In this document: positions 1 through 64,000 of the stretch, piece after piece
Position numbering within the stretch: position 1 is the first letter of the stretch
How the letters are laid out: the number at the start of each line of letters is the position of its first letter
Origin: Escherichia virus TH34
Sequence record: MT446407.1
Reading direction: 5' to 3' (one strand)
Length of the DNA stretch: 64,000 bases
Program-made: the position numbers and the translations under genes
The notes under the pieces: generated by a model
Databases searched by the model: none
The model's input: only the letters and a program-made list of their open reading frames with translations
What the model was told of the DNA's origin: nothing

Positions 1-1
1 A

Positions 2-214
2 AATTACGACACTGGCAAGAAGTCCAGCAAGGTAGTATTGATTGACCTGAATGACTACGACAACAAGGTTGTTGATAGCAAATATGCGATGCTTGTTAAC
101 GAAGCTACAGGCAAACAAATTACTATTGATCACATGATGCGGTCTAGTATGACGTTGTTCGATGAGTCGATGAACGAAATATCATCCGGTAACGGCACTT
201 GCACCAATCCGTAA
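2..214 (+). CDS. 3' end of an upstream gene (partial; 5' end outside window)
   Basis: Reading frame open from the window edge to TAA at 212-214; an intrinsic terminator follows immediately. Confidence 0.35.
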   Translation, partial: NYDTGKKSSKVVLIDLNDYDNKVVDSKYAMLVNEATGKQITIDHMMRSSMTLFDESMNEISSGNGTCTNP

Positions 215-233
215 CCAACCCGTAAGACTTCCT

Positions 234-259
234 AAGCGCCCTTTTGAGGCGCTTTTTTC
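234..259 (+). terminator. rho-independent terminator
   Basis: Stem AAGCGCC (234-240) / GGCGCTT (248-254), 7-nt loop, T6 run 253-258. Confidence 0.55.
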
Positions 260-761
260 ATTTCTAAGGTGATTGCACATCTTGCCCCTGTTTAGCTCGT
301 TAGAACGCCTCCTGTATGCCTTATTTTCGATTATAAGGCTTGTTTTCTTCCTCCCCTGATGTTATTCGTGCGCGTGCTCATCTATACCTAAAAGAAAGTG
401 AAATTATTTTAGAAAAAGGTATTGCTTTCTTTGCTTGATAGATTTATATTTGAATCTCAGGTTTAGTTATGCAGTCGGTAACAAGCCTGATAGGCTAGAC
501 TTTTAGCCTTGCTCTTTAAAAACAAGGTTTGCTTAGGAGTGGTGCTAACAAGCGTCATTACTATAAGGCACTTAGTTGATTATCCTAGTCGATTCCTCTT
601 TCATGCGTGGATTTGGCGGCCTATAAGGTCGATACTTCAAAGAAATCAGCGTTTAACAGTGTACTAGATTCTCTCAAGGCAAACTTTGTTTACTAGCTCT
701 TTAAAAATTCGATTAGTGTATCTTGATAAACTCCCAACCATGCCATAATGAGGATTTATCC

Positions 762-962
762 ATGAACATTTACACCTTCTCAAGCAAAGACACGCAAATC
801 ACTTGCACTAGCATTAACGTTACTAACATGATTATGAGAATAGTCGGTAGCACGTTACAGCAAGCGAAAGAAATGATAGCTGATGCCGACAATGGCAAAT
901 CTATCGCGGTGTTATCGCTGGTAAGTACGGATAAAGATTTAACCTTTAAACGTATGAACTAA
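762..962 (+). CDS. hypothetical small protein (67 aa)
   Basis: ATG 762 with GAGGA 7 nt upstream; track ORF 723 is the TTG-extended version; no similarity recognised. Confidence 0.25.
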   Translation: MNIYTFSSKDTQITCTSINVTNMIMRIVGSTLQQAKEMIADADNGKSIAVLSLVSTDKDLTFKRMN

Positions 963-1023
963 GGTAGGTTAGCGGCCTCAATGGTCGCTAGTTTATCAAG
1001 ATGCATTAATCGAAAAATAGTTG

Positions 1024-1051
1024 TTGACACGTCGAATCACTATGATAAGAT
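1024..1051 (+). promoter_or_regulatory. sigma70-type promoter candidate
   Basis: -35 TTGACA 1024-1029, 16-bp spacer, extended -10 TGaTAAGAT 1043-1051. Confidence 0.3.
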
Positions 1052-1255
1052 GTGATCTCAGCAGTACAGAACACTTCCAGATAGATGATTAGCATCATGT
1101 AAAAAGGCTTAAACTGGAAGGAGTGGGAACACTCAAGGCACGACGCCGAGGAAGACGGCGACATATTTAACGCTCTTTAACAAATTATCATCTTGCCCTT
1201 TCGCATAGATTCAAGCGAGATAAGGGAATAGAATAAAAGAAGATGATAAAAAGAG

Positions 1256-1283
1256 TTGACAAGGTGAAACACTCTGTTAGAAT
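1256..1283 (+). promoter_or_regulatory. strong sigma70-type promoter candidate
   Basis: -35 TTGACA 1256-1261, 16-bp spacer, extended -10 TGtTAGAAT 1275-1283, A-rich tract upstream. Confidence 0.5.
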
Positions 1284-1553
1284 GTTCACTAAGCAAGGCA
1301 ACTTGCTAAACAGTTCCCTAAGTGACGTAGCGCGGGAAAGGTGGCACATAGTGCAGCGCGTAGGTCGGGTATAGCCGCCCCGTTAGTGCATAAGTAGGCT
1401 TAAAAATGAAATGTTTGCGGAGTCATGAAAACCGCACCGCTCTTTAAAAATATGAATCAGAAAGTTAAGCGCAACCGCTTACAATCTTGTTAATCCAATG
1501 CGTGATTAACTAGTCATTCGAAAGAATAGACGAGAAAAAGATTTAAAAAGTGG

Positions 1554-1582
1554 TTGACACGCTAAACGGGATGATTCATAAT
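1554..1582 (+). promoter_or_regulatory. strong sigma70-type promoter candidate
   Basis: -35 TTGACA 1554-1559, 17-bp spacer, -10 CATAAT 1577-1582, A-rich tract upstream. Confidence 0.5.
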
Positions 1583-2493
1583 GAGCACTCACTAGGCAAC
1601 TAGTGAAACGCGAAACCACGGCGAACGGTGGCGGGAGGTGAGAAAGCACCTCGATAGATTTACCGCTCTTTAACAATTTAAACTTCTTCCTATATCGGTT
1701 GAACATGATGAGCAATAATAACCATTGCAAGTCATGCCAGATAAAACGATGTAAGGCGCTCTAGAGTATCAGAGAAAACGGCCTTGCAATCCCTTACTGG
1801 AAACGATGCCACTGATAAACGAAGTTATCGAGTACATGCAATGCTTAAGCTAATCACCTACGGTTAAAGGGTAGCGGCGGCGGGGCTAGTAAAGTGCTAC
1901 GGTAATAGACGTTAATCAGGGTAATCAATCCCGACTAATTTAGCTCAATAGCGAGCGACGGAATGAAGGTTAAAGAGTAGCAAATTGCTATTTAATAATA
2001 AGGTTTAAGTGTGAGTGTTTACTGAGCAAGTTGTTTGATGCACATCAATATGATGTGAGTACATAACAATGCAATGTAGTAAACCGTGAGAGAGATAATC
2101 AAACGCCAATTTATCAGGCGGTTAATGACTCTTTGCCATATACTTTCCCGTAGTAGGTGATAAGTCGGCTTAGAGAGTTAATATAAAAGGGTATCGCGGA
2201 GCGAACGTAAAGTAAACAGTAATGCTATCGGCTAGAAGGTTAGCTAATTAGAGATAGACACACTGCCTTATTATGATGATTAATCATCGCTGGCAAATCG
2301 GCTTCGTTTATAGCGATTAATAGAATCCACCGGATGAAACATCATGGCAAGTTAGGCGGCAAGGTTAACTCCTGATAAGTCCGCCTGATTTACCACTGAT
2401 TACTAATAGTTAGTGATTAGTGTTAAGTCATTGTGACTTGAATAGCTCATAGAGAGCGGCGCATAGAGCGTTTCAATTAAAAGGTAAATTATC

Positions 2494-3396
2494 ATGGCTA
2501 AATCTTTCAATCTGGTTAATGAATCCGGTTTTAACGCACTGGCTAACAACATTCGCAGCAATAACGCAGCAATTAAGCAAGATGTTTCTAACTTCCTGTT
2601 AGGTCACTTACAGCACTTCCGTGCTAACGGTAAGAAGTTAGACGTGTTACAGGCGGCGGTAGACTTCCTGTTAACTGAACGTTACCGTGATTTAGATGTG
2701 ATTGCAGTTGCAATTTCTTTCCTAACTCCTGTTAAGTACAACAGCGACGCGGCGAACGGTAAAAAGAAATGGATTAATCTGGAAGGTGAAGCGAAAGCGA
2801 AAGAAGACGCTAAACCTGAACAAGTTAAGGCCAAAATGGAACAAAACCGTGCCCGCTGGTCTAACTCCTTTGAACGCTTTGCGAAAGGCGAAGACGTGCA
2901 GGTTGATAACCCAGCATTTTATAAAGGTTGCAACGACAACGTTCCGGTAGCAAATCAGATTAACCAGAAGGTTAACGAAAACTTTAATCAGGACATTTAC
3001 GCTTTAACTGATCGTTTGGCTGCAATCCGTATTGAAGCGGCACTACTGGCCGATGAACGCAACGGAGCATCTTCTGATAACACTATCGCATTGAGTGAAG
3101 AAGTAGGCAAAGTTAAGAAAACTTTCGATTCACTCCTTAAGAAAGTAACCGCATCAACTGTATCTATCAGCGATGACTACTTGATTAACGCATCTTCAAA
3201 AGAGCTTGAATCTCTGGACTCATACGCTGATGAAATGGAAAAGGCGATCAACGAAATGACCGAAAAATTGTCTAACCTTCGCGGTCGTATCTCAAATGCT
3301 TCAACTGTCAAAGCGAACGAGAAAGCGGCGGCAGACGAGGAAGAAGTATTGCGTAAAGCTGCCGAGATCATGGCAGCACGCCAACAAGCTGCATAA
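2494..3396 (+). CDS. hypothetical early protein (300 aa)
   Basis: First long ORF after the promoter leader; ATG 2494 with AAAGG upstream; no motif recognised. Confidence 0.6.
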   Translation: MAKSFNLVNESGFNALANNIRSNNAAIKQDVSNFLLGHLQHFRANGKKLDVLQAAVDFLLTERYRDLDVIAVAISFLTPVKYNSDAANGKKKWINLEGEAKAKEDAKPEQVKAKMEQNRARWSNSFERFAKGEDVQVDNPAFYKGCNDNVPVANQINQKVNENFNQDIYALTDRLAAIRIEAALLADERNGASSDNTIALSEEVGKVKKTFDSLLKKVTASTVSISDDYLINASSKELESLDSYADEMEKAINEMTEKLSNLRGRISNASTVKANEKAAADEEEVLRKAAEIMAARQQAA

Positions 3397-3417
3397 CCTA
3401 CAATAAAGAACATATAA

Positions 3418-3450
3418 GGCGCTATTCGAAAGGGTAGCGCCTTTTCTTTT
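3418..3450 (+). terminator. rho-independent terminator
   Basis: Stem GGCGCTA (3418-3424) / TAGCGCC (3435-3441) followed by TTTTCTTTT. Confidence 0.55.
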
Positions 3451-3504
3451 ACTAGTGCATTGATTCAGTGTACTAATCAAAGAAACTAAAAAGAGATAAA
3501 CACC

Positions 3505-3729
3505 ATGCCAAAATTGAAAACAGAAGTTAAGATGTATCGTAACGTCATCAACAACATGACCTATCGAAAAACCGATAAATATGGAATCGAGTGTAAGTGC
3601 ATTCTTACCGGTGAATGGTATCCGTCGCCGATTCAAGAACAAGCGTTAATTGAAAACTCTGTTACTTACACTATCACGCAGGAAACTAAGCTAGGCCGAT
3701 TCCTTCGTAAGTTAGGGCTACGCAAATGA
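3505..3729 (+). CDS. hypothetical protein (74 aa)
   Basis: ATG-initiated ORF in compact array; no similarity recognised. Confidence 0.45.
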   Translation: MPKLKTEVKMYRNVINNMTYRKTDKYGIECKCILTGEWYPSPIQEQALIENSVTYTITQETKLGRFLRKLGLRK

Positions 3730-3947
3730 TCTTAACTCAATCCCATTTGTGTCCTATCTGTAAGAAAGCGCGTGCTAATAACAATCATCGCAAGTGTAGC
3801 AGAATCCTACAGCGTCGTCGTAATGATGCCGAGATGGATAAAATGCACAAAAACCAGCATGAGCACGAAAGAAAACAAGCGGCGATCAATGCATCTTCTG
3901 TAATGTATCGTCGTGTAAGATCACTCCAATATAAGGATGCTATCTAA
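3726..3947 (+). CDS. hypothetical basic Cys/His-containing protein (73 aa)
   Basis: ATGA overlap with upstream stop; CPIC...HRKC residues suggest possible metal binding. Confidence 0.45.
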   Translation: MILTQSHLCPICKKARANNNHRKCSRILQRRRNDAEMDKMHKNQHEHERKQAAINASSVMYRRVRSLQYKDAI

Positions 3948-4156
3948 TGACCAGTTTAAGCACGTTAGAGAAGAAAGCTACTCGACTGCTAGGGCGTCGT
4001 GTCCGCTATCACTACCTGAATAAAGGTAAGGCATTAACCGGACGTATTACCACGGTGTCCAGTCGCTGCGGTAAGTTAATATCTGTAAGTGTCCTCTTTG
4101 ATGGCGAACGTGTAGCAATTACACGTAGTTGGAAGTCGTTTAGTTTAATTGATTAA
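3947..4156 (+). CDS. hypothetical protein (69 aa)
   Basis: TAATG start/stop overlap with upstream gene; TAAGGA upstream. Confidence 0.45.
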   Translation: MTSLSTLEKKATRLLGRRVRYHYLNKGKALTGRITTVSSRCGKLISVSVLFDGERVAITRSWKSFSLID

Positions 4157-4226
4157 GTTATTTGGTTAAGCCTTGCTATGTGGTAAGGCTTGCACGATAT
4201 AATTTATCAGCGAAAGGAATAAAGCA

Positions 4227-4670
4227 ATGGCTAAATCTAAAATCAGCATGAAAGGCGGGCGTGTGTTCTCGATGAGTGAACTGGAAAAAGATAAGCCAGT
4301 CGCTACTAACCACATTAGCAAACGTAGCCTTAAACGTAGAGCTATCAAACAAACCGCTCAAGAACATAAACCCTCTACCGTAGCAAAGGTGTTAGGTCGT
4401 CGTGTTCATCGTGCTGATGCGCTTCTTAAAGCTGATCATAACCGTTCACTGTTAACCAACGGTGCAGCGAAAACAGAAGAAGAGAAACGTTTAGAAATCT
4501 ATTGCAACGGTCGCACTAAAGGTAAGCAGAAGAATAAAGGTAGCACTAAGCCACCGAAAGCTTTCCCTACTACTAGTCAATGTGCACCGGATGTTTTCTA
4601 CGCTGACAGTCAGCATAAGTGGGGAGTCGAAAAATACATTGACCCCATCAAGGAAGCGAGAGTAAAGTAA
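4227..4670 (+). CDS. hypothetical Lys/Arg-rich basic protein (147 aa)
   Basis: ATG 4227 with AAAGGA upstream; highly basic composition. Confidence 0.5.
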   Translation: MAKSKISMKGGRVFSMSELEKDKPVATNHISKRSLKRRAIKQTAQEHKPSTVAKVLGRRVHRADALLKADHNRSLLTNGAAKTEEEKRLEIYCNGRTKGKQKNKGSTKPPKAFPTTSQCAPDVFYADSQHKWGVEKYIDPIKEARVK

Positions 4671-4728
4671 GCCTCTTCTCTGTACCAGTAGTCAACTACT
4701 ATGACGCTCTTCTTGAGCGTCTTTGTGT
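4671..4728 (+). repeat. conserved post-stop element, copy 1 (GCCTCTTCTCT...CTACTATGACGC + hairpin)
   Basis: Near-identical 11-12-nt blocks shared with 11773-11828; both copies start right after a stop codon and end in a terminator hairpin. Confidence 0.4.
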
Positions 4729-4751
4729 CTGCCGCCTTTGTGCGGCTTTTT
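4703..4751 (+). terminator. tandem rho-independent terminators
   Basis: Hairpin GACGCTC/GAGCGTC (4703-4721) + TTTGTGT; hairpin GCCGC/GCGGC (4731-4746) + TTTTT. Confidence 0.5.
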
Positions 4752-4911
4752 GCGTAGCTAGTGATGCCTAAAGGGCACTCCCTTTGTGAATCATTGGCAT
4801 GGTTCAATCCCTATTGGATGGTCATTTGACCGGGCCTTTAACGAGGCCGCTTTTTTAAGAGTCTTTACGAGGATTCTTAAATGAGTGAGGTCATGTTCAC
4901 TCTTTCAGGTC

Positions 4912-4938
4912 GCCCCGTCTTCGGATGGGGCTTTTTTA
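4912..4938 (+). terminator. rho-independent terminator
   Basis: Stem GCCCC (4912-4916) / GGGGC (4927-4931), then T6. Confidence 0.55.
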
Positions 4939-4989
4939 TGCCCGTAAAACAGGAGGTAGTAAGTTCTGATAACGACAGCCCAGCTACTT

Positions 4990-5376
4990 TTGACATTGAC
5001 TATTTATTATGAGGCAGGGAATCAGCCAACCGCTTGCAAAGCATTAGTAGCGGATACCGTAATAAACAGAATGTCACAACGAAAACTGACTGCCGAGCAG
5101 GTTATAAACCAACGAAACCAGTTCGAGTGGATACCCGTCTTATTAAAGAAGGAGAAACCTTTCAAACGTTATGTAAAGCTAATTCGTGATGATAATCCCC
5201 TGATAAAGAAGTCAATCAGAGAGAGCGAGCGGCTTGCAAGGCGTGCACTGAAGAAAAGTTATGTGCCTTTATACAGTGGTACATACTTTCAGAGTAAGAG
5301 CGAAGGGGTGCCAAAGTGGTATACCAATCCAATGTATTGTGGTGATTTAGTGTTCAATAATAGTGCCCGTGACTGA
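4990..5376 (+). CDS. SleB/CwlJ-like cell-wall hydrolase domain protein (start uncertain)
   Basis: YYEAGNQP...VINRM...NQFEW resembles the EARGE...NR...QF pattern of the cell-wall hydrolase family; track start is TTG; frame is open upstream to 4963 behind a strong AGGAGG. Confidence 0.4.
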   Translation: MTLTIYYEAGNQPTACKALVADTVINRMSQRKLTAEQVINQRNQFEWIPVLLKKEKPFKRYVKLIRDDNPLIKKSIRESERLARRALKKSYVPLYSGTYFQSKSEGVPKWYTNPMYCGDLVFNNSARD

Positions 5377-5577
5377 TTCATAGGTGCCAAGATTGACAAA
5401 CTAAATTTCCTTATAAATCACCTACTTATGATTTTCTCTGCAAAAAGTGGTAGTGATTCGGAACCAGAGGTAATGACTGTATATAGACCTCTGAAAATTA
5501 TTGATAGAAATTAAGTTTAGAAATAATAAATTCTAAATAATATTTCTTATAATATCTTACTTTAAGAGGATAAAGAT

Positions 5578-5883
5578 ATGTCTTTAGAGGTGTATAAGTT
5601 CCTTCTCGTACTCACTGTAACGATTTCTACTCTGGGATTTATTGCTTTAAGTAATAAGTCAGCAAGCTGGAAGCGTCGTTATGAGTTTCTTCTTAAGCAA
5701 GAGGAAGTCTTTAATGCTGATGTTCGTTCCAAGTTGGTCAAGATGCAGGAGCAAATTGAAGCACGTAATGATCGTTTGGCTTCTTTGGGTTGGGAGATTA
5801 AGAGTATTCAAGATCTCAACAAGCAACTCACTGAAGAGATTAAACGCCAGAATGAGGAAACAGAGGATGCGCTCAAAGGTTAA
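5578..5883 (+). CDS. membrane-anchored coiled-coil protein (101 aa)
   Basis: AAGAGGA upstream; N-terminal hydrophobic helix then charged heptad-like region. Confidence 0.5.
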   Translation: MSLEVYKFLLVLTVTISTLGFIALSNKSASWKRRYEFLLKQEEVFNADVRSKLVKMQEQIEARNDRLASLGWEIKSIQDLNKQLTEEIKRQNEETEDALKG

Positions 5884-6043
5884 GTTTACCACTGGTCACA
5901 CTGTTCGCCTTGTTGGCGGTACTCAAACAGGCGTTATTCGTCGGAGAACAACAATTGACGGTGTTCTCTGTTATCTTGTTCAGTGGAATGGTGAATCCTC
6001 TCCTTCCTTCGAACGTCGTACTGATTTGGTGTTAATCAAATGA
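5867..6043 (+). CDS. hypothetical small protein (58 aa)
   Basis: ATG 5867 with GAGGA upstream; track ORF 5681 is an overlapping extension. Confidence 0.4.
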   Translation: MRSKVKFTTGHTVRLVGGTQTGVIRRRTTIDGVLCYLVQWNGESSPSFERRTDLVLIK

Positions 6044-6225
6044 CAAGTAAAGTAAAGATCAATGATAACGTTGTCTATGCACAAAAAGGTTTCTCATTGG
6101 TTCCTTTAATTGGGAAGGTTATTTGGGTGTGTGGTGGTGTTGTTCAAATTAAAGCACCAAGTGGTCGTCTTGTTACTCGTTGGCGTGATGAAGTCATCAT
6201 TCTTCCGAAGGAGTACGGTCAATGA
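6040..6225 (+). CDS. hypothetical small protein (61 aa), resembles preceding ORF
   Basis: ATGA-coupled start; shares a KVK...V..G... pattern with 5867..6043. Confidence 0.45.
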   Translation: MTSKVKINDNVVYAQKGFSLVPLIGKVIWVCGGVVQIKAPSGRLVTRWRDEVIILPKEYGQ

Positions 6226-6461
6226 AGATGAATTTCGAAATCGTCCCAAGGACTAAACAGAAGACGTTAACTTTCGGTGATTTATCTAATGGAGATATCT
6301 TCAAGTTTAAAAATCCCGATGCTGACACTTTTTTCTGGATGAAGATTGCTTCGCCGTTTTCGTCGGCTATGAAGTTAAGCAACACCTCTGACATACTCAA
6401 GGTTTCTGCGAACGCTGAAGTTAAAAAGTATGAATACAAAATTCTTATTGAGGGTAAATAA
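6222..6461 (+). CDS. small protein, GD(V/I)F paralog family
   Basis: Motif TFGDLSNGDIFKF near N-terminus; ATGA-coupled. Confidence 0.5.
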   Translation: MKMNFEIVPRTKQKTLTFGDLSNGDIFKFKNPDADTFFWMKIASPFSSAMKLSNTSDILKVSANAEVKKYEYKILIEGK

Positions 6462-6691
6462 TGAAAATCAACCTCTCCCCTGAAGTTGTTACTAAAAAGC
6501 TCGATGAGTTGCGTCCGGGTGATGTGTTCCGTTTACCTGTTAACTCAGAACACCTCTACCTAAAAACTGATGTGTGTTTGAGTGGTATGCGTCGAGTGGT
6601 TGGTCTTGGTCAGGGAACACTGTTCCAGTTACAGGAAGATCACGAAGTTATTCCTGTACGTAATGTTCAAGTAACTCGTATCGGTGGTTAA
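6461..6691 (+). CDS. small protein, GD(V/I)F paralog family
   Basis: Motif LRPGDVFRL; TAATG-coupled. Confidence 0.5.
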   Translation: MKINLSPEVVTKKLDELRPGDVFRLPVNSEHLYLKTDVCLSGMRRVVGLGQGTLFQLQEDHEVIPVRNVQVTRIGG

Positions 6692-6916
6692 ATGAAGATT
6701 GATATCGACAATACACCAGCGGTTGTAACTCTCGGTGATCTAAATCCGGGTGAAGTCTTCCAGTTTAATTACAACGAAACTCAATATTACATGCGTACTG
6801 CATGTTACGGTGAAAACAAAAGTTATTTTGTTAACCTTTATACAGGTAAACGTGAATCTGAGTGTAAATCAACTGTAGTCAGACCTTTGCCTAACGCACG
6901 ATTAACCAATAAGTAA
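6692..6916 (+). CDS. small protein, GD(V/I)F paralog family
   Basis: Motif LGDLNPGEVFQF. Confidence 0.5.
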   Translation: MKIDIDNTPAVVTLGDLNPGEVFQFNYNETQYYMRTACYGENKSYFVNLYTGKRESECKSTVVRPLPNARLTNK

Positions 6917-6923
6917 CATCGAC

Positions 6924-7040
6924 TTATAGCCCTTGTGCTTATCAGAGGGCTATGTGAGGATGTTCCTCAATTAACTATAATCTCAATGCCATATGGCTCA
7001 CCGCTAGGGCGAGACTTGTCTCAAACATCCGGTGATAGAC
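6924..7040 (+). repeat. conserved intergenic element, copy A (possible structured RNA or operator)
   Basis: Shares with 12771-12900 an identical hairpin ATAGCCCT/AGGGCTAT (12-nt loop) plus two further stems that differ in sequence but keep pairing (GAGGA/TCCTC vs GAGC/GCTC; GAGAC/GTCTC vs GAGGA/TCCTC). Confidence 0.4.
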
Positions 7041-7146
7041 TAAAACCTGTTTAATTTTCGAATGGCATTCCGATATGTAGGGGTATGTATCGGTTTGGGA
7101 TAGAGAACAATCTAGGGGTAGAGAGTTCTCGACAGTTTGTACAAGC

Positions 7147-7180
7147 GGAAGCCTTAACGTGTAGGGCTTCCCTTTATATT
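7147..7180 (+). terminator. rho-independent terminator candidate
   Basis: Stem GGAAGCC (7147-7153) / GGCTTCC (7165-7171), then CTTTATATT. Confidence 0.4.
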
Positions 7181-7219
7181 AACTGGCAACCCTGCCTCCA
7201 CTAACAAAGAGAGAACGTT

Positions 7220-7360
7220 ATGAAGAAGTCAACCAAGCGTATGAACCGTCCTGAACGTATGGATGCAGTAGCAAATGGCGCTCTGAAGATTGAGTCTGCC
7301 ATGCTTCGTCTGACAACTAACATCCGTAAACGTCAAGGTGATTGGTTCTATGGCGGCTGA
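7220..7360 (+). CDS. hypothetical small protein (46 aa)
   Basis: ATG 7220 to TGA 7358-7360; below the track length cut-off; weak RBS. Confidence 0.3.
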   Translation: MKKSTKRMNRPERMDAVANGALKIESAMLRLTTNIRKRQGDWFYGG

Positions 7361-7547
7361 GCATGATGTTGGTATTCGTGAGATTATTCGTCTTGCGATA
7401 ATTGATCACCCTAACAGTCGCAATGGCCTATTGTTACAGGTTTCTAAATGTCTTAATTGTGACAAAGATGTGGCCAAAGAATTATTCTTTGCATTCATCT
7501 ATAACGCAGATGATCGCTTCTTGAATAACAAGTTGCGTAGTGCTTAA
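7350..7547 (+). CDS. hypothetical protein (65 aa)
   Basis: ATG 7350 with AAGGTG upstream, in frame with track ORF 7338. Confidence 0.4.
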   Translation: MAAEHDVGIREIIRLAIIDHPNSRNGLLLQVSKCLNCDKDVAKELFFAFIYNADDRFLNNKLRSA

Positions 7548-7552
7548 TAAGA

Positions 7553-7583
7553 GGCTGCCCTTCGGGGTGGCCTTTGTTGTTTT
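7553..7583 (+). terminator. rho-independent terminator
   Basis: Stem GGCTGCCC / GGGTGGCC (two G-U pairs), TTCG loop, then TTTGTTGTTTT. Confidence 0.5.
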
Positions 7584-7626
7584 AATTAAGAGGTAGCTCT
7601 TACTTAAACTAATAAGAGAGGTTGAT

Positions 7627-7857
7627 ATGAAGATTAACGTTGTAAAGAAAGAAAAGAAATCTGCTACCTTTGCTGACTTAGCAATCGGCGACGTGTTTCA
7701 ACTTGCCGATGGTATAAAAACTCTGATCTACATGCGTGTTTTCAATAGCCGTGCTATCTGCCTTAACAATCCTACATGCCTCGAATCTACAACACGGATT
7801 AACAGCGATACTTCTATCATCCAGCTCCGTGCAGAGCTAATTGTCACCGAGGTTTGA
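7627..7857 (+). CDS. small protein, GD(V/I)F paralog family
   Basis: Motif FADLAIGDVFQL. Confidence 0.5.
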   Translation: MKINVVKKEKKSATFADLAIGDVFQLADGIKTLIYMRVFNSRAICLNNPTCLESTTRINSDTSIIQLRAELIVTEV

Positions 7858-7858
7858 T

Positions 7859-8068
7859 GTGAACATTCGTTTAGTTCGTAAGCAAGATGGCAGACAGGTT
7901 GTGCTAGGTGAGATTGTTTGTGCTGCACATAACCTACTCCCTGAAAAAGATGAAACTATCTGGTTTGATGGAGAGCAGCGCCGAGTATTGTCGGTTGTTA
8001 AATCTTTCGAGCCAAAGCGTAACAATGAAAAAGCTCTTACCTGTTGGTTTGAGGTTGATATTACATAG
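7859..8068 (+). CDS. hypothetical protein (start GTG 7859 or TTG 7841)
   Basis: No in-frame ATG; GTG 7859 follows upstream stop and a GAGG. Confidence 0.4.
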   Translation: MNIRLVRKQDGRQVVLGEIVCAAHNLLPEKDETIWFDGEQRRVLSVVKSFEPKRNNEKALTCWFEVDIT

Positions 8069-8076
8069 AGGTTGAT

Positions 8077-8328
8077 ATGCGTAATCCATTTTTTGATCGT
8101 AAAGGTCGCACCGAAATTCTGATACCTTCTATCGGTGTGCCGGTTAAGTTTGGTGAGATGCGTGCTGGTGATTTCTTCATGGAATCAGGACATCTTTATC
8201 TGAAGATCGACCTTGAACATGCTGTTGAAATTCTTAGTGATAATAAGCCAATCATAGGAACTTCAATGTTCAGTACAAATCACACTGTATTTGTTGTCAA
8301 CGTCCAGATTGAGATTAAAGCGCCATGA
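8077..8328 (+). CDS. small protein, GD(V/I)F paralog family
   Basis: Motif FGEMRAGDFFME. Confidence 0.5.
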   Translation: MRNPFFDRKGRTEILIPSIGVPVKFGEMRAGDFFMESGHLYLKIDLEHAVEILSDNKPIIGTSMFSTNHTVFVVNVQIEIKAP

Positions 8329-8633
8329 CAATTTCATCTTCAACTCGCTGCAACCCTAATGTAGATATCCGTGCTCAAATGTCTAAGATGCCCGGTGTGA
8401 CTCATTTAGAGTTCACCTACAGTCACTCGCGGTATGAACCGGGCTTTACTGTGGTAATAAAATCCCCGTGGTTAACAATGACATTACTGTCGGATGAAGT
8501 TGAGAAGGCAGTGAATGGTATTAAATCAGGCGGGCTTAAACTTTTATCCACTGAACTGGCTGATGAGTTCATGCCTCTTATCCGTAAAGGTGTGGCTAAA
8601 ATGAATAAAATGATGGAGGCTGCAAAGCAATGA
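8325..8633 (+). CDS. hypothetical protein (102 aa)
   Basis: ATGA-coupled ORF. Confidence 0.5.
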   Translation: MTISSSTRCNPNVDIRAQMSKMPGVTHLEFTYSHSRYEPGFTVVIKSPWLTMTLLSDEVEKAVNGIKSGGLKLLSTELADEFMPLIRKGVAKMNKMMEAAKQ

Positions 8634-8884
8634 CAAACTTCCGAGCAGCAGTTATTACGAAAGTAATAGCAGTTGGTGACGTAATGATGCAGGTTCCTCT
8701 AAACACTCGTTACATTGCCATTGACCAAACAGGTTATGTGTGGGCGTGGAAGTGGAAGCCTACTTATAATGAGCTGTTCGACGAATACCAGTGCGCTGGA
8801 CCTTACATGCCAACCTTAATTGGTGTGTATGAAGGCAGCTCTTGTCATACTCCTCAGTTAATTGAACTACCGGCGTGTGCTTAA
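8630..8884 (+). CDS. hypothetical protein (84 aa)
   Basis: ATGA-coupled ORF. Confidence 0.5.
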   Translation: MTNFRAAVITKVIAVGDVMMQVPLNTRYIAIDQTGYVWAWKWKPTYNELFDEYQCAGPYMPTLIGVYEGSSCHTPQLIELPACA

Positions 8885-8885
8885 T

Positions 8886-9047
8886 ATGATTAAGTGGCTA
8901 AAGCGCGTCTTCCATTGTCATGATTGGAAGATTATTAACACCCGTCCTCTGGTCTATACAGATTCAGATGGGAACAATGACAAGGGCACACGTTACGTTA
9001 TTCAGTGTAAGGTGTGTGGTGATGTTAGTCATCGTGATATAATCTAA
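8886..9047 (+). CDS. small HxW...CKVCG protein, paralog 1 of 3
   Basis: ATG 8886 follows upstream TAA; MIKWLKRVFHCHDW...CKVCG. Confidence 0.45.
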   Translation: MIKWLKRVFHCHDWKIINTRPLVYTDSDGNNDKGTRYVIQCKVCGDVSHRDII

Positions 9048-9056
9048 GGAATCATT

Positions 9057-9221
9057 ATGATCAAATGGTTCAAACGCTTCTTTCATTTCCATGAGTGGGA
9101 AGATCTTCATACTTATGAACTGACGATCACGAATAGACTTACTGACAGAGAGCGACAAGGTTTGCGTATCTACTCTCGATGTAAAGTGTGTGGTCTGCAC
9201 AAGAAAACAGATCTGATCTAA
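9057..9221 (+). CDS. small HxW...CKVCG protein, paralog 2 of 3
   Basis: ATG 9057 with AAGGA upstream; MIKWFKRFFHFHEW...CKVCG; below track cut-off. Confidence 0.45.
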   Translation: MIKWFKRFFHFHEWEDLHTYELTITNRLTDRERQGLRIYSRCKVCGLHKKTDLI

Positions 9222-9229
9222 GGGGTGTT

Positions 9230-9439
9230 ATGTTCTTTCGTAAGAAAAAGCCCGAAGATTCTGGATGTAAACACGAGTGGGTGATCACTGAAAACCTACA
9301 CATCACTCACGCTAAAGACACTCCAGTCGAAGCGAAAGAGTCTCGTGTGTCTCGTGTTTGTAAACTCTGTTTGAAAATAGAGCAGCACAAAGTTCCCGGT
9401 CATATCGGTCACGATGTGGCCTTGCGTATCTTCAGTTAA
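9230..9439 (+). CDS. small HxW...CKLC protein, paralog 3 of 3
   Basis: ATG 9230 with AAGGGG upstream; CKHEW...CKLC. Confidence 0.45.
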   Translation: MFFRKKKPEDSGCKHEWVITENLHITHAKDTPVEAKESRVSRVCKLCLKIEQHKVPGHIGHDVALRIFS

Positions 9440-9448
9440 ACAAACTCA

Positions 9449-9524
9449 GCACCCTTAGCTCAATGGATAGAGCAGCGACCTTCTAAGTCGTTGGTTACAG
9501 GTTCGAGTCCTGTAGGGTGCACCA
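9449..9524 (+). tRNA. tRNA-Arg: tRNA-Arg (anticodon UCU)
   Basis: Cloverleaf by eye: acceptor GCACCCT/AGGGTGC, D-arm GCTC-AATGGATA-GAGC, anticodon loop CUUCUAA, T-arm CAGG-TTCGAGT-CCTG, encoded CCA. Confidence 0.8.
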
Positions 9525-9542
9525 ATCAATATAGGAGGGCAT

Positions 9543-9869
9543 ATGAGCTGGGGTGGTGTAATTACCTTAACCTGTATCTTTATCGCCTGTGTAGCTCTTA
9601 CAGGCTGCGTACAGCATCGTCCTGATGGGTGGTGTGCATTATCTGTAGAAGGTGTCTGTGTTTCCCGTTGGCACAGCGGAGAGAAGATTCCTAGTGGAGA
9701 AATTGATATGCGTTATGCTGGTGCTTCTTGTTCCAATGGCGGTGCTGTTGACGAGAAGGCTTATGCAGGTCGTGACATGGCTACCCAAGGTGATTGGTCA
9801 CGTTACGACTTCATCTCCCGTGGTGAGATGTGTGGTGGCTCTGTGACAACAACTGGTAAGGAGTGGTGA
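9543..9869 (+). CDS. predicted lipoprotein (108 aa)
   Basis: Strong RBS AGGAGGG; signal peptide ending in lipobox LTGC. Confidence 0.55.
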   Translation: MSWGGVITLTCIFIACVALTGCVQHRPDGWCALSVEGVCVSRWHSGEKIPSGEIDMRYAGASCSNGGAVDEKAYAGRDMATQGDWSRYDFISRGEMCGGSVTTTGKEW

Positions 9870-9870
9870 T

Positions 9871-10125
9871 ATGTCCGGTCATTATTCTGATACGAAAGCT
9901 CTACTTGAAACAGCGGCTCAAACTTCATGCCAACAGCAAGTAAAGATGTTGTTGGTTGATATTCGTAATCTTCGCTGGCTTATCAAAGAAGGTCATATCG
10001 GAAACGCTGCCTATTACAACGTTAAAGATATCCTTCGCCGCCAGCACTTCCTTATCCACGGAAACGTGGTAACTCGCAACTATCAATGGAACGGTCAATG
10101 GTTACAGCAGCGTATGTCCTCCTGA
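9871..10125 (+). CDS. hypothetical protein (84 aa)
   Basis: ATG 9871 with TAAGGAG upstream. Confidence 0.45.
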   Translation: MSGHYSDTKALLETAAQTSCQQQVKMLLVDIRNLRWLIKEGHIGNAAYYNVKDILRRQHFLIHGNVVTRNYQWNGQWLQQRMSS

Positions 10126-10352
10126 TTTATGTTATTGGTTGGTGGTTGGCAGCCATTGTAGTTAAATGGTGCTTCAAAACCAATACTCTCTACAACTTCT
10201 TCCATTCCTCATGGAGTGGTAAGCCTGATGAATACTCTATTTGGACGGTGATATTCTTCTGGCCTTTTATGCTGATCTTTATCCTCTTCTTACCTTTACT
10301 TATGTTGATAGGCTGGGTAATGGATAAGGTGACAGTCTTTATTACTAAGTAA
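10086..10352 (+). CDS. small integral membrane protein
   Basis: Two or three hydrophobic helices; start 10086 or 10098. Confidence 0.45.
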   Translation: MERSMVTAAYVLLIYVIGWWLAAIVVKWCFKTNTLYNFFHSSWSGKPDEYSIWTVIFFWPFMLIFILFLPLLMLIGWVMDKVTVFITK

Positions 10353-10631
10353 TATCGTGAAGGATTCTTACGAGAGTCCTTTGAGATAGGACTTCAGATC
10401 TCCTATCAACTAACCGCTCAATGTTGAGCATTTTAATCACACAAGCCCCTCATGGGCTGGGTTTAATGCCGGTAAGCGTTTTACGCTATCCACTACAGCA
10501 TCGGATTGTTAGGTCTTACATGCAATATTAATTAATAGGATATGGGAGGATTCGTCCCCTCCCCCTATTTATGAAAGCATTCTTCCGAGAGTTCTCTCAT
10601 AAATTGGTCCATAACTAAAGGTGATGAAGTT

Positions 10632-10862
10632 ATGCCGGTAACAATCTGGGAAACAAAGCGACACCTTAAAGCTATTCAGATGGAACGCAAAAACGAACTG
10701 AGAATGATTTATGAAAAGTTAACCTACTCGGTTCTCTACCATCGTCGTCTGGTTAGAATTATAAAACCTAGTGCATTCGGTACTGCTCACTGGTATAAAG
10801 TTACCAATGCGTATCGAGATGCAGTTAATGCTCTTGAAGAGTTCGTAAACTCTCACAAATAA
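10632..10862 (+). CDS. hypothetical protein (76 aa)
   Basis: ATG 10632 with AAAGGTGA upstream. Confidence 0.45.
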   Translation: MPVTIWETKRHLKAIQMERKNELRMIYEKLTYSVLYHRRLVRIIKPSAFGTAHWYKVTNAYRDAVNALEEFVNSHK

Positions 10863-10872
10863 AGGTGATGAA

Positions 10873-11127
10873 ATGAAAGTTAACATGCCAGCAGGTAAAA
10901 ATTCAATACCCCTCAGTGCTTTGCGACTTGGGGATTGCTTCATGTACCCTAACAGTGAAGATGGTGATTTGTACATCTTACTGTCTACCGAGTTCTCAAC
11001 TCGACTCTGCATCAAGGGCGCGGATGAGCACAGACTTGTAGCCTGTCTTAACACGGGCAGAGCGACAGCACCTCGTAAAGATGTTGCTGTTATTCCTATT
11101 AAAGCTGAAGCAACTATTAAGGAATGA
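10873..11127 (+). CDS. small protein, GD(V/I)F paralog family (divergent)
   Basis: Motif LRLGDCFMY; AAAGGTGA upstream. Confidence 0.5.
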   Translation: MKVNMPAGKNSIPLSALRLGDCFMYPNSEDGDLYILLSTEFSTRLCIKGADEHRLVACLNTGRATAPRKDVAVIPIKAEATIKE

Positions 11128-11130
11128 GCA

Positions 11131-11397
11131 ATGACAATCCTTACTATCAATAAGACCCATGTTGCAGACATTCCTGTGACTGTGAAGGATGTTCCTGAGG
11201 GTTCATTCTTTACCTTAAATGAAGACGATGTACAGATTGTATATCTTAAGGTAAATAAATCTTCTAACAACGCTGAATACAACCGAGCGGTAGTTGTTAG
11301 CTCCGGATATGTCCGTCAACTGGCGCACAACCTTCGTGTACGTGTTCTCTACACATCAGCAACTCTGGATTTAGTGGAGAAGATCAGTGAAACATAA
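11131..11397 (+). CDS. small protein, possible GD(V/I)F family member
   Basis: Motif VPEGSFFTL; AAGGA upstream. Confidence 0.45.
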   Translation: MTILTINKTHVADIPVTVKDVPEGSFFTLNEDDVQIVYLKVNKSSNNAEYNRAVVVSSGYVRQLAHNLRVRVLYTSATLDLVEKISET

Positions 11398-11659
11398 GGA
11401 TGGTTCAAAGTATGTATCACTATTGGATGCAGCCCTTCTCTGCACGTACTGGCTCCTTATTGTTATTGGGGTCGTGCTAGGGCTATGTGGTATCGTACAA
11501 TTCTTTATGTACCTGCAAAGCGTGTTAGATATCACACTAGCTAACACTATAATCCTTGCAATTCTCGGTATTATTGCTTTCTGTGTGATTGTCTTCTTCG
11601 TTTGGTTATCTATGAACGACGACTCTACACACCTTCTATTGACAGGAGAAAATCAGTGA
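11387..11659 (+). CDS. small integral membrane protein
   Basis: GTG start with GGAG upstream; two hydrophobic helices. Confidence 0.45.
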   Translation: MKHKDGSKYVSLLDAALLCTYWLLIVIGVVLGLCGIVQFFMYLQSVLDITLANTIILAILGIIAFCVIVFFVWLSMNDDSTHLLLTGENQ

Positions 11660-11772
11660 GAAAACGTGCCTACTCTGAAGAAGAGATGGTTAGCCTGAAA
11701 GGCTTTGGTCAGCGACAGCCTGATGGCTCAGTTATCTGGTACATTAACGGACAGAAAAAGGCAAGTAAATAA
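11656..11772 (+). CDS. hypothetical small protein (38 aa)
   Basis: GTG 11656 overlapping upstream TGA, AGGAG 7 nt upstream; ends directly at repeat copy 2. Confidence 0.3.
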   Translation: MRKRAYSEEEMVSLKGFGQRQPDGSVIWYINGQKKASK

Positions 11773-11828
11773 GCCCTCTTCTCTCCTCCCTTTAGCTACT
11801 ATGACGCCTCTCTTTTCGGCGCTGTTTT
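11773..11828 (+). repeat. conserved post-stop element, copy 2 (GCCCTCTTCTCT...CTACTATGACGC + weak terminator)
   Basis: Same blocks as 4671-4728; GC stem 11805-11808/11818-11821 then CTGTTTT. Confidence 0.4.
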
Positions 11829-11840
11829 GGAGCTTCAAAA

Positions 11841-12254
11841 ATGTCTGGGAAATTCCCCAACGTAAGCAAGAAATTGGCTTACCTCACGTATAAAGAAAAC
11901 ATTGATCTTCTGGTCAAACTTTATCCGGCTTCATTCAACAAGCAATTCCCTCTTCCTTTGGAGCTTAACATCCATAAGGAAATCGCCCGCAAGACCGGTT
12001 GGTCAGCGGAGAAAACAAGCATGGTGCTCAACATCTGGACTACTCGTATGGAGTATGTGATGATGGCATGTAGCACTGGTAAGCGCTTCAAGCTGCACTC
12101 TGTAGCTATGAAGATTCGTAGTCCTATTGACCCTGAGCCGATGGCTGGGTTCAGCAGTCGTCTGAAAGCTTTCCGTGATAAACGTCGTGTGGTGAAGTTC
12201 AAGCACGATTTCTCGTACAAGTTTGGATACGAAGCGTTCCAATTCGTTGTTTAA
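11841..12254 (+). CDS. ProQ/FinO-like RNA-binding protein candidate
   Basis: LVKLYPASF..FPLPLELNIHKEIARKTGWSAEKTSMVLNIWTTRMEY aligns by eye to the ProQ/FinO N-terminal domain. Confidence 0.4.
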   Translation: MSGKFPNVSKKLAYLTYKENIDLLVKLYPASFNKQFPLPLELNIHKEIARKTGWSAEKTSMVLNIWTTRMEYVMMACSTGKRFKLHSVAMKIRSPIDPEPMAGFSSRLKAFRDKRRVVKFKHDFSYKFGYEAFQFVV

Positions 12255-12282
12255 TCTCTCTTTAATTTAAGGTAATAAAAAC

Positions 12283-12516
12283 ATGTCTAAAGTTAGCGCA
12301 ATTGATGCCATCCGTCAGCCGTTCCAGTTTGAATCCAAGTCAACTCAGACCCAAAGTGAACCGCGTCAGATTCGTCTGGGTGGTACAGAGAAGTCTGTGT
12401 TTGATATTGCGAAAAACAAAAGCGTGACCATCGTCGAAGGCGGTGAGCTGGTTAATGTTTCCCACCGTATCCGCACTGGCAAAACTGCCAAAGATCGTGC
12501 TAAGAAAGGTCTGTAA
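12283..12516 (+). CDS. hypothetical protein (77 aa)
   Basis: ATG-initiated ORF in compact array. Confidence 0.45.
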   Translation: MSKVSAIDAIRQPFQFESKSTQTQSEPRQIRLGGTEKSVFDIAKNKSVTIVEGGELVNVSHRIRTGKTAKDRAKKGL

Positions 12517-12767
12517 TGCAAATTGCTAATAAAACCCCTCCTGAATCAATTACCCAAGTAAAGGATATGTCACCGGGAGATGTATTTCGTGCAACGGAAT
12601 ATCCGGGGGAGTTCTTTATTCGAATCCCCTCAGCTTCTGTTGGTGGCATTGCTAAACCTGTAACAGCAGTTCAGCTAAGTACAGGACATCTCTTCCGTTT
12701 AGAGATTGACATGGTTGTAATCCCTGTTCCAACAGCAATCCTTCGCTTTGACGGAGCCACAGAGTAA
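12516..12767 (+). CDS. small protein, GD(V/I)F paralog family
   Basis: Motif MSPGDVFRATEYPGEFF. Confidence 0.5.
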   Translation: MQIANKTPPESITQVKDMSPGDVFRATEYPGEFFIRIPSASVGGIAKPVTAVQLSTGHLFRLEIDMVVIPVPTAILRFDGATE

Positions 12768-12770
12768 CAT

Positions 12771-12900
12771 TTATAGCCCTTGTGAGTATCAGAGGGCTAT
12801 GTGAGCTATTCTGGCTCAACTAACCTAAACTTAATTTAATCTTACCCGTATGGGGCCGATGCTAGGGAGAGGAATAGTCCTCGAACATCCGTCGGATAGA
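12771..12900 (+). repeat. conserved intergenic element, copy B
   Basis: See copy A (6924-7040); also follows the stop of a GD(V/I)F family gene. Confidence 0.4.
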
Positions 12901-12963
12901 ATATTTTAAGAGCAGGTTATCCACAGATATTGGGTGATATCTATTTAATTGGCCTTAAAGCTT

Positions 12964-12988
12964 GGCTCTCTTAGGAGAGTCCTTTTTT
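12964..12988 (+). terminator. rho-independent terminator
   Basis: Stem GGCTCTC / GAGAGTCC then T6. Confidence 0.5.
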
Positions 12989-13008
12989 AAGTTCAAAGAA
13001 GAGGTTGT

Positions 13009-13176
13009 ATGGATAATAAGTTGAAAGTTAAGTTCTTATTGGCAGCAATCTTTATTTGCTTAGCCACCGTGGGGTTTGTCAGAACCTATTCTTTTGCATC
13101 TTGTGAGTTAAGCAAGAACAACAGAGGGGCTTACAACTGGCTGACCAATCAATGTGATAAACAGGAGAAGTTATGA
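13009..13176 (+). CDS. small secreted/membrane protein (55 aa)
   Basis: ATG 13009 with AGAAGAGG upstream; N-terminal hydrophobic segment; ATGA-coupled to next gene. Confidence 0.3.
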   Translation: MDNKLKVKFLLAAIFICLATVGFVRTYSFASCELSKNNRGAYNWLTNQCDKQEKL

Positions 13177-13535
13177 ACCTACGCCCCATCAAAGGCCATG
13201 TGAACCTGTCTACGCTGCATAAAGTAGCAAATGATTTGGGTGGCATGGACGAGAATGATTTGGAGCAGAATTTGCTCTGGATTGCTAATGGTATCAAGGC
13301 GGCAAAGGCCAAAATGGCTCGTGCACAAAGCAAACTAAAGGCGAATAAATATCTTATTCGTCGTCGTAATACCTTACCTCAGGATGTGGTGAGTTTGGCT
13401 GTGGCAGGATACAATGCAGCAGAGGTAGAACTTCAGGAAGCAGAATTTGAAAAGATGCGCTTCCAAGAGAACTATCGAAACTTCCGTAGCATTGCCTACA
13501 TTCGTAAATCTCTGAGCCTTTTGGTAGCAGAGTAA
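13173..13535 (+). CDS. hypothetical protein (120 aa)
   Basis: ATG 13173 with ACAGGAGAAG upstream. Confidence 0.5.
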   Translation: MNLRPIKGHVNLSTLHKVANDLGGMDENDLEQNLLWIANGIKAAKAKMARAQSKLKANKYLIRRRNTLPQDVVSLAVAGYNAAEVELQEAEFEKMRFQENYRNFRSIAYIRKSLSLLVAE

Positions 13536-13546
13536 AGAGGTAAAAG

Positions 13547-14764
13547 ATGTTCCCTGTAACACTTCAAAGCTGGAAAGAATCAGAAGACGTTGTAACCGTC
13601 TGGCCCCCTTGTTATGGTTTCCTGAAAGCAGGTTACTATCAGGGTGGTGATTATGACGAAGATGAAGATGGTGATCCTGATTACTATAATACATACGATA
13701 GTAATTTCGGCTGGAATATCCGCATCAAGGTGTGGAGTGGAAATATGATGGTTCGTCAAGGCACTGCTGAAGAGAACGTTCTTGAGAATATGTTGCCTAT
13801 GTCTGAAATCAAGTATATCTGGAACTCCGGAACACATCTTCCAGCTCACGGTGTAAGACGTTATGGTGATACTGAATATATCGCTACTCAGTATTTCCGT
13901 GAAGGGTTAGAAAATGAAGACCCTCGTCCTCCTTCTCATGTGGAAACATGGGCAGAAGAAAACAACCGTCCTGATATCACTGATCGTGTTGTTATGGAAA
14001 CCTTTGCAGCATTCATGGATAAAGACCTTGACTCATGTCTGGTATGGCATGAAGTAGGGTTCATGGGTGTTTGTACTGATGGCTGTCCCGCTGATCGTGC
14101 TCTGTTCTATCTGATGTTGAATCGCACATTCTATACAGATGATGAAAAATCTGCTGTGTATGAAATGTTGAACAAGATGTATAAGAAGGGCTGGTCTCCT
14201 TTAGCCTCTCTTGCATTCAGCCGACTGATCAACTCTTCAGTGGATGTGTTCGGTAACGAACGTGTTGCTTTAACAGGGAATGATTACGATTCCTGTATCT
14301 TCCAAGCATCTCTGTATACAGTGGGTGTTGGTAGTACGATGATTGAGCCTCGCCAGACCAAATGGCGACAGTGTGAATACACTGAAGGTGAAGGTCATCT
14401 TCGTGATGAAGACTTCTCCAGTCTGATCTATCGCGGTGAAGGTGTTCGTGATTGTCGAGTGAACAACTCGATGTTCTTGCCAATCCTTTTGCCTCAATAT
14501 TGCCATCTGTCGGAAGATACCCGCCCAATCATCACAGAAAAGTCACTCTTGGTTGAATTTATCCGAGAGGTGGCTGAATCTGAAACATCTTTTGCTAAAA
14601 TTGTGTTCGGTTATAACTGGAACAATGAAACAGCTTCAGCTCGAAGCTACAACATGTATAACATTATCAGTAGTATGTCCAATGGACTGACAGGTAGTAA
14701 TTATACAGTACGTCCCTCAGAAGAGTGGGAAAACATTTTGGAAAAATTATTCTTCAATAAATAG
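13547..14764 (+). CDS. hypothetical acidic protein (405 aa), first gene of amide-ligase cluster
   Basis: ATG 13547 with AAGAGG upstream; Asp/Glu-rich N-terminus; no motif recognised. Confidence 0.6.
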   Translation: MFPVTLQSWKESEDVVTVWPPCYGFLKAGYYQGGDYDEDEDGDPDYYNTYDSNFGWNIRIKVWSGNMMVRQGTAEENVLENMLPMSEIKYIWNSGTHLPAHGVRRYGDTEYIATQYFREGLENEDPRPPSHVETWAEENNRPDITDRVVMETFAAFMDKDLDSCLVWHEVGFMGVCTDGCPADRALFYLMLNRTFYTDDEKSAVYEMLNKMYKKGWSPLASLAFSRLINSSVDVFGNERVALTGNDYDSCIFQASLYTVGVGSTMIEPRQTKWRQCEYTEGEGHLRDEDFSSLIYRGEGVRDCRVNNSMFLPILLPQYCHLSEDTRPIITEKSLLVEFIREVAESETSFAKIVFGYNWNNETASARSYNMYNIISSMSNGLTGSNYTVRPSEEWENILEKLFFNK

Positions 14765-14772
14765 AGGCGAAT

Positions 14773-15723
14773 ATGTCAATCTCCGCATCGACTGCTCCGG
14801 TAACACCAGCAGAGAACTTTGGTGAGTCAGTGTTCAGAGGGCGAGCTTGTTTTGGTACTTTCAACTGTCAGCATATGTATTCTGTTACAGACATTAATGG
14901 CGACAGTATCAATCTCTCAAGCCTTCGTGATAGAACTTCAGAAATTGGAGTTATTAACTTCTGGCCTCACAATTTTTATGGCGTACCAGCTAAAGATATC
15001 GAAAGAGCTTTAGTTGAAGCAACAGACATTTTTAACTCAATGTCTTGCTATAAAAACATGTTCTCTGTCACTTCGGTGAACTCAGTTGCCGTGAACCTTC
15101 GAGACCACCCAGCAGACAAGGTGTTTACTGGATTAATGACCCTCCGGAGTTATCTGGATGGGGATTTTATGGGAATGGAGTTCCTTCAGGAAGGCGTTCA
15201 AGACAAGGAAGAGTTGCTCAAGCGACAACGAATCGGCTTAGCTTTACGCTTGGCTGGTTTAAGTCGTAACTTCTTTGGTCGTTGGGATTATTCACATGAT
15301 GTGGATACTGATGATGAATCAGCAGCGACCTATTTTACCGGTGAAATGAGTGCAATCGCATTCTTGCCACTGGTCTGTTCAACTGATGAATTTTCTGAAA
15401 ACGTATGGGTTCAGAATGTATTTGGTGTTGACGATAACAGAGATGGTTATGTACGAAACCATAATGACGGAGTTCTCCGCCGTATGGCTCGTCGTCGTGA
15501 CCAAGACCCTGACTATTACGAGAGTATGAGTGAGTGGTTGCGTCTCTGGTCAATGTGTGCAGGCCATAAACGTGAAGTATTAGATCAGCGTATGGACAGA
15601 ATTACTGTTCACAGTTTTATTGAACGCTTGATGCAAGCAGTACCTTCCTCAATGACACCAGAAGAAGCTGGTGCCCGTGTTGTTTCCCTTTTTGATGAAC
15701 TTGTGGAGTATTACAATGACTAA
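14773..15723 (+). CDS. hypothetical protein (316 aa), amide-ligase cluster
   Basis: ATG 14773 with AGAGG upstream; no motif recognised. Confidence 0.6.
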   Translation: MSISASTAPVTPAENFGESVFRGRACFGTFNCQHMYSVTDINGDSINLSSLRDRTSEIGVINFWPHNFYGVPAKDIERALVEATDIFNSMSCYKNMFSVTSVNSVAVNLRDHPADKVFTGLMTLRSYLDGDFMGMEFLQEGVQDKEELLKRQRIGLALRLAGLSRNFFGRWDYSHDVDTDDESAATYFTGEMSAIAFLPLVCSTDEFSENVWVQNVFGVDDNRDGYVRNHNDGVLRRMARRRDQDPDYYESMSEWLRLWSMCAGHKREVLDQRMDRITVHSFIERLMQAVPSSMTPEEAGARVVSLFDELVEYYND

Positions 15724-16522
15724 GCGTGCTTTCCTTATTGGTTCTGACCCTGAAATGTTTGTTCGTACTGCTTCTGGTGTTATCACCTCTGTGGCTGGTA
15801 AGCTGGGCTGTTCTAAAGATAACAAAATCGATCTGGCCCCTGATGTTCGTCTTCAAGAAGACAACGTTCTGGCTGAATTTGATATTAACCCACAGAAAGG
15901 GTTCGAAGCGTTTGATGATAACATCCAGCGTGGTATTGATCTGACCAACAAAGTTCTTAATGAACGTGGTATGGAAGCTGCACTTGGGATTAGTTCTCAT
16001 GTGTACACTTCTGAAGAGCTGCAATCATTCCATCCATCAGCCTTTGTGTTTGGCTGTACTCCTGATTTCAACGCCTTCACTGGTCAGAAAAACCCATCTC
16101 CGGTAGCGACAGACAAAGGTCTGCGTACTGCTGGCGGTCACGTACACCTCGGTGTTGCAGGGTCTTTGGAAGTAACTCGACAGACTCAGATGATGCTGGG
16201 TGTTCTCTGTGATTACTTCCTGTCACTTCCAGCAGTAATTATGGATAAGGACACTCGTCGTAAAGAGCTTTACGGCAAGGCATCTGCTATTCGTTATAAA
16301 GATTATGGTATTGAATACCGTTCTCTGTCGAACTTCTGGATTGGTGAACAGTCCACTCGTAAGTTTGTTTACGATCAAGTTGATAAGGTTATTCAGGGCT
16401 GTGATATGGAAATTCTCATGTCTCTGCACTCCCGTCTGCCTATCGAAAAGCTTCACAACATCATCAATAGCAATGATGTTAAAGAAGCGGATAAGTTCTC
16501 CTCTAAACTCCAGATTATCTAA
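15716..16522 (+). CDS. amidoligase-like (glutamine-synthetase-fold COOH-NH2 ligase) protein
   Basis: ATG 15716 with GGAG upstream; acidic IGSDPEMFV segment and GGHVHLG resemble the phage amidoligase family. Confidence 0.45.
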   Translation: MTKRAFLIGSDPEMFVRTASGVITSVAGKLGCSKDNKIDLAPDVRLQEDNVLAEFDINPQKGFEAFDDNIQRGIDLTNKVLNERGMEAALGISSHVYTSEELQSFHPSAFVFGCTPDFNAFTGQKNPSPVATDKGLRTAGGHVHLGVAGSLEVTRQTQMMLGVLCDYFLSLPAVIMDKDTRRKELYGKASAIRYKDYGIEYRSLSNFWIGEQSTRKFVYDQVDKVIQGCDMEILMSLHSRLPIEKLHNIINSNDVKEADKFSSKLQII

Positions 16523-16531
16523 GGTGTTATC

Positions 16532-17158
16532 GTGAGCCTGTTAAGAGATTTTCAGCATTATTATTGCGGAACATGGATTGCCCAACGTGCAGAACGAGGG
16601 ATTAATTTACCTCTTTATGTACTCAACGTGAACCAAGCAAACCGCTTTGGAGAAGATGACTTCTCTCACGAAGCAGAAATGGCCTTAACTTTTGAAGTTG
16701 AACGCTGGTCTAAGAACGCCGAAGGGCAGTTTGAACGACAGGTTGTTCAGGGCATTCCTGTGTTTGATCAAAGCCTTATTCTGGAATCTCCAGATGTGGG
16801 ATACTTACAACACGGCAACAACATGGTAAGCTGGACTCATATCAACCCTGTTCGTCAGCGAGCTAAGGGTCTGATGGGGAACAAATTACGTGGTGCACCT
16901 CCTTCAATGGGTCGTTCGATTCCGGGAGAGCTGGTGTATAATCTGTTTAATCCTGACTTCGAAGGTCTGGTTACTCGCTTCATCTACATCAACCCTGTCG
17001 ATGGTAAAGTTTATTACAAAGGGGCACTTGTAGGTCAAGTTGATCTTTCTGCTGGTTACGGCGACAATGGTCGTCAATCTTTAAATCTTCTGGAGAAGTT
17101 CAAGCATATTTCTTCAGATCTGTCATCATATAATGTAGAGTTGGTGGAAACGTTATGA
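16532..17158 (+). CDS. hypothetical protein (208 aa), amide-ligase cluster
   Basis: GTG 16532 with AAGGTG upstream. Confidence 0.5.
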   Translation: MSLLRDFQHYYCGTWIAQRAERGINLPLYVLNVNQANRFGEDDFSHEAEMALTFEVERWSKNAEGQFERQVVQGIPVFDQSLILESPDVGYLQHGNNMVSWTHINPVRQRAKGLMGNKLRGAPPSMGRSIPGELVYNLFNPDFEGLVTRFIYINPVDGKVYYKGALVGQVDLSAGYGDNGRQSLNLLEKFKHISSDLSSYNVELVETL

Positions 17159-18255
17159 CAACCGTAGCACAAGTTTTTGGATACCGTAATGCTCGTCTGG
17201 CTGAGCCGCACCCAAGCATCGCTTTTCAGTGTGGTATTGGCATCGAGCTGGAAGTTGAAGGAACCTCTGAAATTGATGCAGACCTTTGGGTTTGTACTGA
17301 AGATGGTTCACTTCGTGATGGCTGTGAGATGGTTTGTGCACGGCCTTACAACGGTGTAGAATTGCTTAGTGCTATTAACAATCTGAGTGAAGCAGTACAA
17401 GACTCTGAAGCTGAAGGGACTTGGCGCTGCTCTACTCACGTTCATATGGATATGCGTGACGCTGATAGTAACATCCTGAAGAAAGTAATTCTTGGATGGA
17501 CGTTCTATGAAAAGATGATGTTCAAATGTTCTGGATACCATCGCTATCGTAGCAACTTCTGTCCTGCCTTTGCTGTTGTTCAAGCACAGGTAATGAATGC
17601 TTCCGCAGCGTTCAACCGAGATGGTGAAGCCTTCTTCAATACTCTTGTTAATAGCTGGGACAAGTACACCTCCCTTAACCTATTACCTCTGGCTCAGTTT
17701 GGTTCTGTTGAATTTCGTATCTCAGAGCCAAAGTGGAAGAAAAGCCAACTCCTTAATCTGGTCAACCGCTTCTTAGTTCTCAAGAAACTGGCTGTTGAGT
17801 ATGCAGATTTGGATAATGAAGCATATGTTGAGAAACTGAATGAGCTACGCTTCGCTCCTATGATTCAGTATCTGCCTCTGGACTACACACCTAATGATGA
17901 TGACCTGACTGGTGGTTATCGTTTGGCTCGTGATATTCTGTTCTGTCGTGAACATTCTGTTACTCTGGTTGGTCGTGTTCGTGTACAGCAGACCGGACCT
18001 GATGGTGAAATCCTTATCAACTTGCGTGATATGGGTGACTTCTACGGTTTCTTGGGATATGTACGTGGTAATGCCAACTCTATTTATGAAGAGATCATGA
18101 CCTATTACACCCCTCAGATTGAAAACACTCGAATCGCAACGGTTCGTGAAATTCGTCACATGTTTGCTCTGATGCGTGAATCAGGTAGCAGTGATGATAA
18201 CGTCACTGGTTACATTCCAGACCATCTGGAAATGCAATTAGAACGACTGCTGTAA
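17155..18255 (+). CDS. amidoligase-like (glutamine-synthetase-fold COOH-NH2 ligase) protein, second copy
   Basis: GIGIELEVEG...EDGSLRDGCEMV...STHVHMD resembles the amidoligase family; ATGA-coupled. Confidence 0.45.
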   Translation: MTTVAQVFGYRNARLAEPHPSIAFQCGIGIELEVEGTSEIDADLWVCTEDGSLRDGCEMVCARPYNGVELLSAINNLSEAVQDSEAEGTWRCSTHVHMDMRDADSNILKKVILGWTFYEKMMFKCSGYHRYRSNFCPAFAVVQAQVMNASAAFNRDGEAFFNTLVNSWDKYTSLNLLPLAQFGSVEFRISEPKWKKSQLLNLVNRFLVLKKLAVEYADLDNEAYVEKLNELRFAPMIQYLPLDYTPNDDDLTGGYRLARDILFCREHSVTLVGRVRVQQTGPDGEILINLRDMGDFYGFLGYVRGNANSIYEEIMTYYTPQIENTRIATVREIRHMFALMRESGSSDDNVTGYIPDHLEMQLERLL

Positions 18256-18332
18256 CACAATGGGCGCTCTGATAAAGGGCGCATTTAAAGGTTAATTAGA
18301 TGAAAGGGTTTACCCTTCAGGTGGATTAGAAA

Positions 18333-20366
18333 ATTTGTGGTATCGTATTAGCTGGGGGCAACATGACCTCCACAGACTTAGACGTATTCAACCAGCTTCT
18401 GTATGCTGGAGTCTTCCGTGGTCAGCACTCAACTGGTGTGTTCGGTCAGCGTAAAGGTGATGAAAAAGTATTTTCTTATAAAGAAGCACTTCCTTCCTAT
18501 GCCTTCATGCTCCAGACAGGGTACACGAATCTTACTAAGGGGCTTACGAACTATGTAGTTCCTCCATCGTGGATTGTTGGTCATAGCCGACATGCCACAC
18601 GTGGTGCGGTCAATGCTCGAAATGCTCACCCATTCTCTCATGGTGACATTACTCTGGTTCATAATGGTACACTGTTAGATCAGGAACTGTTACCAGATCA
18701 TAAGAATTTCGAAGTTGATAGCGAAAACATCTGTCATTCAATCAACACCATCGGTGCAGCAGAGACTATCCAGAAGTTGGATGGTGCGTTCACTTTAATC
18801 TGGCATGACGCCAAAGACAATACTCTGCATATCATTCGTAACGATGAACGTCCTTTCCATCTGGCCCGTTGTGGTCTAGATTGGTTTGGTGCTTCTGAAG
18901 AAGATATGTTGATGTGGATTCTTAATCGTTCCAAGTCACACAAGAACCGTATCAATGATCACTTTGAGTGTAAAGTGGGAACTGAATACATCTTTGATTT
19001 GTCTGGCAACCGTATGACTCTGACTCAAGAGGTGGAGCACAAGCTTCCGGTTTTTACGGTAACGAGTCGCTGGGGCGGCTATTACTCGAACTCTTCTCTG
19101 TATCAGAACCAACAGACAAACAAATCAAGCAGCAGCACAAGCGACATTTACGGAAACAAAGACGACAAGCCCGGCGTGACAAGCGGAGACATTCGTCGTC
19201 GTAAAGCGATTGAAGATCAGAATAAACTGGCTGCCGATCGTGGTCTTCCGTATCGTCGTGACGGTCGTGTGGATATCATTCCTCATGAGTTCCACGCTTA
19301 TAACAACACTGACCGTGGTAAGATGGTTGGTTATATTTATGATGATGCTGCTCAAGAGTATGTTGAGGGTGATGTTCATAATGTAGCCAAGAGTGAATAC
19401 TTGAAGGCTCTCGAAAACCCAAAGGTAGTGTATCGCGGGACAGTTGCTTGTATCTCCGAAGTGGACAGTATGATTCGCCTCGTACTCACTTCAGGGCTGT
19501 TTGTTGATGCTACCGATAAGGAGCCTCAAAGCACTACCGCTGATTTTGATGATGATATCCCTTTTGATTTAGAAGACTCCTTCATCACTAAGAATGGTGT
19601 GGAAGTCACCCGTAAGTTCTGGGAATCACATTCTCATGGTGATTGTGGCGGTTGTGACAAGCATATTGAATGGAAAGATGCTAAGAAAGCTGTGTTCGCT
19701 TACCAAGCATATTGGCATCCGGCCTGTTTCGAAGCATTGTCCAAACCGTCTGAAGAAGATGAAGACATTCCTTTGGGTGTCTGTGCTGTATGTGGCAATG
19801 TTAAAACTGATTTCGAGTTTGATAACGAAATGAGTAAACTTCGTGGTGAAGATATTTGTTATGTCTGTGCCAAAGAGATCAAAGACAAAGTGACTAACAC
19901 TACATTGTCTGAAGGTTACATTTGGACTAAAGCAGTTGACACAACCAACCCACGTCGCCCTGAAGTAGCAGTTCGTGTTGATCAGCGTATGCTTAGCCGG
20001 ATGATTGTAATGGTCAGCTCAGCTAAACGTTCTGGTGACATTGAATTGTCTGATGTTCCAAATTCTTATTTGGAAAAACGTGGTGGTGATACCTATGCCA
20101 TCTCTGTTTATGGTCCAAAGAATGCCCCAAAGGAGGTGCCCGCTGAGAAAGCGGAAACATTTCCAGAAAAGCAAACAACTCTCCGAAAAACAGTTGTCAG
20201 TTACGACGGACAACGAACAGCTGAGTTCACAAAAGCCCTCTGGACTTCAATTGGGTTTTGTGCGGTCTGTTATAAACAAATTCCGTGGCGTGATGCAGAA
20301 ATTTGCTCACTGAACAAAGAAAACAGGGTGATCTGTAATTCAGATTACTGTAAAGGTAAACATTAA
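18333..20366 (+). CDS. class-II (Ntn-type) glutamine amidotransferase domain fused to Cys-rich zinc-ribbon-like C-terminal region; probable AUU start
   Basis: VGHSRHATRG..NAHPF..LVHNGTLLD matches GlmS/PurF-type GATase motifs; CGIV nucleophile lies 9 codons upstream of first ATG (18363), right after ATT 18333 and behind AGGTGGA; C-terminus has 5+ CxxC pairs. Confidence 0.5.
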   Translation: MCGIVLAGGNMTSTDLDVFNQLLYAGVFRGQHSTGVFGQRKGDEKVFSYKEALPSYAFMLQTGYTNLTKGLTNYVVPPSWIVGHSRHATRGAVNARNAHPFSHGDITLVHNGTLLDQELLPDHKNFEVDSENICHSINTIGAAETIQKLDGAFTLIWHDAKDNTLHIIRNDERPFHLARCGLDWFGASEEDMLMWILNRSKSHKNRINDHFECKVGTEYIFDLSGNRMTLTQEVEHKLPVFTVTSRWGGYYSNSSLYQNQQTNKSSSSTSDIYGNKDDKPGVTSGDIRRRKAIEDQNKLAADRGLPYRRDGRVDIIPHEFHAYNNTDRGKMVGYIYDDAAQEYVEGDVHNVAKSEYLKALENPKVVYRGTVACISEVDSMIRLVLTSGLFVDATDKEPQSTTADFDDDIPFDLEDSFITKNGVEVTRKFWESHSHGDCGGCDKHIEWKDAKKAVFAYQAYWHPACFEALSKPSEEDEDIPLGVCAVCGNVKTDFEFDNEMSKLRGEDICYVCAKEIKDKVTNTTLSEGYIWTKAVDTTNPRRPEVAVRVDQRMLSRMIVMVSSAKRSGDIELSDVPNSYLEKRGGDTYAISVYGPKNAPKEVPAEKAETFPEKQTTLRKTVVSYDGQRTAEFTKALWTSIGFCAVCYKQIPWRDAEICSLNKENRVICNSDYCKGKH

Positions 20367-20377
20367 GAGGTGAAGTT

Positions 20378-20611
20378 ATGGAAGTTCGTAAATTGATGTT
20401 GGATAACGTTGTAACCACTCGACGTATCCCAATGACAAGCACAGGATGTGATAACCTTCGAGCTATTCAGAAATGGATGCAAGAAGGTATTGGGGGACTG
20501 GTTAACTCTCCAGTTGAAATCCCTTTCCCAACCGTTATCAATAACGTGTTGGCTGACTATGTGAAATTGAAGGGGATTAAAGTTGAGCCTCATGTCAAGC
20601 AAGGGAGCTAA
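20378..20611 (+). CDS. hypothetical protein (77 aa)
   Basis: ATG 20378 with AAGAGG upstream. Confidence 0.45.
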   Translation: MEVRKLMLDNVVTTRRIPMTSTGCDNLRAIQKWMQEGIGGLVNSPVEIPFPTVINNVLADYVKLKGIKVEPHVKQGS

Positions 20612-20813
20612 GCCTCACCTGACAATGCTGGAGTATCAACAACTCCGACTTCAACAACTGGTAACGGAGCAGCGAAAGCTGTATCCGTTTGCTTTTAACC
20701 TAATTGATTCACCAAGCGATGACCAAGAAGACGAGATGTTCTCCAAGTATTGGGAAATCGAAGTTAAAATTCAATCCTGTCGTAACGAAATTCTTAAACT
20801 AAAAGGTATCTAA
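20592..20813 (+). CDS. hypothetical protein (start uncertain)
   Basis: Track ORF starts TTG 20583; first ATG at 20592. Confidence 0.35.
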   Translation: MSSKGAKPHLTMLEYQQLRLQQLVTEQRKLYPFAFNLIDSPSDDQEDEMFSKYWEIEVKIQSCRNEILKLKGI

Positions 20814-20815
20814 AA

Positions 20816-22063
20816 ATGACTACTCGTATCCGTGTTCTTCCGTATGGCCCTTCTGATTCTGTTAACGCTCTGGTAACTGCCATTAGTGATACTATCCGTG
20901 ATGAACGTATCAACGCTAACGTAATGGGTCTTCTTTCTGAGAACAGTCGCTGGCGTTCTCGTGAGGGTGATGTGGTTGTGAACTACGGGAACCGCCGCTA
21001 TCCTGAATCCTTCTTTGGTTCTGCAACTGTTCTTAACCGTACCGCAGCCTTACACATGGCAGCGAACAAACGTCGTGCTTTCAGCGTGATGGACCAAGCA
21101 GGTGTTAAAACTGTTGAGTATACAGATGTTCAAGAGATTGCTCAGGAGTGGTCAAACTCTGGCAACATTGTGTATGAACGTCATGAACTGACTGGTCACT
21201 CTGGTTCGGGTATTATTGTTGTTGAGCCTCGTGATTCAGTTGGTCAAGCTGAACTGTACACCAAAGGTATTCAAGGCCCACGTCGTGAATGGCGTGTCCA
21301 TGTGTTCAAAGGTGCAATCACCTATGTTCAGAAGAAAATTCGTCGTAATGGTTATCGTGAAGACCCTAACTATCGTGAAGATGTTCGTAACCATCACACT
21401 GGTTGGGTTTACTCAAGCTCTTTTACGGATGTTCCGAACGATGCATCTCTGATCAACGCAGTGAAGGCCGTTGAATCGATGGGTCTGGATTTTGGTGCAG
21501 TTGATATCATTACTAAAGGTCGAGAAGCATGGGTACTGGAAGTTAATACAGCACCGGGCCTGACTGGTACAACTCTGGATACCTACCGTCACAACATCCT
21601 TGAGTTTGTTAAAGCTCAAAACCCTCTCTATACTCCTCAGTATAAAGTGGTTTACCAGACTCCTGTTGAAGCTCCAATTGAAGATGGAGATGGTGAATTG
21701 GTTGCTGACAGTGAAAGTGCTGATGATGAAAACTTCGCACTGGAAGGCCAAGTCGCACAGCCGGTTGATTCAGTGGATGTAGTTCCTGAAGAAATGCAAC
21801 TGGAAGGTCAGATGAATACTCAGACAATCCGTAATGCACCTACTGGTTATGTGTTGTCTCGTGGTTACTGGATTGCAGATATTCGTCATGTTCATAACAA
21901 CCTGCAACCTAATGCAATGTCTGCCAATGTCATTCTGTTCTGCGATGGTCGTAACTTCTACCGCAGTGGCTGGAACGTTCCGGTTCATCCGCAACAAGTC
22001 CACAACCCTCGTAAGTTAGAGTCTGTAACTGTTGAAGGTAGTGAAGTGGCAGTAACTCTGTAA
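20816..22063 (+). CDS. ATP-grasp fold ligase
   Basis: LDFGAVDIITKGREAWVLEVNTAPGL is a typical ATP-grasp C-terminal motif. Confidence 0.55.
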   Translation: MTTRIRVLPYGPSDSVNALVTAISDTIRDERINANVMGLLSENSRWRSREGDVVVNYGNRRYPESFFGSATVLNRTAALHMAANKRRAFSVMDQAGVKTVEYTDVQEIAQEWSNSGNIVYERHELTGHSGSGIIVVEPRDSVGQAELYTKGIQGPRREWRVHVFKGAITYVQKKIRRNGYREDPNYREDVRNHHTGWVYSSSFTDVPNDASLINAVKAVESMGLDFGAVDIITKGREAWVLEVNTAPGLTGTTLDTYRHNILEFVKAQNPLYTPQYKVVYQTPVEAPIEDGDGELVADSESADDENFALEGQVAQPVDSVDVVPEEMQLEGQMNTQTIRNAPTGYVLSRGYWIADIRHVHNNLQPNAMSANVILFCDGRNFYRSGWNVPVHPQQVHNPRKLESVTVEGSEVAVTL

Positions 22064-22083
22064 TTAAACAAAAGGAATTTGTA

Positions 22084-22326
22084 ATGTTGTCTATCGAAGA
22101 TTTGATCAGTCGTGGAATGACCGAACAAAAAGAACCTCTGATTGTTGGTTCTCGTAAAGCTATTAACCAACTCTGTGAAGAGTTTGGAATCACAAACAAG
22201 AGAATGATTGGTAATCAGTTCTCTGCAATTGTCACCTTCCTTAAACGAGGTGATAAATATTCAATGGAATGTGTTGAGCGTATCATCGCAATTGCACAAG
22301 AAGATAAGGGAGTAACAACTCTGTGA
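22084..22326 (+). CDS. hypothetical protein (80 aa)
   Basis: ATG 22084 with AAAAGGA upstream. Confidence 0.45.
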   Translation: MLSIEDLISRGMTEQKEPLIVGSRKAINQLCEEFGITNKRMIGNQFSAIVTFLKRGDKYSMECVERIIAIAQEDKGVTTL

Positions 22327-22508
22327 ATAAATACACAATCATGTTTCGTACAGTAAACTCAGAAGGTAATATTCAATCTCTAGATATTCAAGCAGATCGC
22401 TTTGAATCACTTGGAACAAGTGTTAACTTCTTCCGAGGAGTAGAGTTGGTAGGTACATTCCAATCTGACGTGTTGACTGGTGTGATCAAACACTTCGAAG
22501 TAGAATAA
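22323..22508 (+). CDS. hypothetical protein (start GTG 22323 or ATG 22341)
   Basis: GTGA overlap with upstream stop. Confidence 0.35.
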   Translation: MNKYTIMFRTVNSEGNIQSLDIQADRFESLGTSVNFFRGVELVGTFQSDVLTGVIKHFEVE

Positions 22509-22573
22509 TTTGCTTTAGCCTCTTCGGAAGAGGGGGCTAGTTCAAATTTAACTGAAACACAAAAGGTAATATA

Positions 22574-23005
22574 ATGTCTGATAAAGTATTAGTAGCAACT
22601 TACGGCAGCTTGAGAAAAGGTCAACACAACCACGCTATCAATGCTCGTGCCGGTGGTGTGTCTATTGGTGAGGGTTGGACAGTGAACAACTGTAACCTGT
22701 ATCAGTATTGCACAGCATACTTCCCAAGTGTGTCTCTGGAGCACGACAGCAATGGCAAGCCTGTTCGTGTGGAAGTATTTGAAACAACTCAAGCTGGTTT
22801 GGAAGGTCCGTATGACGGTCTGGAAGGTTATCGTGGTAAAGACAATCCATACACTTTCTACAATCGTACACTAATTCCAGTAGTGCTGGATAGTGGTGAA
22901 ACTGTGGAAGCATGGATTTATCATATCGACGAAGAACAAGATGTTCTGGTTGAATCTGGCGACTGGACAGCGTATCTGGCAGGTGATCAGGATGACAGTA
23001 ACTGA
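22574..23005 (+). CDS. AIG2/gamma-glutamyl cyclotransferase-like protein
   Basis: N-terminal VATYGSLRKGQHNH matches the YGSL motif of the GGCT/AIG2 fold. Confidence 0.45.
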   Translation: MSDKVLVATYGSLRKGQHNHAINARAGGVSIGEGWTVNNCNLYQYCTAYFPSVSLEHDSNGKPVRVEVFETTQAGLEGPYDGLEGYRGKDNPYTFYNRTLIPVVLDSGETVEAWIYHIDEEQDVLVESGDWTAYLAGDQDDSN

Positions 23006-23198
23006 GCGACAGAAGCTGAGAAAGCTCGAGTCTGACTACTTAAAGTTACGGTGGAAGATTAACCGCTATGACAAGTTTGTCAGTATGCTTGACCGCAATA
23101 AACATTCTGAAGATTTTATCATGAGAACCCAATCAGCTTTACAGGGTTTTAAAAGTCTTCAAGATGATGTGTGGGAAGAAATACGTTCGTTTTATTGA
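22992..23198 (+). CDS. hypothetical protein (68 aa)
   Basis: ATG 22992 with AGGTGA upstream; track ORF 22893 is an overlapping extension. Confidence 0.35.
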   Translation: MTVTERQKLRKLESDYLKLRWKINRYDKFVSMLDRNKHSEDFIMRTQSALQGFKSLQDDVWEEIRSFY

Positions 23199-23234
23199 AG
23201 AAGTCTGCTCAAGGAATTCCAAGGAGGATAGAGC

Positions 23235-25025
23235 ATGTCAAAGATCATTTTAGGGGATACAGGTTGTAAAGAATGTATCTCTCATGGTCGTGATAAGACC
23301 CACAATCACATGATTCTCTTCCGAAACGAAGAGTCCGGTGAAGAGTGGGGCAGTTGTAATCGTTGTGGTAGTTATGAAGTTTTCGAAAAGGGAACAACTC
23401 CTACACCGAATGAAAAGAAAGAACTATCCCCTGAAGAACTCCGAGAGATCTTAGACGATTGCTTAGAGCTGCCTCAGGGTGAGCTTACTCGTCGTTTGAT
23501 TCCTAAAGCTGTCTCTGAACGGTATGAATGCCGTATTGGTTTGAGTCAGACAGATGGGCAAACTCCTGATAGTTACTTCTTCCCTCGTGAACGTGATGGA
23601 AACATTGTTGGTTATGAAGTTAAGCTTCTAGACAGCAAGAAATTCTATTACATCGGCAGTGTTAAAGAAGCTGACCTATTCGGTATGGCTCAAGCACAAC
23701 GCGGGGACGTGTACAACAAGAAGCTCTTCATCTTTGAAGACCCACTCTCTTGTATGTCTGGCTTCCATGTGCTCACTGCGTTCACGAACGCTACAAACAT
23801 CAAACCTGCGTGTGTATCTCTACCGTTTGGTGCAGGTTCAATCTCTTCCGTTCTCTCACGTAACCGTGACTTCTTGAATGGTTTTGAGGAGATTGTGCTC
23901 TGCATGGACAATGATGATGCAGGTGAGATTGCATTAACTAAAGGTCGTGCATTATATCCCCATGTTAAATTTGCTCGTATTCCGAAAGGAACCTTCACTT
24001 ACAATGGTCAAGAGAAGGAAATCAAAGATGCAAATGACATGTTACTCGCTGGTCGAGGTCAAGAGCTATTCAACAATCTGAAATATTCAGCGAAGCGGGA
24101 ATCACCTGCTGGTGCTGTTACTGTCTTTGATTGTTTAGAAGACGCTCTGAAGAAAGCGGAATGGGGTATTCCTTATCCGTGGAAAACTCTGAATGAAATG
24201 ACCTTCGGCATTCGTTGGGGAGAGATGGTTGCAATCGGTGGTGGTGTTGGTTCAGGTAAAACCTTAATCGCACACGAACTGGTAGCATGGCTTTGCCTTG
24301 AGCATGGTTTTAATGGTGGTGGCTTCTTCTTGGAAGAGAAGGTAGGCATGTCTGTTAAAAACATTGCAGGTAAATCAGCATCTGTACCTTTCCACCGACC
24401 TGATGTTGAATATGAGGAATCTCAGCTACGTGACGAAGCACTCCGTTACGCTGACAAGTTCTTCTTGTATGACAACTTCGGACAGAATGAGTGGGATGAT
24501 ATTAAGCAGTGTATTCGCTTCTGGGTAGTTGAGAATCAGTGTAAGTTTATCATTCTTGATAACATCACTGCATTAGTTTCTCACCTAACTCCATCTGAGG
24601 TGAATACAGAAATCAGTAAGATTGCTTCAGAGCTTGCTGGTATGTGTAAGGAATTAGACTTCACTGCTTTTGTATTATCTCACTTGAATGCTCCGGCAGG
24701 TGGTGCTCCTCACGAAGAAGGTGGGCAGGTGAAAGAAGTTCAGTTCACTGGTTCACGTTCACTGATGCGTTGGTGTCAGTGCATCATCGGTTTTGAGCGA
24801 GATAAGCAAGCGGATGGGTTAGGCAAGAACTTGTCAATCATACGACTTCTCAAGGAGCGTAACTACGGTCAGACAGGTGTTTGCTACACCAAGTATATCA
24901 ATGAAACAGGTCGACTTGTAGAACGAGAAGATCACGAAGTTGATGAAGCTAATCCGTTTGTCTTGACCAATGGTGAGGATGCAGCTTCTCTGCTCACACA
25001 AGACGGGGAGGCACGACCTTGGTAA
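23235..25025 (+). CDS. primase-helicase (zinc-ribbon/primase N-terminus, DnaB-type helicase C-terminus)
   Basis: Strong RBS AAGGAGG; N-terminal CxxC..CxxC; Walker [10 protein letters not shown] and Walker B IILDNI. Confidence 0.7.
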
Positions 25026-25567
25026 AGAAAATATTCGCCTTCGATATCGAGGGTGATAATCTCTATGAGGGCATCCAAAATGTCTGGTGTATCTGGATAT
25101 TTGATGTTCTTACAGGTGAACGGTGGGGGTATCGCCCTCACCAAATTGAAGAAGCTCTTCACAAACTGAAGGAAGCTGATATAGTTGTAGGACACAACAT
25201 CATAGATTTTGACCTACCAGCTCTCTTTAAATTCTACTCTCATGTAATACCTTTCCACTTCAATGTCTTTGATACACTTTGCCTGAGTCGTTATCTCAAG
25301 CCTGACCGTATTGGAGATAATCCAGAATATCCCAAAGGCGACCCTAGACATGGCCCTCGTGGTCATGGCCTCAAGCAATGGGGCGAATTTCTGGGTGAAC
25401 TGAAGGGTGATTATGGTGAGCAGGAAGAAGCATGGGATGCATTCACTGAAGACATGTTCACATATTGTGAGCAAGACGTTAACTTAACAGTTAAGGTTTA
25501 CATGTGTCTTTGCCAAATGGCAGGATTTGATTATAAGAATCCCCCATCTCTCAACTGGAAAATGTAG
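25019..25567 (+). CDS. stand-alone DnaQ-like 3'-5' exonuclease (DEDDy)
   Basis: Exo I FDIEG, Exo [11 protein letters not shown], Exo III YCEQD; TTG start overlapping helicase stop, GGGGAGG 7 nt upstream. Confidence 0.55.
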
Positions 25568-25569
25568 AA

Positions 25570-27006
25570 ATGATTAAGATTCCATTGTCTGAATTAAACC
25601 TTCAAGAAGGAGAAGCCCTCAGTGTAGGGCTTGACCTGATTCGTAATTTGATCAGAGATAACGTAGTCCCTGATGGTATCTATCCTGTTATTGCGGGTGG
25701 TGCTATCCGTGATACGTTCTTCCAAAATCGAACTCCGAATGACGTTGATATCTTCCTAGTTCAAGGAGGATTTCGTTGGAACACTCGTCAGGAAAACAGC
25801 CCTGCTAACGTGGGTAATGCTGCACTGTTCCTTGACAACTTCTTGTCTTGGACAGAGAGTAAAGGGCTTCAAACTACATCTCGCCTAGTTCAGCCTGTTA
25901 GTGGGACAAATTACGCTGAAGCACTTTTCACTTTCCAAGAGATTTTGGAAGTGGAGATTGACGAAGTGAAGATTCAGATGATGATTAACCTCCCTCTGGA
26001 TATGGATACTCTGAGAGGTCGCTTCCCTATGATTTGTCAAGGGTTTATGACTCTCGATGATATGTATGTGTCGAACGAAGGTATGTTTGCAATGGCATAT
26101 ACTAATGATATCCCTGTGGTGACAAGTCGTGACATGAAGTATGTCCACAAAAAGTGGCCTGAAGCAACAGTTGCAGTTTACAGCAGTTCTACTGAGTATA
26201 TGCACCTTGCAATGGGAGCTTTTGGTGAACCAGAAGTTCATCTGATCAGTGATTTAGTTGGGCCTATGGCTGGTGTAAACTTGTATCAGAATCAACGTCG
26301 CCACTACACCTTGAAGATGATGGAAACTGTATTAAATATTCCTCAGGAAGCGGGTCGTAACTATCTGGATGAAGAGGTTAACCTACAGACAGATTGGTCT
26401 AGTGAATTAACCACTATTGGTGTTGAAGCAATTACGCAGCCTTGGACTCCGGGAACTGACAGACGTGACTCTTGGCAACAGACAAGATTCGCAGCACCTG
26501 CTACAGAGGCACCTCGTGATACTTTCACTGGTAGTTTTGGTAGTGCCCGTTCTTCTGGAATGGGTACTCGTACATGGCACGTCACTCATGATACAGGTGG
26601 AGTAACTGTTCGACCTGCTTCTTCTCCATCTATGGGTGATTTGCAGCGTTCCCGTCGTTCATGGGAAACAGTTAGCTCTGTTGTTCAGGGTCTACGTTCT
26701 AGTGATATAGAACGTGTAGAAGTTGGTGATTTGCCAACCCCTACAGAAGATCGGGTAGCAGCTATAGCGGCTCGTGAAGCTGCTCGTACTGGCTTTGCAT
26801 CTTTAGCTAACGACGCTCGACCTGTTGGTCGTCGTAATGGTCTGGCTCATTCTAACACTGCACTTGGTGCAGAACTCCGAGCAACAGCTCGTGAATTAGT
26901 TGGTGAACTTGATAGTAACTTAGCAGGTGTTACGCTGACTCGTGAAACAGCTCGTAACATGATTAACAATTTGACATCATCTGTACAAGGAAACAGAAAC
27001 TCATGA
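25570..27006 (+). CDS. CCA-adding-enzyme/poly(A)-polymerase-family nucleotidyltransferase with low-complexity C-terminal half
   Basis: VIAGGAIRD...NDVDIF matches the GGxVRD...DxD head-domain motif; C-terminal ~200 aa Ser/Thr/Arg/Gly-rich. Confidence 0.5.
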   Translation: MIKIPLSELNLQEGEALSVGLDLIRNLIRDNVVPDGIYPVIAGGAIRDTFFQNRTPNDVDIFLVQGGFRWNTRQENSPANVGNAALFLDNFLSWTESKGLQTTSRLVQPVSGTNYAEALFTFQEILEVEIDEVKIQMMINLPLDMDTLRGRFPMICQGFMTLDDMYVSNEGMFAMAYTNDIPVVTSRDMKYVHKKWPEATVAVYSSSTEYMHLAMGAFGEPEVHLISDLVGPMAGVNLYQNQRRHYTLKMMETVLNIPQEAGRNYLDEEVNLQTDWSSELTTIGVEAITQPWTPGTDRRDSWQQTRFAAPATEAPRDTFTGSFGSARSSGMGTRTWHVTHDTGGVTVRPASSPSMGDLQRSRRSWETVSSVVQGLRSSDIERVEVGDLPTPTEDRVAAIAAREAARTGFASLANDARPVGRRNGLAHSNTALGAELRATARELVGELDSNLAGVTLTRETARNMINNLTSSVQGNRNS

Positions 27007-27536
27007 GTCTTTTAGGTTCTCAAGAACTACACAACGTTATTGATAATGGCTTTTTAGATGCGGAGCATAAATATGTTAACGCTGCTAGCGTGGATATCCG
27101 TATTGGTGATACTATCCTTGTTGAAGAACAGGCTGACGGCATTGTTGACATTGATGCTAAAGAAAATCTCAAGTGGAAAGAAGTGAAAATCCCTGAAGAT
27201 GGTATTGTCATCACTCCGGGACAATTCTTCTTAGCTCACTCAATGGAAGAGTTTAACCTTCCAGATAACATCTCAAGTCTGTTTGTACTTCGCTCCTCAA
27301 TGGCTCGTTGTGGTTTGAACCACTTACATGCTGGTTGGGCTGATGCAGGGTTTAACAGCAGTAAGCTGACCTTTGAATTCCATAACGTTACCCACAACCA
27401 CAGCTTACGAGTTCGTGCTGGGATGCGTGTTGGTCAGATGGTTATGTTTGAACACTCTCACGCTGGTGATGATTCCTATGCAGTGAAGGGTCGTTACAAT
27501 GGCAGCAATGGGGTAGTTGCATCTAAAGGTGTATAA
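27003..27536 (+). CDS. dCTP deaminase / dUTPase-superfamily protein
   Basis: ASVDIRIGD and GWADAGF motifs typical of Dcd/Dut fold. Confidence 0.55.
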   Translation: MSLLGSQELHNVIDNGFLDAEHKYVNAASVDIRIGDTILVEEQADGIVDIDAKENLKWKEVKIPEDGIVITPGQFFLAHSMEEFNLPDNISSLFVLRSSMARCGLNHLHAGWADAGFNSSKLTFEFHNVTHNHSLRVRAGMRVGQMVMFEHSHAGDDSYAVKGRYNGSNGVVASKGV

Positions 27537-27541
27537 CCAAG

Positions 27542-27733
27542 ATGAAAGAAGAAAAAGCTACTTACTTAGCTATTGGTTTTGTAGTTGGGGCATTTGCTAT
27601 GGGAGTATTTATATCTAACGTTGGTCCAGATTCTAGCGTTAAGATTGAGACGAGAAGAGCCGCTTGTGAAATAAATCTCCCTCGTAATCAGGTCTGTGTA
27701 ATGCAGTTTGTCCCTAAATCGGTTGACAGATAA
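27542..27733 (+). CDS. small membrane-anchored protein (63 aa)
   Basis: N-terminal hydrophobic helix. Confidence 0.4.
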   Translation: MKEEKATYLAIGFVVGAFAMGVFISNVGPDSSVKIETRRAACEINLPRNQVCVMQFVPKSVDR

Positions 27734-27945
27734 TGGAGTTTGGAACAATGAAAAGACGTTGGGTAGTTCGTATTCACTGGAGCAGTGGTACAGAGTCAAT
27801 GGGTATTAGGAATACCCGTCAAGAAGCTCGCGCTCATAAGAAGTTCTTGTTAAGTTGTGAAAGCACAATTAATAAGATCACTATCCACAAAGCTCAAGAC
27901 TTTAAATCAGGTCGTTTCTATATCAGCGGAAAGGTACATTACTAA
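27733..27945 (+). CDS. small protein, TRQEAR paralog family (1 of 3)
   Basis: NTRQEARAHKK...KVHY; alternative ATG 27748. Confidence 0.45.
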   Translation: MEFGTMKRRWVVRIHWSSGTESMGIRNTRQEARAHKKFLLSCESTINKITIHKAQDFKSGRFYISGKVHY

Positions 27946-28160
27946 TGGATAAATTATGGGCAGTTCGTACTAAATGGGCTAACAAAGCTCTTGGTGGTGA
28001 TTGTATTCAATTATTCAACACAAGACAAGAGGCTCGTCTTGCTAAGAAAACTATAAAAGCTACAAAAGCTTTAGGAATCGCTGAAAAGGTGGAGATTCAT
28101 CGTTGGATTGAAAATATCCAGAACAGTGCTGGATTCATATCCAGCAAGGTTTATTACTAG
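27945..28160 (+). CDS. small protein, TRQEAR paralog family (2 of 3)
   Basis: NTRQEARLAKK...KVYY. Confidence 0.45.
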   Translation: MDKLWAVRTKWANKALGGDCIQLFNTRQEARLAKKTIKATKALGIAEKVEIHRWIENIQNSAGFISSKVYY

Positions 28161-28230
28161 TTGGTAGTAGATATGATAACTCTCAAATGTATATACAGTA
28201 TAAGAATATTGTATGAAACAGGAGAGAGTT

Positions 28231-28560
28231 ATGTTAGATTTGAGTAAAGTGGCCCCGCCATCTGAAGAGATTAGCAAAGCTAAAGTTATGCAGCAGTTCT
28301 ATCATCGTGATATGCTTGGTCGTTATATCAAGAATCGTGATGTTGTTGCATGGTCTATTGGAAATCAAGGTTATCTTCTCAAAGTGTTGCAAGTTACTGG
28401 CTCAACAGCCAAGCGAGTCAAAGTCTATGACCCTGAAATGGGGCGTTCTAAGTCTGTAGACCCACAGAATTGCATTGTTATTACCCAGCAGGTCATGGAC
28501 AACATTGCTCGTAACGTAGCCAATTCAACCAATTTAGAAGGAGAGACTCCTAATGCATAA
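28231..28560 (+). CDS. hypothetical protein (109 aa)
   Basis: ATG 28231 with AGGAGAG upstream; track start 28213 contains the RBS. Confidence 0.4.
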   Translation: MLDLSKVAPPSEEISKAKVMQQFYHRDMLGRYIKNRDVVAWSIGNQGYLLKVLQVTGSTAKRVKVYDPEMGRSKSVDPQNCIVITQQVMDNIARNVANSTNLEGETPNA

Positions 28561-29119
28561 TAATGTCTTCGACTTACCTGAACTAACACGAGTGGGTTCT
28601 AGTAACCCATTCTCTACAACTGACTCCTCTATCTCTCGTCTTGAGGGAATGAATAAACTGATCAGCGGTAACAGTCTAGAGCACATCCTATGCGGTGTGC
28701 AGGCTAACCTTGAGCTTCTACACATCAAAGCAAAGAATTACCACTGGAACGTCTCTGGAGCTGGTTTCCAAGGTGTTCATGGTATGTTCGATGAATTAGA
28801 AGACTATGCTCGTGAAACAGGAGACCGAGTAGCTGAGCGAATGCGTTATCACTGTATCAAAGTGGATGCAACAGCTAGTAGCTATCTTAGTTGTGCTTGG
28901 TTCAGAGAAGGTAGTGCTGATCTCGACATGGACGGTATGCTTTCCGACATGTGCATGACTCTGATGTGTATCATTGAAAAGATGGACGAGTTTGATTCAG
29001 ACTTGTGCACTTATCCAGTAGACCAGAGTATGCTTCAAGAAATTAATGAAGGTCTTGGCAAGTTCTGTTACTTCGTCAAGAGCAACATGTCCCACTCTAG
29101 TGGCGATGTGTCTTACTAA
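28553..29119 (+). CDS. Dps-like ferritin-fold protein
   Basis: HWNVSGAGFQGVH and DRVAERM fit both Dps signature patterns; RBS GAAGGAGAG. Confidence 0.55.
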   Translation: MHNNVFDLPELTRVGSSNPFSTTDSSISRLEGMNKLISGNSLEHILCGVQANLELLHIKAKNYHWNVSGAGFQGVHGMFDELEDYARETGDRVAERMRYHCIKVDATASSYLSCAWFREGSADLDMDGMLSDMCMTLMCIIEKMDEFDSDLCTYPVDQSMLQEINEGLGKFCYFVKSNMSHSSGDVSY

Positions 29120-29182
29120 TCAAACCTCCGCCCTGTCTCTTTGTTTAAGAGGTGGGGCGAACTTCTTTATAAGGATGTGAAT

Positions 29183-29362
29183 ATGTTTTCAGCAATCGTA
29201 TGGTCTGTGTGGGCAATTCTTGTTGGTGGTATTGTTTATCTGGCTCAAAAGCAAATGCTTAAAGAAAATCCAAATGATGCCAAACCTATTAAACATGGTA
29301 GCATTGCTCTGGTAGTTTTCTCTGTTGTTATTCCTTTCCTTCTCCACCTGTGGACTGCATAA
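29183..29362 (+). CDS. small membrane protein (59 aa)
   Basis: ATG 29183 with AAGGA upstream; two hydrophobic segments. Confidence 0.35.
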   Translation: MFSAIVWSVWAILVGGIVYLAQKQMLKENPNDAKPIKHGSIALVVFSVVIPFLLHLWTA

Positions 29363-29538
29363 TGAAATTAAACCTCCCTGAAGAATTACAAGCACATGCC
29401 ATTATCATTAGTGGCTGTGTGATGGGTCTTGGTCAGACAAAGAAGATTGCTCATGACTTAGCAAAAGGTCAGTATAAATCTTTTATTGTTGTTCCTGCTA
29501 CCCAGCGTCATATCAACCTGTTTATTAACAAGGAATAG
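29362..29538 (+). CDS. hypothetical protein (58 aa)
   Basis: TAATG overlap with upstream stop. Confidence 0.35.
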   Translation: MKLNLPEELQAHAIIISGCVMGLGQTKKIAHDLAKGQYKSFIVVPATQRHINLFINKE

Positions 29539-29539
29539 A

Positions 29540-29815
29540 ATGAGTAAAGTAATTAAGTTTTATAGTAATTCATGTGCTCCATGTGCAGCTATGGCTCCTG
29601 TGTTTAAGAAGGTTGTGGCTGACTACAGTGTAGAAGTTGAAGAAGTAAATATCTCTGAAGGTGATGGTCGAGAGCGAGCCATTGAATATGGTGTTCGCAG
29701 TATCCCAGCCTTTGTCGTCCCTGATAAGAATAGTGGCGCTCATTACAGCTTATCAGGTATTCAAACTGAATCTAATCTCCGTGCATTTTTAGACACGGCT
29801 CTGAAAGGTGTTTAA
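29540..29815 (+). CDS. thioredoxin/glutaredoxin-like protein
   Basis: ATG 29540 with AAGGA upstream; FYSNSCAPC active-site-like CxxC. Confidence 0.5.
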   Translation: MSKVIKFYSNSCAPCAAMAPVFKKVVADYSVEVEEVNISEGDGRERAIEYGVRSIPAFVVPDKNSGAHYSLSGIQTESNLRAFLDTALKGV

Positions 29816-29816
29816 T

Positions 29817-30032
29817 ATGGAAAAGAAACCTTGGACTACTTTTTGGGTAGTTAAGTGGTTTAATTTTGATAGCACAATCCCTAGCTTCTCCTCATACACA
29901 ACACGGAGAGAGGCTCGCCGCTTTAAGCGAGCTTTAAAAATTGCTAACACTGGCGCTTCTAAGATTACAATTCAGAAAGGGATTGAAACAGAAAGTGGAA
30001 GCAACATGATTTATAAAAAGATTCATTATTAA
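29817..30032 (+). CDS. small protein, TRQEAR paralog family (3 of 3)
   Basis: TTRREARRFKR...KIHY; ATG 29817 with AAAGGTG upstream. Confidence 0.45.
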   Translation: MEKKPWTTFWVVKWFNFDSTIPSFSSYTTRREARRFKRALKIANTGASKITIQKGIETESGSNMIYKKIHY

Positions 30033-30039
30033 GGAAGTG

Positions 30040-30510
30040 ATGTTATACGGTAATTTGGAATACAACCCTGAAACTGGAGACTTCTTTAGGAATAGCAAAA
30101 AGCTAGGAGGAAAGAGGAGCAAGTATGCAACCCTTCGGTTTCAAGGTAAAGTAAGAAAAGCACATGTGGTTGCTTGGTTTATTTATTATGGGGAGTGGCC
30201 TACTTCTCAAATAGACCATGAAGATGGTAATAAGAGGAACAACTCAATCTCTAATCTTCGATTAGTAGACACCTCTACTAACTGTCACAATCAGTTTGGT
30301 GCAAGATCTTCAAACATACAATCAGGTTTTCAAGGGGTTAAAGTTGTTAAGTACAAATCAGGCACTATTCGATATAGAGCAGTTATTTGTATTAATGGCA
30401 AAGATATACACCTAGGGATGTATGGAACTCCTGAAGAAGCACATCAAGTCTATATAGAACGGAAAAAGGAACTTTTACGTGAACGAACAACTAACAGCAA
30501 CATTGATTGA
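30040..30510 (+). CDS. HNH homing endonuclease
   Basis: HEDGNKRNNSISNLRL HNH motif; ATG 30040 with AAGGAAG upstream. Confidence 0.55.
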   Translation: MLYGNLEYNPETGDFFRNSKKLGGKRSKYATLRFQGKVRKAHVVAWFIYYGEWPTSQIDHEDGNKRNNSISNLRLVDTSTNCHNQFGARSSNIQSGFQGVKVVKYKSGTIRYRAVICINGKDIHLGMYGTPEEAHQVYIERKKELLRERTTNSNID

Positions 30511-31129
30511 ACATATGGGAAGCGATAAATCCGTTGTGAATGCGGCAAGGGTTTCTTTTGGTGTTGTACGAGAAGGTGATTTAAATGAACGTGATGAAAG
30601 ACTCATTAAATTCTTGGCAAGGGAAAAACACTGTACACCATTTCGTCATCCAACAATTAGCTTCCGATGCAAAGCGCCAATCGCAATTGCACGACAACTT
30701 GGAAAACATCAAGTGGGGTTCTCGTGGAACGAAATGTCCCGGCGGTATAAAGATGGAGCAGTTGAACTCTTCATCCCTAAAGAGATTTTTGAAAGACCTT
30801 CGGACCTCCATGCAGGTGCAGGGAATCTCCTCACCACAGGAGCACAAAACTCTGCACTAGTTCTGATTAACCGAGCATATGAAACAGCTCTTGAGTCGTA
30901 CGATGAATTGATTAAGTTCATTGCTCCAGAACAAGCTCGATTCGTATTACCTCAGGGTATGATCACTGAGTGGGTATGGACTGGTTCTCTATATGGTTGG
31001 TCAGAGTTGTGTCGTCAGCGACTGTCAGACCATGCTCAGTATGAGGTGCGTTTGTTCGCATCAACAATTGATGAAGAGCTTCGTAAAATATATCCAATCT
31101 CTTGGGATGCATTACGTGAAGCCCACTAA
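30479..31129 (+). CDS. thyX: flavin-dependent thymidylate synthase ThyX-like (variant signature)
   Basis: HCTPFRHPTISF...ARQLGKHQVGFSWNEMSRRY aligns to the ThyX core, but RHR reads KHQ; start GTG 30479 or ATG 30515. Confidence 0.55.
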   Translation: MNEQLTATLIEHMGSDKSVVNAARVSFGVVREGDLNERDERLIKFLAREKHCTPFRHPTISFRCKAPIAIARQLGKHQVGFSWNEMSRRYKDGAVELFIPKEIFERPSDLHAGAGNLLTTGAQNSALVLINRAYETALESYDELIKFIAPEQARFVLPQGMITEWVWTGSLYGWSELCRQRLSDHAQYEVRLFASTIDEELRKIYPISWDALREAH

Positions 31130-31301
31130 AGTATGTAGCTTCTGTCGAAAGCAGAAGCTTCTTATCAATTTCAAACTGAACGAGGAAACAGGTTTGGGTC
31201 ATGCTTTTTGTCATGATTGCAGGCACTACCTCGAACAGAAGCAATACATAAACTGGTTGCATTACTACAACCCTAACATCTATAAGCACAAGGTTATCTA
31301 A
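31107..31301 (+). CDS. small Cys-rich protein (start uncertain)
   Basis: CSFC...CHDC pairs; overlaps ThyX 3' end; ATG 31107 or GTG 31116. Confidence 0.3.
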   Translation: MHYVKPTKVCSFCRKQKLLINFKLNEETGLGHAFCHDCRHYLEQKQYINWLHYYNPNIYKHKVI

Positions 31302-31781
31302 ATGAAAGCTATTTTTGAAGGAAGGGAGTATGATGTTCCTGATTGGGTTAAATACATAGCCCGTGACTATGATAATCTGGTTTGGGCATATGGAGACGTA
31401 AGACCTGTGTTTAATGAAAACACTGGTAGTTGGTCTAACATGTCAAAATTACCAGGATTTATTCGGGCACTTGGCTCTTCTAGTCGTCCTGTAGGTTTCG
31501 CTGCTGACTCACTTGTTGAGGTTGGTGTTGAAAAGGAAATAGACAAGCCAGAAACAATTTGGGTTCTATCTTCAAGCACCCCAATTAAAGGAAGTCGTGG
31601 GATTTCCTTCTATGTTGAGCCTGTCGCTTACTTCAAAAACAAGCCGACCATTAATGCTCTGATGTTAAAGAACATTCCTTATTCACAAGTTGCTACTTTG
31701 TTAGATAACGGAACAGTGCTTGTTGAGAATAATGGGACAAATCAAATCTTTTATGATTTAGAAGAAAGGGTTTTAGAATGA
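31302..31781 (+). CDS. hypothetical protein (159 aa)
   Basis: TAAATG-coupled ORF. Confidence 0.5.
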   Translation: MKAIFEGREYDVPDWVKYIARDYDNLVWAYGDVRPVFNENTGSWSNMSKLPGFIRALGSSSRPVGFAADSLVEVGVEKEIDKPETIWVLSSSTPIKGSRGISFYVEPVAYFKNKPTINALMLKNIPYSQVATLLDNGTVLVENNGTNQIFYDLEERVLE

Positions 31782-31990
31782 AAGGTTTAGTGTTAGGAAA
31801 ACACCGTTTTACTTTCCGCATCTCCGACAGGAACCCATACCCTACCAAGATTGAACCTTACGAGATCATCTCTGAAGTGTTTATCTGGCCTTGGCAGAGT
31901 ATCTATGATGTTGCTCTTAAGTCCAAGAAGAAGCTGATACCTGTTGGTATTTGGGCTGATGTTGATTTAGTTAAAATCGAAAAGGTTTAA
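31778..31990 (+). CDS. hypothetical protein (70 aa)
   Basis: ATGA-coupled ORF. Confidence 0.45.
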   Translation: MKGLVLGKHRFTFRISDRNPYPTKIEPYEIISEVFIWPWQSIYDVALKSKKKLIPVGIWADVDLVKIEKV

Positions 31991-31991
31991 A

Positions 31992-32222
31992 ATGAAAGTT
32001 TGGATATTGACACGAGAGATTAACCAGTATGACCAAGATGGTGCATATTTTGAAGCAGTCTTTCTGAATAAACCAACAGCTGAGCAATTAGCAGAAGCTG
32101 GTGTATCTTCCTATTGTATTGACTATACGTTAAAACAAACCCACTCTGATGGCTCTTGTGGTGGTCGGTCTGAACACATGGAAGATGAATGGTGGCTTTT
32201 AGAAGAGATTGAGGTTAAATAA
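31992..32222 (+). CDS. hypothetical protein (76 aa)
   Basis: ATG 31992 with AAAGG upstream. Confidence 0.45.
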   Translation: MKVWILTREINQYDQDGAYFEAVFLNKPTAEQLAEAGVSSYCIDYTLKQTHSDGSCGGRSEHMEDEWWLLEEIEVK

Positions 32223-32543
32223 ATGATCAACGATAATACATTTAGGACTGGTAACGGAAACGAGATTAGTCCTGCTGAAGTGATTAAACGACACAGAACG
32301 CAGATGCTTATCCATTCCTATTTGTATTATTGGTTGGATGACCCAATCTGGTCTGATGACAAATGGCAACAAGTGGCTGATGACTTAACCACTTTACAAG
32401 AGATGTATCCTGAGCCTATTGAATTCTTTGATTCAGAGTTCAATGGATGGAATGGCTCTACTGGTATGCACCTCCCTCATGACGAGCGTATAGCTTGTAT
32501 GGCTACCGAAGTATATCGTTTACATAAGGACAAATCTATCTGA
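32223..32543 (+). CDS. hypothetical protein resembling NAD-dependent DNA ligase domain Ia (tentative)
   Basis: HSYLYYWLDDPIWSDDKWQQVADDLTTLQEMYPEP resembles the LigA N-terminal Y.YY..D.P..D..YD.L...L...YPE pattern. Confidence 0.3.
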   Translation: MINDNTFRTGNGNEISPAEVIKRHRTQMLIHSYLYYWLDDPIWSDDKWQQVADDLTTLQEMYPEPIEFFDSEFNGWNGSTGMHLPHDERIACMATEVYRLHKDKSI

Positions 32544-32725
32544 AATGTTTTAAATGTGAATCCACACTTCTCCATCTGGACTCGAAAGTAATACGAGAGC
32601 TTGCTAAAGGCTCTCCGACGAAAGGGAAGAATAAGAAATTTGTCGAAGTTAAGGTTACAGGTACTCATTGTTCAGAGTGTAAATCCTGTAGCTACACGTA
32701 TGAAGAACTTGGAGGTAGAAAATGA
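32540..32725 (+). CDS. zinc-ribbon-like ORF without canonical start (possible CUG start or pseudogene)
   Basis: 65-codon frame open from 32528 with KCFKC...HCSECKSC and no in-frame ATG/GTG/TTG; CTG 32540 overlaps upstream TGA, AAGGA 9 nt upstream. Confidence 0.2.
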   Translation: MKCFKCESTLLHLDSKVIRELAKGSPTKGKNKKFVEVKVTGTHCSECKSCSYTYEELGGRK

Positions 32726-33459
32726 ATCGCAGAGAAACTCGTAGAGAAGCACGGAAAGCAGCTCGTCGTGGTGAACAGGTGACTAATAAAGGTAAACGTG
32801 AGTATCAAGAAGTTGTTCTCGCTAAGCCTGTAGTTCCTCAGAATCAGTTTCAATCTGAACTGCTCAATGCTATCAAGACTAAACAAGTAGTCTTTACGGA
32901 TGCTCCTGCTGGATGTGGTAAGACTTATGTTATCACAACAACTGTTATTGATGCTCTGAAAAGTGGGAAGATTCAAAAGATCATCCTAAGCCGTCCTGCT
33001 GTTGGTATGGGTAATTCACTTGGGTTACTTCCCGGTGGGTTGCGTGAGAAGTTCGAACCATACCTGATGCCAATCGTTGATGTTATCACTCAGCGTTACG
33101 GTAAAGGCTTCTACGAGTGTCAAATTGGTAATGGTAACATTGAGTTCGTACCTCTGGAATACCTCCGTGGTCGTTCATTCAATGACGCTATTGTGATTGT
33201 TGATGAGTTCCAGAACACTACTCCTGATGAAGCATATTCAATCATGACCCGTCTTGGTGAAACCTCTCAGATGTTCTGTATGGGTGATACTAACCAGCAT
33301 GACATGCGTGGTGAGAGTGGTTTGGAATGGGCTACTGACTTCATTGATCGTCATGACTTATTTGAGTTTGCTGCTTTGGTTGACGGTGAGTCAGATGATA
33401 TTGTTCGTTCAGGTTTCTGTAAAGCTATTGTTAAAGCAATGGAATCTGAAAAATCCTAA
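32722..33459 (+). CDS. phoH: PhoH-like P-loop ATPase
   Basis: Walker A APAGCGKTYV and PhoH-like context; RBS GGAGG. Confidence 0.6.
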   Translation: MNRRETRREARKAARRGEQVTNKGKREYQEVVLAKPVVPQNQFQSELLNAIKTKQVVFTDAPAGCGKTYVITTTVIDALKSGKIQKIILSRPAVGMGNSLGLLPGGLREKFEPYLMPIVDVITQRYGKGFYECQIGNGNIEFVPLEYLRGRSFNDAIVIVDEFQNTTPDEAYSIMTRLGETSQMFCMGDTNQHDMRGESGLEWATDFIDRHDLFEFAALVDGESDDIVRSGFCKAIVKAMESEKS

Positions 33460-33462
33460 ACA

Positions 33463-33474
33463 TAATGTATACTC
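33463..33474 (+). promoter_or_regulatory. TAATGTATA element (candidate phage-specific promoter)
   Basis: Exact TAATGTATA 29 nt upstream of ATG 33504; same core as 39779-39790 and minus-strand 49307-49318. Confidence 0.3.
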
Positions 33475-33503
33475 CTTAGTGTACACTGATATATTAAGGA
33501 GTT

Positions 33504-33827
33504 ATGATGACTGATAAGGCAAAACGTGATTATGCACAAGAAAGACGTACCGCAATCAAACGTGGGGAGACAGGTGTTGGTAGCAAGAGCGGAGATGCTC
33601 AGCGCCACCGTGCACGTCGCATCGTTGAAAAGCGCGATGGAAAAGCTGCTGTCCGAGGTAAAGATGTTGGACATAAACGATCAATCAAGTCGGGAGGTTC
33701 TAATGCGTCAAGTAACTTACGTGTTGAATCAGTCTCTGGAAATCGCTCGAACGGCGGCAAAAGTGGAGATCGTGCTGGAAAATCAGCAGGAGGAGTCAAA
33801 TCGAGAAAAGGCGCTCTAAGTCAATGA
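33504..33827 (+). CDS. hypothetical basic Gly/Ser/Arg-rich protein (107 aa)
   Basis: ATG 33504 with AAGGAG upstream; stop ATGA-coupled to next gene. Confidence 0.45.
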   Translation: MMTDKAKRDYAQERRTAIKRGETGVGSKSGDAQRHRARRIVEKRDGKAAVRGKDVGHKRSIKSGGSNASSNLRVESVSGNRSNGGKSGDRAGKSAGGVKSRKGALSQ

Positions 33828-34318
33828 TTCCGATTTCCGACTACTTGTCATACGACCTGGATACTGTTTTATTGATTTTTACCGAATCTAGCTCTAAAGG
33901 TAAGAAATGGAATAAATCACATCCGGGAAAAGTGGCAGGGGCTGTTGATGAAAAAGGGTATATCAGAGTTTACTTTGAAGAGAGGAGATGGAAAGCTCAC
34001 AGACTTATAGCTTCTGTGCTCATACCTAACCCTGAAAATAAACCACAAATTAACCACATCAATGGTAACAAAAGTGATAATAGGTTAGAGAACCTAGAGT
34101 GGGTCACTGGTCATGAAAATATGCAACATGCTTTTTCAACAGGTCTTAATGTTGGTAAAGAGAGGGATGCTAATGGAATGACTAAAATCAACACATTGGA
34201 TGTGGAGAAGATCAAGAGTTTATATGTTAAAGGCTCTACCACTCATGGAACAAGAGCACTAGGTAAGATGTTTGGCGTAAGTCACACAGCTATCCGACAT
34301 GCTTTAAGCTCAAGTTAA
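33824..34318 (+). CDS. HNH homing endonuclease
   Basis: HINGNKSDNRLENLEWVT HNH motif. Confidence 0.55.
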   Translation: MIPISDYLSYDLDTVLLIFTESSSKGKKWNKSHPGKVAGAVDEKGYIRVYFEERRWKAHRLIASVLIPNPENKPQINHINGNKSDNRLENLEWVTGHENMQHAFSTGLNVGKERDANGMTKINTLDVEKIKSLYVKGSTTHGTRALGKMFGVSHTAIRHALSSS

Positions 34319-34323
34319 TATAA

Positions 34324-34354
34324 GGCTACCCATTTCGGGTGGCCTTTTCTTTTA
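34324..34354 (+). terminator. rho-independent terminator
   Basis: Stem GGCTACCC / GGGTGGCC then TTTTCTTTT. Confidence 0.5.
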
Positions 34355-34374
34355 TATAATCTAAGGTAATAAAT

Positions 34375-34626
34375 ATGTCTAAAGTAACTTATATCACTGT
34401 AACTGATTTCTTTCCTTTTCTGGATGTAACTGAAAGCTACACCTTCCCCGTGAGCAATGTTACAAGCTCTGTTGAGATGATTCAATTTAACCCAACAACA
34501 GCTCGTACTAACGTGGCTCTTCGTGGTCCTGATGGCAAGTTCATCTCCTTCCGCGATAAGGCTGTTCCTAAGCGTATTGCTAAGTCTATTGAAAATCTGA
34601 AACCTTTCCCTAACTTTGGTGCATAA
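34375..34626 (+). CDS. small protein, tandem paralog A (TARTNV...NLKPFP)
   Basis: Shares TARTNVxxRGxDGKFxSxRD...NLKPFP with next ORF. Confidence 0.5.
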   Translation: MSKVTYITVTDFFPFLDVTESYTFPVSNVTSSVEMIQFNPTTARTNVALRGPDGKFISFRDKAVPKRIAKSIENLKPFPNFGA

Positions 34627-34627
34627 T

Positions 34628-34885
34628 ATGAAGATTAGCTTAATCCAAATTCGTGATCATCTCTTTAACGGTGACGCTCAGACTCATGATTACAAGGTTA
34701 ATCAAGGACAACACCCTACCAATCATCTTATTGGAGGGATTTCTCTATTACCTAATAAAACAGCACGGACGAATGTAATGATTCGTGGTAAGGATGGTAA
34801 ATTCCTTTCTTATCGTGATCTTGAAATCTGTGCTGATGTTCGTACAGCTATGAACAATCTGAAACCTTTCCCGACAGTGGAGTAA
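34628..34885 (+). CDS. small protein, tandem paralog B (TARTNV...NLKPFP)
   Basis: ATG 34628 follows upstream TAA. Confidence 0.5.
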   Translation: MKISLIQIRDHLFNGDAQTHDYKVNQGQHPTNHLIGGISLLPNKTARTNVMIRGKDGKFLSYRDLEICADVRTAMNNLKPFPTVE

Positions 34886-34888
34886 GTT

Positions 34889-35242
34889 ATGCCAGTACCT
34901 CAACGCCTAGAACGTCACTGCGTTCTCAAATGGGACAATATTCATGACAACCTCTCCATTCAAGAGTTTCGTCAGTTTATTGAATTAACAGCGAAGATTA
35001 ACCGAAACCAACCAGCTCGAAACTTTGTAGTGGTTAGTGATAAGTATCCTGAGTTGTATGAGCAGGTGTGGGGTATGAAACTTGCACAGGTTCAGAGAAA
35101 CAGCAATGAACGAAGAGAAACTCGTAGACAGCGAGCAGAAGATATTCCAGCAGTCTTTTATGTGGATGAATTAACGGAATCCTATGAACAGTTAGATATT
35201 GTCGAGGATAACCAAGCGTTCACTGATTTAATATACCAATAA
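34889..35242 (+). CDS. hypothetical protein (117 aa)
   Basis: ATG 34889 with GGAG upstream. Confidence 0.5.
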   Translation: MPVPQRLERHCVLKWDNIHDNLSIQEFRQFIELTAKINRNQPARNFVVVSDKYPELYEQVWGMKLAQVQRNSNERRETRRQRAEDIPAVFYVDELTESYEQLDIVEDNQAFTDLIYQ

Positions 35243-35258
35243 TTATAAGGAGTGGGTG

Positions 35259-37103
35259 ATGGATAACCCTGATAAGTTACCTTTCATAACGGAGATGACA
35301 GTCGCTGATATAATCTCAAAGCAGGCGAAGCATGGCGTCAACTTCCACAGAAGAAACGCTCGGTGGTTTGTTCACCTTCTCAAAGAGATTATTGTCAATA
35401 TTGATAAAGAACTGATTCCTCTCCTCCCCAAAATGCGGGTGGATGGTTCAACTTATTCGAAACCTTTTAAGAAGTCAGGTTCTTTACAGAAGTGGCCTCA
35501 GCTCTATTGTGACAGAGTTGGTCTTAAAAGGGAAGATATCGGTGGGGCGTTTACTTGCGTTGAGTATGTAGACTTCGACCCATCGAAAGATGCACGTATC
35601 AAAGAAGCCTTGATGGACGAAGGCTTTATTCCTCCAGAGTGGAACACATCCAAGAAACCTTGGAATACTTACGAAATCCGTAAAGCGATGAAGAAGTATG
35701 GCACATATGCTGCTTGGTATTCTGCTTGGATGCGGGGAAACGCTAAAGAAAAACAGACAGCTGAGATGATTGACGCTGACATTCGTCGGTTCTTGGATAA
35801 ACACTTCCGTTATCACACTGTCAATTACATGAAAGCGTACGTTAGTGGTTTAGGCTTGAATCCGAACAGGAAGAAGCCTGTAACCTTTGATGAAATTAAG
35901 AAAGCTTTAGCCATGTCAAACAAGTGGCCTACAGCTCCTACAAACCTCGAGGAGACGCTTGAAGAAGGTCTTGGGGGTGAGCTAGGGGGTGTGGGAGGTT
36001 TGCTTAAGAGACGTGTTGTAGCGGCTCACAGGCTTGGCTTGATTAATGGTCTTATAGACAAGGAACGAGAAGATGGTAAGTTGTCCGCCGAAGCTAATAG
36101 CTGCGCTACTCCGACATTTCGTTTTAAACACCGTATTGTTGTTAATATTCCTTCTCGCGGTTTGTTTGGTCACGAGTGCCGCAGTCTATTTCAGTCTGAC
36201 TGTACCTCAAGTGATAGTAATCACAATCCTATCATCATTACCAACCATATCCCTGATGGGTGTTACGTACGAAAAGGTACAAACACTATCTACGAAGTGG
36301 GAAAACCGGGCAAGAAAGACAAACCGATAGGTGCTCTGAAATATTACATACCTTCTGGTCATGAAGTATTTCTTGGTTATGATGGTTCAGGGTTAGAACT
36401 GCGTATGCTGGCTCACTACCTTATTAAAGAGTGTCGTGAGATGTTGGCAGAGGCAGAACAAGAGAATAACCCAGCTAAGAAACGAGAAGCTGAACGCGGT
36501 TTAGCATCTGCCGTATTGTACAGAGATATTCTCTTACAGGGTGATATTCACTCCCATAACCAGAAACTTGCTGGCTTGCCTACCCGTGATAATGCTAAGA
36601 CGTTTATCTACGCATTCAACTACGGAGCTGGTGATGCTAAGCTAGGTAGTATTGTTGGTGGTGGGGCTGATGAAGGTTCTATAATGAGAGCTAGATTCTT
36701 AGCAGAGAACCCTTGTATTGCAATCCTTATTGAACGTATGACAGAGAAAGCACAAAGTGGATACATCTACGGTGTTGACGGTCGTCGTATTACAATGAGA
36801 CGTGACGGTACAGGAAAGGTCATGACACACAAAGCCTTAAATACGCTCTTACAGAGCGCTGGGGCGATTGTTATGAAGTATGCAATGCTATTCCTCAATA
36901 AATGGATTGAGCGTGATGGTGTTCGTTGTGCGAAGGTTATCGACATGCATGATGAAGGTCAGTTCACTGTACATCGTGATGATGTTAACAAACTTCGCAC
37001 TCTCACTGAGGAATGTGTTCGTAAAGCGGGTGAATACCTCAAGATGGAATGCCCTCTTGCATCAGATTGTAAGATTGGACTGAATTGGCAGCATACGCAC
37101 TAA
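35259..37103 (+). CDS. family-A DNA polymerase, polymerase domain
   Basis: Motif A YDGSGLELRMLAHY, motif B RDNAKTFIYAFNYGAG, motif C MHDEGQF; ATG 35259 with AAGGAG upstream. Confidence 0.7.
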   Translation: MDNPDKLPFITEMTVADIISKQAKHGVNFHRRNARWFVHLLKEIIVNIDKELIPLLPKMRVDGSTYSKPFKKSGSLQKWPQLYCDRVGLKREDIGGAFTCVEYVDFDPSKDARIKEALMDEGFIPPEWNTSKKPWNTYEIRKAMKKYGTYAAWYSAWMRGNAKEKQTAEMIDADIRRFLDKHFRYHTVNYMKAYVSGLGLNPNRKKPVTFDEIKKALAMSNKWPTAPTNLEETLEEGLGGELGGVGGLLKRRVVAAHRLGLINGLIDKEREDGKLSAEANSCATPTFRFKHRIVVNIPSRGLFGHECRSLFQSDCTSSDSNHNPIIITNHIPDGCYVRKGTNTIYEVGKPGKKDKPIGALKYYIPSGHEVFLGYDGSGLELRMLAHYLIKECREMLAEAEQENNPAKKREAERGLASAVLYRDILLQGDIHSHNQKLAGLPTRDNAKTFIYAFNYGAGDAKLGSIVGGGADEGSIMRARFLAENPCIAILIERMTEKAQSGYIYGVDGRRITMRRDGTGKVMTHKALNTLLQSAGAIVMKYAMLFLNKWIERDGVRCAKVIDMHDEGQFTVHRDDVNKLRTLTEECVRKAGEYLKMECPLASDCKIGLNWQHTH

Positions 37104-37111
37104 TTGAAAAT

Positions 37112-37139
37112 GAACTAGTCTTATTGATTAGTTCTTTTT
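37112..37139 (+). terminator. rho-independent terminator
   Basis: Stem GAACTA / TAGTTC then T5. Confidence 0.5.
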
Positions 37140-37153
37140 AAGGAGACAAGGAA

Positions 37154-37288
37154 GTGGAAGAAGTAAAAAGTTCTGAATGGTGCTTGAAGCAACAAAAGCT
37201 CGCACAGGATGAAGGTCGTTTTGAAGACGCTAAAGCTTATGGTGAATTATTTCAAACATGGGTAGAACGAGAGGAGAAAGCTAAATGA
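37154..37288 (+). CDS. hypothetical small protein (44 aa)
   Basis: GTG 37154 with AAGGAG upstream; below track cut-off. Confidence 0.3.
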   Translation: MEEVKSSEWCLKQQKLAQDEGRFEDAKAYGELFQTWVEREEKAK

Positions 37289-37452
37289 TGGACCTGATTC
37301 GTAAACCCGCCCCAAAGTGGAACATCTATTACCAAGATTCCACTGGTAAATTTCATAACCAACTGGTTTATACTGATGAAGAGCGAGATGAAGTCGTTGC
37401 TCAGATTGAAGCAGATGGTGGTACAGTTCTCAAAATCTACGAAAGGAATTAA
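37285..37452 (+). CDS. hypothetical small protein (55 aa)
   Basis: ATG overlapping upstream stop; below track cut-off. Confidence 0.3.
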   Translation: MMDLIRKPAPKWNIYYQDSTGKFHNQLVYTDEERDEVVAQIEADGGTVLKIYERN

Positions 37453-37454
37453 TA

Positions 37455-37697
37455 GTGACTCTAACCTCTAAAGAATTAAAAGAAACTCTGGAAACAACCG
37501 AAGGTAAACAACATCTCCTTGCACAGATTCACTCTATGGGTAAGGATACCTTACGTCAAGCTTTGTATGAACTGACTACTGCTGTTATCCAGATTGAAGC
37601 TAACGCTGAAGAAAGTTTGATTAAGTTAGAAGCTGCTAATGCAGAAATCAATGGATTGAAGGTTCGTATTATCGAGCTGGAAACACAAAATAAATAA
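37455..37697 (+). CDS. small coiled-coil protein (80 aa)
   Basis: GTG start; heptad-like charged sequence. Confidence 0.45.
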   Translation: MTLTSKELKETLETTEGKQHLLAQIHSMGKDTLRQALYELTTAVIQIEANAEESLIKLEAANAEINGLKVRIIELETQNK

Positions 37698-37720
37698 GCT
37701 ACCTTCGGGTGGCTTTTCTT
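37698..37720 (+). terminator. rho-independent terminator
   Basis: Stem GCTACC / GGTGGC with TTCG loop then TTTCTT. Confidence 0.5.
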
Positions 37721-37735
37721 GTCTAAGGAGCTGGT

Positions 37736-38128
37736 ATGAAGATTGGCTTAGATTATGACGACACTTTTACAGCGGACAAAGAGATGTGGACACACATCGT
37801 AGGACTTATGAAGTCCCGTGGTCATGATGTTCGTATCGTGACTTACCGATTCGCTGAACCTAATGGGTATACAAATGAAGAACTACTGGCAGATGCTGCT
37901 AGTCTAGATATCCCGGTTATCTTTTGCAATGGTGTTCAGAAGGATTCTGTTACTCAGAGCTTAGGTTTCTTTGTGGATGTTTGGATTGATGACTTCCCTG
38001 TTGGTATTCCTAAAATGGACCACCTAGAAGGGATGCTGAAGGGCGTAAGACTTAACGACCTTAGAGCAGCACCTCCAGTAGAAATAACCTCTCCTGTGTA
38101 CTCTGAAGAGCCTCTGGTGATACGATGA
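37736..38128 (+). CDS. HAD-superfamily hydrolase-like protein (possible nucleotidase)
   Basis: N-terminal IGLDYDDTF resembles HAD motif I; later WIDDFP acidic motif. Confidence 0.35.
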   Translation: MKIGLDYDDTFTADKEMWTHIVGLMKSRGHDVRIVTYRFAEPNGYTNEELLADAASLDIPVIFCNGVQKDSVTQSLGFFVDVWIDDFPVGIPKMDHLEGMLKGVRLNDLRAAPPVEITSPVYSEEPLVIR

Positions 38129-38307
38129 AGAAGTTCCTATGCTGGTCTATTGCCATTGCTTTATTTCTTTGGGTGATGGATGCTCTTGGAGATTATAGTA
38201 AAGAAGATTGCGAGACTCGAATCTCAAAAGAGTTTAATGCACCTACTAAGTTTGTAGGTGGTCGCTGTTACGTTGAGGGTTGGAGTCGTACTAACACCCG
38301 TTACTAA
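38125..38307 (+). CDS. small secreted/membrane protein (60 aa)
   Basis: N-terminal hydrophobic segment. Confidence 0.4.
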   Translation: MKKFLCWSIAIALFLWVMDALGDYSKEDCETRISKEFNAPTKFVGGRCYVEGWSRTNTRY

Positions 38308-38315
38308 GGATTAAA

Positions 38316-38540
38316 ATGATTTACGTTCACACTTATAAGATTGGAAAGAAGACAGTTGACCGAGTTCATACTGATGAAGCCGAAGCTCAGGCTTCTTTAG
38401 CGGTTCTAGGTGGTAAGGTTAAAAATTATGTAGAGGCTGGTAAACCAGCTAGTAGCCCACCTGTTCTAGAGTATCTCGGAACAAATAATCCAGTCACAGC
38501 GATGACTGTCATCAATAATAAACAGAGAGAATTGTTGTAA
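38316..38540 (+). CDS. hypothetical protein (74 aa)
   Basis: ATG 38316 with TAAGGA upstream. Confidence 0.45.
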   Translation: MIYVHTYKIGKKTVDRVHTDEAEAQASLAVLGGKVKNYVEAGKPASSPPVLEYLGTNNPVTAMTVINNKQRELL

Positions 38541-38740
38541 TGTCTAACGAATATATCATAAAGAATGCATCCCAAAGTGATTACAAATACCAAGTGATTG
38601 CTGACCGGAATGAACTACTAACTTTTGTTGACCTTATGGCTCTGAAAGAAGAGGTTGATAAGCTGGTGTCAGATGAACAATCCCGACTCTTACAAGAGTC
38701 TCTCAGCGGAGATTATATCTGCGATGGTTGTACTATCTAA
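38540..38740 (+). CDS. hypothetical protein (66 aa)
   Basis: TAATG-coupled. Confidence 0.45.
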   Translation: MSNEYIIKNASQSDYKYQVIADRNELLTFVDLMALKEEVDKLVSDEQSRLLQESLSGDYICDGCTI

Positions 38741-38891
38741 AAGGTTTAAAGTCTGGCTAGACGAAGGAGCTGAATATCCTGAAAGTTCTGGCTGGAGAGT
38801 GATTCTGGAAACAGATGATAGGGAAGAGGCTGAAACGAAAGCTGAATCCTTCAACTACTCATATTACGAGGACACGTACGAGAATGGCTGA
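38724..38891 (+). CDS. hypothetical acidic small protein (55 aa, uncertain)
   Basis: ATG 38724 in frame with track ORF 38655. Confidence 0.25.
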   Translation: MVVLSKRFKVWLDEGAEYPESSGWRVILETDDREEAETKAESFNYSYYEDTYENG

Positions 38892-39504
38892 AGTTTACTT
38901 TGCAGGTGATGGTCACCTAGGCCATCGTAACATCTGTAATTTTAGAAAGAAGTTTAGCAGTATTGAAGAACATGACAAAGCTATCCTAGCAGCTTTTGAC
39001 CATGTTACTAAACGTGATAAAACTTTCTTTACAGGTGATTGGGTGTTTGAGAGATATGCACTTGATGTTATCGCTGAAGTAAAAGGAGAGAAACATCTTG
39101 TCCTAGGAAACCATGACAGATTAGAACTTCTCCCTGATATGATGAAAGTCTTTAGACACATCAGTGGTGATTATAAATACAAAGAGTTTTGGGTAACTCA
39201 TATTCCTATTCACTCTGATGAAATGAGAGGAAAGTATAATATCTATGCTCATACTCATAACTCTACTATTAAAGATTGGAGATACTTTTGTACTTCTATG
39301 GAACAAATTGATTATAGAGCTGTGTCTCTGCAAGAGATTAGAAAAGAACTGGAAAGTAGGAAAGAGTGGGTAGCTTCTTTATTACAAAAAGATTATCCAA
39401 TTACCAGCGAAGTACAAGAGATGTTAAGCAAGCAAGCTGAATCTAACTTACCTTTTCAGAGAACAGTAGAACAAACTAGCTTTAAAGGTCTTTTAGAATG
39501 GTAG
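38884..39504 (+). CDS. calcineurin-like metallophosphoesterase
   Basis: GDGHLGH...FTGDW...LGNHD metallophosphatase motifs; ATG 38884. Confidence 0.5.
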   Translation: MAEVYFAGDGHLGHRNICNFRKKFSSIEEHDKAILAAFDHVTKRDKTFFTGDWVFERYALDVIAEVKGEKHLVLGNHDRLELLPDMMKVFRHISGDYKYKEFWVTHIPIHSDEMRGKYNIYAHTHNSTIKDWRYFCTSMEQIDYRAVSLQEIRKELESRKEWVASLLQKDYPITSEVQEMLSKQAESNLPFQRTVEQTSFKGLLEW

Positions 39505-39778
39505 AAGTTATTGTTTTTAAGTTAAGTTAATTAGTTTTCTTTTGATTTTAATAGAGAATCAAAGTCCTAGGAGTCCTCAACCTAAATCAAGGATTTCCTT
39601 AATTCTCTATTTTTATCTCGCAGGTGTCTCCTGCCCTTCGGTACTTGCAAGGGTTACGATGATTGCCCAATATACAAGCCTGCAATAGCTTTACTAGCTA
39701 TACCATATATACATTACTACTTACTATTATCTACTACCAAAAAGGTTATAGTATAATAGAACCTTATCTGTATAGGTG

Positions 39779-39790
39779 TAATGTATATAG
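39779..39790 (+). promoter_or_regulatory. TAATGTATATAG element (candidate phage-specific promoter) inside an inverted repeat
   Basis: Exact 12-mer 57 nt upstream of SSB-like gene; near-inverted copy at 39705-39716; AT-rich hairpin-dense context. Confidence 0.35.
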
Positions 39791-39846
39791 TATACCAACC
39801 GCTCAAAGAGAGCAACAATCTTGAATTTATATAAGGAAATATTAAT

Positions 39847-40587
39847 ATGTCTATGATCCCTGAACTGTCTGTATCCCGTAAATCCAACTACGATGTAATC
39901 CCTGATGGCGAGTACGAAGCACGCATTGTTCGTGTAGTAGGTTTAGGTGTTCACAATCGTGACCCTTGGATTGACCCTAAGACCAAAGCAGTTACTCCTA
40001 AGAACCCAGCTTTCCGTATGGACTTGGCATTTGAACTGATTGGTGTTGATGCTACTGGCACAGATAATGATGGTAAGGCATTGGACCCACGTCCTGCTTG
40101 TCAGTTTAAATCCTTCGATGTAAACCCACGAGCTAAGAACTCTGGTATTCTGAACCTAATTAAAATGATCGACCCAAGTGTTCAAGCACTGAAAGGTGAT
40201 TTGGGTTGGTTCAAAGATATGCTGCTTGGTCAGCCTGTCAACATTCTGGTTAACTCTTACACCAACAAAGCTGGTGAGAAGAAAAACTCTATCAAGAGCA
40301 TCACTCCAATCCCAACTAAGTATCGTGATGCTGTAGGTGCTCCTCGTAGTGAGTTGATCTTCTTCGAACCGTATGCTGAAACTGACGCTAACTTGGCTGC
40401 TTATCAAGCTATGTTTCCATTCCAACGTAACCTTCTGACCCAAGCTAATGATGCTAAAAACATCCCTCTGGCTGGTCGTGAAGTTACTCGCGCTTCTGAC
40501 ACTGAACAGAAAGACGCGACTCCAAGTATCCCTACTATTAATGAAGAGCCGCAATCTACCTTTGAAGAAGATGACAGCCCTTTCTAA
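39847..40587 (+). CDS. single-stranded DNA-binding protein candidate (gp2.5-like acidic C-terminal tail)
   Basis: Strong RBS TAAGGA; C-terminus STFEEDDSPF; strong terminator downstream. Confidence 0.45.
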   Translation: MSMIPELSVSRKSNYDVIPDGEYEARIVRVVGLGVHNRDPWIDPKTKAVTPKNPAFRMDLAFELIGVDATGTDNDGKALDPRPACQFKSFDVNPRAKNSGILNLIKMIDPSVQALKGDLGWFKDMLLGQPVNILVNSYTNKAGEKKNSIKSITPIPTKYRDAVGAPRSELIFFEPYAETDANLAAYQAMFPFQRNLLTQANDAKNIPLAGREVTRASDTEQKDATPSIPTINEEPQSTFEEDDSPF

Positions 40588-40610
40588 TGAATCTCTCCTT
40601 GTAATAGCTT

Positions 40611-40634
40611 AGCCACCTTCGGGTGGCTTTTTTC
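40611..40634 (+). terminator. rho-independent terminator
   Basis: Stem AGCCACC / GGTGGCT with TTCG loop then T6. Confidence 0.6.
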
Positions 40635-40646
40635 GTTGGAGTTAAA

Positions 40647-40994
40647 ATGGAAAAGCTTCAAAACAATATCGGCTTCTTAGTCTTTACAGCCCTTGTATTC
40701 TTTGGTGGGATGAAGTTTGAGCAATATCGAAATGATAGTAACACTCTTGACCAAGAGAAGAAACAACAAGAGATTGAGATTGAGAGAGCTAAGGCTGCTG
40801 ATGAAGTAGCTCAGAAAGTTCTTACCAGTATAACCAACTGGAAGAAGAACACAGAAACTATTTATAAAGAGATGCATTATGAAAAGACTAAGCCAGTTTT
40901 TTACAATGTGTGCGCTAGCGATGAGTATGTCAGCTTGTTCAACGAGCGACAACAGCAGGCAGCTAATGCCCTTACCAACAAACCTAAAAGCTGA
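40647..40994 (+). CDS. i-spanin (Rz-like) candidate
   Basis: ATG 40647 with GGAG upstream; N-terminal TM helix then coiled-coil. Confidence 0.4.
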   Translation: MEKLQNNIGFLVFTALVFFGGMKFEQYRNDSNTLDQEKKQQEIEIERAKAADEVAQKVLTSITNWKKNTETIYKEMHYEKTKPVFYNVCASDEYVSLFNERQQQAANALTNKPKS

Positions 40995-41139
40995 GTGTGA
41001 TGTTGATCTCCCTTTGCTTCAGAGTGCACAGGGAGTGGCATTTGCAACAACATTAGAGTGGTATCAGGACAACTACACAACCTGTGCTGCTAACCATAAT
41101 GGTTTACTGAAAGCTCTCAAGGAGAGAGGAATACAATGA
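40879..41139 (+). CDS. o-spanin (Rz1-like) lipoprotein candidate, overlapping Rz-like gene in +1 frame
   Basis: Signal peptide with lipobox-like MSAC; Pro-containing mature region; overlapped gene pair. Confidence 0.4.
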   Translation: MKRLSQFFTMCALAMSMSACSTSDNSRQLMPLPTNLKAECDVDLPLLQSAQGVAFATTLEWYQDNYTTCAANHNGLLKALKERGIQ

Positions 41140-41360
41140 TCAGAGCGGAACTTACAATACCAGAAGGTGTTACTCAACTTCATGCAGTATGGGAATATAA
41201 TAATCAGGTTTGGGGACGAACTTTTAAATTCTTTGTAGATGGAGATCAATCCTATTGGGCCTATTACGACCCTGAAGAAGATATGTGGATTAAGGTAAGT
41301 GGTATTCAGACAGCCATCCCTTGTCCTGACACAGCAATGTATTTGTTCTGTGTAGTTTAA
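41136..41360 (+). CDS. hypothetical protein (74 aa)
   Basis: ATG 41136 with GGAGAGAGG upstream. Confidence 0.45.
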   Translation: MIRAELTIPEGVTQLHAVWEYNNQVWGRTFKFFVDGDQSYWAYYDPEEDMWIKVSGIQTAIPCPDTAMYLFCVV

Positions 41361-41384
41361 TATAAAGTAAGTTAAGGACGACTT

Positions 41385-42035
41385 ATGAAGAAGAAGACAA
41401 CACCCACACGCTATCGTATTCATGGCATTCCTATTAAATATTATCCAACCTTCGATGAATTCTATCGAGAGAACTGGAAAGTTGTGCATCGCTATTTTAT
41501 GTATGACATTAAAGATTATCACGAAGCAGAGGATGTTGCTCAGGAAGTATTACTGAACGCTTGGCGTTTTGTGTTTGCAAAGCAAGAAGAACTTCTGCTC
41601 GCTGATGAAAAAGATATTGAACACATGACTTATCGTGTTAAGAATATCATCTGGTCTATTCGTTCTAACCGTCAGACAGTTGGAGATCGACGTATCTACT
41701 CTATTCCAGAGGCTGATATGTTTAGACCTCCTGAGATGAACTCATGGGAAAGTCCTTTAGAGATTGCGATGGATAAGCATGACTCTACTGGAGACCCCTT
41801 CTTGGAATCTAGAATCTTTTTCTTCTTCCAAGACTTAAGTGATATTATGGATACCAAGAAAATGGCAAGCATGTTCTCTATGCTCTTCCTTGGAATACCT
41901 CACGATCACATCCAGCAAGAGCTGGGAATTTCACACGGAACTTTCTATCGCCGATATGCAGAGAATCGTGATCTGTACGAAGCTGTAGTAGAGAAGCACT
42001 TTGATAAAGAAGATCTTCAAGGGATGATTCAATAA
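41385..42035 (+). CDS. phage sigma factor (ECF/sigma70 family)
   Basis: Region-2-like [16 protein letters not shown] and region-4-like [23 protein letters not shown]. Confidence 0.55.
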
Positions 42036-42631
42036 TGAGTAAACCATTAGTAGTAATTCTGAATGGACCACCGGGTTGTGGTAAAGATACAATCGCTAAT
42101 GCTTGGTTAGAGAAGACCGTCGGTAACACTGAGTTTAGGCCGCATGTAAAGGCTTTTAAGGAGCCTATGTATCGAGTGGCTGCTGCTGCATTAGGACTTC
42201 CTCTTTATGAGTTCATGGAGCTATACAACGATCGTGAGTGGAAAGAATATAGCCGTCCTGAATGGGGCGGTAAGACAGTTCGAGATTTAATGATTGCGAC
42301 TAGTGAGAACTACCTGAAACCAATGTTTGGTGACACCTGCATGGGTAAGCTTGCTGTTAGCAGTATTCAACAACGCATCCCAACACAGAATGATGTTATT
42401 GTATTCTCTGATGGTGGATTTAAAGCAGAAGTTGAAGAACTGGAAAAACATTTCCATGTTCGAGTAATTCAGATTCATCGTGATGGCTGTACTTTTGAAG
42501 GAGACTCTCGTTCCTATATTGAAGGCGCGAACCTTTCAACCTACCTTCTCTTTAATGATTGTTCTATAGAAGAGGCGGTGGAGTATTTAGAATACAGTAT
42601 TGCACAGACACGGAGAGATCTCTATGCCTGA
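42035..42631 (+). CDS. P-loop nucleotide/nucleoside kinase (dNMP-kinase-like)
   Basis: Walker A ILNGPPGCGKDT near N-terminus. Confidence 0.45.
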   Translation: MSKPLVVILNGPPGCGKDTIANAWLEKTVGNTEFRPHVKAFKEPMYRVAAAALGLPLYEFMELYNDREWKEYSRPEWGGKTVRDLMIATSENYLKPMFGDTCMGKLAVSSIQQRIPTQNDVIVFSDGGFKAEVEELEKHFHVRVIQIHRDGCTFEGDSRSYIEGANLSTYLLFNDCSIEEAVEYLEYSIAQTRRDLYA

Positions 42632-43445
42632 TGTAATCTATCCTGAAGTAGCAATTGTGGATGCAGATGTTCTTAGGTATGAAGTTGGTGCTCTTACACA
42701 AGAGCATCCTTTCCTAGACACAGGTCGTGTTCCAGTTGATTATGGATTCTTGATTGAACGTCTCCAACATAAGATTGATGTAATCATCTCAAGAACTGGT
42801 TGTGAAAGAACAATCTTTTATTTCAGCGAAGGTGGTAACTTCCGCTTCGATGTTGCCAAGCAGCAAGGTTATAAAGCTAACCGACCTCCGGGAGAAAGGC
42901 CACATCACTGGCAGAACGTTAGTGATTATATCAAAGAACATTACCAGTATGTTGAAGTGTTTGGCAGAGAAGCAGATGATGCACTCGCTGAACGACAGCG
43001 TATAGAAAAGAACACAATCATCTGTACTCGTGATAAGGATTTGTTAATCACTCCCGGATGGCATTACCGCTGGGCTTGCGGTGAACGACAGAAAGAAGTA
43101 CCCCCTCATTACGTATCAGAGGAAGTAGCATGGCAGAACTTCTTCTATCAGATGTTGATTGGAGACAGTACAGATAACATCCCCGGATGTGGTGAGAAAG
43201 TTGAAATGATGTGGGGCGGTAACTTAGTTATGCGTCGTAAGGGTATTGGTAGCAAAGCTGCTATCAAACTTATTGAGAAGGTATTCGATAAGTGGACTCT
43301 TTATCATATTATACGAATGGAATACTATAAGAGGTTCGAGGAAGAAGCAGAAGCTAAGATGTTAGAAAATGCTCGATTGCTCTTCGTTGGACAAGCTGAA
43401 GGCGACCTCTTTGATTGGTCGTGGTTAGATAAATCTTGGGAATAA
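42624..43445 (+). CDS. FEN-type 5'-3' exonuclease / flap endonuclease
   Basis: EADDALA, RDKDLL and GDSTDNIPG motifs typical of T5 D15/T4 RNase H/Pol I 5' nuclease; ATG 42624 with GGAGAG upstream. Confidence 0.55.
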   Translation: MPDVIYPEVAIVDADVLRYEVGALTQEHPFLDTGRVPVDYGFLIERLQHKIDVIISRTGCERTIFYFSEGGNFRFDVAKQQGYKANRPPGERPHHWQNVSDYIKEHYQYVEVFGREADDALAERQRIEKNTIICTRDKDLLITPGWHYRWACGERQKEVPPHYVSEEVAWQNFFYQMLIGDSTDNIPGCGEKVEMMWGGNLVMRRKGIGSKAAIKLIEKVFDKWTLYHIIRMEYYKRFEEEAEAKMLENARLLFVGQAEGDLFDWSWLDKSWE

Positions 43446-43455
43446 GGATATTATA

Positions 43456-43647
43456 ATGGGTAAATTTGACTATCGTTCGTATGATGAAAATTCCTCTAAT
43501 CGTGAGTCTCGTAAAGACCAGAAGATTAAACACCAAGCATTTGATCGTCGTACAGGACGTATCCCTCGTGCTGAAAAAGAATCACATCGTATTAACAAAC
43601 GTATTTGGGAAGATGCTGACATGGATGTAGGTTATGGAGAAAGCTGA
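43456..43647 (+). CDS. small basic protein (63 aa)
   Basis: Arg/Lys-rich. Confidence 0.4.
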   Translation: MGKFDYRSYDENSSNRESRKDQKIKHQAFDRRTGRIPRAEKESHRINKRIWEDADMDVGYGES

Positions 43648-44086
43648 GAAAACTAGATGCTCTTTTAGTTATAACCCGGAGACTGGATTGTTCTCCGGAC
43701 TTTCTATATACACTGACAGAGATGGTTATCTGTACACTTTTATTGATAGAAAGAATTTCCGCTTGCACCGATTGGTTTTTCTTTTAGAAGGTGAAGATAT
43801 TTCTGGAAAACTTATAGATCACATTGATGGTGATAGGCAGAATAATAAAAGAAATAACTTAAGGCTTGTAAACTCTCAAGAGAATACCTACAATAAAAGA
43901 GTAGGAAGAAACAATACTACCGGACATAAGGGAATTACTCAAGAGCCAAATGGTAAGTGGAGAGCTAGGATTTCTGCAAACAAGAAAAGATATTCTCTAG
44001 GAGTGTTTGATTCTTTAGAAGAAGCTGTTGCTGCTTTAAGTGAAGAGAGACAAAAACTACATGGAGAATATGCAAATGAAGGCTGA
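43634..44086 (+). CDS. HNH homing endonuclease with AP2-like DNA-binding domain
   Basis: HIDGDRQNNKRNNLRLVN HNH motif; GHKGITQEPNGKWRARI AP2-like segment. Confidence 0.55.
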   Translation: MEKAEKTRCSFSYNPETGLFSGLSIYTDRDGYLYTFIDRKNFRLHRLVFLLEGEDISGKLIDHIDGDRQNNKRNNLRLVNSQENTYNKRVGRNNTTGHKGITQEPNGKWRARISANKKRYSLGVFDSLEEAVAALSEERQKLHGEYANEG

Positions 44087-44477
44087 AAAAACCAGATGTT
44101 CAAATCAGTGGACTGAAGCACGATACAATTCCTTCATCAAGTCAGGGATTCGTTCTCTCACTAGAAAGTGGAAGCCTATGTTTGACTCTCTTAAAGAGGC
44201 TCAGACAGAGCGTAAGATCAACCCCAAAACTGGTAAACTGGCAATGCACTATAAGTGTGCCATGTGCGGTAATGACTCTCCTCTTAAAGAGGTAGCTGTT
44301 GACCATATCAACCCTATTGTTCCAGTGGACCATGCAGCTTCTTGGGATGAAATCATCGAGAGAGCTTTGGTTGAAGTAGATGGCTTTCAAGTCTTGTGTA
44401 AAGAGCCTTGTCATAAGATTAAAACTAAGGAAGAGAATGATGCAAGACGAGAATTTAAAAAATCTAGAGACTCCTGA
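44061..44477 (+). CDS. HNH endonuclease (start uncertain)
   Basis: VDHINPIVP...CHKIK HNH-like motif; N-terminus MKAEKTRCS duplicates the N-terminus of the preceding HNH gene. Confidence 0.5.
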   Translation: MENMQMKAEKTRCSNQWTEARYNSFIKSGIRSLTRKWKPMFDSLKEAQTERKINPKTGKLAMHYKCAMCGNDSPLKEVAVDHINPIVPVDHAASWDEIIERALVEVDGFQVLCKEPCHKIKTKEENDARREFKKSRDS

Positions 44478-44739
44478 AGAAAGAGAAGTCTTTGAATCTA
44501 TGAATAAGGAAAACACCTATGATCAAGTATCTACGAAACAAGTTCTTCGCTTTAGCTATCGTAATTGGAGAGGTGAAATTGCAGACCGCTCCGTTGTTCC
44601 TATACGAACCTCAGTTGCTTCTTCCCGTTATCATAATGGGGGCAAACCTTGTTGGATAATGACCGCTTGGGACAATGACAAGAATGACATTCGAGAGTTT
44701 AAGCTCTCTGATATTATTAAGTATTATGATCTAATCTAG
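44437..44739 (+). CDS. hypothetical protein (100 aa)
   Basis: ATG 44437 with AAGGAAGAG upstream; track ORF 44380 is an overlapping extension. Confidence 0.35.
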   Translation: MMQDENLKNLETPEEREVFESMNKENTYDQVSTKQVLRFSYRNWRGEIADRSVVPIRTSVASSRYHNGGKPCWIMTAWDNDKNDIREFKLSDIIKYYDLI

Positions 44740-44810
44740 GAGGTCTTATGATTGACTTCGAAGAAGAAAATTGGGATGTATGATGAATTCGATGGATTCT
44801 AACATCTAGA

Positions 44811-44850
44811 AATAAAGAAGCCCCCTTCCTTTTCAGGTTGGGGGCTTTTC
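44811..44850. terminator. bidirectional intrinsic terminator at the convergent strand switch
   Basis: Stem GCCCCC / GGGGGC flanked by T-runs on both strands, between the rightward block and the leftward late block. Confidence 0.55.
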
Positions 44851-44854
44851 TCGT

Positions 44855-47800
44855 TTACTCCTTAGCTCGAACTCTAACACGGAGTTTAGCTTGACGCTTA
44901 CTTCTCTCCAACTTGTCAGACAGAGAACCACGTTTGACTTTCAACTCTCCCTCGTCATTATACTTCTCCAAGAACTGTAAATACTCTTGTCGAGTAGTTG
45001 TCTTGTAAGAAGGAATCTTAACATCAGGATTCTCTTCAATCACACGTCTAATCTTCGCCACATCATCCCGCCCTAAAAGTTTCCCTTTAGCTTGTTCAGC
45101 AGTAGAACCAAAGATTTTCTCCAGTGCTCTAGATTTGTTACCACCCGCTGAAGCAGCACCAAGTTTCGCAATAGCAGAGTAATCATCAGCACTAAACCAA
45201 GCCACTGGATTATCTCCATATTGTTTCTTGTTCTCCGCAGCAGTTTGTAAAGCACGCACAAAGCGACGGTTGTTACCAGCCTTATCAGCACCATGAACTC
45301 TATCTAGAACCTCTGCTACACTAGCCAGTTCCTGCAAGTCTTTACCTTCGATAAAAGCTTTCTCTGCTTTGTTAGCAAAGTCATCTTCCTGCTTCTTAAT
45401 GCTTTCCAGTATATCAGAGGAGGCTTGAGATCTTTCATCTTCCGGCAACGCCGAACGAACTTTCTCCATTTCCAACTCTTCATCCTGAAGTTTCTTCAAC
45501 TCAGAATCTACCTTCCTAGCATCTTCGATAGCTTTCGAAGTATCTGCATCTACCTCTACCTTCCCATCCATATCACCAGTTGCCTTAGCAATATCTTTCT
45601 CGATTGGTGTCATCTTCTCAAAATCCTTAGCAAACTTTGAAATATCCGACTCAATACGAGAACGAGCATTCTGGTGCTCAGTAGGAGTCATAGGTTTCTC
45701 CAGAAGAGAGTAACGGTTATCCATATAAGAACCTGCAAAGATTTCTGCATCTTCTTTAGGAATCCCTTTATCCTCCATAGAACGCATCAGGCGCTTATGA
45801 ATGTCATCACGTTGACGTTGTATTGCCATGCGATCGTTCTCTGCTTCCTGAGCTTCTTTGAGCTTCTTGTCACGTTGTACACGGGAATCAATGTCGTATT
45901 TACGGTTCATCTCTTCCGCCTGTTCGTACATCTTATTCCACTTAGCTTCTCGAGCATCTTCTTCCGCTTCAGTGAGACGACGCTTACGGTCGATGTAATC
46001 ACTTTCTGCGTTGTGGATACGTTCGATAATACTACGGAAACGCTCCGGTGGTACAGGAGAGTTTTTCTCGTGGTGAGCTGCTAACTGTTTCAGTGTACGA
46101 CCTTCCTGAGCCTCACGTACCGACTCTGGTAAATCTTTCAACAGGTTCTCCATCTCCGATTTCTGAGCCGCTATAGCCTCGAGAGACTGTCTTTCTGTCT
46201 CTACTGCTGCCTTGGCATCACTACGAGCTTTAGCCCTGTTACGGAGCGTCTCAAGACGTTCTTGACGTGCTTGCAAATGTTTAGCTGCTGCTTCGTACTG
46301 AGAGTTCTTATTAGCTTTGTTGAACATGTTAACTTCACGGTTATATGTGTTAATGAAGCCATCCCATATATCCTTCATCTGTCCCACTTCCAAAGCATCT
46401 TCCCTTCCAGCCTTCTCTGAAGCTTTAAACTTCCCATCTACAAAGTCTTCCATCAACTTACGCATAGCATCTTTTTGAGCTGGACGTAATGGCTCTGCAT
46501 CAAGAAGTAGATTGATTTCGCTGTGTAACTCTTTCTTCTGGTCAACCAGCTTAGGAGCATCAGCTTTATCAAGCTTTTTATTCTCTGCAAGAGCTTCTTC
46601 ATACATCCTATTAAACTCATCATCACGTTGTTTCTGATACAGACGTTCAGACCTACGCTTCAGTGAATCTAGACTAGTCACGTTTCCTCCAATACCTTTC
46701 TCCTCAGCACGTAATGCCTTGGTAGCAATATCAGAAGGTAGACCACGTTCCTTAACCCAATCAGCAAACGAAGAACGAACACGTTGTGACTTAGCAGCAG
46801 CAATACCCTGTTGAGAAGCAAGCTGGTTACGAGCCATCTCAGCATGGCGTTCAGCATTGTTAGCTTGGTCTTCCTGACGGATACGACGCATCAACTCTTT
46901 CGGGTCGCCTTTATAAGAAAGGAAGTTCTCAGCTGTGGCTTTAGCCTTAGCACCTGCCGTATACAGAGAACGAGCAAAGCGATCTGCACGATCTTTAGTA
47001 GCTTGACGGGCAGCACTTGACATAGCAGCCAGACGCTCTATTCCAGTAGCTGGTTTAACAGGCTCAGGCTCAATCTCAGGAGCTTTAGGAGCACGGGTAG
47101 GTAATGGCTCAGCTTGAACTGTAGGCTCCTCAGGAACGCTCTCAGCAGCCTTGCTAGCCTCTTCTGCTTCTTGACGTTTACGAGCTTCTGCAACAGCACG
47201 ACGTTGGGCAACTAAATCCCTTGCGGTAGTAACTGGTTCTTGTGGAACTGGCTCTGGAGTTGGTTCTTCCTGAACCCTGTTAGCTTCGGCTTCTTGACGT
47301 CTAGCTTCAGCTTCCTTCAAAGCACGTCTCTGTGCGACCAAATCACGAGCAGTTAAAGGAGAGGTTTCTGGAGAGGAAATTTCTTCCGTCACAGTAGTAG
47401 CAGAAGGCTCCCGAACCGGTTCGATTTCCGTGTCATTTTGAGTCTTAAATTTAATGTCATCAACTTCAGGTTCTTTCTCCATCGCAGCACGGGCTTCATC
47501 AGCCTGAGCACGAGCACGAGTTACTTCCATATCACTACGAGCAAGAGAACGAATAGCTTCACTGTTAGCAGCCTGCTGGCTTTCGCGTTGAGAGCGAGCA
47601 CGGTCAGAACGGAAACGGTTAAGAACATGCTTAGCAGCACCAAGAGGATTCTTAATCAGAACTGGAGGAGCAGCTTCTTTAAAACCATCAGCAGTCAGAG
47701 AAGTCCAACCACGGTCTTGATTACTCATTAACTTAGCTGTATTATTCAGAGTGAAAGCATCTTGGATTGGGTTGAAACCTTCAGGCATTCCTTTAAGTTT

Positions 47801-49273
47801 CTTCAAACCACCAATAGCAGTTTTCATTTCTGGAGATACATTATCAGCCAGTTTCTGAAGCTCTGTAGCTTTCTCTATGAAGTTATTAAAGTCTTCACCA
47901 TCACGAGCTTTGAATCGATTAGCTTCGTTATAGAAAGTTTTATAAGCATCAATGAAATCACGATCTGCTTGGGTACGATTCTTAATGTCCATAGCACTAC
48001 CAGTAAAATCACCACTGGCACGAGCAGCTATTAATTCACGATCAAGATTATCCAGAACATCAGACAGAGATTTAGTGTTGTCTTTTGTATAATCAGCCAT
48101 TGCATCTTTCATTGCCACAGCTTGTTTCTGGTTATGTTCGTTGTCTGCGTTAGCTTTACCTTGCTTTTTATTAGGAGCAGCAAGAGGATTTAAACCCGGA
48201 ACATTAGAACGATCTTCCAGAATAGTAGCAGCCTTCTCAGCACGACTTTGATCAGTATTAAGGATACGCTGAGCAGCAGGGGAGTCCATAGCCACAGCAT
48301 CAGTAACACGGAAACCGTTCTCATCGAGGAGGTTAAGAGCGGAAGCTGTGTTAGCGTTATCAGCTTTAGAGTAAGCCTCTCTTAGTTCGTCTGCATTTTT
48401 AGCTGAGCGAATAGCTTCATCTTCAGCGGCAATGTCAGTCTTAACGTGTTCTGGAGTACGGTCAAAGACTTGAGGACTAGGACGACTTATCAATCCATGA
48501 ACCCCACCGATAGCCCCACCGTAAGCAGCACCCATCGCACCTTCTTCTACAGCACCTTCAATAATGTTAGCAAGAGTAGTGTCATCACCATATTTGTTCT
48601 GTGCTTCAGCAGCACCTACAAGAGCACCACCTTTAGCACCAGCCACTGCGTTAGATGCTACACTCTGACCAACACGACCTAGAGTAGTAGAAGCAGTTCC
48701 TGTCATCCCCGGAAGAATCTTCTGAGCTGCAAAGTTAGCACCACCAACTAGACCAGCATCAAGAACAGACTTCTCTTCACCCTCTTCTGGAGTTTGGTCC
48801 GCATAAGCCCTACCTGTTTCACGAGCTGCAATAACAGCAGCAGCTACAGCTGGGTTAGCGACCGTAAGACCGATATCAGCGGCAACGCCAGCATACTGAC
48901 CTACAGATTTACCTACACCATCTTCGATTTGAGAAAGACGTTCTTCTAGTAAGTTTTTAGAGTTGTCTTGAATACGCTTACCATAACTTGTCTGTGTACC
49001 AGCTAGATTTTCTCCAATCTCAACTAATCCACCAATACCTCTAGCAGCACTAGCTGCAATGTTTGCACCACCTGATTGAATAGCGTTGGACACACCTTGG
49101 GCAAAATCACCAACCAACCCCGGTTGCTCTTCTTGTTTAGGAGCTGGAGCAGCCTCAGGAATCGTTCCACCCGCTGCTTTATACTGTTCTCGCATCTGAG
49201 ACTGTTGCTCAGGGGAGGCATTCAAATACGCAGGGCTTTTAGAAGCTTCTTCCCACGGTTTTAAGTTAGCCAT
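44855..49273 (-). CDS. giant virion-associated protein (1472 aa; ejection/internal-protein or tape-measure-like)
   Basis: RBS AAGGAG; Gly/Ala-rich N-terminal segment followed by very long charged alpha-helical region with repeated ARDLVAQRRA blocks. Confidence 0.6.
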   Translation of the reverse strand: MANLKPWEEASKSPAYLNASPEQQSQMREQYKAAGGTIPEAAPAPKQEEQPGLVGDFAQGVSNAIQSGGANIAASAARGIGGLVEIGENLAGTQTSYGKRIQDNSKNLLEERLSQIEDGVGKSVGQYAGVAADIGLTVANPAVAAAVIAARETGRAYADQTPEEGEEKSVLDAGLVGGANFAAQKILPGMTGTASTTLGRVGQSVASNAVAGAKGGALVGAAEAQNKYGDDTTLANIIEGAVEEGAMGAAYGGAIGGVHGLISRPSPQVFDRTPEHVKTDIAAEDEAIRSAKNADELREAYSKADNANTASALNLLDENGFRVTDAVAMDSPAAQRILNTDQSRAEKAATILEDRSNVPGLNPLAAPNKKQGKANADNEHNQKQAVAMKDAMADYTKDNTKSLSDVLDNLDRELIAARASGDFTGSAMDIKNRTQADRDFIDAYKTFYNEANRFKARDGEDFNNFIEKATELQKLADNVSPEMKTAIGGLKKLKGMPEGFNPIQDAFTLNNTAKLMSNQDRGWTSLTADGFKEAAPPVLIKNPLGAAKHVLNRFRSDRARSQRESQQAANSEAIRSLARSDMEVTRARAQADEARAAMEKEPEVDDIKFKTQNDTEIEPVREPSATTVTEEISSPETSPLTARDLVAQRRALKEAEARRQEAEANRVQEEPTPEPVPQEPVTTARDLVAQRRAVAEARKRQEAEEASKAAESVPEEPTVQAEPLPTRAPKAPEIEPEPVKPATGIERLAAMSSAARQATKDRADRFARSLYTAGAKAKATAENFLSYKGDPKELMRRIRQEDQANNAERHAEMARNQLASQQGIAAAKSQRVRSSFADWVKERGLPSDIATKALRAEEKGIGGNVTSLDSLKRRSERLYQKQRDDEFNRMYEEALAENKKLDKADAPKLVDQKKELHSEINLLLDAEPLRPAQKDAMRKLMEDFVDGKFKASEKAGREDALEVGQMKDIWDGFINTYNREVNMFNKANKNSQYEAAAKHLQARQERLETLRNRAKARSDAKAAVETERQSLEAIAAQKSEMENLLKDLPESVREAQEGRTLKQLAAHHEKNSPVPPERFRSIIERIHNAESDYIDRKRRLTEAEEDAREAKWNKMYEQAEEMNRKYDIDSRVQRDKKLKEAQEAENDRMAIQRQRDDIHKRLMRSMEDKGIPKEDAEIFAGSYMDNRYSLLEKPMTPTEHQNARSRIESDISKFAKDFEKMTPIEKDIAKATGDMDGKVEVDADTSKAIEDARKVDSELKKLQDEELEMEKVRSALPEDERSQASSDILESIKKQEDDFANKAEKAFIEGKDLQELASVAEVLDRVHGADKAGNNRRFVRALQTAAENKKQYGDNPVAWFSADDYSAIAKLGAASAGGNKSRALEKIFGSTAEQAKGKLLGRDDVAKIRRVIEENPDVKIPSYKTTTRQEYLQFLEKYNDEGELKVKRGSLSDKLERSKRQAKLRVRVRAKE

Positions 49274-49306
49274 AATTTCTCCTTATAAATAAAAATGTCC
49301 TACCTC

Positions 49307-49318
49307 CTATATACATTA
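49307..49318 (-). promoter_or_regulatory. TAATGTATATAG element (candidate phage-specific promoter)
   Basis: Exact 12-mer on minus strand 33 nt upstream of the 1472-aa gene start. Confidence 0.35.
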
Positions 49319-49338
49319 TAAGAGATAGGACTTAGGTC

Positions 49339-50970
49339 TTACTGAGTCATCCAATCAGTGTTAGAAGACAAAGCACCATTAAGTTTAGGATTGGTTGCTG
49401 AACCACCAACAGCTGCTTCAGACTCTGCTTCGAATACACCGAGAGGGTCATAGAAACCAGCAGAAGGAATAGCTCGGTTAACAAGAGCAGTTGCACGTTT
49501 CTTGTCCATACCAGAACCAACATAAGCTTCAATAGTTGCTTTCTTAGAATCCTTAACACCTTTCTCAGCAGAAGAAGCACCAACAGTTGCTTGCTTACGG
49601 GCATAGGAAAGAGCGGCATCGGATGGACGATAACCAGCTTTAAGAGACCAAGTGTTACCTACCTTAACAAGAATGGATGGGTCTTCTGCGAAGTGTGACA
49701 AGTCATCAGCTTGCAGAGAACGGTTAGCGCCAATCTCAGCTCTTGCGGAGTTCATAATAGCCTGCATGTAAGCAGAACGAGCAGTCTGATAATCACCATC
49801 CTTAACTGCTTTGTCTGCCAAATCCAAGTCTTTATGAGACTGGTTAAACAGTCCTGCCTTCTCTGCCCACTGTTTAGCAACCGTACCTTCAGCAGTGTTC
49901 TGAGCAAGACGAACTTCTTTCGGGTTAAAGTTAAAACTTTGAGCAGCTTGTTCTGCACGGTCTGCCTTAACTTGATCACGATAACCAATCAACTCTTTCT
50001 GTTTCTCAAACTGAGCATCAGCACGTTGTTCAGCAGCACGACGAGTTTCAGCAGCACGTTCCCGCATCGAATTCTCTTGAATCTGTTGACGTCTGTCCCA
50101 CTCTTGATTAGCACGAGCTTCGTCTTGAGCGGCTAGAGCCACCTTCTCTTGAGGACTAATCTGACGCATCTTCAGAAGAGAAGGATCACCAGCAGCTACA
50201 GCAGCAGCTACAGAATCCTGAGAGTAACCTTGTTCGATCAGGTTATCACGGTTCAGTTCTAATTGTTGTTTAGCTTCATCCTGAGATGCCATACCAGAGC
50301 CAATCTGGAATGCCTCAATCGGAGATTTACCAGACATAATAGAAAGACCCACACCCATCAATCCTGTATAGAAACTAGAGTTTTGATAGAAAGGCTGTTT
50401 CTGCATAGTCTTCCACGCATCTGCTGGGTTCTTAGATTGTGCAACTTTAAGAATATCCTGATTCACACGTTCCTGATCAGCAGCACGAGTAGCACCGCTC
50501 ATACCTTCACCCTGAGGAACACCAGAAGCGATAGTATTCATGACACCTTGTGCCTGTTGTACTTGTTCAGGGGCAAACTCTTTATCTGACTCTTCAATTG
50601 GTTTAGCAGGAGCTGTAACCGGAAGAGGGCTAGAAGCAGGAGCTACATCAGCAGGAATCATAGAGCCTTCATCACCCGGATTAATGCCAGCATCAATACC
50701 AGCCAAACTAGTAGGAGTGGAAATACCCTGCTGTTCATAAAGACGTTGCTTGAATCCCGGATTCATCATAGCTTCTTGGTCAGCCTGTGCTTGTTCAACT
50801 GTAGCTCCTAAGACAGCAGGAAGAGCTGGACGCTGATACATAGATAAGTCAGCTGCTGGACCAGCAGGTCTGGACATGTAAGGAGAGGCCGTAACCCCTC
50901 TCTGACGATCACCATAAATCTGATTTCGCGGGTCTTGACTACGAAGATACGCGTAAGATGTTTGTTGCAT
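49339..50970 (-). CDS. virion structural/internal protein (543 aa)
   Basis: RBS AGGAG; Ala/Gln-rich, partly low-complexity. Confidence 0.55.
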   Translation of the reverse strand: MQQTSYAYLRSQDPRNQIYGDRQRGVTASPYMSRPAGPAADLSMYQRPALPAVLGATVEQAQADQEAMMNPGFKQRLYEQQGISTPTSLAGIDAGINPGDEGSMIPADVAPASSPLPVTAPAKPIEESDKEFAPEQVQQAQGVMNTIASGVPQGEGMSGATRAADQERVNQDILKVAQSKNPADAWKTMQKQPFYQNSSFYTGLMGVGLSIMSGKSPIEAFQIGSGMASQDEAKQQLELNRDNLIEQGYSQDSVAAAVAAGDPSLLKMRQISPQEKVALAAQDEARANQEWDRRQQIQENSMRERAAETRRAAEQRADAQFEKQKELIGYRDQVKADRAEQAAQSFNFNPKEVRLAQNTAEGTVAKQWAEKAGLFNQSHKDLDLADKAVKDGDYQTARSAYMQAIMNSARAEIGANRSLQADDLSHFAEDPSILVKVGNTWSLKAGYRPSDAALSYARKQATVGASSAEKGVKDSKKATIEAYVGSGMDKKRATALVNRAIPSAGFYDPLGVFEAESEAAVGGSATNPKLNGALSSNTDWMTQ

Positions 50971-50984
50971 AATTAATCTCCTAA

Positions 50985-51953
50985 TTAAGAACTAGCCAAC
51001 CCACCGATAACCCCACCTGCTAACGCACCCCAAGGTCCGAAGGAAGAGCCTGCTGCTGCGCCACTCATAGCACCACCTAAGAAACCACTCCCACCACCTG
51101 AAACCTTATTAGTAGTTGTAGTACCTAAAGCACCGTTGAGAACACCAGCTGCACCGAGTTGGTTGTTAATGTCTTGCCAGCCCCAATTGGCTGCATTCTG
51201 AGCATTTGTATAAGCATTATCCAGACCAGCTTGTTGCTGTTGCTGTTGCTGCAAACCTGCTGCCCACTGATTCTGCATCTGCTGCTGAGATAGTTGACCT
51301 GCTTGGGTTCCTAAATTAGATAAAGAACTACCAATTCCAGAGAGTCCACTTAGAGCAGAAGCTTGAGATTGTCTATTACCTGACAGAATGCTTTGAGCTT
51401 GATTAAGAGCTGAATCATAAGCACTGTTGGTAATATTGGTTGCTGTGTTCTGCATCTGATTAAGAGCATCACCTTGAGCAAAAGATTTAGCCATTCTAGC
51501 ACCTGAACCTTGCTGTCCAGCATATTGCTGAGCCAACTGAGGTAGAGCATTACGAGCCAAATCCTGTTGTGTCTGTTCATTGTTAGCTGTAATAGCAGCC
51601 TGAACAGCTTCATCGTCATAGAGCTGACCAGCCAAGGCACCAATCTGTTCACCAGTAATTTGACCAGAGTTAGATAGGTTGTTATAGCCTGAATTGGCTT
51701 GGTCGAGATACCCCAGACCAGATTGAGCAGCATCCATATATTGAGAAGACAGAGCACCAAGTGCTCCTGATTGAGAAAGGTTATTCAGAGCCTCAGTTTG
51801 GTTCTGATTGAAACCTACATTATCTCTATAAACATAATCGCCTGAACTTGTGTTATTCACCTGATTAACCAGTTGGTCAATATAGGATTGAATATATTCA
51901 GGTCTTGTCATTTTGGAAGTAGAAGAGCTACTCCCTCCACCGAATAAAGCCAT
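50985..51953 (-). CDS. Gln/Asn/Gly/Ala-rich virion protein, paralog A
   Basis: RBS AAGGAGGG; begins MALFGGG; similar composition to the next gene. Confidence 0.55.
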   Translation of the reverse strand: MALFGGGSSSSTSKMTRPEYIQSYIDQLVNQVNNTSSGDYVYRDNVGFNQNQTEALNNLSQSGALGALSSQYMDAAQSGLGYLDQANSGYNNLSNSGQITGEQIGALAGQLYDDEAVQAAITANNEQTQQDLARNALPQLAQQYAGQQGSGARMAKSFAQGDALNQMQNTATNITNSAYDSALNQAQSILSGNRQSQASALSGLSGIGSSLSNLGTQAGQLSQQQMQNQWAAGLQQQQQQQAGLDNAYTNAQNAANWGWQDINNQLGAAGVLNGALGTTTTNKVSGGGSGFLGGAMSGAAAGSSFGPWGALAGGVIGGLASS

Positions 51954-51962
51954 AAACCCTCC

Positions 51963-53012
51963 TTAGTTTGCCCCGAAGGCACCTAGAACACCACCCAAAA
52001 TATTACTCCCAGCTGTAGACAACCAGTTATTCTGATTACTCTGATTGGACAGGTTAGACCCACCGATCATAGGACCAGCCATACCAGATTGACCACCCGA
52101 AGCATTATAAGAGTTCCAAGCATTCTGAGTTTGTTGACTAGGAGTGAAAGCACCCAATCTACCAGCAATACCTAGACCAGTCACTCCAGCACCAAGAATT
52201 TGCTGGGATGTGTTAGGAGAGGCTCCTTTATTAGTAATTGTATAACCAGCCATAGGGCTTACTGAGTTTAATACATTTAATTGGTTGTTGAGTTGATTCC
52301 ATCCGTACTGTTGACTGCCAATAGCATTCTGCCAATTAAGGTCAGCTTGAGCCTGATCTTGCTGCTGTTGTAAGTTGCCAGCAGTAAGTTGATTCTGGAT
52401 AGCCTGTTGAGCTGCCTGAGTGCCTTGAGAGCCAAGGTTAAGGTTTTGTCCAGCCAACCCTGTTTGTGCGTTCAGAAGGCCTTGCTGGAAGGAACTGTTA
52501 GACCTTAAAGCGTCAACACCTAAGTTCTTACCAGAGATAGTACGAGATAGGTTGGTATTAGCAGAATTCAAAGCAGCACCCTGAGCAGCAGCCCTACGAA
52601 GAGACCCTGAATCAGAACCATTACCAAGAGATACGTTAGATGCAGCCTTTCCTGTTGCTTGAGCCAGTGCAGAACTATTTAAACCAGAACTGAACTTGTT
52701 AACATCATTAGCGCTGATTGAGCTGTTAGCCAAGTCTTGATATCTCTGAGCCAAAGTGTTCATCTGATCCAGACCTTGTTGTGTCCGAGGAGTGTACATA
52801 TTACTCAGTTGATTCAAGGTGGAAGAGTTAGCTAAGTTGGATAGAGCAGCTTGTTGGTTAGGGTTAAGGCCAGCTAGTTGCTGAGAAATAAATCCAGCAT
52901 CATTACTGTTCATGTTCTGAGCGTTAGCTACAATCTGTTTTAACAGAGCATCAACCTGAGAGGATGGAGCCACTGTAGTTTTAGTCTTAGAAGCAGACCC
53001 GAATAAAGACAT
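51963..53012 (-). CDS. Gln/Asn/Gly/Ala-rich virion protein, paralog B
   Basis: RBS AAGGAGG; begins MSLFGSA. Confidence 0.55.
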   Translation of the reverse strand: MSLFGSASKTKTTVAPSSQVDALLKQIVANAQNMNSNDAGFISQQLAGLNPNQQAALSNLANSSTLNQLSNMYTPRTQQGLDQMNTLAQRYQDLANSSISANDVNKFSSGLNSSALAQATGKAASNVSLGNGSDSGSLRRAAAQGAALNSANTNLSRTISGKNLGVDALRSNSSFQQGLLNAQTGLAGQNLNLGSQGTQAAQQAIQNQLTAGNLQQQQDQAQADLNWQNAIGSQQYGWNQLNNQLNVLNSVSPMAGYTITNKGASPNTSQQILGAGVTGLGIAGRLGAFTPSQQTQNAWNSYNASGGQSGMAGPMIGGSNLSNQSNQNNWLSTAGSNILGGVLGAFGAN

Positions 53013-53024
53013 ACGTCCTCCTTA

Positions 53025-53819
53025 TTATTTAATAACACCAACACTTGCCAAACGTCTAAGAACGGCTTGTGTCTGTGGGCTGTATTGAGAACCTGCTTGA
53101 GTTGGTGCATGTGCTCTCTGAACTGTTTGAGACTTAGGAGCCTTTCCTGCTAACATCGCAGCAGCAGCTAGTGCAGCATTACCGAAGTTCTGTTGTGGTT
53201 TCTGATCTTCCCCAGCCTCTGCTACATCATCAGAATAAAACTCAGCAGGAGAACCTCCTAGAGCGCCTGTCTTAGCAGCAGCAATCTCAGCTTGAGTAGG
53301 AGCATTAGCAGCACCTTCTTTAGTAACCAACTCAGGAGAGAACTGGTTCACTGGCTGTGCTGATTGTAAAGCCCCAACCGGATTAGCCACCTGACCAGCA
53401 GCATCATTAGCTGTATAGAAAGGAAGGAAGTTCTTATTGTTCATAGAATCCAAGGCTTGAGGTGTAAACCCCTTCTTACCAGCGAACATTTGTTTTGCTC
53501 CACCAGTCCCTTCAGAGTATCCCACCATAGCTTTCTTCACATCACCATTAAAAGCTTTCAAATTATCACGAATATATCTAGCACCCATGTCAATGTTTTT
53601 GGCTGGGTCTAAACGATCTTCTAGTTTGTATCCATAGTCTTTAGCCAACCCTTTACTGATTTGCATTAAACCTACTGGCCCTGTACCTGATGCAACAGAA
53701 GGTCTACCACTAGACTCCCTCTGAATGACCGCATGGATAAGAGCAGCAGGAATGCCATACTTCTTAGAAGCTTGCTGGACCATAGGGTCAAGCTCAGACA
53801 CTCCCATGCGTATTGTCAT
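53025..53819 (-). CDS. soluble lytic transglycosylase (SLT) domain virion protein
   Basis: RESSGRPSVASGTGPVGLMQIS matches the SLT catalytic motif; RBS AAGGAGG. Confidence 0.6.
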   Translation of the reverse strand: MTIRMGVSELDPMVQQASKKYGIPAALIHAVIQRESSGRPSVASGTGPVGLMQISKGLAKDYGYKLEDRLDPAKNIDMGARYIRDNLKAFNGDVKKAMVGYSEGTGGAKQMFAGKKGFTPQALDSMNNKNFLPFYTANDAAGQVANPVGALQSAQPVNQFSPELVTKEGAANAPTQAEIAAAKTGALGGSPAEFYSDDVAEAGEDQKPQQNFGNAALAAAAMLAGKAPKSQTVQRAHAPTQAGSQYSPQTQAVLRRLASVGVIK

Positions 53820-53831
53820 AAATCCTCCTTA

Positions 53832-54863
53832 TTATAGACCCGCAAAAACTTTAGCCGCATTTATTACCGGAATTGATATATTAATGGCAGAGTTAGAACC
53901 TAGGTCATAATTAGTAGACCACTGGAACATGTACCTACCATAGCCAGTTCCTATAGAAGATCCTGTCATTACATGAGATCTCATTTGCTGATAGTACCAA
54001 CCACTACCACTACCCCGAATAGCACCTACCCCAGAGGAGAGTGGTATCATTGGGTATGCCATACCAGTATCACCTCCAGCAGAACCTACAAAATTATCAA
54101 CAGTAAAAGGTGTTCTATTAGTAGAGAACACACACTGAGTTGTTCCGGGAGAATAAATATTTAATCCACCATTGTGCTCAGGAACTCCTGCTCCATTACA
54201 GAATACTGCGACCCTAGCAAATACAGAACCGCCTTCGTTAGAGTTTCCGTTATTATAAGATCTGTTCTGATATACACGGATTACTCTATCTCCAGATGTA
54301 TAAGAAAGGCCAACCCCTCCATCAGACCAGTTAGCAAAGACTACAGCATTAGGCATATAAAACCCACCAATGTCAGGAATCTGTAAAGCGCCGTTTATAG
54401 TCCCTTGCCAAGCCCAAATACACTGACCAACAACACCAGCATCAGAGATAGAGAAGTAATCAGCTGTATTAGAGAAGGTAATACCATAATTTCTGTCAGC
54501 TCTTGGGTAGATTTGGTAAACGTTAAACCCACAATCGAACAGGGGGTTACTTCCGGGATTCTGGTTTAAGTTAACTCTGAAAGAGGAGTTATTCTCTACA
54601 TAAATGTTATTAACACAATAAACATCAGGAACCAAGTTAGGAGGAACTTCCCACTGCCAGCACAGAGATCCAGTAGGGACGATAATTATCTGACCGCTAC
54701 CATCCCAACCATTAATAGGGAAAGATCTCCCACCCCCATTAAAGTTGAAACTCCCACTAATAGAGTTCTTAATCTGAGGGAATGTACTCCCACTATCAAT
54801 AAACAAAGGAGCCGGAGAGGCTGGCCCCGGTCCTACAGGTTGACACCATATTCCATATGCCAT
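53832..54863 (-). CDS. tail/receptor-binding-type structural protein (343 aa)
   Basis: Gly/Asn/Ser-rich beta-type sequence; late operon position. Confidence 0.5.
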   Translation of the reverse strand: MAYGIWCQPVGPGPASPAPLFIDSGSTFPQIKNSISGSFNFNGGGRSFPINGWDGSGQIIIVPTGSLCWQWEVPPNLVPDVYCVNNIYVENNSSFRVNLNQNPGSNPLFDCGFNVYQIYPRADRNYGITFSNTADYFSISDAGVVGQCIWAWQGTINGALQIPDIGGFYMPNAVVFANWSDGGVGLSYTSGDRVIRVYQNRSYNNGNSNEGGSVFARVAVFCNGAGVPEHNGGLNIYSPGTTQCVFSTNRTPFTVDNFVGSAGGDTGMAYPMIPLSSGVGAIRGSGSGWYYQQMRSHVMTGSSIGTGYGRYMFQWSTNYDLGSNSAINISIPVINAAKVFAGL

Positions 54864-54864
54864 A

Positions 54865-55875
54865 TTACCAACTCCCTATTCTAATTCTCAAAGCACCACC
54901 ACCATCGTAGAAATCAATCCTGTTACCATTCATCCACAGCTGTGCCCCACCTGTACCACCCATAACAAAATCCCCACCAACTGTAAGTCTCCAGTTAGAA
55001 CCACTCATAGAGCCAGCAGTAATCTTATTAGCAGTAAGGTTAGCAATCTGTCCATCTTGAATCCACACGTTATCAATCTGAGCAAATTGGATTCGAGCAT
55101 TAGCAATCTGAGCAGTTGTAATGTTGACATTCTTGATATCAGCGAATTCCATTCTAGCTCTACCACCTTCAAAAACAAAAGGAGTATTACCAGAGTTGCC
55201 ATCACCAACAATAAACTTATTAGCCGTTACTTGGAATTGGCTGTTCGTGCCGTTGTTAGTTAGTTTAACACCAGCATACTGACCATTAACAGAAGAGTTG
55301 ACACCCCATGTAGCTTCGTAACTATCTAGTCTCATGTATTGAGAAAGAGAGTTCTGTACAGTAGTAACCTTACCATCCACTTCGGCAATCTGAGTACCTT
55401 GAGCAGTGAGTTCTGTCTGAACTAAAGCAATCTCTTGTCCTTGTTCATTCACAATACCTTGTACTGTCTGAATCTTTAAATCATTGCCTTCAATAGAAGT
55501 TTTGAAACCTGCAACTGTACCATCTAGTTTAGTCGGAGGGTTAGTGCTTCTATCCCAAATGTCTTCAGTAGAAAGATTACCCATCTGTGTTTGGATATCA
55601 GCAATAGCTGTTTCAATCTCTGTAGTAATTCGGTTCTCAAGTTCATCAAACTGTAGGTTCATTGCATTAAGAGCTTTAATACGAACATCTATCTCTTCAT
55701 GAATCTCGTCGATTGCTTGGAACATCTGATTGGTTGCTGTACTGACTTTCTGTAATTCATCATAAACTGCAACGTTATATTTATCCGTATCCTCTACATT
55801 GTTTAGAAACCCAACGTTGTAGGGAAGTGTGGTGTTGTTTCTTCCAGTGTTCTTACGAAAACCTCCAGCACCCAT
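54865..55875 (-). CDS. tail fiber-like protein (N-terminal coiled coil, C-terminal beta-rich)
   Basis: ATG at 55875 with GGAGG 5 nt upstream; track start 55887 is a TTG extension. Confidence 0.5.
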   Translation of the reverse strand: MGAGGFRKNTGRNNTTLPYNVGFLNNVEDTDKYNVAVYDELQKVSTATNQMFQAIDEIHEEIDVRIKALNAMNLQFDELENRITTEIETAIADIQTQMGNLSTEDIWDRSTNPPTKLDGTVAGFKTSIEGNDLKIQTVQGIVNEQGQEIALVQTELTAQGTQIAEVDGKVTTVQNSLSQYMRLDSYEATWGVNSSVNGQYAGVKLTNNGTNSQFQVTANKFIVGDGNSGNTPFVFEGGRARMEFADIKNVNITTAQIANARIQFAQIDNVWIQDGQIANLTANKITAGSMSGSNWRLTVGGDFVMGGTGGAQLWMNGNRIDFYDGGGALRIRIGSW

Positions 55876-55890
55876 AAGTACCTCCAATTA

Positions 55891-55918
55891 TAAACAATAA
55901 AAGGGAGCCGAAGCTCCC
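55891..55918 (-). terminator. intrinsic terminator within late operon (minus strand)
   Basis: Stem GGGAGC / GCTCCC with CGAA loop; minus-strand T-run follows. Confidence 0.45.
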
Positions 55919-55924
55919 TAGTTG

Positions 55925-58900
55925 TTATCTTCGACCGCCAACAGCAAACTCTATGGTTAGACCATTCATAGACGCATTACTGTTAACATCATTATCTATA
56001 ACATTATAGAATAGGTATGGATGGTTCAGTCTGACTGCTACGTGACGATCTATACCAACCCTATACTCTTTAGTAGAGTGATTATGTCCGTACTCATTAG
56101 AGAACTGACTACCACCTGCTTCAAAAGTATAAGTCCCTGTTCCTGTTACTTGAGGTCTGAATCGGTTGATGTGTTTCTGATTCCATTCGTTAGTAACGTT
56201 ATCAAAATCAATCCCCGTTCTCTCTAGTCTCATTTCCAGAGGTTTCTCTATAACCACATCATTAGTTCTGTCATAGATGTAATCTAAAGCTCCTATATCA
56301 ACTTGATAGAATCCTTTCAAGAAAGAACCTATGATTGTAACTCGCTGACGGAAGTTAGTTGCATCTTTTCTCCACACCAGTTTGTCAATCGAAGGGTCAT
56401 CCCAAGTGATCTCTTGGAAATCAGCCCAAATAGGACCACGTTCCAGAACCGGAGGATCAACCAGACCGATACAATAAGAGTAAGGAATCGTACGGAAAGA
56501 CCAAGTATCGAACTCATAATTCCATACTGCTGCTTTAGTACAGGCAAAACTTTCCTTAGGCTCACCCGGACCAACATAAAGAACCCATACTTCTTTCTTA
56601 TCCTGATGAAGATGAACTCGTGTAGCAATTGGGTTCACTAAACAAATCTCATTAATGAGCATGTTCTTCACTCGGTTAGAAGCAATAGATTTCTTAGAAG
56701 CACCGTTGTGCAGAATGACGTCGTTCTGAGTTACTACAAAATGACCACCCTCAACTTCCACCACACACTCAGGAGCAAGTATCCCTGAATCGTTAAACAG
56801 CTTCTTAAACATCAAAGGCTGATAAGTGTTGTTAGTAGGAGAACCAATGTAGGTTTCAAACTCAGTATAAACGAACAGGTAATCTTTCAGAGGAAGAACA
56901 TCTAACAAACTACCGTTAGAGTCAGCCAAGTCGATATAGCCTGCGTAACCATTCTCAAGAGCTTCTGTCTGTCCTACGATGTTAGCTGCTAAGTCAGATG
57001 TTACTGCTCGGTCGTATGCATAATCATCCCAAAGCTGAGGGGCTTTGTTTTCCTCTGCAAAGTTAGACCAACGCAAACGAAGAGGATAGTGAGTAGTAAC
57101 ACCAGAGGCATTAGACTCTCTCATATTCAGAGCAAACAATCTATTGTTAAAAGCTCTCACTCGTTCACATTTCCAGTTATACTTCTTAACAGAAGGATTA
57201 CCATCTGCATCAACAACTGTCTGCTCACCCCATCCCGGAAGGTCAGTGAAGTATTCAGAATCGAATTCTTTAACCTGAGGAGTTTCATAATGAGTGGTTG
57301 CCACTGCACAGTTAGAGATGATTGCATGATACCAAGGATAGTCTTCAAATGCATCATAATCTTTCTGGACCATCTGGCTTACAGTACAAGTTACTTTAAC
57401 TTCACCCTTACGAATAGCAGTAAGTTTCAAAGTAGGATTAGTTGTAGAAGTAGTAGAAACATAACCACTCTTATCAACTGTCCACTTATAAGTGTAACTT
57501 CCGGTAGGAGATGCTGTAGCTGTGATAACGATCTCTTCACCTACGTCAAGAGAAGCATCAATAACATCAAGAGTAACTCCGGTCAAAGGTGGGTCATTAG
57601 CAAGCATTGCTGCTCTACCAAAACCTTCCAAGTCCATAACGTTAGAGTAGTCGTAGAAGTTGTTTCCTTCCGCCATCCCTGTTGTATCAATGCCAATTGT
57701 ATCAGCGTCAAAATAAGTAACTTCTTCTGACTCAACAATTGGTTCTTCTACAGGAGCTTCTGTAGTGATAGTCATTGCTGACATAGCCCTACTTGCCAGA
57801 CGAGAAGATAAATCAACACGTACAGTACAAACTGCTGAACGACCTCCTTCCGCTGTAACTGCTGTAATCTCTGTATACCCCGCAAGCAATCCAGTTATTG
57901 TAGCTTCTGTACCTGTACCACTTATTGTAGCAATGTTGGTGTTAGAAGAAGTCCAAGTGATCGTTTGGTTGGGTGCGTTAGCTGGACTAACTGTTGCAGT
58001 TAAGATGTACTGAGTACCACGACTCATTTGAATATCTGTCTGACTTAATGTGATGCTATCAATTTGAGGTATTGCTGTTACTGTACAAGATGCAGTCTTT
58101 GTTCCATTATCAGCAGTTATAGTTACCTGTCCTTCTCCAAGAGCTGTAAGAACAACTGTCTTTGTATTAGCATTAGGAGAAACAGAAACTAAGGATGGGT
58201 TAGAGGAAGACCAAGTTACAGATGGTTTGCCTGTAATTGCTGTAAGGGTTGATGTACCACCTTTACGCATAGTCAAAGTGTCTTGGCTCAAATAGATACC
58301 TGAATCACCATCAAGGATGTTAACTGCAATCTGAGCTGAGATAGATTCATTAGATGTGCTCACTGTCACAACTAAATTACCTTCAACAGACTTAGAAGTT
58401 AGGGTAGCCTTCTTGGAGTCAGTAGGGTCAACTTCAATACTACCATAAGAAGAGTTGCTTACTTCCCAAACTAGATTAGCATTTTGAGCATCTGTAGGGG
58501 TGACTTCAACTTCGAGAATCTTGGTCTGGTTAAAATTCATAGACACAGAAGTCTCTTTAGGAACAATATTTGAGACTACTGGATAAATCTTAATTGTCGC
58601 TGATGCTTTCTTTGTCGCTGTAGCAACCTTACGGCTGATATCAGTTAAACTCTCGTCGGTAAGTTTATACAGTTTCTTATCTGTACCTACCACAAGGAAG
58701 CTAGTACCTGCGCTATAATAATCGAAAGGCATTGAAAGGAACGAGAGAGGAGTCAGATCTTTATCTTCGTCTACATAAGAAAGAGGGGCATTGCCCCCCG
58801 TCTTAAAGACTCTCTGCTCAACAAACCGAGCATTAATAGCGTTAGTGAAAGCATTTGGTGCTAAGTCAGTAGGTGCTTGGTCAGCGATAACCCCAACTGC

Positions 58901-58930
58901 GCCTAGTGATTTAATTGGATAGAGAGCCAT
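55925..58930 (-). CDS. large structural protein with bacterial Ig-like (Big_2-type) domains
   Basis: Repeated Thr/Ser/Val-rich segments of Ig-like type (e.g. TITADNGTKTASCTVTA); RBS AAGGAGG. Confidence 0.55.
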   Translation of the reverse strand: MALYPIKSLGAVGVIADQAPTDLAPNAFTNAINARFVEQRVFKTGGNAPLSYVDEDKDLTPLSFLSMPFDYYSAGTSFLVVGTDKKLYKLTDESLTDISRKVATATKKASATIKIYPVVSNIVPKETSVSMNFNQTKILEVEVTPTDAQNANLVWEVSNSSYGSIEVDPTDSKKATLTSKSVEGNLVVTVSTSNESISAQIAVNILDGDSGIYLSQDTLTMRKGGTSTLTAITGKPSVTWSSSNPSLVSVSPNANTKTVVLTALGEGQVTITADNGTKTASCTVTAIPQIDSITLSQTDIQMSRGTQYILTATVSPANAPNQTITWTSSNTNIATISGTGTEATITGLLAGYTEITAVTAEGGRSAVCTVRVDLSSRLASRAMSAMTITTEAPVEEPIVESEEVTYFDADTIGIDTTGMAEGNNFYDYSNVMDLEGFGRAAMLANDPPLTGVTLDVIDASLDVGEEIVITATASPTGSYTYKWTVDKSGYVSTTSTTNPTLKLTAIRKGEVKVTCTVSQMVQKDYDAFEDYPWYHAIISNCAVATTHYETPQVKEFDSEYFTDLPGWGEQTVVDADGNPSVKKYNWKCERVRAFNNRLFALNMRESNASGVTTHYPLRLRWSNFAEENKAPQLWDDYAYDRAVTSDLAANIVGQTEALENGYAGYIDLADSNGSLLDVLPLKDYLFVYTEFETYIGSPTNNTYQPLMFKKLFNDSGILAPECVVEVEGGHFVVTQNDVILHNGASKKSIASNRVKNMLINEICLVNPIATRVHLHQDKKEVWVLYVGPGEPKESFACTKAAVWNYEFDTWSFRTIPYSYCIGLVDPPVLERGPIWADFQEITWDDPSIDKLVWRKDATNFRQRVTIIGSFLKGFYQVDIGALDYIYDRTNDVVIEKPLEMRLERTGIDFDNVTNEWNQKHINRFRPQVTGTGTYTFEAGGSQFSNEYGHNHSTKEYRVGIDRHVAVRLNHPYLFYNVIDNDVNSNASMNGLTIEFAVGGRR

Positions 58931-58939
58931 GCTACCTCC

Positions 58940-59743
58940 TTAGCTAATACGTCTCCAAATATGTGCTGCTCGGAATGGCGGTAATGTGTTGATAGGTTGA
59001 CGAGAAATGTCATCATAACCAAAACTAACAGAACCTGAGATTGAGTGTGAGTGAGTGTTTGTGTCAGTTACTTGAGTATAACCACCACCCGGACTATACC
59101 AGTTAGGGCTGCTGTTATGACCACTAGCATCCCCTCGGCCCATCGTAATGTTATGTGCGTGAGAGTAGGAGCTAACTTGGAAACTAGAACCATTGATTGT
59201 AGTTAGAGGCATATTCTCAGTACGAACTGTATTAAACACACGACCACCTGTACCACCTGCTTGGAACTCAACACGCTGGGCGTTAGGAACAGACCCGTCG
59301 GGGTTGACAACACCAGTACCCATAACAACACCAGTAACTTTAGCCCAAGAGCCAAAACCGAGAGAGCTAGAATCACCGGGGTTGATATCTTCTTCAGTGA
59401 TATAGTAAGCACCAATACGATACAGTTTGTTCTGCATCCAATTCAACATGAAAGCTTCCATCTGACCTTTGGTTACAGCATCTTTATCACCAGTTCCCGG
59501 AGTCAGGTTTTTAATCATCAGATTACCAACATCCATAGCATCGCCAGTAAAAGTGATTTTCTCTGACAAAGCTTTAAAGGATTCAGAAGAAAGGTTCACT
59601 GGTTCAGTGATGTTAGGGAATGTGTTAATCAAGACTTGTTTGATAAGGCGGAGTTGAGCCGCCCCTTCATAAACATAATCCCTGTCACGAGGGTACAGGG
59701 GGTTTAAATCGGTAGTAACTACCGCTGTAGTTTCAATAGCCAA
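58940..59743 (-). CDS. structural (tail) protein (267 aa)
   Basis: TTG start with GGAGG 5 nt upstream; no upstream in-frame ATG before stop. Confidence 0.5.
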   Translation of the reverse strand: MAIETTAVVTTDLNPLYPRDRDYVYEGAAQLRLIKQVLINTFPNITEPVNLSSESFKALSEKITFTGDAMDVGNLMIKNLTPGTGDKDAVTKGQMEAFMLNWMQNKLYRIGAYYITEEDINPGDSSSLGFGSWAKVTGVVMGTGVVNPDGSVPNAQRVEFQAGGTGGRVFNTVRTENMPLTTINGSSFQVSSYSHAHNITMGRGDASGHNSSPNWYSPGGGYTQVTDTNTHSHSISGSVSFGYDDISRQPINTLPPFRAAHIWRRIS

Positions 59744-59755
59744 AAGGCACCTCCA

Positions 59756-60247
59756 TTAGTATTTACCTGTGGTGTATAGGTCTGCTTCTGCAACCCTTCG
59801 GTTGTGAAGTCCCGGACTCTGTTGTTTTACACCTCTGACTGTTATTTTATCCCAACGTAAGAATTCAGAGTAAACATCACCTCTAACATCTCCGTTGATC
59901 ACTTTCCTTAGTTTAGAAGTAGCGAGAGCTGTACCACCAACATTAAAGTTGAAAGAGGTTAAAGCATCAAACTCATTAGTAAACAAAGGAACTCTTATAT
60001 TTTTCTGAGTAGCACGAACAGAGTCTTGAGTGTCACGATCTAATAAAACCAAACAATCCTCTATAGAATACGTTAATCCTTTTCTAACTGGATACCCATT
60101 CATATCGCGCGTTGCTCCGACACATATAGTCCATATGCCAGCGGAGTCTTGATAAGCACGGGTTCTCATACCTTCATGCTTCATAATGAACTCCAAACCC
60201 TCAGGACTTAAATTATGTTGTACAGGTGGCAATGCGATAGCGTCCAT
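59756..60247 (-). CDS. endolysin, GH24 (T4/lambda-type) lysozyme
   Basis: HEGMRTRAYQDSAGIWTICVGAT carries the Glu...Asp...Thr pattern of T4-type lysozymes; RBS GAGGAGG. Confidence 0.6.
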   Translation of the reverse strand: MDAIALPPVQHNLSPEGLEFIMKHEGMRTRAYQDSAGIWTICVGATRDMNGYPVRKGLTYSIEDCLVLLDRDTQDSVRATQKNIRVPLFTNEFDALTSFNFNVGGTALATSKLRKVINGDVRGDVYSEFLRWDKITVRGVKQQSPGLHNRRVAEADLYTTGKY

Positions 60248-60275
60248 CTTGACCTCCTCTATTTTTATTATTGTA

Positions 60276-60494
60276 TCAAGGTAGAACTTTTCTCAACGCT
60301 GAAGATTGGGCATCTGGACAAATAACTACAAGATTATTCTGAATAGTTCTTTGCTTACACTCAGCACTAAGTTTTTCTACTGGAGCTTCAATAACTGAAT
60401 GGGAGCTAACAGCATTAACGGGGATTGCTGTAGATACTACAAAACCGGTACCTAAGCAAGCCAGTCCATATGTGATTTGTTTCATTAATTTCAT
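60276..60494 (-). CDS. small membrane/secreted protein next to endolysin (lysis accessory candidate)
   Basis: N-terminal hydrophobic helix; RBS AGGAG. Confidence 0.4.
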   Translation of the reverse strand: MKLMKQITYGLACLGTGFVVSTAIPVNAVSSHSVIEAPVEKLSAECKQRTIQNNLVVICPDAQSSALRKVLP

Positions 60495-60560
60495 CTTCTT
60501 TCTCCTATGTGTTTATCCTTTTAGATATATTAGTTTCATTACCTATTCACTAATTTAACT

Positions 60561-60581
60561 TCTAAAAGCCCCCGAAGGGGC
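60561..60581 (-). terminator. intrinsic terminator after tail fiber gene (minus strand)
   Basis: Stem GCCCC / GGGGC with 4-nt loop, then TTTT on minus strand. Confidence 0.45.
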
Positions 60582-60588
60582 AGTCCTT

Positions 60589-62769
60589 TTACTTAGTAGC
60601 TAGTTGAGATTCTAACTCTTCTACACGCTTCAGCAAATTCTGAACAACCTGCATTGTGTCAAGCAGCATAGGAGTCGTGTCTAATTCTTTCTGCTCTTTC
60701 ATAGAATCGCCGTTTTCAGTTCCGGGATACTTACGAGTCTTGACATACAGAGGTTCTATAGTCTCTGCCTGCTGTGCAATGATACCGCGACGAGATCGAT
60801 TCTTCTCATCATCGTTGTAAACAAAAGATTTGAACTTCAGTCCTTTTATTACTTCAATAGCTCTATCTGCATTGATATCAATAATACTATGTTTCAGGTT
60901 TTCATCCGAGACACCACTTTTCGTGTAGCTAAAGTTTCCATAATTAGTTGAGCCATATATCTGCCCGTCTATATCGGAAAAATATCGACAGAACTTTCCG
61001 TTGTCTCCACCAATAGTTGTACAGGCGATACCGAAGGCGTCATTTCCCGGCAAATACATATGATACCCAACCTTGGTTGGATAACTATTAGGTTTAGAGC
61101 CTCCAATAGAATATCCACGCACCACTGTGTCAGAGCCATTAGAAATCGCCACCCTGTCCATTCCATTGGTGGTCAAATTATTTGGCCCAGCATCCGTCAG
61201 TCCAGTCCAAGTTCCAGTTGGTGTGTACATGCGGAATGCATTTGCCTTACCAGACTTCCTAAAATCAACAGTGCCATCCTCATAAAACTTATAAGCGTGA
61301 GTACTTGCACCTTGTGCTTCAATCACGGCAGAACAAACACCCCCCCAAGAAGAGGAAATATACATACGAGCATATTGAGAGGAGGTTGGGTTGGTATATT
61401 TAGATTCCACCTTACCACCAACTACAGAAGTATTTAAAGCCGGAGCTGCGCTACCACTGTTGATAACAGACCAAGAAGTGTTAGCTGCTACAAAACCACC
61501 ATGAGCACGGATAGTCCAAACACCAATGAAGTTACGAGGGATAGCATTCGCTGTGATTCCGTAGCGACCATAAGTAGCATCACTGTTGTTAGCGTTAAGC
61601 TGAATGTTGGTATAAAGACCGCCACCGCCAGACAAAGGCCAAACACCTGAGGTTGAGGTTGTAGAGGTAAAAGCTCCATCGGTAGCAACCTGTCCTTGAT
61701 TACTCGCAGCAGTTAAAAGAGTGTGGGCAGTGTAACCTACGATGTTAGGAAGTGCCGCATCATAAGCCATTCCATTATTACTACTATTACCACCATCACC
61801 ACGAGCAAAGAGTTCTTTCAGAGAGCCACTCTGAACACCATTCCTATCAGGAACACGGAAGGTAGTAGAACCATCACCAGTTGAATATTTACCTCGTTGC
61901 TGTGCATCAGCCAACCAAGCAGCATCTGTGATAGGAGTTAACAGCTGGGCATAAGCCCAAAGATCAGGGTAATCAGCACGATTCAGTAGCTGACCATCGG
62001 ATACAACTTCGAATGCAGGAATGAAAGCACGACTATCACGAAGATGGAAATCACCAATACCAAAGTTGGAGATACCACTCATGGTAGGACCACCAGAACC
62101 ACCACCCTGATTCTTAAGTTGACGGTAGGTAACTGCATCATAATCTCCTACAGCATCTGCAACAGTTACTGGTTGTGTGAAGGTTACTTTCTGAGTCATC
62201 TGAGTTATATCAGAGTTGATACCAGTACGAGTTACACCAATAGTGCGTCCTTTAGAATCCTTGACATATGAACCGATCGCTGCAAAAGGAAGTTCATCAA
62301 TCTCAGGACGATACCGTTTTGAGTAGACAGGATATTTAGTTTCTACACCACCGTCATTCAAATCCACAACCTGAAGACGACCAGCAGTGTGAACTTCTAC
62401 ACCCTGAACAGAAGAAGCGTAGCTACCGATTTTGATAGTGTTCTCTGGTGTAACTTTAATCATATCGACAGACTCTACACCATTAGCCCCAGCAGCACGG
62501 AATGGTACATCATTAGCTACAAAAGGATCAGATTTAAACAGAGCACCTTCCATAATAGGGGCAATAGAGTCTGAAACATAAACCTTAGTAGCACCTTCAG
62601 TTTTTGTCATATAGGTGTTTTCAGCTGCAGTCTTCTGTAAATATTTATTAGTTAGGTCGATAGCGCCAGCGGCACCATCAACAGTAGATACACCGACAAC
62701 AGCAGCATCTCGTGATACTACAACATGAGGCATCATTATCCCAGACTTGGGCATTAACTCTCTAGACAT
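60589..62769 (-). CDS. tail fiber/tailspike with C-terminal S74-type intramolecular chaperone domain
   Basis: C-terminus ...SRRGIIAQQAETIEPLYV...LLDTMQVVQNLLKRVEELESQL resembles auto-cleaving chaperone domains of T5 pb1 / K1F endosialidase; RBS GGAGG. Confidence 0.55.
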   Translation of the reverse strand: MSRELMPKSGIMMPHVVVSRDAAVVGVSTVDGAAGAIDLTNKYLQKTAAENTYMTKTEGATKVYVSDSIAPIMEGALFKSDPFVANDVPFRAAGANGVESVDMIKVTPENTIKIGSYASSVQGVEVHTAGRLQVVDLNDGGVETKYPVYSKRYRPEIDELPFAAIGSYVKDSKGRTIGVTRTGINSDITQMTQKVTFTQPVTVADAVGDYDAVTYRQLKNQGGGSGGPTMSGISNFGIGDFHLRDSRAFIPAFEVVSDGQLLNRADYPDLWAYAQLLTPITDAAWLADAQQRGKYSTGDGSTTFRVPDRNGVQSGSLKELFARGDGGNSSNNGMAYDAALPNIVGYTAHTLLTAASNQGQVATDGAFTSTTSTSGVWPLSGGGGLYTNIQLNANNSDATYGRYGITANAIPRNFIGVWTIRAHGGFVAANTSWSVINSGSAAPALNTSVVGGKVESKYTNPTSSQYARMYISSSWGGVCSAVIEAQGASTHAYKFYEDGTVDFRKSGKANAFRMYTPTGTWTGLTDAGPNNLTTNGMDRVAISNGSDTVVRGYSIGGSKPNSYPTKVGYHMYLPGNDAFGIACTTIGGDNGKFCRYFSDIDGQIYGSTNYGNFSYTKSGVSDENLKHSIIDINADRAIEVIKGLKFKSFVYNDDEKNRSRRGIIAQQAETIEPLYVKTRKYPGTENGDSMKEQKELDTTPMLLDTMQVVQNLLKRVEELESQLATK

Positions 62770-62814
62770 TTATAATCCTCCATAAAGCCCTCTGAAGAGA
62801 GGGCATTCTTAGTT

Positions 62815-64000
62815 TTACTTAGATGGCATTTCAATACGAACAGAGATGAAAGTATCTTTCGGTATGTCAATAGGGTCCCCATCAGAATATCCTTCAATCT
62901 CATTACGAGCAAAGACGGGAGAAGTAGGATGTGTTCTGTGGTAAGTTTTTACCAGAATAGAACCATCTTCTTTCACTTCGTAATCAAGCCATACTTTCGC
63001 TTGTTTGTTAATATCACACGGTATCTCAAAACCACCATTAACCCCACCCCACCCTGCATCTGAATTGAGACCTAGGCATCCTGAAACTAAATACACTCCA
63101 GCTGAAATTCTTTTAACACTAACTCCATCTGATTGTTCATTTGTTTCAAAACTTCCATCATGAAACACTTTTACTATTGGTGACGCTGCTTTAATAAAAC
63201 CATTGACGTCAACAGTTGTATTTACGGTATCGTATACCGTCCTCGAAGTTTTCCATCCCTGCCCCTCAGCACCACCAAAAACTTTTATCTTGCCAGCACT
63301 CTCAAATGGGATACTTATCATACTGTACGTATCACCTGCCTTAAAGAAAAGGTTTGAGGAATAATTCCATATGTCCCAAGGAGCTGGAATTTGTTGGTTA
63401 TTTCTAAAGACACTAAGACCGTAGTTGCCAAGTGATGCAAGAAGGGCGTCTTGGGACGTTGTATCAAAAACTAAAGCACCACCAGGTCTCCCAATACCAA
63501 AATCACCTACCTTAAGAACGTTATCACTATTTGTTCCAGTGTTCATTGTGGCTGAGTTGCCTAATCCAAGATTAGTTCTTGCTCCAGCTGCATTAGTTGC
63601 ACCTGTACCACCACTAGCAACAGGGACGTTATTTAGTGTAGAGATGTTCCCTAATCCAAGATTAGTTCTTGCTCCAGCTGCATTAGTTGCACCTGTACCA
63701 CCACTAGCAACAGGGACGTTATTTAGTGTAGAGATGTTCCCTAATCCAAGATTAGTTCTTGCTCCAGCTGCATTAGTTGCACCTGTACCACCCTGAGAAA
63801 CAGAGAGAGCAGTCGTAAGTCCTGTAATAGAGGTTATGTCTGAGTTTGCACCAGAAGAAGCAGCTCCTAGAGTAGTTCTAGAAATAGTAACATTACCTGT
63901 AGCTTCATCAGGAGCTTGATTGTTAACAGTAACCACATAAGGTTTCTGAGATTGAACAGACCCGTCATATTGAGAATCTTTGTCAGCGTCTGGAGCACGA
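62815..64000 (-). CDS. tail fiber protein with GGTGATNAAGARTNLGLG repeats (5' end beyond window)
   Basis: Frame stays open upstream of the track GTG start (63936) to the window edge; three 30-aa phage-fiber-type repeats. Confidence 0.55.
   Translation of the reverse strand, partial: RAPDADKDSQYDGSVQSQKPYVVTVNNQAPDEATGNVTISRTTLGAASSGANSDITSITGLTTALSVSQGGTGATNAAGARTNLGLGNISTLNNVPVASGGTGATNAAGARTNLGLGNISTLNNVPVASGGTGATNAAGARTNLGLGNSATMNTGTNSDNVLKVGDFGIGRPGGALVFDTTSQDALLASLGNYGLSVFRNNQQIPAPWDIWNYSSNLFFKAGDTYSMISIPFESAGKIKVFGGAEGQGWKTSRTVYDTVNTTVDVNGFIKAASPIVKVFHDGSFETNEQSDGVSVKRISAGVYLVSGCLGLNSDAGWGGVNGGFEIPCDINKQAKVWLDYEVKEDGSILVKTYHRTHPTSPVFARNEIEGYSDGDPIDIPKDTFISVRIEMPSK
63561..63792 (-). repeat. 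perfect 90-bp tandem repeat (2.6 copies) inside tail fiber gene
   Basis: 63561-63650 and 63651-63740 are identical; third copy identical for ~52 nt then diverges. Confidence 0.7.

What the first reader, a model, noticed from the sequence alone, without database searches (positions are those of the whole stretch)
25570..27006. CCA-adding-enzyme-like nucleotidyltransferase with a long disordered tail, in a phage that also carries tRNA-Arg(UCU)
The N-terminal domain has the GGAIRD...DVD signature of the tRNA nucleotidyltransferase/poly(A) polymerase family; the C-terminal ~200 aa is Ser/Thr/Arg/Gly-rich. With its own tRNA at 9449-9524, the phage may repair or remodel tRNA 3' ends (counter-defence against tRNA-targeting nucleases) or tail RNAs. 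The gene sits between the exonuclease and dCTP deaminase genes, so a DNA-related role is also possible.
Basis: partly seen in the sequence, partly recalled or inferred. Interest (0 to 1): 0.5.

Follow-up and report, generated by a model that had tools for sequence, protein, structure and literature searches.

The report
Fast-evolving phage nucleotidyltransferase, not a CCA enzyme
This coliphage gene encodes a probably active nucleotide-transferring enzyme that keeps only the catalytic motif and head fold of tRNA CCA-adding enzymes, has lost their tRNA- and CCA-specific parts, and is by far the fastest-changing gene in an otherwise conserved DNA-replication gene block; what it acts on is unknown.

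The parts
25570..27006 (+). Complete ORF, 478 aa plus stop; PHROG 12715 'nucleotidyltransferase'
   Evidence: E=4e-155, full length; 99.9% identical to TH42; annotated 'nucleotidyltransferase' in Bas86-88, SU7, ECBP2
25570..26418 (+). Folded catalytic core, residues 1-283 (class II-like head plus helical extension)
25690..25752 (+). Motif A, I41-AGGAIRD-x9-DVDI61: hG[GS] plus [DE]h[DE]h, the two metal-binding aspartates D58 and D60
   Evidence: G43, G44, R47, D48, D58, D60 invariant in 25/25. This is the only stretch alignable to class II enzymes.
25936..25944 (+). h[DE]h pattern Q123-E124-I125; E124 is the candidate third catalytic carboxylate
   Evidence: The column is D or E in 25/25 and I125 is invariant. 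Assignment as the third carboxylate is inferred from the Pol-beta superfamily pattern (PMC7291057), not from a superposition.
25912..25914 (+). Invariant Tyr115 in a low-confidence loop (110-116)
   Evidence: 25/25 Tyr; pLDDT below 50 for 110-116. Role unknown.
26128..26160 (+). Family-specific helix motif R187-D-x-x-Y191-x-x-K-K195-x-P197. It lies where spacing from motif A would place class II motif D (EDxxR).
   Evidence: Y191 and K195 invariant; D/E188 25/25; R187 20/25. Helix 186-195. Positional equivalence to motif D is inference.
26023..26028 (+). [F/M]152-P153, in the helix where class II motif B (RRD) would be expected; no Arg pair is present
   Evidence: P153 25/25. Positions 150-151 are not conserved. 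RRD is absent from the cores of all 25 members.
26419..26604 (+). Variable, indel-rich linker (residues 284-345), predicted disordered
   Evidence: Indels in the close-homolog alignment; pLDDT 31-52; dN/dS 0.42-0.45 for residues 298-345
26614..26724 (+). Conserved tail block (residues 349-385, PASSPSMGDLQRSRRSWETV...) with a predicted helix at 362-377
   Evidence: For residues 346-390, dN/dS is 0.37-0.38 with 4-aa indels at the block's N-terminal edge.
26926..27003 (+). Highly conserved C-terminal helix and end (residues 453-478, ...RETARNMINNL.SSVQGNRNS)
   Evidence: Nearly invariant among type-1 homologs; dN/dS 0.10-0.15 for residues 451-478; helix 458-474
27003..27006 (+). ATGA stop/start overlap with the dCTP deaminase gene (possible translational coupling, inferred)
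25019..25567 (+). Upstream neighbour: stand-alone 3'-5' proofreading exonuclease of the split family A DNA polymerase
   Evidence: PF01612 E=2e-6. Syntenic in all 14 relatives examined.
27003..27536 (+). Downstream neighbour: dCTP deaminase
   Evidence: PF22769 E=1e-34. 93-94% identical across genera in which the NTase is 32-40% identical.
23235..25025 (+). Primase/helicase, start of the conserved replication block
   Evidence: DnaB_C E=2e-10; 94% identical to SU10

Best explanation
[quoted passage not shown] It has lost the class II machinery for ribose and C/A selection and for tRNA binding. Shown here: the fold, the invariant two-metal site (D58, D60, plus acidic 124), the absence of motifs B, D and E and of the body/tail domains, the fixed position between the proofreading exonuclease and the dCTP deaminase, and protein evolution much faster than the neighbours. 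Inferred: it transfers an NMP or dNMP from an (d)NTP to the 3'-OH of a non-tRNA nucleic-acid end (an RNA or DNA end produced during phage replication or host nucleic-acid turnover). It would use its own conserved pocket (Y115, Q136, [F/M]152-P153, R187-D-xx-Y191-xx-KK195). The Arg/Ser/Thr-rich disordered tail, with its conserved terminal helices, would act as a lineage-specific adaptor that binds nucleic acid or tethers the enzyme to a partner such as the replisome.
Against: No biochemical data exist for any member. The nucleic-acid acceptor is inferred only from the nearest fold relatives. The family shares nothing detectable with them beyond motif A, so the acceptor could be a protein or a small molecule. 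Replicative enzymes are usually conserved, whereas this gene is the most divergent in the block, a pattern more typical of host-interaction genes. Host-takeover genes are commonly interspersed in podophage replication modules (my own knowledge of T7), so position alone is weak evidence. I had no model coordinates, so the geometry of the proposed third carboxylate and pocket is unverified.
Confidence: 0.4

Rival explanations
1. Host-directed effector or counter-defence enzyme. The NTase nucleotidylylates a host protein, a small molecule or host RNAs (for example toxic tailing) to take over the cell or disarm or evade an immune system. The hypervariable core surface and tail would track a variable host target.
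For: It is an extreme divergence hotspot with sharp boundaries: 32-40% identity against 93-94% for flanking genes. Within a type, its dN is at least 30 times that of primase/helicase (0.033-0.058 against 0.001 or less) while its dS is comparable. The tail varies from 0 to 195 aa and is unalignable between types. A structurally analogous stand-alone NTase, fHe-Kpn01 Gp22, is toxic in E. coli (PMC7291057). The invariant Tyr115 sits in a flexible loop.
Against: Anti-defence genes are usually sporadically distributed. This gene is present and syntenic in every genome of the lineage examined, like a core function. Overall dN/dS is well below 1. There is no PADLOC or anti-defence family hit. NTase types simply follow genera, so the divergence may be old rather than arms-race driven.
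Confidence: 0.25
2. DNA-modification or anti-restriction enzyme. Alone or together with the dCTP deaminase, the NTase produces a covalent modification or unusual nucleotide in phage DNA that explains the broad resistance of Gordonclarkvirinae to restriction-modification systems.
For: [quoted passage not shown] The class II ribose-2'-OH-sensing motif B is lost, so dNTP use is not excluded. The gene overlaps dcd.
Against: The specific proposal of dU-DNA is unlikely, because the phage encodes ThyX (PF02511 E=4e-43) and an ORF annotated as dNMP kinase in Bas88. With dcd these form an ordinary dTTP supply route. I know of no phage DNA hypermodification pathway that uses a Pol-beta NTase (my own knowledge). 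A modification enzyme acting on invariant DNA chemistry would not be expected to diverge to 30% identity while dcd stays at 93%.
Confidence: 0.15
3. One reading: a genuine tRNA 3'-end (CCA) adding or repair enzyme, or a poly(A) polymerase, serving the phage tRNA-Arg or countering tRNA-targeting nucleases.
For: The nearest sequence and fold relatives are class II CCA-adding enzymes and PAP I. [quoted passage not shown] The phage carries one tRNA. Jumbo phages use genuine CCA enzymes for tRNA repair (PMC7824862).
Against: Motifs B, D and E and the body/tail domains are absent from the whole family. PF01743 is below threshold. The phage tRNA encodes its own CCA. No RNA ligase, PNK or RtcB is annotated. 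The tRNA gene is 16 kb away in a different gene block. Family members with no tail (about 280 aa) have nothing that could hold a tRNA body.
Confidence: 0.08
4. Non-catalytic pseudoenzyme: a structural or regulatory replisome accessory that merely retains an NTase fold.
For: All class II substrate-selecting motifs are lost. The sequence evolves fast. The long adaptor-like tail is consistent with a scaffolding role.
Against: The complete Pol-beta catalytic signature (GG, DxD, third acidic residue) and several other residues are invariant across about 25% identity. That is not expected for a dead enzyme.
Confidence: 0.05

Closest known systems
Class II tRNA nucleotidyltransferases and bacterial poly(A) polymerase I (Pfam PF01743 head domain; e.g. 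B. stearothermophilus CCA 1MIV, T. maritima 3H37, human TRNT1 1OU5, E. coli PcnB 3AQL)
   Different: No motif B (RRD), no motifs D/E (EDxxR..R..RF), and no body/tail RNA-binding domains. Sequence similarity is limited to 24 columns. It has its own invariant residues (Y115, Q136, P153, Y191, K195) and a variable disordered tail in place of tRNA-binding domains. It is restricted to one phage lineage and sits in a replication module.
Stand-alone 'poly A polymerase head domain' NTases of T7-like/phiKMV-like podophages (PHROG 1614; e.g. Pseudomonas phage LKD16 ORF16, Klebsiella phage fHe-Kpn01 Gp22)
   Same: Small Pol-beta/class II-like head fold (BFVD Foldseek E 1e-9 to 1e-4, TM 0.48-0.60 relative to target length). 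Motif-A-only similarity (phrog_1614 E=5e-6 over residues 32-71; HHalign to LKD16 ORF16 E=3.7e-4). LKD16 ORF16 has no Pfam hit and no RRD. It is encoded inside the replication module, right after the helicase. Function unknown; Gp22 is toxic in E. coli.
   Different: Those proteins are 140-215 aa with no extra helical region and no tail. No homology is detectable beyond motif A, so common descent below superfamily level is unproven. They sit in a different gene slot (helicase-ligase rather than exonuclease-dcd).
PHROG 12715 / Gordonclarkvirinae 'nucleotidyltransferase' (phiEco32 gp73, SU10 gp074, Bas86-94 orthologs)
   Same: This gene is a member: full-length match at E=4e-155, the same slot in every genome, and the public annotation already says nucleotidyltransferase.
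   Different: The window carries the Suseptimavirus-type allele, only 32-36% identical to the Kuravirus alleles and 40% to the Nieuwekanaalvirus allele, with a non-homologous tail.

Membership tests
Class II CCA-adding enzyme / poly(A) polymerase (PF01743 family) | Motif A: GGxVRD followed about 9-10 residues later by DxD (metal-binding carboxylates) | tested here: met
   GGAIRD at 43-48 and DVD at 58-60. Invariant in 25/25 relatives. Aligned to class II by hmmsearch (E=0.003) and hhalign (E=5.6e-6).
Class II CCA-adding enzyme / poly(A) polymerase (PF01743 family) | Motif B: RRD (recognises the ribose 2'-OH and triphosphate of the incoming NTP) | tested here: not met
   The regex finds RRD in 5/5 class II references but in only 1/25 family members, and that single match is in the disordered linker (residue 298). 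The relaxed pattern [RK][RK]D[h]T is found in 0/25. Motif B is not aligned by hhalign.
Class II CCA-adding enzyme / poly(A) polymerase (PF01743 family) | Motifs D/E: EDxxR..R..RF (the amino-acid template for C and A, plus the primer-end helix) | tested here: not met
   5/5 references against 0/25 family members. At the expected spacing the family has R-D-xx-Y-xx-KK instead.
Class II CCA-adding enzyme / poly(A) polymerase (PF01743 family) | C-terminal body and tail domains that bind the tRNA/RNA | tested here: not met
   No Pfam domain at E up to 10. Residues 284-478 have low confidence and disordered-type composition. Many family members end at about 280 aa.
Class II CCA-adding enzyme / poly(A) polymerase (PF01743 family) | Scores above the Pfam PF01743 gathering threshold | tested here: not met
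   The query has 0 hits. 17/25 relatives give only weak hits, the best at E=2.5e-4.
Class II CCA-adding enzyme / poly(A) polymerase (PF01743 family) | Head-domain fold | tested here: met
Class II CCA-adding enzyme / poly(A) polymerase (PF01743 family) | CCA or poly(A) addition to RNA 3' ends | not testable with these tools
   Needs an in-vitro assay.
[quoted passage not shown] | Sequence patterns hG[GS], [DE]h[DE]h and h[DE]h on the core sheet | tested here: met
   I41-A-G43-G44, D58-V-D60-I61 and Q123-E124-I125. The key residues are kept in 25/25. The patterns are as quoted in PMC7291057.
[quoted passage not shown] | The third carboxylate is positioned at the metal site in 3D | tested here: inconclusive
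E96 is also always acidic.
PHROG 12715 (Gordonclarkvirinae NTase) | Full-length profile match | tested here: met
   E=4.3e-155, residues 1-471 on profile positions 1-456 of 457.
Stand-alone phage PAP-head NTases (PHROG 1614 type) | Homology across the whole domain | tested here: inconclusive
   Only residues 32-71 match phrog_1614 (E=5e-6). hhalign to LKD16 ORF16 covers 42 columns at prob 36%. The fold similarity is good.

The most novel reading that the evidence does not exclude
The NTase is the unexplained determinant behind the broad restriction/defence resistance of Gordonclarkvirinae, or another arms-race effector. On this reading, a class II-derived enzyme has been re-tooled to nucleotidylylate phage DNA ends, a host immune or replication protein, or itself (on the invariant loop Tyr115, as a primer or adaptor). 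Genus-specific alleles and tails would be shaped by conflict with the host. The same logic would then extend to the widespread uncharacterised motif-A-only NTases in T7-like/phiKMV-like replication modules.
Probability: 0.15. Interest if true: 0.8.

Novelty: new variant of a known kind. Interest (0 to 1): 0.45.

Why it matters
These phages are common therapeutic and environmental coliphages whose molecular biology is poorly studied. They are reported to resist restriction-modification systems with no known mechanism (PMC11990801). This gene is a universal, strictly syntenic and apparently active enzyme of the lineage, yet it has shed everything that makes its nearest relatives tRNA enzymes, and it evolves far faster than its replication neighbours. 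Finding its substrate would either reveal a new replication-associated nucleotide-tailing activity or identify a new class of host-takeover or counter-defence enzyme. It would also probably shed light on the many orphan 'poly(A) polymerase head domain' proteins in T7-like phages, one of which is toxic to E. coli. On the practical side, the current database label 'class II CCA-adding enzyme domain' invites a wrong functional inference and should be read as fold and motif A only.

Tried and rejected
1. Direct family scans of the protein (Pfam, NCBIfam, PADLOC, and PDB by phmmer) gave nothing.
2. The word-indexed homolog search returned only relatives at 84% identity or more. AlphaFold2 on that shallow alignment failed (pLDDT 33). 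It was rescued with distant homologs from the exhaustive HMMER search.
3. hhalign against single sequences of E. coli Cca and PcnB aligned only motif A at low probability. A 5-sequence class II reference alignment built from PDB alignments raised the significance but still covered motif A only.
4. The afdb50 fold library was unavailable.
A subgroup alignment worked for metagenomes. The genome collection was not rescanned.
6. dU-DNA idea: rejected as the simplest reading because ThyX is present.
7. The idea that the tail might be a mis-framed or overlapping gene: rejected. Tail dN/dS is 0.30 overall and 0.10-0.15 at the C-terminus, and PHROG 12715 covers the full length.
8. E101, which HMMER aligned to class II E79, was considered as the third carboxylate. 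It was rejected because it is Q, P, T or S in 9/25 members.
9. The promoter/terminator scan found no signals above the shuffled expectation that separate the gene from its neighbours.
10. Literature searches found no functional study of this protein.
Full report
OBSERVATION. It is tightly packed. The upstream 3'-5' exonuclease gene stops at 25567, two bases before the ATG, and the TGA stop overlaps the ATG of the dCTP deaminase gene (ATGA, 27003-27006). The window is a phiEco32-like C3 podophage of E. coli. The ORF is 99.9% identical in DNA to Escherichia virus TH42 and 91.6% to SU7, which is classified Gordonclarkvirinae; Suseptimavirus. The GGAIRD...DVD signature is at residues 43-48 and 58-60. 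The last 208 residues are rich in T, A, R, S and G. tRNA-Arg(UCU) is at 9449-9524.

WHAT THE PROTEIN IS. Pfam, NCBIfam, PADLOC and a phmmer search of PDB sequences give no hit for the protein itself. PHROGs has a full-length family, phrog_12715 'nucleotidyltransferase' (E=4e-155), and a motif-only hit to phrog_1614 (residues 32-71, E=5e-6). The word-indexed search of 5.8 billion proteins found only relatives at 84% identity or more. An exhaustive HMMER scan of 1.84 billion cluster representatives found just 27 clusters. Aligning 25 of them (21-30% identity to the query) shows a shared core of about 280 residues. The invariant residues are G43, G44, R47, D48, D58, D60, F62, Y115, I125, Q136, P153, Y191 and K195. 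Columns 96 and 124 are always acidic. The three Pol-beta superfamily patterns quoted in PMC7291057 are therefore intact in 25/25 members: hG[GS] as I41-x-G-G, [DE]h[DE]h as D58-h-D60-I61, and h[DE]h as h-[D/E]124-I125.

MEMBERSHIP TEST FOR CLASS II ENZYMES. I built a reference alignment of five class II enzymes: Bst CCA, the Aquifex A-adding enzyme, Planococcus CCA, E. coli Cca and E. coli PcnB. Profile-profile comparison with the phage family aligns only 24 columns, which are motif A (prob 86%, E=5.6e-6). The family profile against PDB sequences gives E=0.003 over motif A and the following 45 residues. 17/25 members hit PF01743 only below threshold. Explicit pattern tests were then run. RRD (motif B) is in 5/5 references and 1/25 family members, and that one match is in the window protein's disordered linker. 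EDxxR (motif D) is in 5/5 against 1/25, at an unrelated position. EDxxR..R..RF (motifs D and E) is in 5/5 against 0/25. No body or tail RNA-binding domain is detectable, and many family members end at about 280 aa. By established knowledge of class II enzymes (Li et al. 2002 and later work from the Tomita and Moerl laboratories, from my own knowledge), motif B senses the ribose 2'-OH and motif D is the protein template for C and A. Their absence means CCA or A specificity and NTP-over-dNTP selection cannot be assumed. At the spacings where motifs B and D would lie, the family has its own conserved elements: L148-x3-[F/M]152-P153 and R187-[D/E]-x-x-Y191-x-x-K-K195-x-P. This positional equivalence is my inference from spacing and predicted secondary structure. 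I had no coordinates to superpose.

CONTEXT. Pfam confirms the neighbours: primase/helicase (23235-25025), 3'-5' exonuclease (25019-25567), dCTP deaminase (27003-27536), a Dps/ferritin-like protein, ThyX (30479-31129, E=4e-43) and family A DNA polymerase (35256-37103). Upstream lies an amidoligase / GATase / ATP-grasp / GGCT cluster. The order GGCT - primase/helicase - exo - NTase - dcd is conserved in all seven distant viral and metagenomic loci recovered (76-90 kb phage contigs plus one 23 kb contig). It is also conserved in every annotated phage checked: Bas88, SU7, SU10, phiEco32, EP335, O18-011, myPSH1131 and XT18. tblastn of the core against 50,697 phage records finds it only in 97 Escherichia/Shigella records, and every one examined is Gordonclarkvirinae. 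No promoter- or terminator-like signals above expectation separate it from its neighbours. The SU10 ortholog (CDS74, 50.9 kDa) was detected by mass spectrometry and listed among early gene products (PMC4281155).

AGAINST THE tRNA IDEA. The phage tRNA-Arg ends ...GGGTGC-A-CCA at 9524, so its CCA is genome-encoded. The tRNA gene lies 16 kb away in another block. The fully annotated relative Bas88 has no RNA ligase, polynucleotide kinase or RtcB. In jumbo phages, by contrast, CCA-adding enzymes are described as one part of an RNA-repair repertoire that also includes RNA ligases (PMC7824862). Together with the missing motifs and domains, this makes a CCA-adding or tRNA-repair role unlikely (about 8%).

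UNEXPECTED FINDING: A DIVERGENCE HOTSPOT. Between this phage and SU10, primase/helicase is 94% identical, dcd 93%, exo 80%, and Dps-like and ThyX 81%. The NTase is 32% identical over 256 residues, and its tail cannot be aligned. At the DNA level, identity is 80-90% through primase/helicase and 64-80% in exo. It is near-random (about 30-50%) across 25570-27006 and back to 85-89% within 100 nt of the dcd start. Pairwise matrices for seven phages show three deep allele types that follow genera: Suseptimavirus-type (this window), Kuravirus and Nieuwekanaalvirus. They are 32-40% identical to each other, while dcd stays at 93-94%. Even within Kuravirus the NTase is 78-94% identical against 98-100% for dcd. 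Within the window's own type, NTase dN is 0.033-0.058 against 0.001 or less for primase/helicase, with comparable dS. Its dN/dS is 0.16-0.20 (core 0.09, tail 0.30), against 0.00-0.10 for the neighbours. So the protein is constrained and its catalytic residues are invariant, yet it evolves far faster than the replication genes around it. I found no mention of this in the papers searched.

THE TAIL. Tail length ranges from 0 to 195 aa across the family. Where it exceeds about 20 aa, the tail is 59-73% S/T/G/R/A/P/Q/N. In the window's type it consists of an indel-rich linker (residues 284-345; dN/dS 0.42-0.45 measured over 298-345) followed by conserved blocks. These are 349-385 and a nearly invariant C-terminus at 453-478 (dN/dS 0.10-0.15 over 451-478), which coincide with predicted helices. 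The exhaustive search gave no tail-only homologs. I read it as a lineage-specific adaptor with disordered-type composition, binding either nucleic acid or a partner protein. This is inference.

A WIDER CLASS. In BFVD, the best matches after the Kuravirus ortholog are small (137-215 aa) 'poly A polymerase head domain' or 'nucleotidyltransferase' proteins of many T7-like/phiKMV-like podophages, with TM 0.48-0.60 relative to target length. One of them, LKD16 ORF16 (199 aa), has motif A (LVGGAARD...DID), no RRD and no Pfam hit. It sits between the helicase and the DNA ligase. A similar protein, Gp22 of Klebsiella phage fHe-Kpn01, is toxic when expressed in E. coli by an unknown mechanism (PMC7291057). 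Motif-A-only, class II-like NTases embedded in podophage replication modules therefore seem to be a recurrent and uncharacterised theme.

MECHANISM AND RIVALS. What is shown: an apparently active Pol-beta/class II-derived NTase without class II specificity determinants, fixed in the replication block and fast-evolving. My best guess (0.40) is template-independent transfer of an NMP or dNMP to a non-tRNA nucleic-acid 3' end connected with replication or nucleic-acid turnover, with the tail acting as adaptor. The rivals are as follows.
- A host-directed or counter-defence nucleotidylylating effector (0.25). Hypervariability and the toxicity of an analog favour it. The gene's core-gene distribution disfavours it.
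[quoted passage not shown] The specific dU-DNA version is unlikely given ThyX.
- A true CCA or poly(A) enzyme (0.08).
- A pseudoenzyme (0.05). The invariant catalytic residues contradict it.

NOVELTY AND VERDICT. The gene and its 'nucleotidyltransferase / class II CCA-adding enzyme domain' label are already in GenBank and in the 2014 SU10 paper. Three things appear to be undescribed in the papers searched: the family lacks all class II determinants except motif A; it is confined to about 27 clusters in one phage lineage; and it is the divergence hotspot of an otherwise conserved replication module. I rate it a new variant of a known kind, with interest 0.45. It is not a surprise at the fold level. 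It is a well-defined, experimentally tractable orphan enzyme in phages with unexplained restriction resistance, because the Bas86-88 phages plate on E. coli K-12.

Noticed in passing
window 27733-27945, 27945-28160, 29817-30032 (+): Three paralogous ORFs of about 70 aa share ...[T/S]R[Q/R]EAR..KK... and end in K[V/I][H/Y]Y. The first two are 32% identical (E=3e-8). No function is known. The stretch 27580-27990 is also a DNA-divergence hotspot relative to SU10.
   Followed up: partly
window 15671-23005 (+): A cluster of a COOH-NH2 ligase (PF14395), an amidoligase (PF12224), a class II glutamine amidotransferase, a RimK-like ATP-grasp and a gamma-glutamyl cyclotransferase lies just upstream of the replication block. 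This is the phiEco32-type peptide/amide-ligation gene set. It is only 59-71% identical to SU10. Its product and target are unknown, and it could be relevant to the unexplained restriction resistance.
   Followed up: partly
window 9449-9524 (+): The tRNA-Arg(UCU) gene ends with a genome-encoded CCA (...GGGTGC-A-CCA), so maturation needs no CCA addition.
   Followed up: yes
window 30479-31129 and 27003-27536 (+): ThyX (PF02511, E=4e-43) together with the dCTP deaminase (and an ORF at 42035-42631 annotated as dNMP kinase in Bas88) forms an ordinary dTTP-supply route. This argues against the published suggestion of dU-containing DNA.
   Followed up: partly
L011 (Escherichia phage O18-011) 1912-2406 and 4548-5102: This Kuravirus carries an HNH homing endonuclease between primase/helicase and exo. 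Its dCTP deaminase allele has been replaced (56-59% identical to all others, which are 93-100% alike). Mosaic replacement in this block is therefore not limited to the NTase.
   Followed up: no
L018 (Pseudomonas phage LKD16) 9703-10302: ORF16 (199 aa) is a motif-A-only, class II-like NTase with no Pfam hit. It overlaps the end of the helicase gene and precedes the DNA ligase. Similar orphan proteins occur in many Autographiviridae (BFVD hits), and one (fHe-Kpn01 Gp22) is toxic in E. coli.
   Followed up: partly
window 25019-25567 (exonuclease gene): The exonuclease is noticeably more diverged between genera (80% aa, 64-80% DNA) than primase/helicase or dcd (93-94% aa). Identity is lower on the side adjoining the NTase. 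This could be hitch-hiking or co-evolution with the NTase allele.
   Followed up: no
window 29129-29159 (+): A strong terminator-like hairpin (13-bp stem, 7 G-C pairs, T-rich tail) lies right after the Dps/ferritin-like gene. It probably marks the end of the transcription unit that contains the NTase.
   Followed up: no
protein P0048: A 283-aa metagenomic protein matches query residues 154-261 with its residues 1-109 (E=2.6e-6). It aligns from the middle of the core onwards, so it may be a truncated gene call, a split gene or a domain-shuffled relative.
   Followed up: no

Follow-up and report, generated by a model that had tools for sequence, protein, structure and literature searches.

A K-H-Q variant of the ThyX signature motif marks a large, mostly viral lineage of putative flavin-dependent thymidylate synthases

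We analyzed an open reading frame (ORF) in a 64,000-nucleotide stretch of Escherichia virus TH34 (MT446407.1), the whole of which we call the window, and found that it encodes a full-length member of the flavin-dependent thymidylate synthase (ThyX) family, as confirmed by sequence and by predicted fold. The product carries K-H-Q at the place of the RHR motif, and comparison with its relatives indicates that the feature is conserved in, and typical of, a large ThyX lineage dominated by viruses and is not an anomaly of the TH34 phage. We consider it probable (roughly 85%) that the protein is a functional flavin-dependent thymidylate synthase within this mostly viral K-H-Q-X8-S-R-R-Y lineage. The gene is located as follows:

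30479–31129, + strand: thyX, predicted flavin-dependent thymidylate synthase, 216 aa, GTG start (ORF, Pfam Thy1, PHROG 85, TIGR02170, AF2 model)

Pfam PF02511 (Thy1) matched residues 8–206 of the product (E = 4e-43, 147.9 bits against a cutoff of 24.8), covering profile positions 1–190 of 191. It was the sole family matched in the Pfam search at E ≤ 1, which returned no Thymidylat_synt (ThyA) domain. The ORF also matched PHROG 85 ("thymidylate synthase"; 1e-61) and scored 121.1 bits with the NCBIfam equivalog TIGR02170 ("thyX"), for which the cutoff is 87.9. An AlphaFold2 model of the monomer, built from 44 homologs, had a mean pLDDT of 89.1, and its best 50 Foldseek matches in the PDB were all ThyX, with TM scores of 0.82–0.84 to Thermotoga maritima entries (TM0449; 1o24/1kq4) and of 0.72–0.73 to two Thermus thermophilus chains. 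Canonical ThyX is a homotetramer, each of whose active sites draws on three subunits. An initial reading of the DNA from sequence only had aligned the ORF by eye to the ThyX core, including the signature serine; the Pfam match, the model, and the profile alignments described below all bear this out.

The compact product (216 aa) and the T. maritima enzyme (220 aa) aligned over their full lengths. Canonical ThyX proteins (T. maritima TM0449, T. thermophilus Thy1, those of Mycobacterium tuberculosis and Helicobacter pylori, and A674R of PBCV-1) show full-length homology to it at 30%–33% identity and, judging from the model, the same fold (TM 0.82). They also share its length class, the dUMP ligands, the lid tyrosine, His53 (T. 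maritima numbering, denoted Tm), and the signature serine in register. PolB of polyoxin biosynthesis, a UMP C5-methylase, is a precedent for an altered substrate on the ThyX fold; its structure (PDB 4p5a; E = 4e-17, 65.4 bits) scored below those of dUMP-specific ThyX (104.2 bits for 6j61 and 92.2 bits for 1kq4), and we rejected a PolB-like function on this ground. The ThyA-family dUMP hydroxymethyltransferases of phages SPO1, ViI, and M6, which belong to the synthesis of hypermodified thymidine, also act on C5 of dUMP but have an unrelated fold and family. A ThyA-like hydroxymethylase was rejected because Thy1 was the only Pfam family matched.

The motif falls within the peptide ARQLGKHQVGFSWNEMSRRY (residues 71–90), in two segments:

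30704–30712, + strand: K76-H77-Q78, the counterpart of RHR in the ThyX motif (HMMER alignment to 1kq4 and 6j61)
30737–30748, + strand: S87-R88-R89-Y90, comprising the signature serine, a subfamily-specific extra arginine, the dUMP-binding arginine, and the lid tyrosine (aligned to Tm S88-G89-R90-Y91)

The same by-eye alignment had read K-H-Q in place of RHR and had cautioned that the register could be shifted. HMMER alignment to the T. maritima (1kq4) and T. thermophilus (6j61) enzymes placed K76-H77-Q78 on R78-H79-R80 with posteriors of 9 or "*", which ruled out a shift at the motif, and placed S87 on the signature Ser88, also with high posterior. The substitution is therefore real, and the protein sequence contains no RHR tripeptide at any other place. 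Owing to a one-residue insertion (Gly80, found in 96% of the subfamily), the spacing to the serine is X8 and not X7, so that the ORF reads K-H-Q-X8-S-R-R-Y, compared with R-H-R-X7-S-x-R-Y in canonical enzymes. The residue that follows the serine is arginine in the ORF and glycine in T. maritima. The textbook signature R-H-R-X7-S is thus not matched by the ORF, which retains only its histidine and serine, and the same holds across the whole lineage; it is the textbook pattern that fails here, and not the homology.

Of the 120 database clusters nearest to the ORF product, which range from 98% down to 52% identity and include Chaseviridae-like phages and Salmonella phage SeKF_80 (roughly 90 kb), 119 read KHQ...SRRY. 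Searching 1.84 billion representatives clustered at 50% identity, we obtained 367 matches at E ≤ 1e-30. The 150th of these still outscored the best canonical solved structure, and the top solved structure overall was itself a canonical RHR enzyme with only 104 bits (the T. thermophilus entry 6j61). The same ThyX type was seen in Aeromonas, Vibrio, Rheinheimera, and Roseobacter phages and in a giant-virus-like neighborhood. At 50% identity the lineage divides into some 300 clusters or more, with members in both phages and giant-virus-like contigs.

We then placed 245 subfamily proteins, the most distant at about 40% identity, on one profile (hmmalign columns) together with 78 bacterial ThyX proteins of the canonical type, the latter drawn from GTDB genomes of Thermotogota, Elusimicrobiota, Thermus, spirochaetes, Marinimicrobia, cyanobacteria, and actinobacteria. 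RHR was present in 78 out of 78 canonical proteins. In the subfamily, by comparison, the first motif position was K in 221 and R in 23, the second was H in 229 and S in 15, and the third was Q in 189, K in 18, T in 18, and H in six, with R in merely two of 245. Position 89 (Tm), directly after the signature serine, was R in 241 of the 245 and variable in the canonical set (A in 22, R in 17, F in 17, and G in 16 of 78). Tm E58 was glutamate in all 78 canonical proteins and in none of the 245; Tm R143, beside E144, was arginine in all 78 and proline in 230 of the 245. Tm N163 was usually replaced by S and Tm R165 by Y (144), L (28), or A (26), the latter position being H in 20 of the 78 canonical proteins. 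Further replacements in the lineage were W76 to L and H65 to R. The ORF itself has Q for R80, S for N163, and Y for R165.

Among its nearest relatives, the ThyX proteins of Gordonclarkvirinae/Kuravirus phages (Bas88, ECBP2, IME267, and the phiEco32 group) have 92%–97% protein identity to the ORF product and share its genomic position and motif. Two orthologs annotated as thymidylate synthase, in Bas88 and HC-25922, are 97% identical to it. Mycobacteriophage ThyX proteins (L5 gp48 type; Twister gp45) are likewise phage-encoded within a replication and nucleotide-metabolism module. Twister gp45, with about 27% identity to the ORF product, has the canonical R-H-R...S-Q-R-Y, which indicates that K-H-Q is a trait of the lineage and not the general phage form. 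As a phage gene for nucleotide metabolism, the ORF is unremarkable, and dozens of nearly identical genomes already carry the annotation thymidylate synthase for it. What is worth noting is that a motif described as strictly conserved is missing from a very large group of viral enzymes that keep the dUMP site whole in other respects. Pattern filters such as RHRX7S will miss enzymes of this type, and claims that the motif is essential, as well as inhibitor design aimed at it, hold for the canonical branch only.

Three further active-site residues anchor the comparison with canonical enzymes:

30629–30631, + strand: H51 (Tm His53), conserved in 242/245 subfamily and 78/78 canonical proteins
30938–30940, + strand: R154 (Tm Arg147, a ligand of the dUMP phosphate), present in all subfamily (245/245) and canonical (78/78) proteins
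31019–31021, + strand: R181 (Tm Arg174, a ligand of uracil N3/O4), likewise present in all proteins of both sets (245/245 and 78/78)

Kept in both sets were (Tm numbering) H53, R74, Q75, N85, E86, S88, R90, Y91, E144, R147, R174, Q180, and E182. The dUMP-binding and catalytic residues R74, Q75, E86, S88, R90, Y91, R147, and R174 correspond to R72, Q73, E85, S87, R89, Y90, R154, and R181 of the ORF, each at least 91% conserved (n = 245). On the folate/NADPH side the ORF has E151 (Tm E144; glutamate in 245/245) and H51, the residue that we take, from the T. maritima folate complex, to stack on folate. In the M. tuberculosis and H. pylori structures, dUMP is bound by the first arginine of RHR, Arg199 (Tm R174), Arg87, Ser105, and Arg107, and Tyr108 forms a lid above C5 and N5 (PMC6514825).

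The positions that are systematically replaced in the subfamily are E58, R78, R80, R143, N163, and R165 (Tm). They cluster at the flavin-phosphate/AMP side and at the phosphate clamp and leave the uracil-reading residues unchanged. According to a review of ThyX, the RHR motif, together with M. tuberculosis Ser71 and Arg190 (Tm T55 and R165), hydrogen bonds the FAD phosphates and ribityl chain, and of the motif the first arginine alone also contacts the isoalloxazine ring and dUMP (PMC6514825); a second source counts both Tm R78 and Tm R80 as hydrogen-bond donors to dUMP (PMC3498832). The earlier suggestion that the RHR arginines contact the nucleotide therefore holds for the first arginine, and for both if the second source is followed, but it misses the main role of the motif at the flavin. 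Of the FAD phosphate and ribityl ligand positions in the ORF, those occupied by K, H, and T53 (Tm T55) are kept or conservatively replaced, and R80 and R165 are the ones changed, to Q and Y. Since the replaced sites are mainly FAD phosphate ligands, the substitutions point to altered cofactor and phosphate binding and not to altered pyrimidine recognition.

We infer that the lineage would have rebuilt the site for the pyrophosphate and AMP half of FAD together with part of the dUMP phosphate clamp, losing E58, R80, and R143, which are universal in the canonical set, and usually N163 and R165 as well. The lysine at the first motif position would retain the positive charge. An arginine would have become fixed directly after the signature serine, where a side chain could reach the dUMP phosphate pocket, as the Gln89 side chain of PBCV-1 ThyX can (PMC3498832). 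It is plausible that the arginine at position 89 replaces the one lost. We rejected the idea that R80 is lost and R89 gained in strict two-way covariation, as 17 of the 78 RHR enzymes also carry R89; the covariation runs in one direction and is no proof of compensation. A passage in PMC2386288, citing Ulmer 2008, gives the motif residues of M. tuberculosis ThyX as necessary for tritium-release activity, so that the predicted activity of the ORF product hinges on a compensation that is itself conjectural. The changes at the flavin-phosphate ligands and the arginine fixed after the signature serine make this a concrete hypothesis.

A refinement of the main reading, and not exclusive of it, is that the lineage performs the same reaction with different cofactor handling: FMN in place of FAD, a loosely held and exchangeable FAD, or another reductant or folate form. 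The substitutions do strike named FAD phosphate and ribityl ligands, namely the third arginine of RHR and the equivalent of M. tuberculosis Arg190/Tm R165. The loss of E58 and the change of N163 to S fit as well, as does the proline that prevails at R143; the neighboring E144 carries the mutation in 4gtc, 4gtd, and 4gte, the T. maritima folate complexes. However, Lys76 and His77 would retain two of the three motif contacts, T53 is kept, and R165 varies among canonical enzymes too, with H in a quarter of that set (20/78). We regard such a shift as rather unlikely.

Strong purifying selection acts on thyX, with a dN/dS of 0.087 against the Bas88 ortholog (dS 0.37). Among 44 homologs (down to 51% identity) there were 63 invariant columns, including K76, H77, Q78, S87, R88, R89, and Y90. 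Several relatives carry an intein exactly inside the motif, where KHQxGF is followed by the intein (C...VVHN) and then by SWNE, and inteins typically insert where function is critical. The selection, the invariance of the motif, and the intein site together argue against a dead homolog, and conservation of this kind suggests that K-H-Q-type ThyX proteins are active.

The source genome is that of a phiEco32/Kuravirus-like Escherichia coli podophage (Gordonclarkvirinae). An 8-kb query (27000–35000) had 95% identity to StefiGeyer_Bas88 and 94% to ECBP2, with the ortholog annotated "thymidylate synthase" in both. The neighbors relevant to thyX are the following:

27003–27536, + strand: dCTP deaminase, the upstream step supplying dU nucleotides (TIGR02274 equivalog, 107.2 bits, cutoff 92.8; PHROG 1663, E = 8e-59)
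30037–30510, + strand: HNH homing endonuclease, adjoining thyX upstream and overlapping its first 32 nt (PHROG 99, E = 1e-43)
42035–42631, + strand: deoxynucleoside monophosphate (dNMP) kinase, the downstream step from dTMP to dTDP (PHROG 139, E = 3e-41; position matching Bas88_0025, a dNMP kinase; no match in Pfam)

Around thyX, genes for replication and nucleotide metabolism form a module that includes PhoH, a primase/helicase, a DNA polymerase, a protein with a thioredoxin domain, and a small ORF resembling DNA ligase. The proposed reaction is dUMP + CH2-H4folate + NADPH to dTMP + H4folate, via FAD. ThyX would act between the phage dCTP deaminase (dCTP to dUTP, with host Dut then yielding dUMP) and the phage dNMP kinase, and the simple reading is that dCTP would pass via dUMP and ThyX to dTTP. 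ThyX regenerates H4folate, so no DHFR is required. In the annotation of the near-identical Bas88 genome, neither a ThyA-like gene nor a DHFR is listed, nor is any gene known from hypermodification. The window has a GC content of 42.4%, and the pathway would tilt the nucleotide pool of a 51% GC host toward dTTP for a 42% GC genome, without DHFR.

The sequence-only reading had left three options for the ORF: a diverged but active ThyX, an inactive homolog, or an enzyme with altered pyrimidine chemistry. Conservation and dN/dS give good support to the first as the probable one, and the other two found no support. More broadly, the flavin-phosphate site might have been rebuilt with a functional consequence, either another flavin or reductant regime or, more radically, the release of a C5-modified dUMP (e.g., 5-hydroxymethyl-dUMP) that underlies resistance to restriction; this we consider very unlikely.

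The specific form of altered chemistry is that the lineage adds the methylene at C5 of dUMP without the final hydride transfer, yielding 5-hydroxymethyl-dUMP or another C5 adduct that feeds a DNA modification behind the restriction resistance of Gordonclarkvirinae. The BASEL study described these phages as remarkably resistant to restriction–modification with no known modification pathway and pointed to the dCTP deaminase/nucleotidyltransferase locus (PMC11990801). The exocyclic methylene intermediate of the ThyX mechanism could in principle be intercepted by a nucleophile (PMC8989533). The loss of E58, R80, and R143, invariant in canonical enzymes, is compatible with a change of product, and a search of the literature and of solved structures turned up no K-H-Q-type ThyX that had been studied biochemically or structurally. 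Nevertheless, the lid tyrosine Y90, which shields C5 and N5 from solvent, and all uracil ligands are invariant, and the residues replaced are flavin-phosphate/AMP ligands and not those around C5. The enzyme type is spread over many unrelated phage groups (Chaseviridae and the Aeromonas, Vibrio, Rheinheimera, and Roseobacter phages) and giant-virus-like contigs. Known thymidine hypermodifications begin with ThyA-family hydroxymethylases and not with ThyX (PMC8989533), and the kinase, transferase, and dTTP-exclusion genes of those pathways are not annotated in Bas88.

The window itself also speaks against an altered product. Many type II sites are strongly avoided in it, with three CCWGG sites versus 99.5 expected, 128 GATC sites versus 294 expected, and zero to one site each for PstI, SacI, NcoI, BamHI, and KpnI versus 10–20 expected. 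This avoidance is characteristic of DNA that is exposed to restriction, and not of a blanket base replacement. The termini of phiEco32 were mapped via restriction profiling (PMC9965538). Taken with the invariant uracil ligands, these data make a C5-adduct product highly improbable.

The restriction resistance reported for Gordonclarkvirinae (PMC11990801) leaves room for novel nucleotide chemistry and, as such, counts against the main reading. The same study speculated that these phages carry dU in place of dT in their DNA (PMC11990801). A conserved ThyX that is under selection and has an intact dUMP site argues against this suggestion, and we judge dU-DNA unlikely.

A catalytically dead ThyX homolog, kept for nucleotide or flavin binding, for regulation, or for a structural role in a replication complex, seems scarcely credible: although two of the three motif residues given as required in that passage on M. 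tuberculosis ThyX (PMC2386288) are changed here, the dUMP ligands, lid tyrosine, H53, E144, Q180, and E182 are kept across hundreds of 50%-identity clusters, the dN/dS is low, the score exceeds the TIGR02170 equivalog cutoff, and the dCTP deaminase and dNMP kinase complete a coherent pathway.

Altered chemistry had also been thought relevant to an amide-ligation cluster in the same genome. This cluster (15671–23005) encodes PF14395, PF12224, GATase, RimK-like, and GGACT proteins. Chaseviridae carry the same ThyX type beside a primase and polymerase without the amide-ligase cluster, and the amidoligase of the cluster also occurs in 119 Pseudomonas phage records. These separate distributions lend no support to a functional link, and we ruled out a coupling of the two on this basis.

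Finally, we noted a difference at the start of the gene. In a blastn comparison with Bas88, positions 30038–30479 stand in place of 10 bp of intergenic DNA, and homology returns at 30480. The HNH endonuclease gene (about 440 bp) is thus inserted at the thyX start codon in TH34, where the start is GTG and that of Bas88 is ATG.

We compared the counts of selected restriction and methylation sites across the whole window (1–64000) with those expected under a second-order Markov model and found these sites to be strongly under-represented. The deficit was seen for CCWGG (three observed vs. 99.5 expected) and GATC (128 vs. 294), and for the sites of PstI (one vs. 19.8), SacI (zero vs. 19.7), KpnI (one vs. 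12.8), NcoI (zero vs. 12.3), BamHI (zero vs. 9.8), EcoRI (10 vs. 24.5), and HindIII (23 vs. 48.5). Over the same 64,000 nt, sites of EcoRV, HpaI, XbaI, NdeI, SspI, DraI, EcoKI, and EcoP1 showed no avoidance, with counts in line with expectation.

Two regions upstream of the flavin-dependent thymidylate synthase gene (thyX) encode the following features:

15671–23005, +, amide-ligation cluster named in the sequence-only reading
within 15671–23005, +, phiEco32-type COOH-NH2 ligase (PF14395)
within 15671–23005, +, Amidoligase_2 (PF12224)
within 15671–23005, +, class-II glutamine amidotransferase protein, 667 aa
within 15671–23005, +, RimK-like ATP-grasp protein (weak match)
within 15671–23005, +, gamma-glutamyl cyclotransferase
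25570–27006, +, "nucleotidyltransferase," 478 aa (PHROG 12715, E = 4e-155)

Homologues of the amidoligase were found in 286 phage records, 119 of which are Pseudomonas phages. The cluster is preceded by genes for two large conserved proteins (13547–14764 and 14773–15723), neither of which has a Pfam match. The nucleotidyltransferase gene, flanked by those for a polymerase exonuclease subunit and dCTP deaminase, was named by the authors of the BASEL phage study as a possible DNA-modification factor (PMC11990801). Its product had zero matches in Pfam or NCBIfam; the N-terminal GG...RD...DxD resembles that of Pol-beta-type and CCA-adding nucleotidyltransferases, and the C-terminal half is Ser/Arg-rich and of low complexity.

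The surroundings of thyX (30479–31129, +) include four further genes:

29486–29815, +, thioredoxin-domain protein (PHROG 22)
30037–30510, +, HNH homing endonuclease (PHROG 99, E = 1e-43)
31116–31301, +, Cys-rich ORF, 61 aa, CxxC...CxxC (PHROG 15951, unknown function, E = 5e-24)
33824–34318, second HNH gene

The Cys-rich ORF adjoins thyX downstream, overlapping its last 14 nt, and weakly matches the "Lar-like restriction alleviation protein" family (E = 9e-4); it could be relevant to the restriction resistance of Gordonclarkvirinae. The thioredoxin-domain gene lies ∼0.7 kb upstream of thyX within the same operon-like run, and ribonucleotide reductase is absent from the annotation of the related phage Bas88. 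Compared with Bas88, the first HNH gene is a precise insertion between thyX and the gene upstream (junction 30038–30479), replacing 10 bp of intergenic spacer. The two phages are 98.3% identical on the upstream side of the insertion and 93.6% identical on the downstream side. At its 3′ end, the HNH gene runs into thyX by 32 nt; thyX starts with GTG here and with ATG in Bas88.

Among ThyX homologues, four of the K-H-Q type (P0121, P0133, P0247, and P0258) carry inteins within the ThyX motif, sited after the G-F/T that follows KHQ and before S/C-W-N-E; the junctions (slashes) in P0121 read ...ARQLGKHQSGF/CLTGDTQV...GFVVHN/SWNERSMRY. In another homologue (P0143; 465 aa), a K-H-T-type ThyX has "IETNPGP" 2A-like self-cleaving peptide motifs on both flanks, and this arrangement suggests part of a polyprotein of a eukaryote or a eukaryotic virus. 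Finally, an R-H-T-type ThyX (P0141/L084) is located on a 559-kb contig; the NCBI assembly to which this contig belongs is highly fragmented and has the size of a eukaryotic genome. The gene-dense neighborhood of this ThyX, including VWA, AAA, and glycosyltransferase genes, looks like giant-virus DNA.

Follow-up and report, generated by a model that had tools for sequence, protein, structure and literature searches.

The Phage and the Layout of the Locus

The locus analyzed here is the spacer that precedes a plus-strand gene (39847–40587) that the annotation of some relatives describes as encoding an ssDNA-binding protein. It holds two divergent copies of a short recurring element and, to their left, a small hairpin, a noncoding block and, just past this block, a very AT-rich stretch (39505–39550); the gene of a phage sigma factor lies farther to the right (table 1). 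Judged from its sequence, the 64,000-nt stretch of DNA that was analyzed (hereafter the window) is that of a phiEco32-like E. coli podophage of the Gordonclarkvirinae. Escherichia phage Bas88 is 97.6% identical to it over positions 39000–43000, and the 98 phage records that match the ~4 kb around the element come without exception from phiEco32-like podophages (Gordonclarkvirinae) that infect E. coli or Shigella. The window mirrors the gene order of phiEco32 (NC_010324), with early and middle genes on the plus strand up to ~44.7 kb and late virion genes on the minus strand beyond this point. Near its left end, ~1.5 kb (963–2493) upstream of the phi32_124 ortholog (2494–3396) are devoid of any ORF of at least 50 aa on the coding strand, and a comparable unannotated gap of 1.9 kb separates genes 124 and 125 of phiEco32.

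Table 1. Positions of the Genes, Elements, and Noncoding Features Discussed in the Text, Counted from the First Nucleotide of the Window.
Feature	Position	Strand	Remarks
tRNA-Arg (anticodon TCT)	9449–9524		Found by ARAGORN and Rfam; counterpart of the single tRNA annotated in phiEco32
gp79 ortholog	22084–22326	+	80% identity to phi32_79 over 80 aa
P68-type middle promoter, by homology	28161–28195	+	Block TTGGTAGTAGATA at 28161–28173, −10-like AAATGTATATA at 28185–28195; predicted +1 ~28200
P58-type middle promoter element TAATGTATA, by homology	33463–33471	+	Predicted +1 ~33478; gene 33504–33827 is the phi32_58 ortholog
P40inv, candidate leftward gp36-type promoter	39706–39740	−	−10-like TAATGTATATA at 39716–39706, block TTGGTAGTAGATA at 39740–39728
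P40-type middle promoter element TAATGTATATAG, by homology	39779–39790	+	Predicted +1 ~39794; gene 39847–40587 is the phi32_40 ortholog
Hairpin AUAGCU-aguaa-AGCUAU	39685–39701	−	6 bp; spans +1 to +17 of the predicted leftward RNA
Near-invariant noncoding block	39545–39641		~100 nt; downstream (leftward) of P40inv
Phage sigma factor, ortholog of phiEco32 gp36	41385–42035	+	Identified by sequence matches
P26-type late promoter element TAATGTATATAG, by homology	49307–49318	−	Predicted +1 ~49303; gene 49273–44855 is the phi32_26 ortholog

A Recurring Element in the Spacers of the Window

An earlier note on this DNA had listed several copies of the element, all of which were found where it had placed them: two exact copies of TAATGTATATAG, one on each strand; TAATGTATATAT, one mismatch away, on the minus strand at 39705–39716; TAATGTATA ahead of gene 33504; and AAATGTATATA, the leftmost. 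The distances that it gave to the start codons of 39847 and 49273 were about right (56 and 33 nt, respectively), whereas the start at 33504 lies 32 nt, and not 29 nt, from the element. In terms of the consensus tAATGTAtA, matches are provided by TAATGTATA at 33463 (+), 39779 (+), 49318 (−), and 39716 (−), and by AAATGTATA at 28185.

With an order-2 Markov model of the window as background, exact long copies are clearly over-represented, with two occurrences of TAATGTATATAG against 0.008 expected, three of the 11-mer TAATGTATATA against 0.039, and four of TAATGTATA against 0.62. The core AATGTA is not enriched (32 observed vs. 38.9 expected), nor are versions of the motif with one or two mismatches, so that the signal is carried by the exact long copies and by where they stand. 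The five exact AATGTATA sites all fall in gaps between orthologs of annotated phiEco32 genes, and the gene-proximal copies stand upstream of the orthologs of genes 26, 40, 58, and 68. Intergenic position was judged by orthology to the phiEco32 annotation, as a mask based on ORFs is made unreliable by spurious TTG-initiated frames that cover real spacers. A few exact, long, and well-placed copies of this kind have the look of a small promoter regulon.

Three further [TA]AATGTAGA sites lie within ORFs, on the coding strand (8357–8365, 17131–17139, and 25560–25568). They read TAATGTAGA in two cases and AAATGTAGA in the third, the latter being the variant found at P6 of phiEco32. We rejected them as promoters, given that they carry a C at −34 and have no usable leader, and they are probably chance matches.

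Correspondence with the gp36-Dependent Promoters of phiEco32

According to three papers, the phiEco32 promoters used by the gp36 holoenzyme are located upstream of genes 6, 13, and 26, which are late, and 40, 58, and 68, which are middle, and they consist of a single element, tAATGTAtA, with transcription starting 6–8 nt downstream (PMC8948821; PMC4281155; PMC4331800). This is the phiEco32 precedent to which the earlier note had pointed. For six phages, supplementary table S3 of PMC8948821 gives TAATGTAgA at P6 and TAATGTATA at P13, P26, P40, and P58, and it lists a variant, aAATGTATA, at P68, the promoter present in the cryo-EM open complex (PMC12276001). We located the element at the six promoters in the phiEco32 sequence (NC_010324). 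The window sites at 49318 (−), 39779, 33463, and 28185 align with P26, P40, P58, and P68, respectively, including the A-for-T variant at P68, and P6 and P13 lie outside the window, to its right. The six phiEco32 promoters are credited to Pavlova et al. 2012 (J Mol Biol 416:389) in PMC8948821, PMC4281155, and PMC12276001.

The genes that follow the four sites are orthologs of the published promoter-proximal genes, with identities of 93% to phi32_68, 87% to phi32_58, 85% to phi32_40, and, for the 1472-aa virion gene, 79% to phi32_26. The 3′ flank of the P58 element is identical to that of phiEco32 P58, and the TAATGTATA of P40 shows no variation in 14 related phages. When the G of AATGTA is set as −11, the predicted +1 is A or G at all sites and lies within 7 nt of the element. 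In agreement with the earlier observation that none of the copies has a TTGACA −35 partner, a consensus promoter scan of the plus strand found no canonical TTGACA/TATAAT pair in 39200–40000; yet a 2025 cryo-EM structure has the C-terminal domain of gp36 in contact with the −35 region, at −37G and −34A (PMC12276001). An A at −34 is present at five of five window sites (the four sense copies and the inverted copy, P40inv) and missing from the three look-alikes within ORFs. At −37, P68, P58, and P40inv have a G and P26 an A, and P40 has a pyrimidine, T; both contacts were defined, by cryo-EM and mutagenesis, on the single promoter P68. Taken as a whole, the phiEco32 promoters and the sense copies of the window share the element, the genome positions, an orthologous sigma factor and gp79, and, in the window, the A at −34, and they differ in nothing beyond drift of the flanking sequence.

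ORF 41385–42035, which the earlier note had described as encoding an ECF-like sigma factor, is an ortholog of gp36 (81% identity to phi32_36) and matches a single solved structure, chain F of PDB 9m7y ("RNA polymerase ECF sigma factor"; E = 5e-119). In the cryo-EM structure, gp36 reads the −10 region through E79, H80, Y83, R84, W90, S91, S94, and N95, and the −35 region through Y186 and R187 (PMC12276001). Alignment to phi32_36 shows that the residues of the first set are unchanged in the window sigma factor and that those of the second are retained, numbered Y188 and R189. In phiEco32, gp79 has a dual action, as an inhibitor of the sigma70 holoenzyme and an activator of the gp36 holoenzyme; it displaces region 4 of sigma70, stabilizes gp36, and activates P26 4-fold in vitro (PMC12276001). 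The window thus encodes both a cognate sigma factor with its DNA-reading residues and the gp79 co-activator, as expected of gp36-dependent promoters of the phiEco32 type.

With the published gp36 element found upstream of the gene 26, 40, 58, and 68 orthologs, the initial interpretation of the repeats as promoters for the phage ECF-like sigma factor holds. We consider it very probable that the E. coli RNAP core, when associated with the gp36-orthologous sigma factor, recognizes this element as the −10-like part of its promoters. Promoter activity in this phage would be carried over by homology from phiEco32, and the four sense promoters are already known for this phage group and are not new. 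As in the phiEco32 complex (PMC12276001), the N-terminal domain of the sigma factor would read A−14, A−13, T−12, and G−11 of tAATGTAtA and stack on the fork junction, the DNA would open between −11 and +2, the C-terminal domain, stabilized by gp79, would contact G−37 and the T opposite A−34, and transcription would start ~7 nt past the element. P68, P58, and P40, on the plus strand, would act as middle promoters of genes for replication and nucleotide metabolism, among them the gene of the sigma factor, and P26 (49318, minus strand) as the late promoter ahead of the 1472-aa virion gene.

Two details of the downstream regions may be added. In ORF 28213–28560, similarity to phi32_68 begins at Met7 (28231), and the two ATGs are separated by a stretch that includes an AGGAG ribosome-binding site; the start of the phi32_68 ortholog is probably 28231 rather than the mechanically assigned 28213. 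In the P40 leader of gene 39847–40587, the sequence CGCTCAAAGAGAGCAACAAT (39800–39819) is 100% identical in 14 phages, and nearby positions vary. The gene 32 protein of T4 is autoregulated, and by analogy this leader segment might serve the SSB-like protein as a translational operator.

A Candidate Leftward Promoter Back-to-Back with P40

The "near-inverted copy" noticed earlier at 39705–39716 does exist, and it is more than a repeat, having the appearance of a promoter that faces the other way. Besides the −10-like element, P40inv shares with P68 the 13-mer TTGGTAGTAGATA in the same register and with the same spacing, together with the G at −37 and the A at −34. This 13-mer occurs exactly twice in the window, in P68 and in P40inv, and the composite pattern TGGTAGTANAT-N13-AATGTATATA yields these same two matches even when three mismatches are allowed (0.01 expected). 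In the whole of IMG/VR, the pattern was retrieved from only five contigs, which are 76–77-kb phiEco32-like genomes, each with one copy on either strand. As a source of relatives, IMG/VR contributed no more than five genomes, most of which GenBank already had. The inverted copy is also present in phiEco32 (NC_010324, 36704–36712, plus strand). Apart from the promoter blocks, the 11-mers common to the P40inv/P40 spacer and the rest of the window are at chance level.

Comparison of 18 phages delineates two fixed blocks in P40inv. Positions −38 to −28 are invariant save for a G/T alternation at −30, the 12 positions of the spacer from −27 to −16 all vary, and positions −15 to −5 are again fixed save for one G-11A substitution; the TA at −1/+1 is invariant as well. 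Two fixed blocks held apart by a free spacer of fixed length are a classic promoter footprint. The G-11A change affects a base that is reportedly critical for recognition by gp36 and belongs to a 68-kb metagenome contig (ERZ1034915 NODE_75), which reads TAATATATATA and is the sole relative seen with an altered inverted element.

The predicted +1 of P40inv is the A at 39701, which is also the first nucleotide of the 6-bp hairpin of table 1. The helix is paired in 99% of alignment cells on the minus strand, with compensatory changes in two pairs, and it was recovered again in a separate consensus fold. In eight sequences a G-C pair is replaced by G-U, which would be an A·C mismatch on the plus strand. 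Because of its P68-like blocks, its conservation footprint, and the hairpin at its predicted +1, we lean toward regarding P40inv as an additional leftward promoter of the gp36 type, which would fire from ~39701 away from gene 40. Unlike the sense copies, it does not stand directly upstream of the gene 68, 58, 40, or 26 ortholog. P40inv is not among the six experimentally identified gp36 promoters given in the text and supplementary table S3 of PMC8948821, and a search of the literature, in which Pavlova et al. 2012 was covered through the papers citing it, retrieved no antisense or divergent promoter in phiEco32-type phages.

In myPSH2311 and SDYTW1, the sequence between the two divergent elements contains an insertion of ~125 nt (at window position ~39748) that leaves the promoter blocks intact. 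The TATAAT found here at 39752–39757 has only poor −35 candidates (ATCTAC/TTATCT), which fits a remark in the SU10 genome paper that this spacer has a sigma70 promoter whose −35 is poor (PMC4281155).

A Near-Invariant Noncoding Block Downstream of P40inv

Leftward of P40inv and its hairpin, mean column identity among 14 phages rises to 0.94–0.98 over 39554–39630, as compared with 0.2–0.7 in the flanking gene ends and spacers. The ~100-nt block (39545–39641) contains the palindromes TCCTAGGA and AAGGAttTCCTT, a hairpin (GCAGGtgtctCCTGC), a long inverted repeat, TAGAGAAT...ATTCTCTA, with TTTTTAT behind it on the plus strand, and two copies of a direct repeat, GTCC(C)TA, both of which lose a C together in one clade. 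The minus-strand consensus fold has many G-U pairs, and one A-to-G change maintains its pair on the minus strand only, whereas folding energy does not separate the strands (z = −2.25 for minus and −2.34 for plus). The segment that separates the hairpin from the block (window positions 39642–39683) exists in different phages as either of two unrelated modules; that of ECBP2, MN05, myPSH2311, and SDYTW1 is ~25 nt longer than the one in the window.

Searches for known features returned little in this region. Rfam, at a permissive threshold, recognized no family in 39300–39900, and at the gathering threshold the tRNA-Arg was the only hit in the entire window; no consensus terminator was found in 39200–40000. 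Two ORFs with TTG starts downstream of P40inv (28 and 22 aa) were rejected as genes, as ECBP2-type phages have an unrelated module in their place and the lengths of the indels that distinguish clades are not divisible by three. A metagenome scan with a 16-mer from the block gave almost exclusively chance matches and a single true relative, the contig with the altered element mentioned above.

The block could be an unusual terminator, the body of an sRNA, or an origin element. P40inv might likewise give rise to a small RNA, to an antisense transcript that enters the gene upstream, to a primer for replication, or to no product at all. We tentatively propose, at somewhat less than even probability, that P40inv is a seventh gp36-dependent promoter, common to the whole subfamily, that makes either a structured noncoding RNA composed of the 5′ hairpin and the block or a transcript priming or activating an AT-rich replication origin.

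Alternative Explanations

The recurrences might be chance matches in AT-rich intergenic DNA or functionless relics of duplications, and chance frequency is indeed what is observed for the AATGTA core, for variants of the motif with one or two mismatches, and, roughly, for several spacer 11-mers that recur elsewhere in the window. Chance, however, does not produce the excess of the exact 11-mer, nor the position of the gene-proximal copies upstream of orthologs of published promoter-proximal genes; with elements that are invariant while the neighboring spacer positions all vary, the conservation pattern effectively refutes this explanation, to which we attach a negligible probability. The copies could also be extended −10 promoters of host sigma70, acting instead of or alongside the phage sigma factor. 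The motif has a TG directly before TATATA, a perfect TATAAT lies between the divergent elements, and the SU10 genome paper considers that middle genes are possibly expressed by both holoenzymes and predicts sigma70 promoters near CDS68 and between CDS37 and CDS38 (PMC4281155). Nevertheless, the consensus scan of 39200–40000 found no sigma70-type site on the plus strand, the conserved A−14, A−13, T−12, and G−11 are exactly the bases contacted by gp36 (PMC12276001), and the corresponding phiEco32 promoters are used by the gp36 holoenzyme, with sigma70 transcription being shut off by gp79 (PMC8948821; PMC12276001). A role of sigma70 at these elements is, in our opinion, very unlikely.

As for the inverted pair (39698–39796), it could serve as a protein operator, or as a sink or roadblock for RNAP that tunes P40 or insulates it from read-through, without any functional leftward transcript. 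Such a role would suit two elements placed back-to-back, with ~14 bp (39741–39754) between their −35 regions, in a region with several palindromes where the search for a leftward terminator, an ORF, or a known RNA family came up empty. It would account less well for a leftward element that has the full bipartite architecture of P68 and not just the common 11-mer, and the hairpin located exactly at the predicted +1, with its compensatory changes and with G-U pairs that hold on the minus strand only, is hard to explain without a minus-strand RNA. We regard this alternative as improbable, and a leftward promoter of the gp36 type as the preferred reading of P40inv.

Comparison with Other Phage Systems

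The late promoters of phage T4 depend on gp55 and consist of a single TATAAATA element at −10; gp55 is devoid of a region-4-like domain and is activated via gp33 and the sliding clamp. The likeness with the gp36 system lies in a highly divergent phage protein of the sigma family, in a single extended −10-type element, and in the lack of a canonical −35 hexamer. Unlike gp55, gp36 has a sigma4-like C-terminal domain, which is positioned at the −35 region and stabilized by gp79 (PMC12276001). Another parallel is Salmonella phage 7-11, whose gp47-dependent late promoters have the consensus GTAAtg-N16-aCTA (PMC8948821). In this phage, promoters of the phage sigma factor are found at equivalent genome positions, including upstream of gene 48, the gene-40 ortholog, but the consensus is different, the sigma factor is only distantly related (~15%), and both gp79 and the middle class are absent. 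Phage 7-11 also differs in that only the sense promoter, and no inverted copy, was found at the orthologous spot upstream of gene 48.

At the primary origin of T7, the phi1.1A/B promoters are followed by an AT-rich stretch, and phage RNAs stabilized by 5′ hairpins are also known. P40inv recalls a promoter-primed origin of the T7 type in that a phage promoter would face a conserved noncoding segment and then the AT-rich sequence at 39505–39550, and it recalls the hairpin-stabilized RNAs by the stable hairpin at the very 5′ end of its predicted transcript. We view both likenesses as analogies and not as membership in either class.

Implications for phiEco32-Type Phages

Phages of the phiEco32 type are a model system with a solved holoenzyme–promoter structure. 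By orthology with this biochemically and structurally characterized system, four middle and late promoters, their predicted starts, the sigma factor, and its co-activator can be placed in the window. The current phiEco32-type map comprises six promoters of the phage sigma factor, all of them for mRNAs. If true, a seventh promoter devoted to a noncoding RNA or to an origin would add a missing piece to this map, and the phage sigma factor would have a job besides mRNA synthesis.
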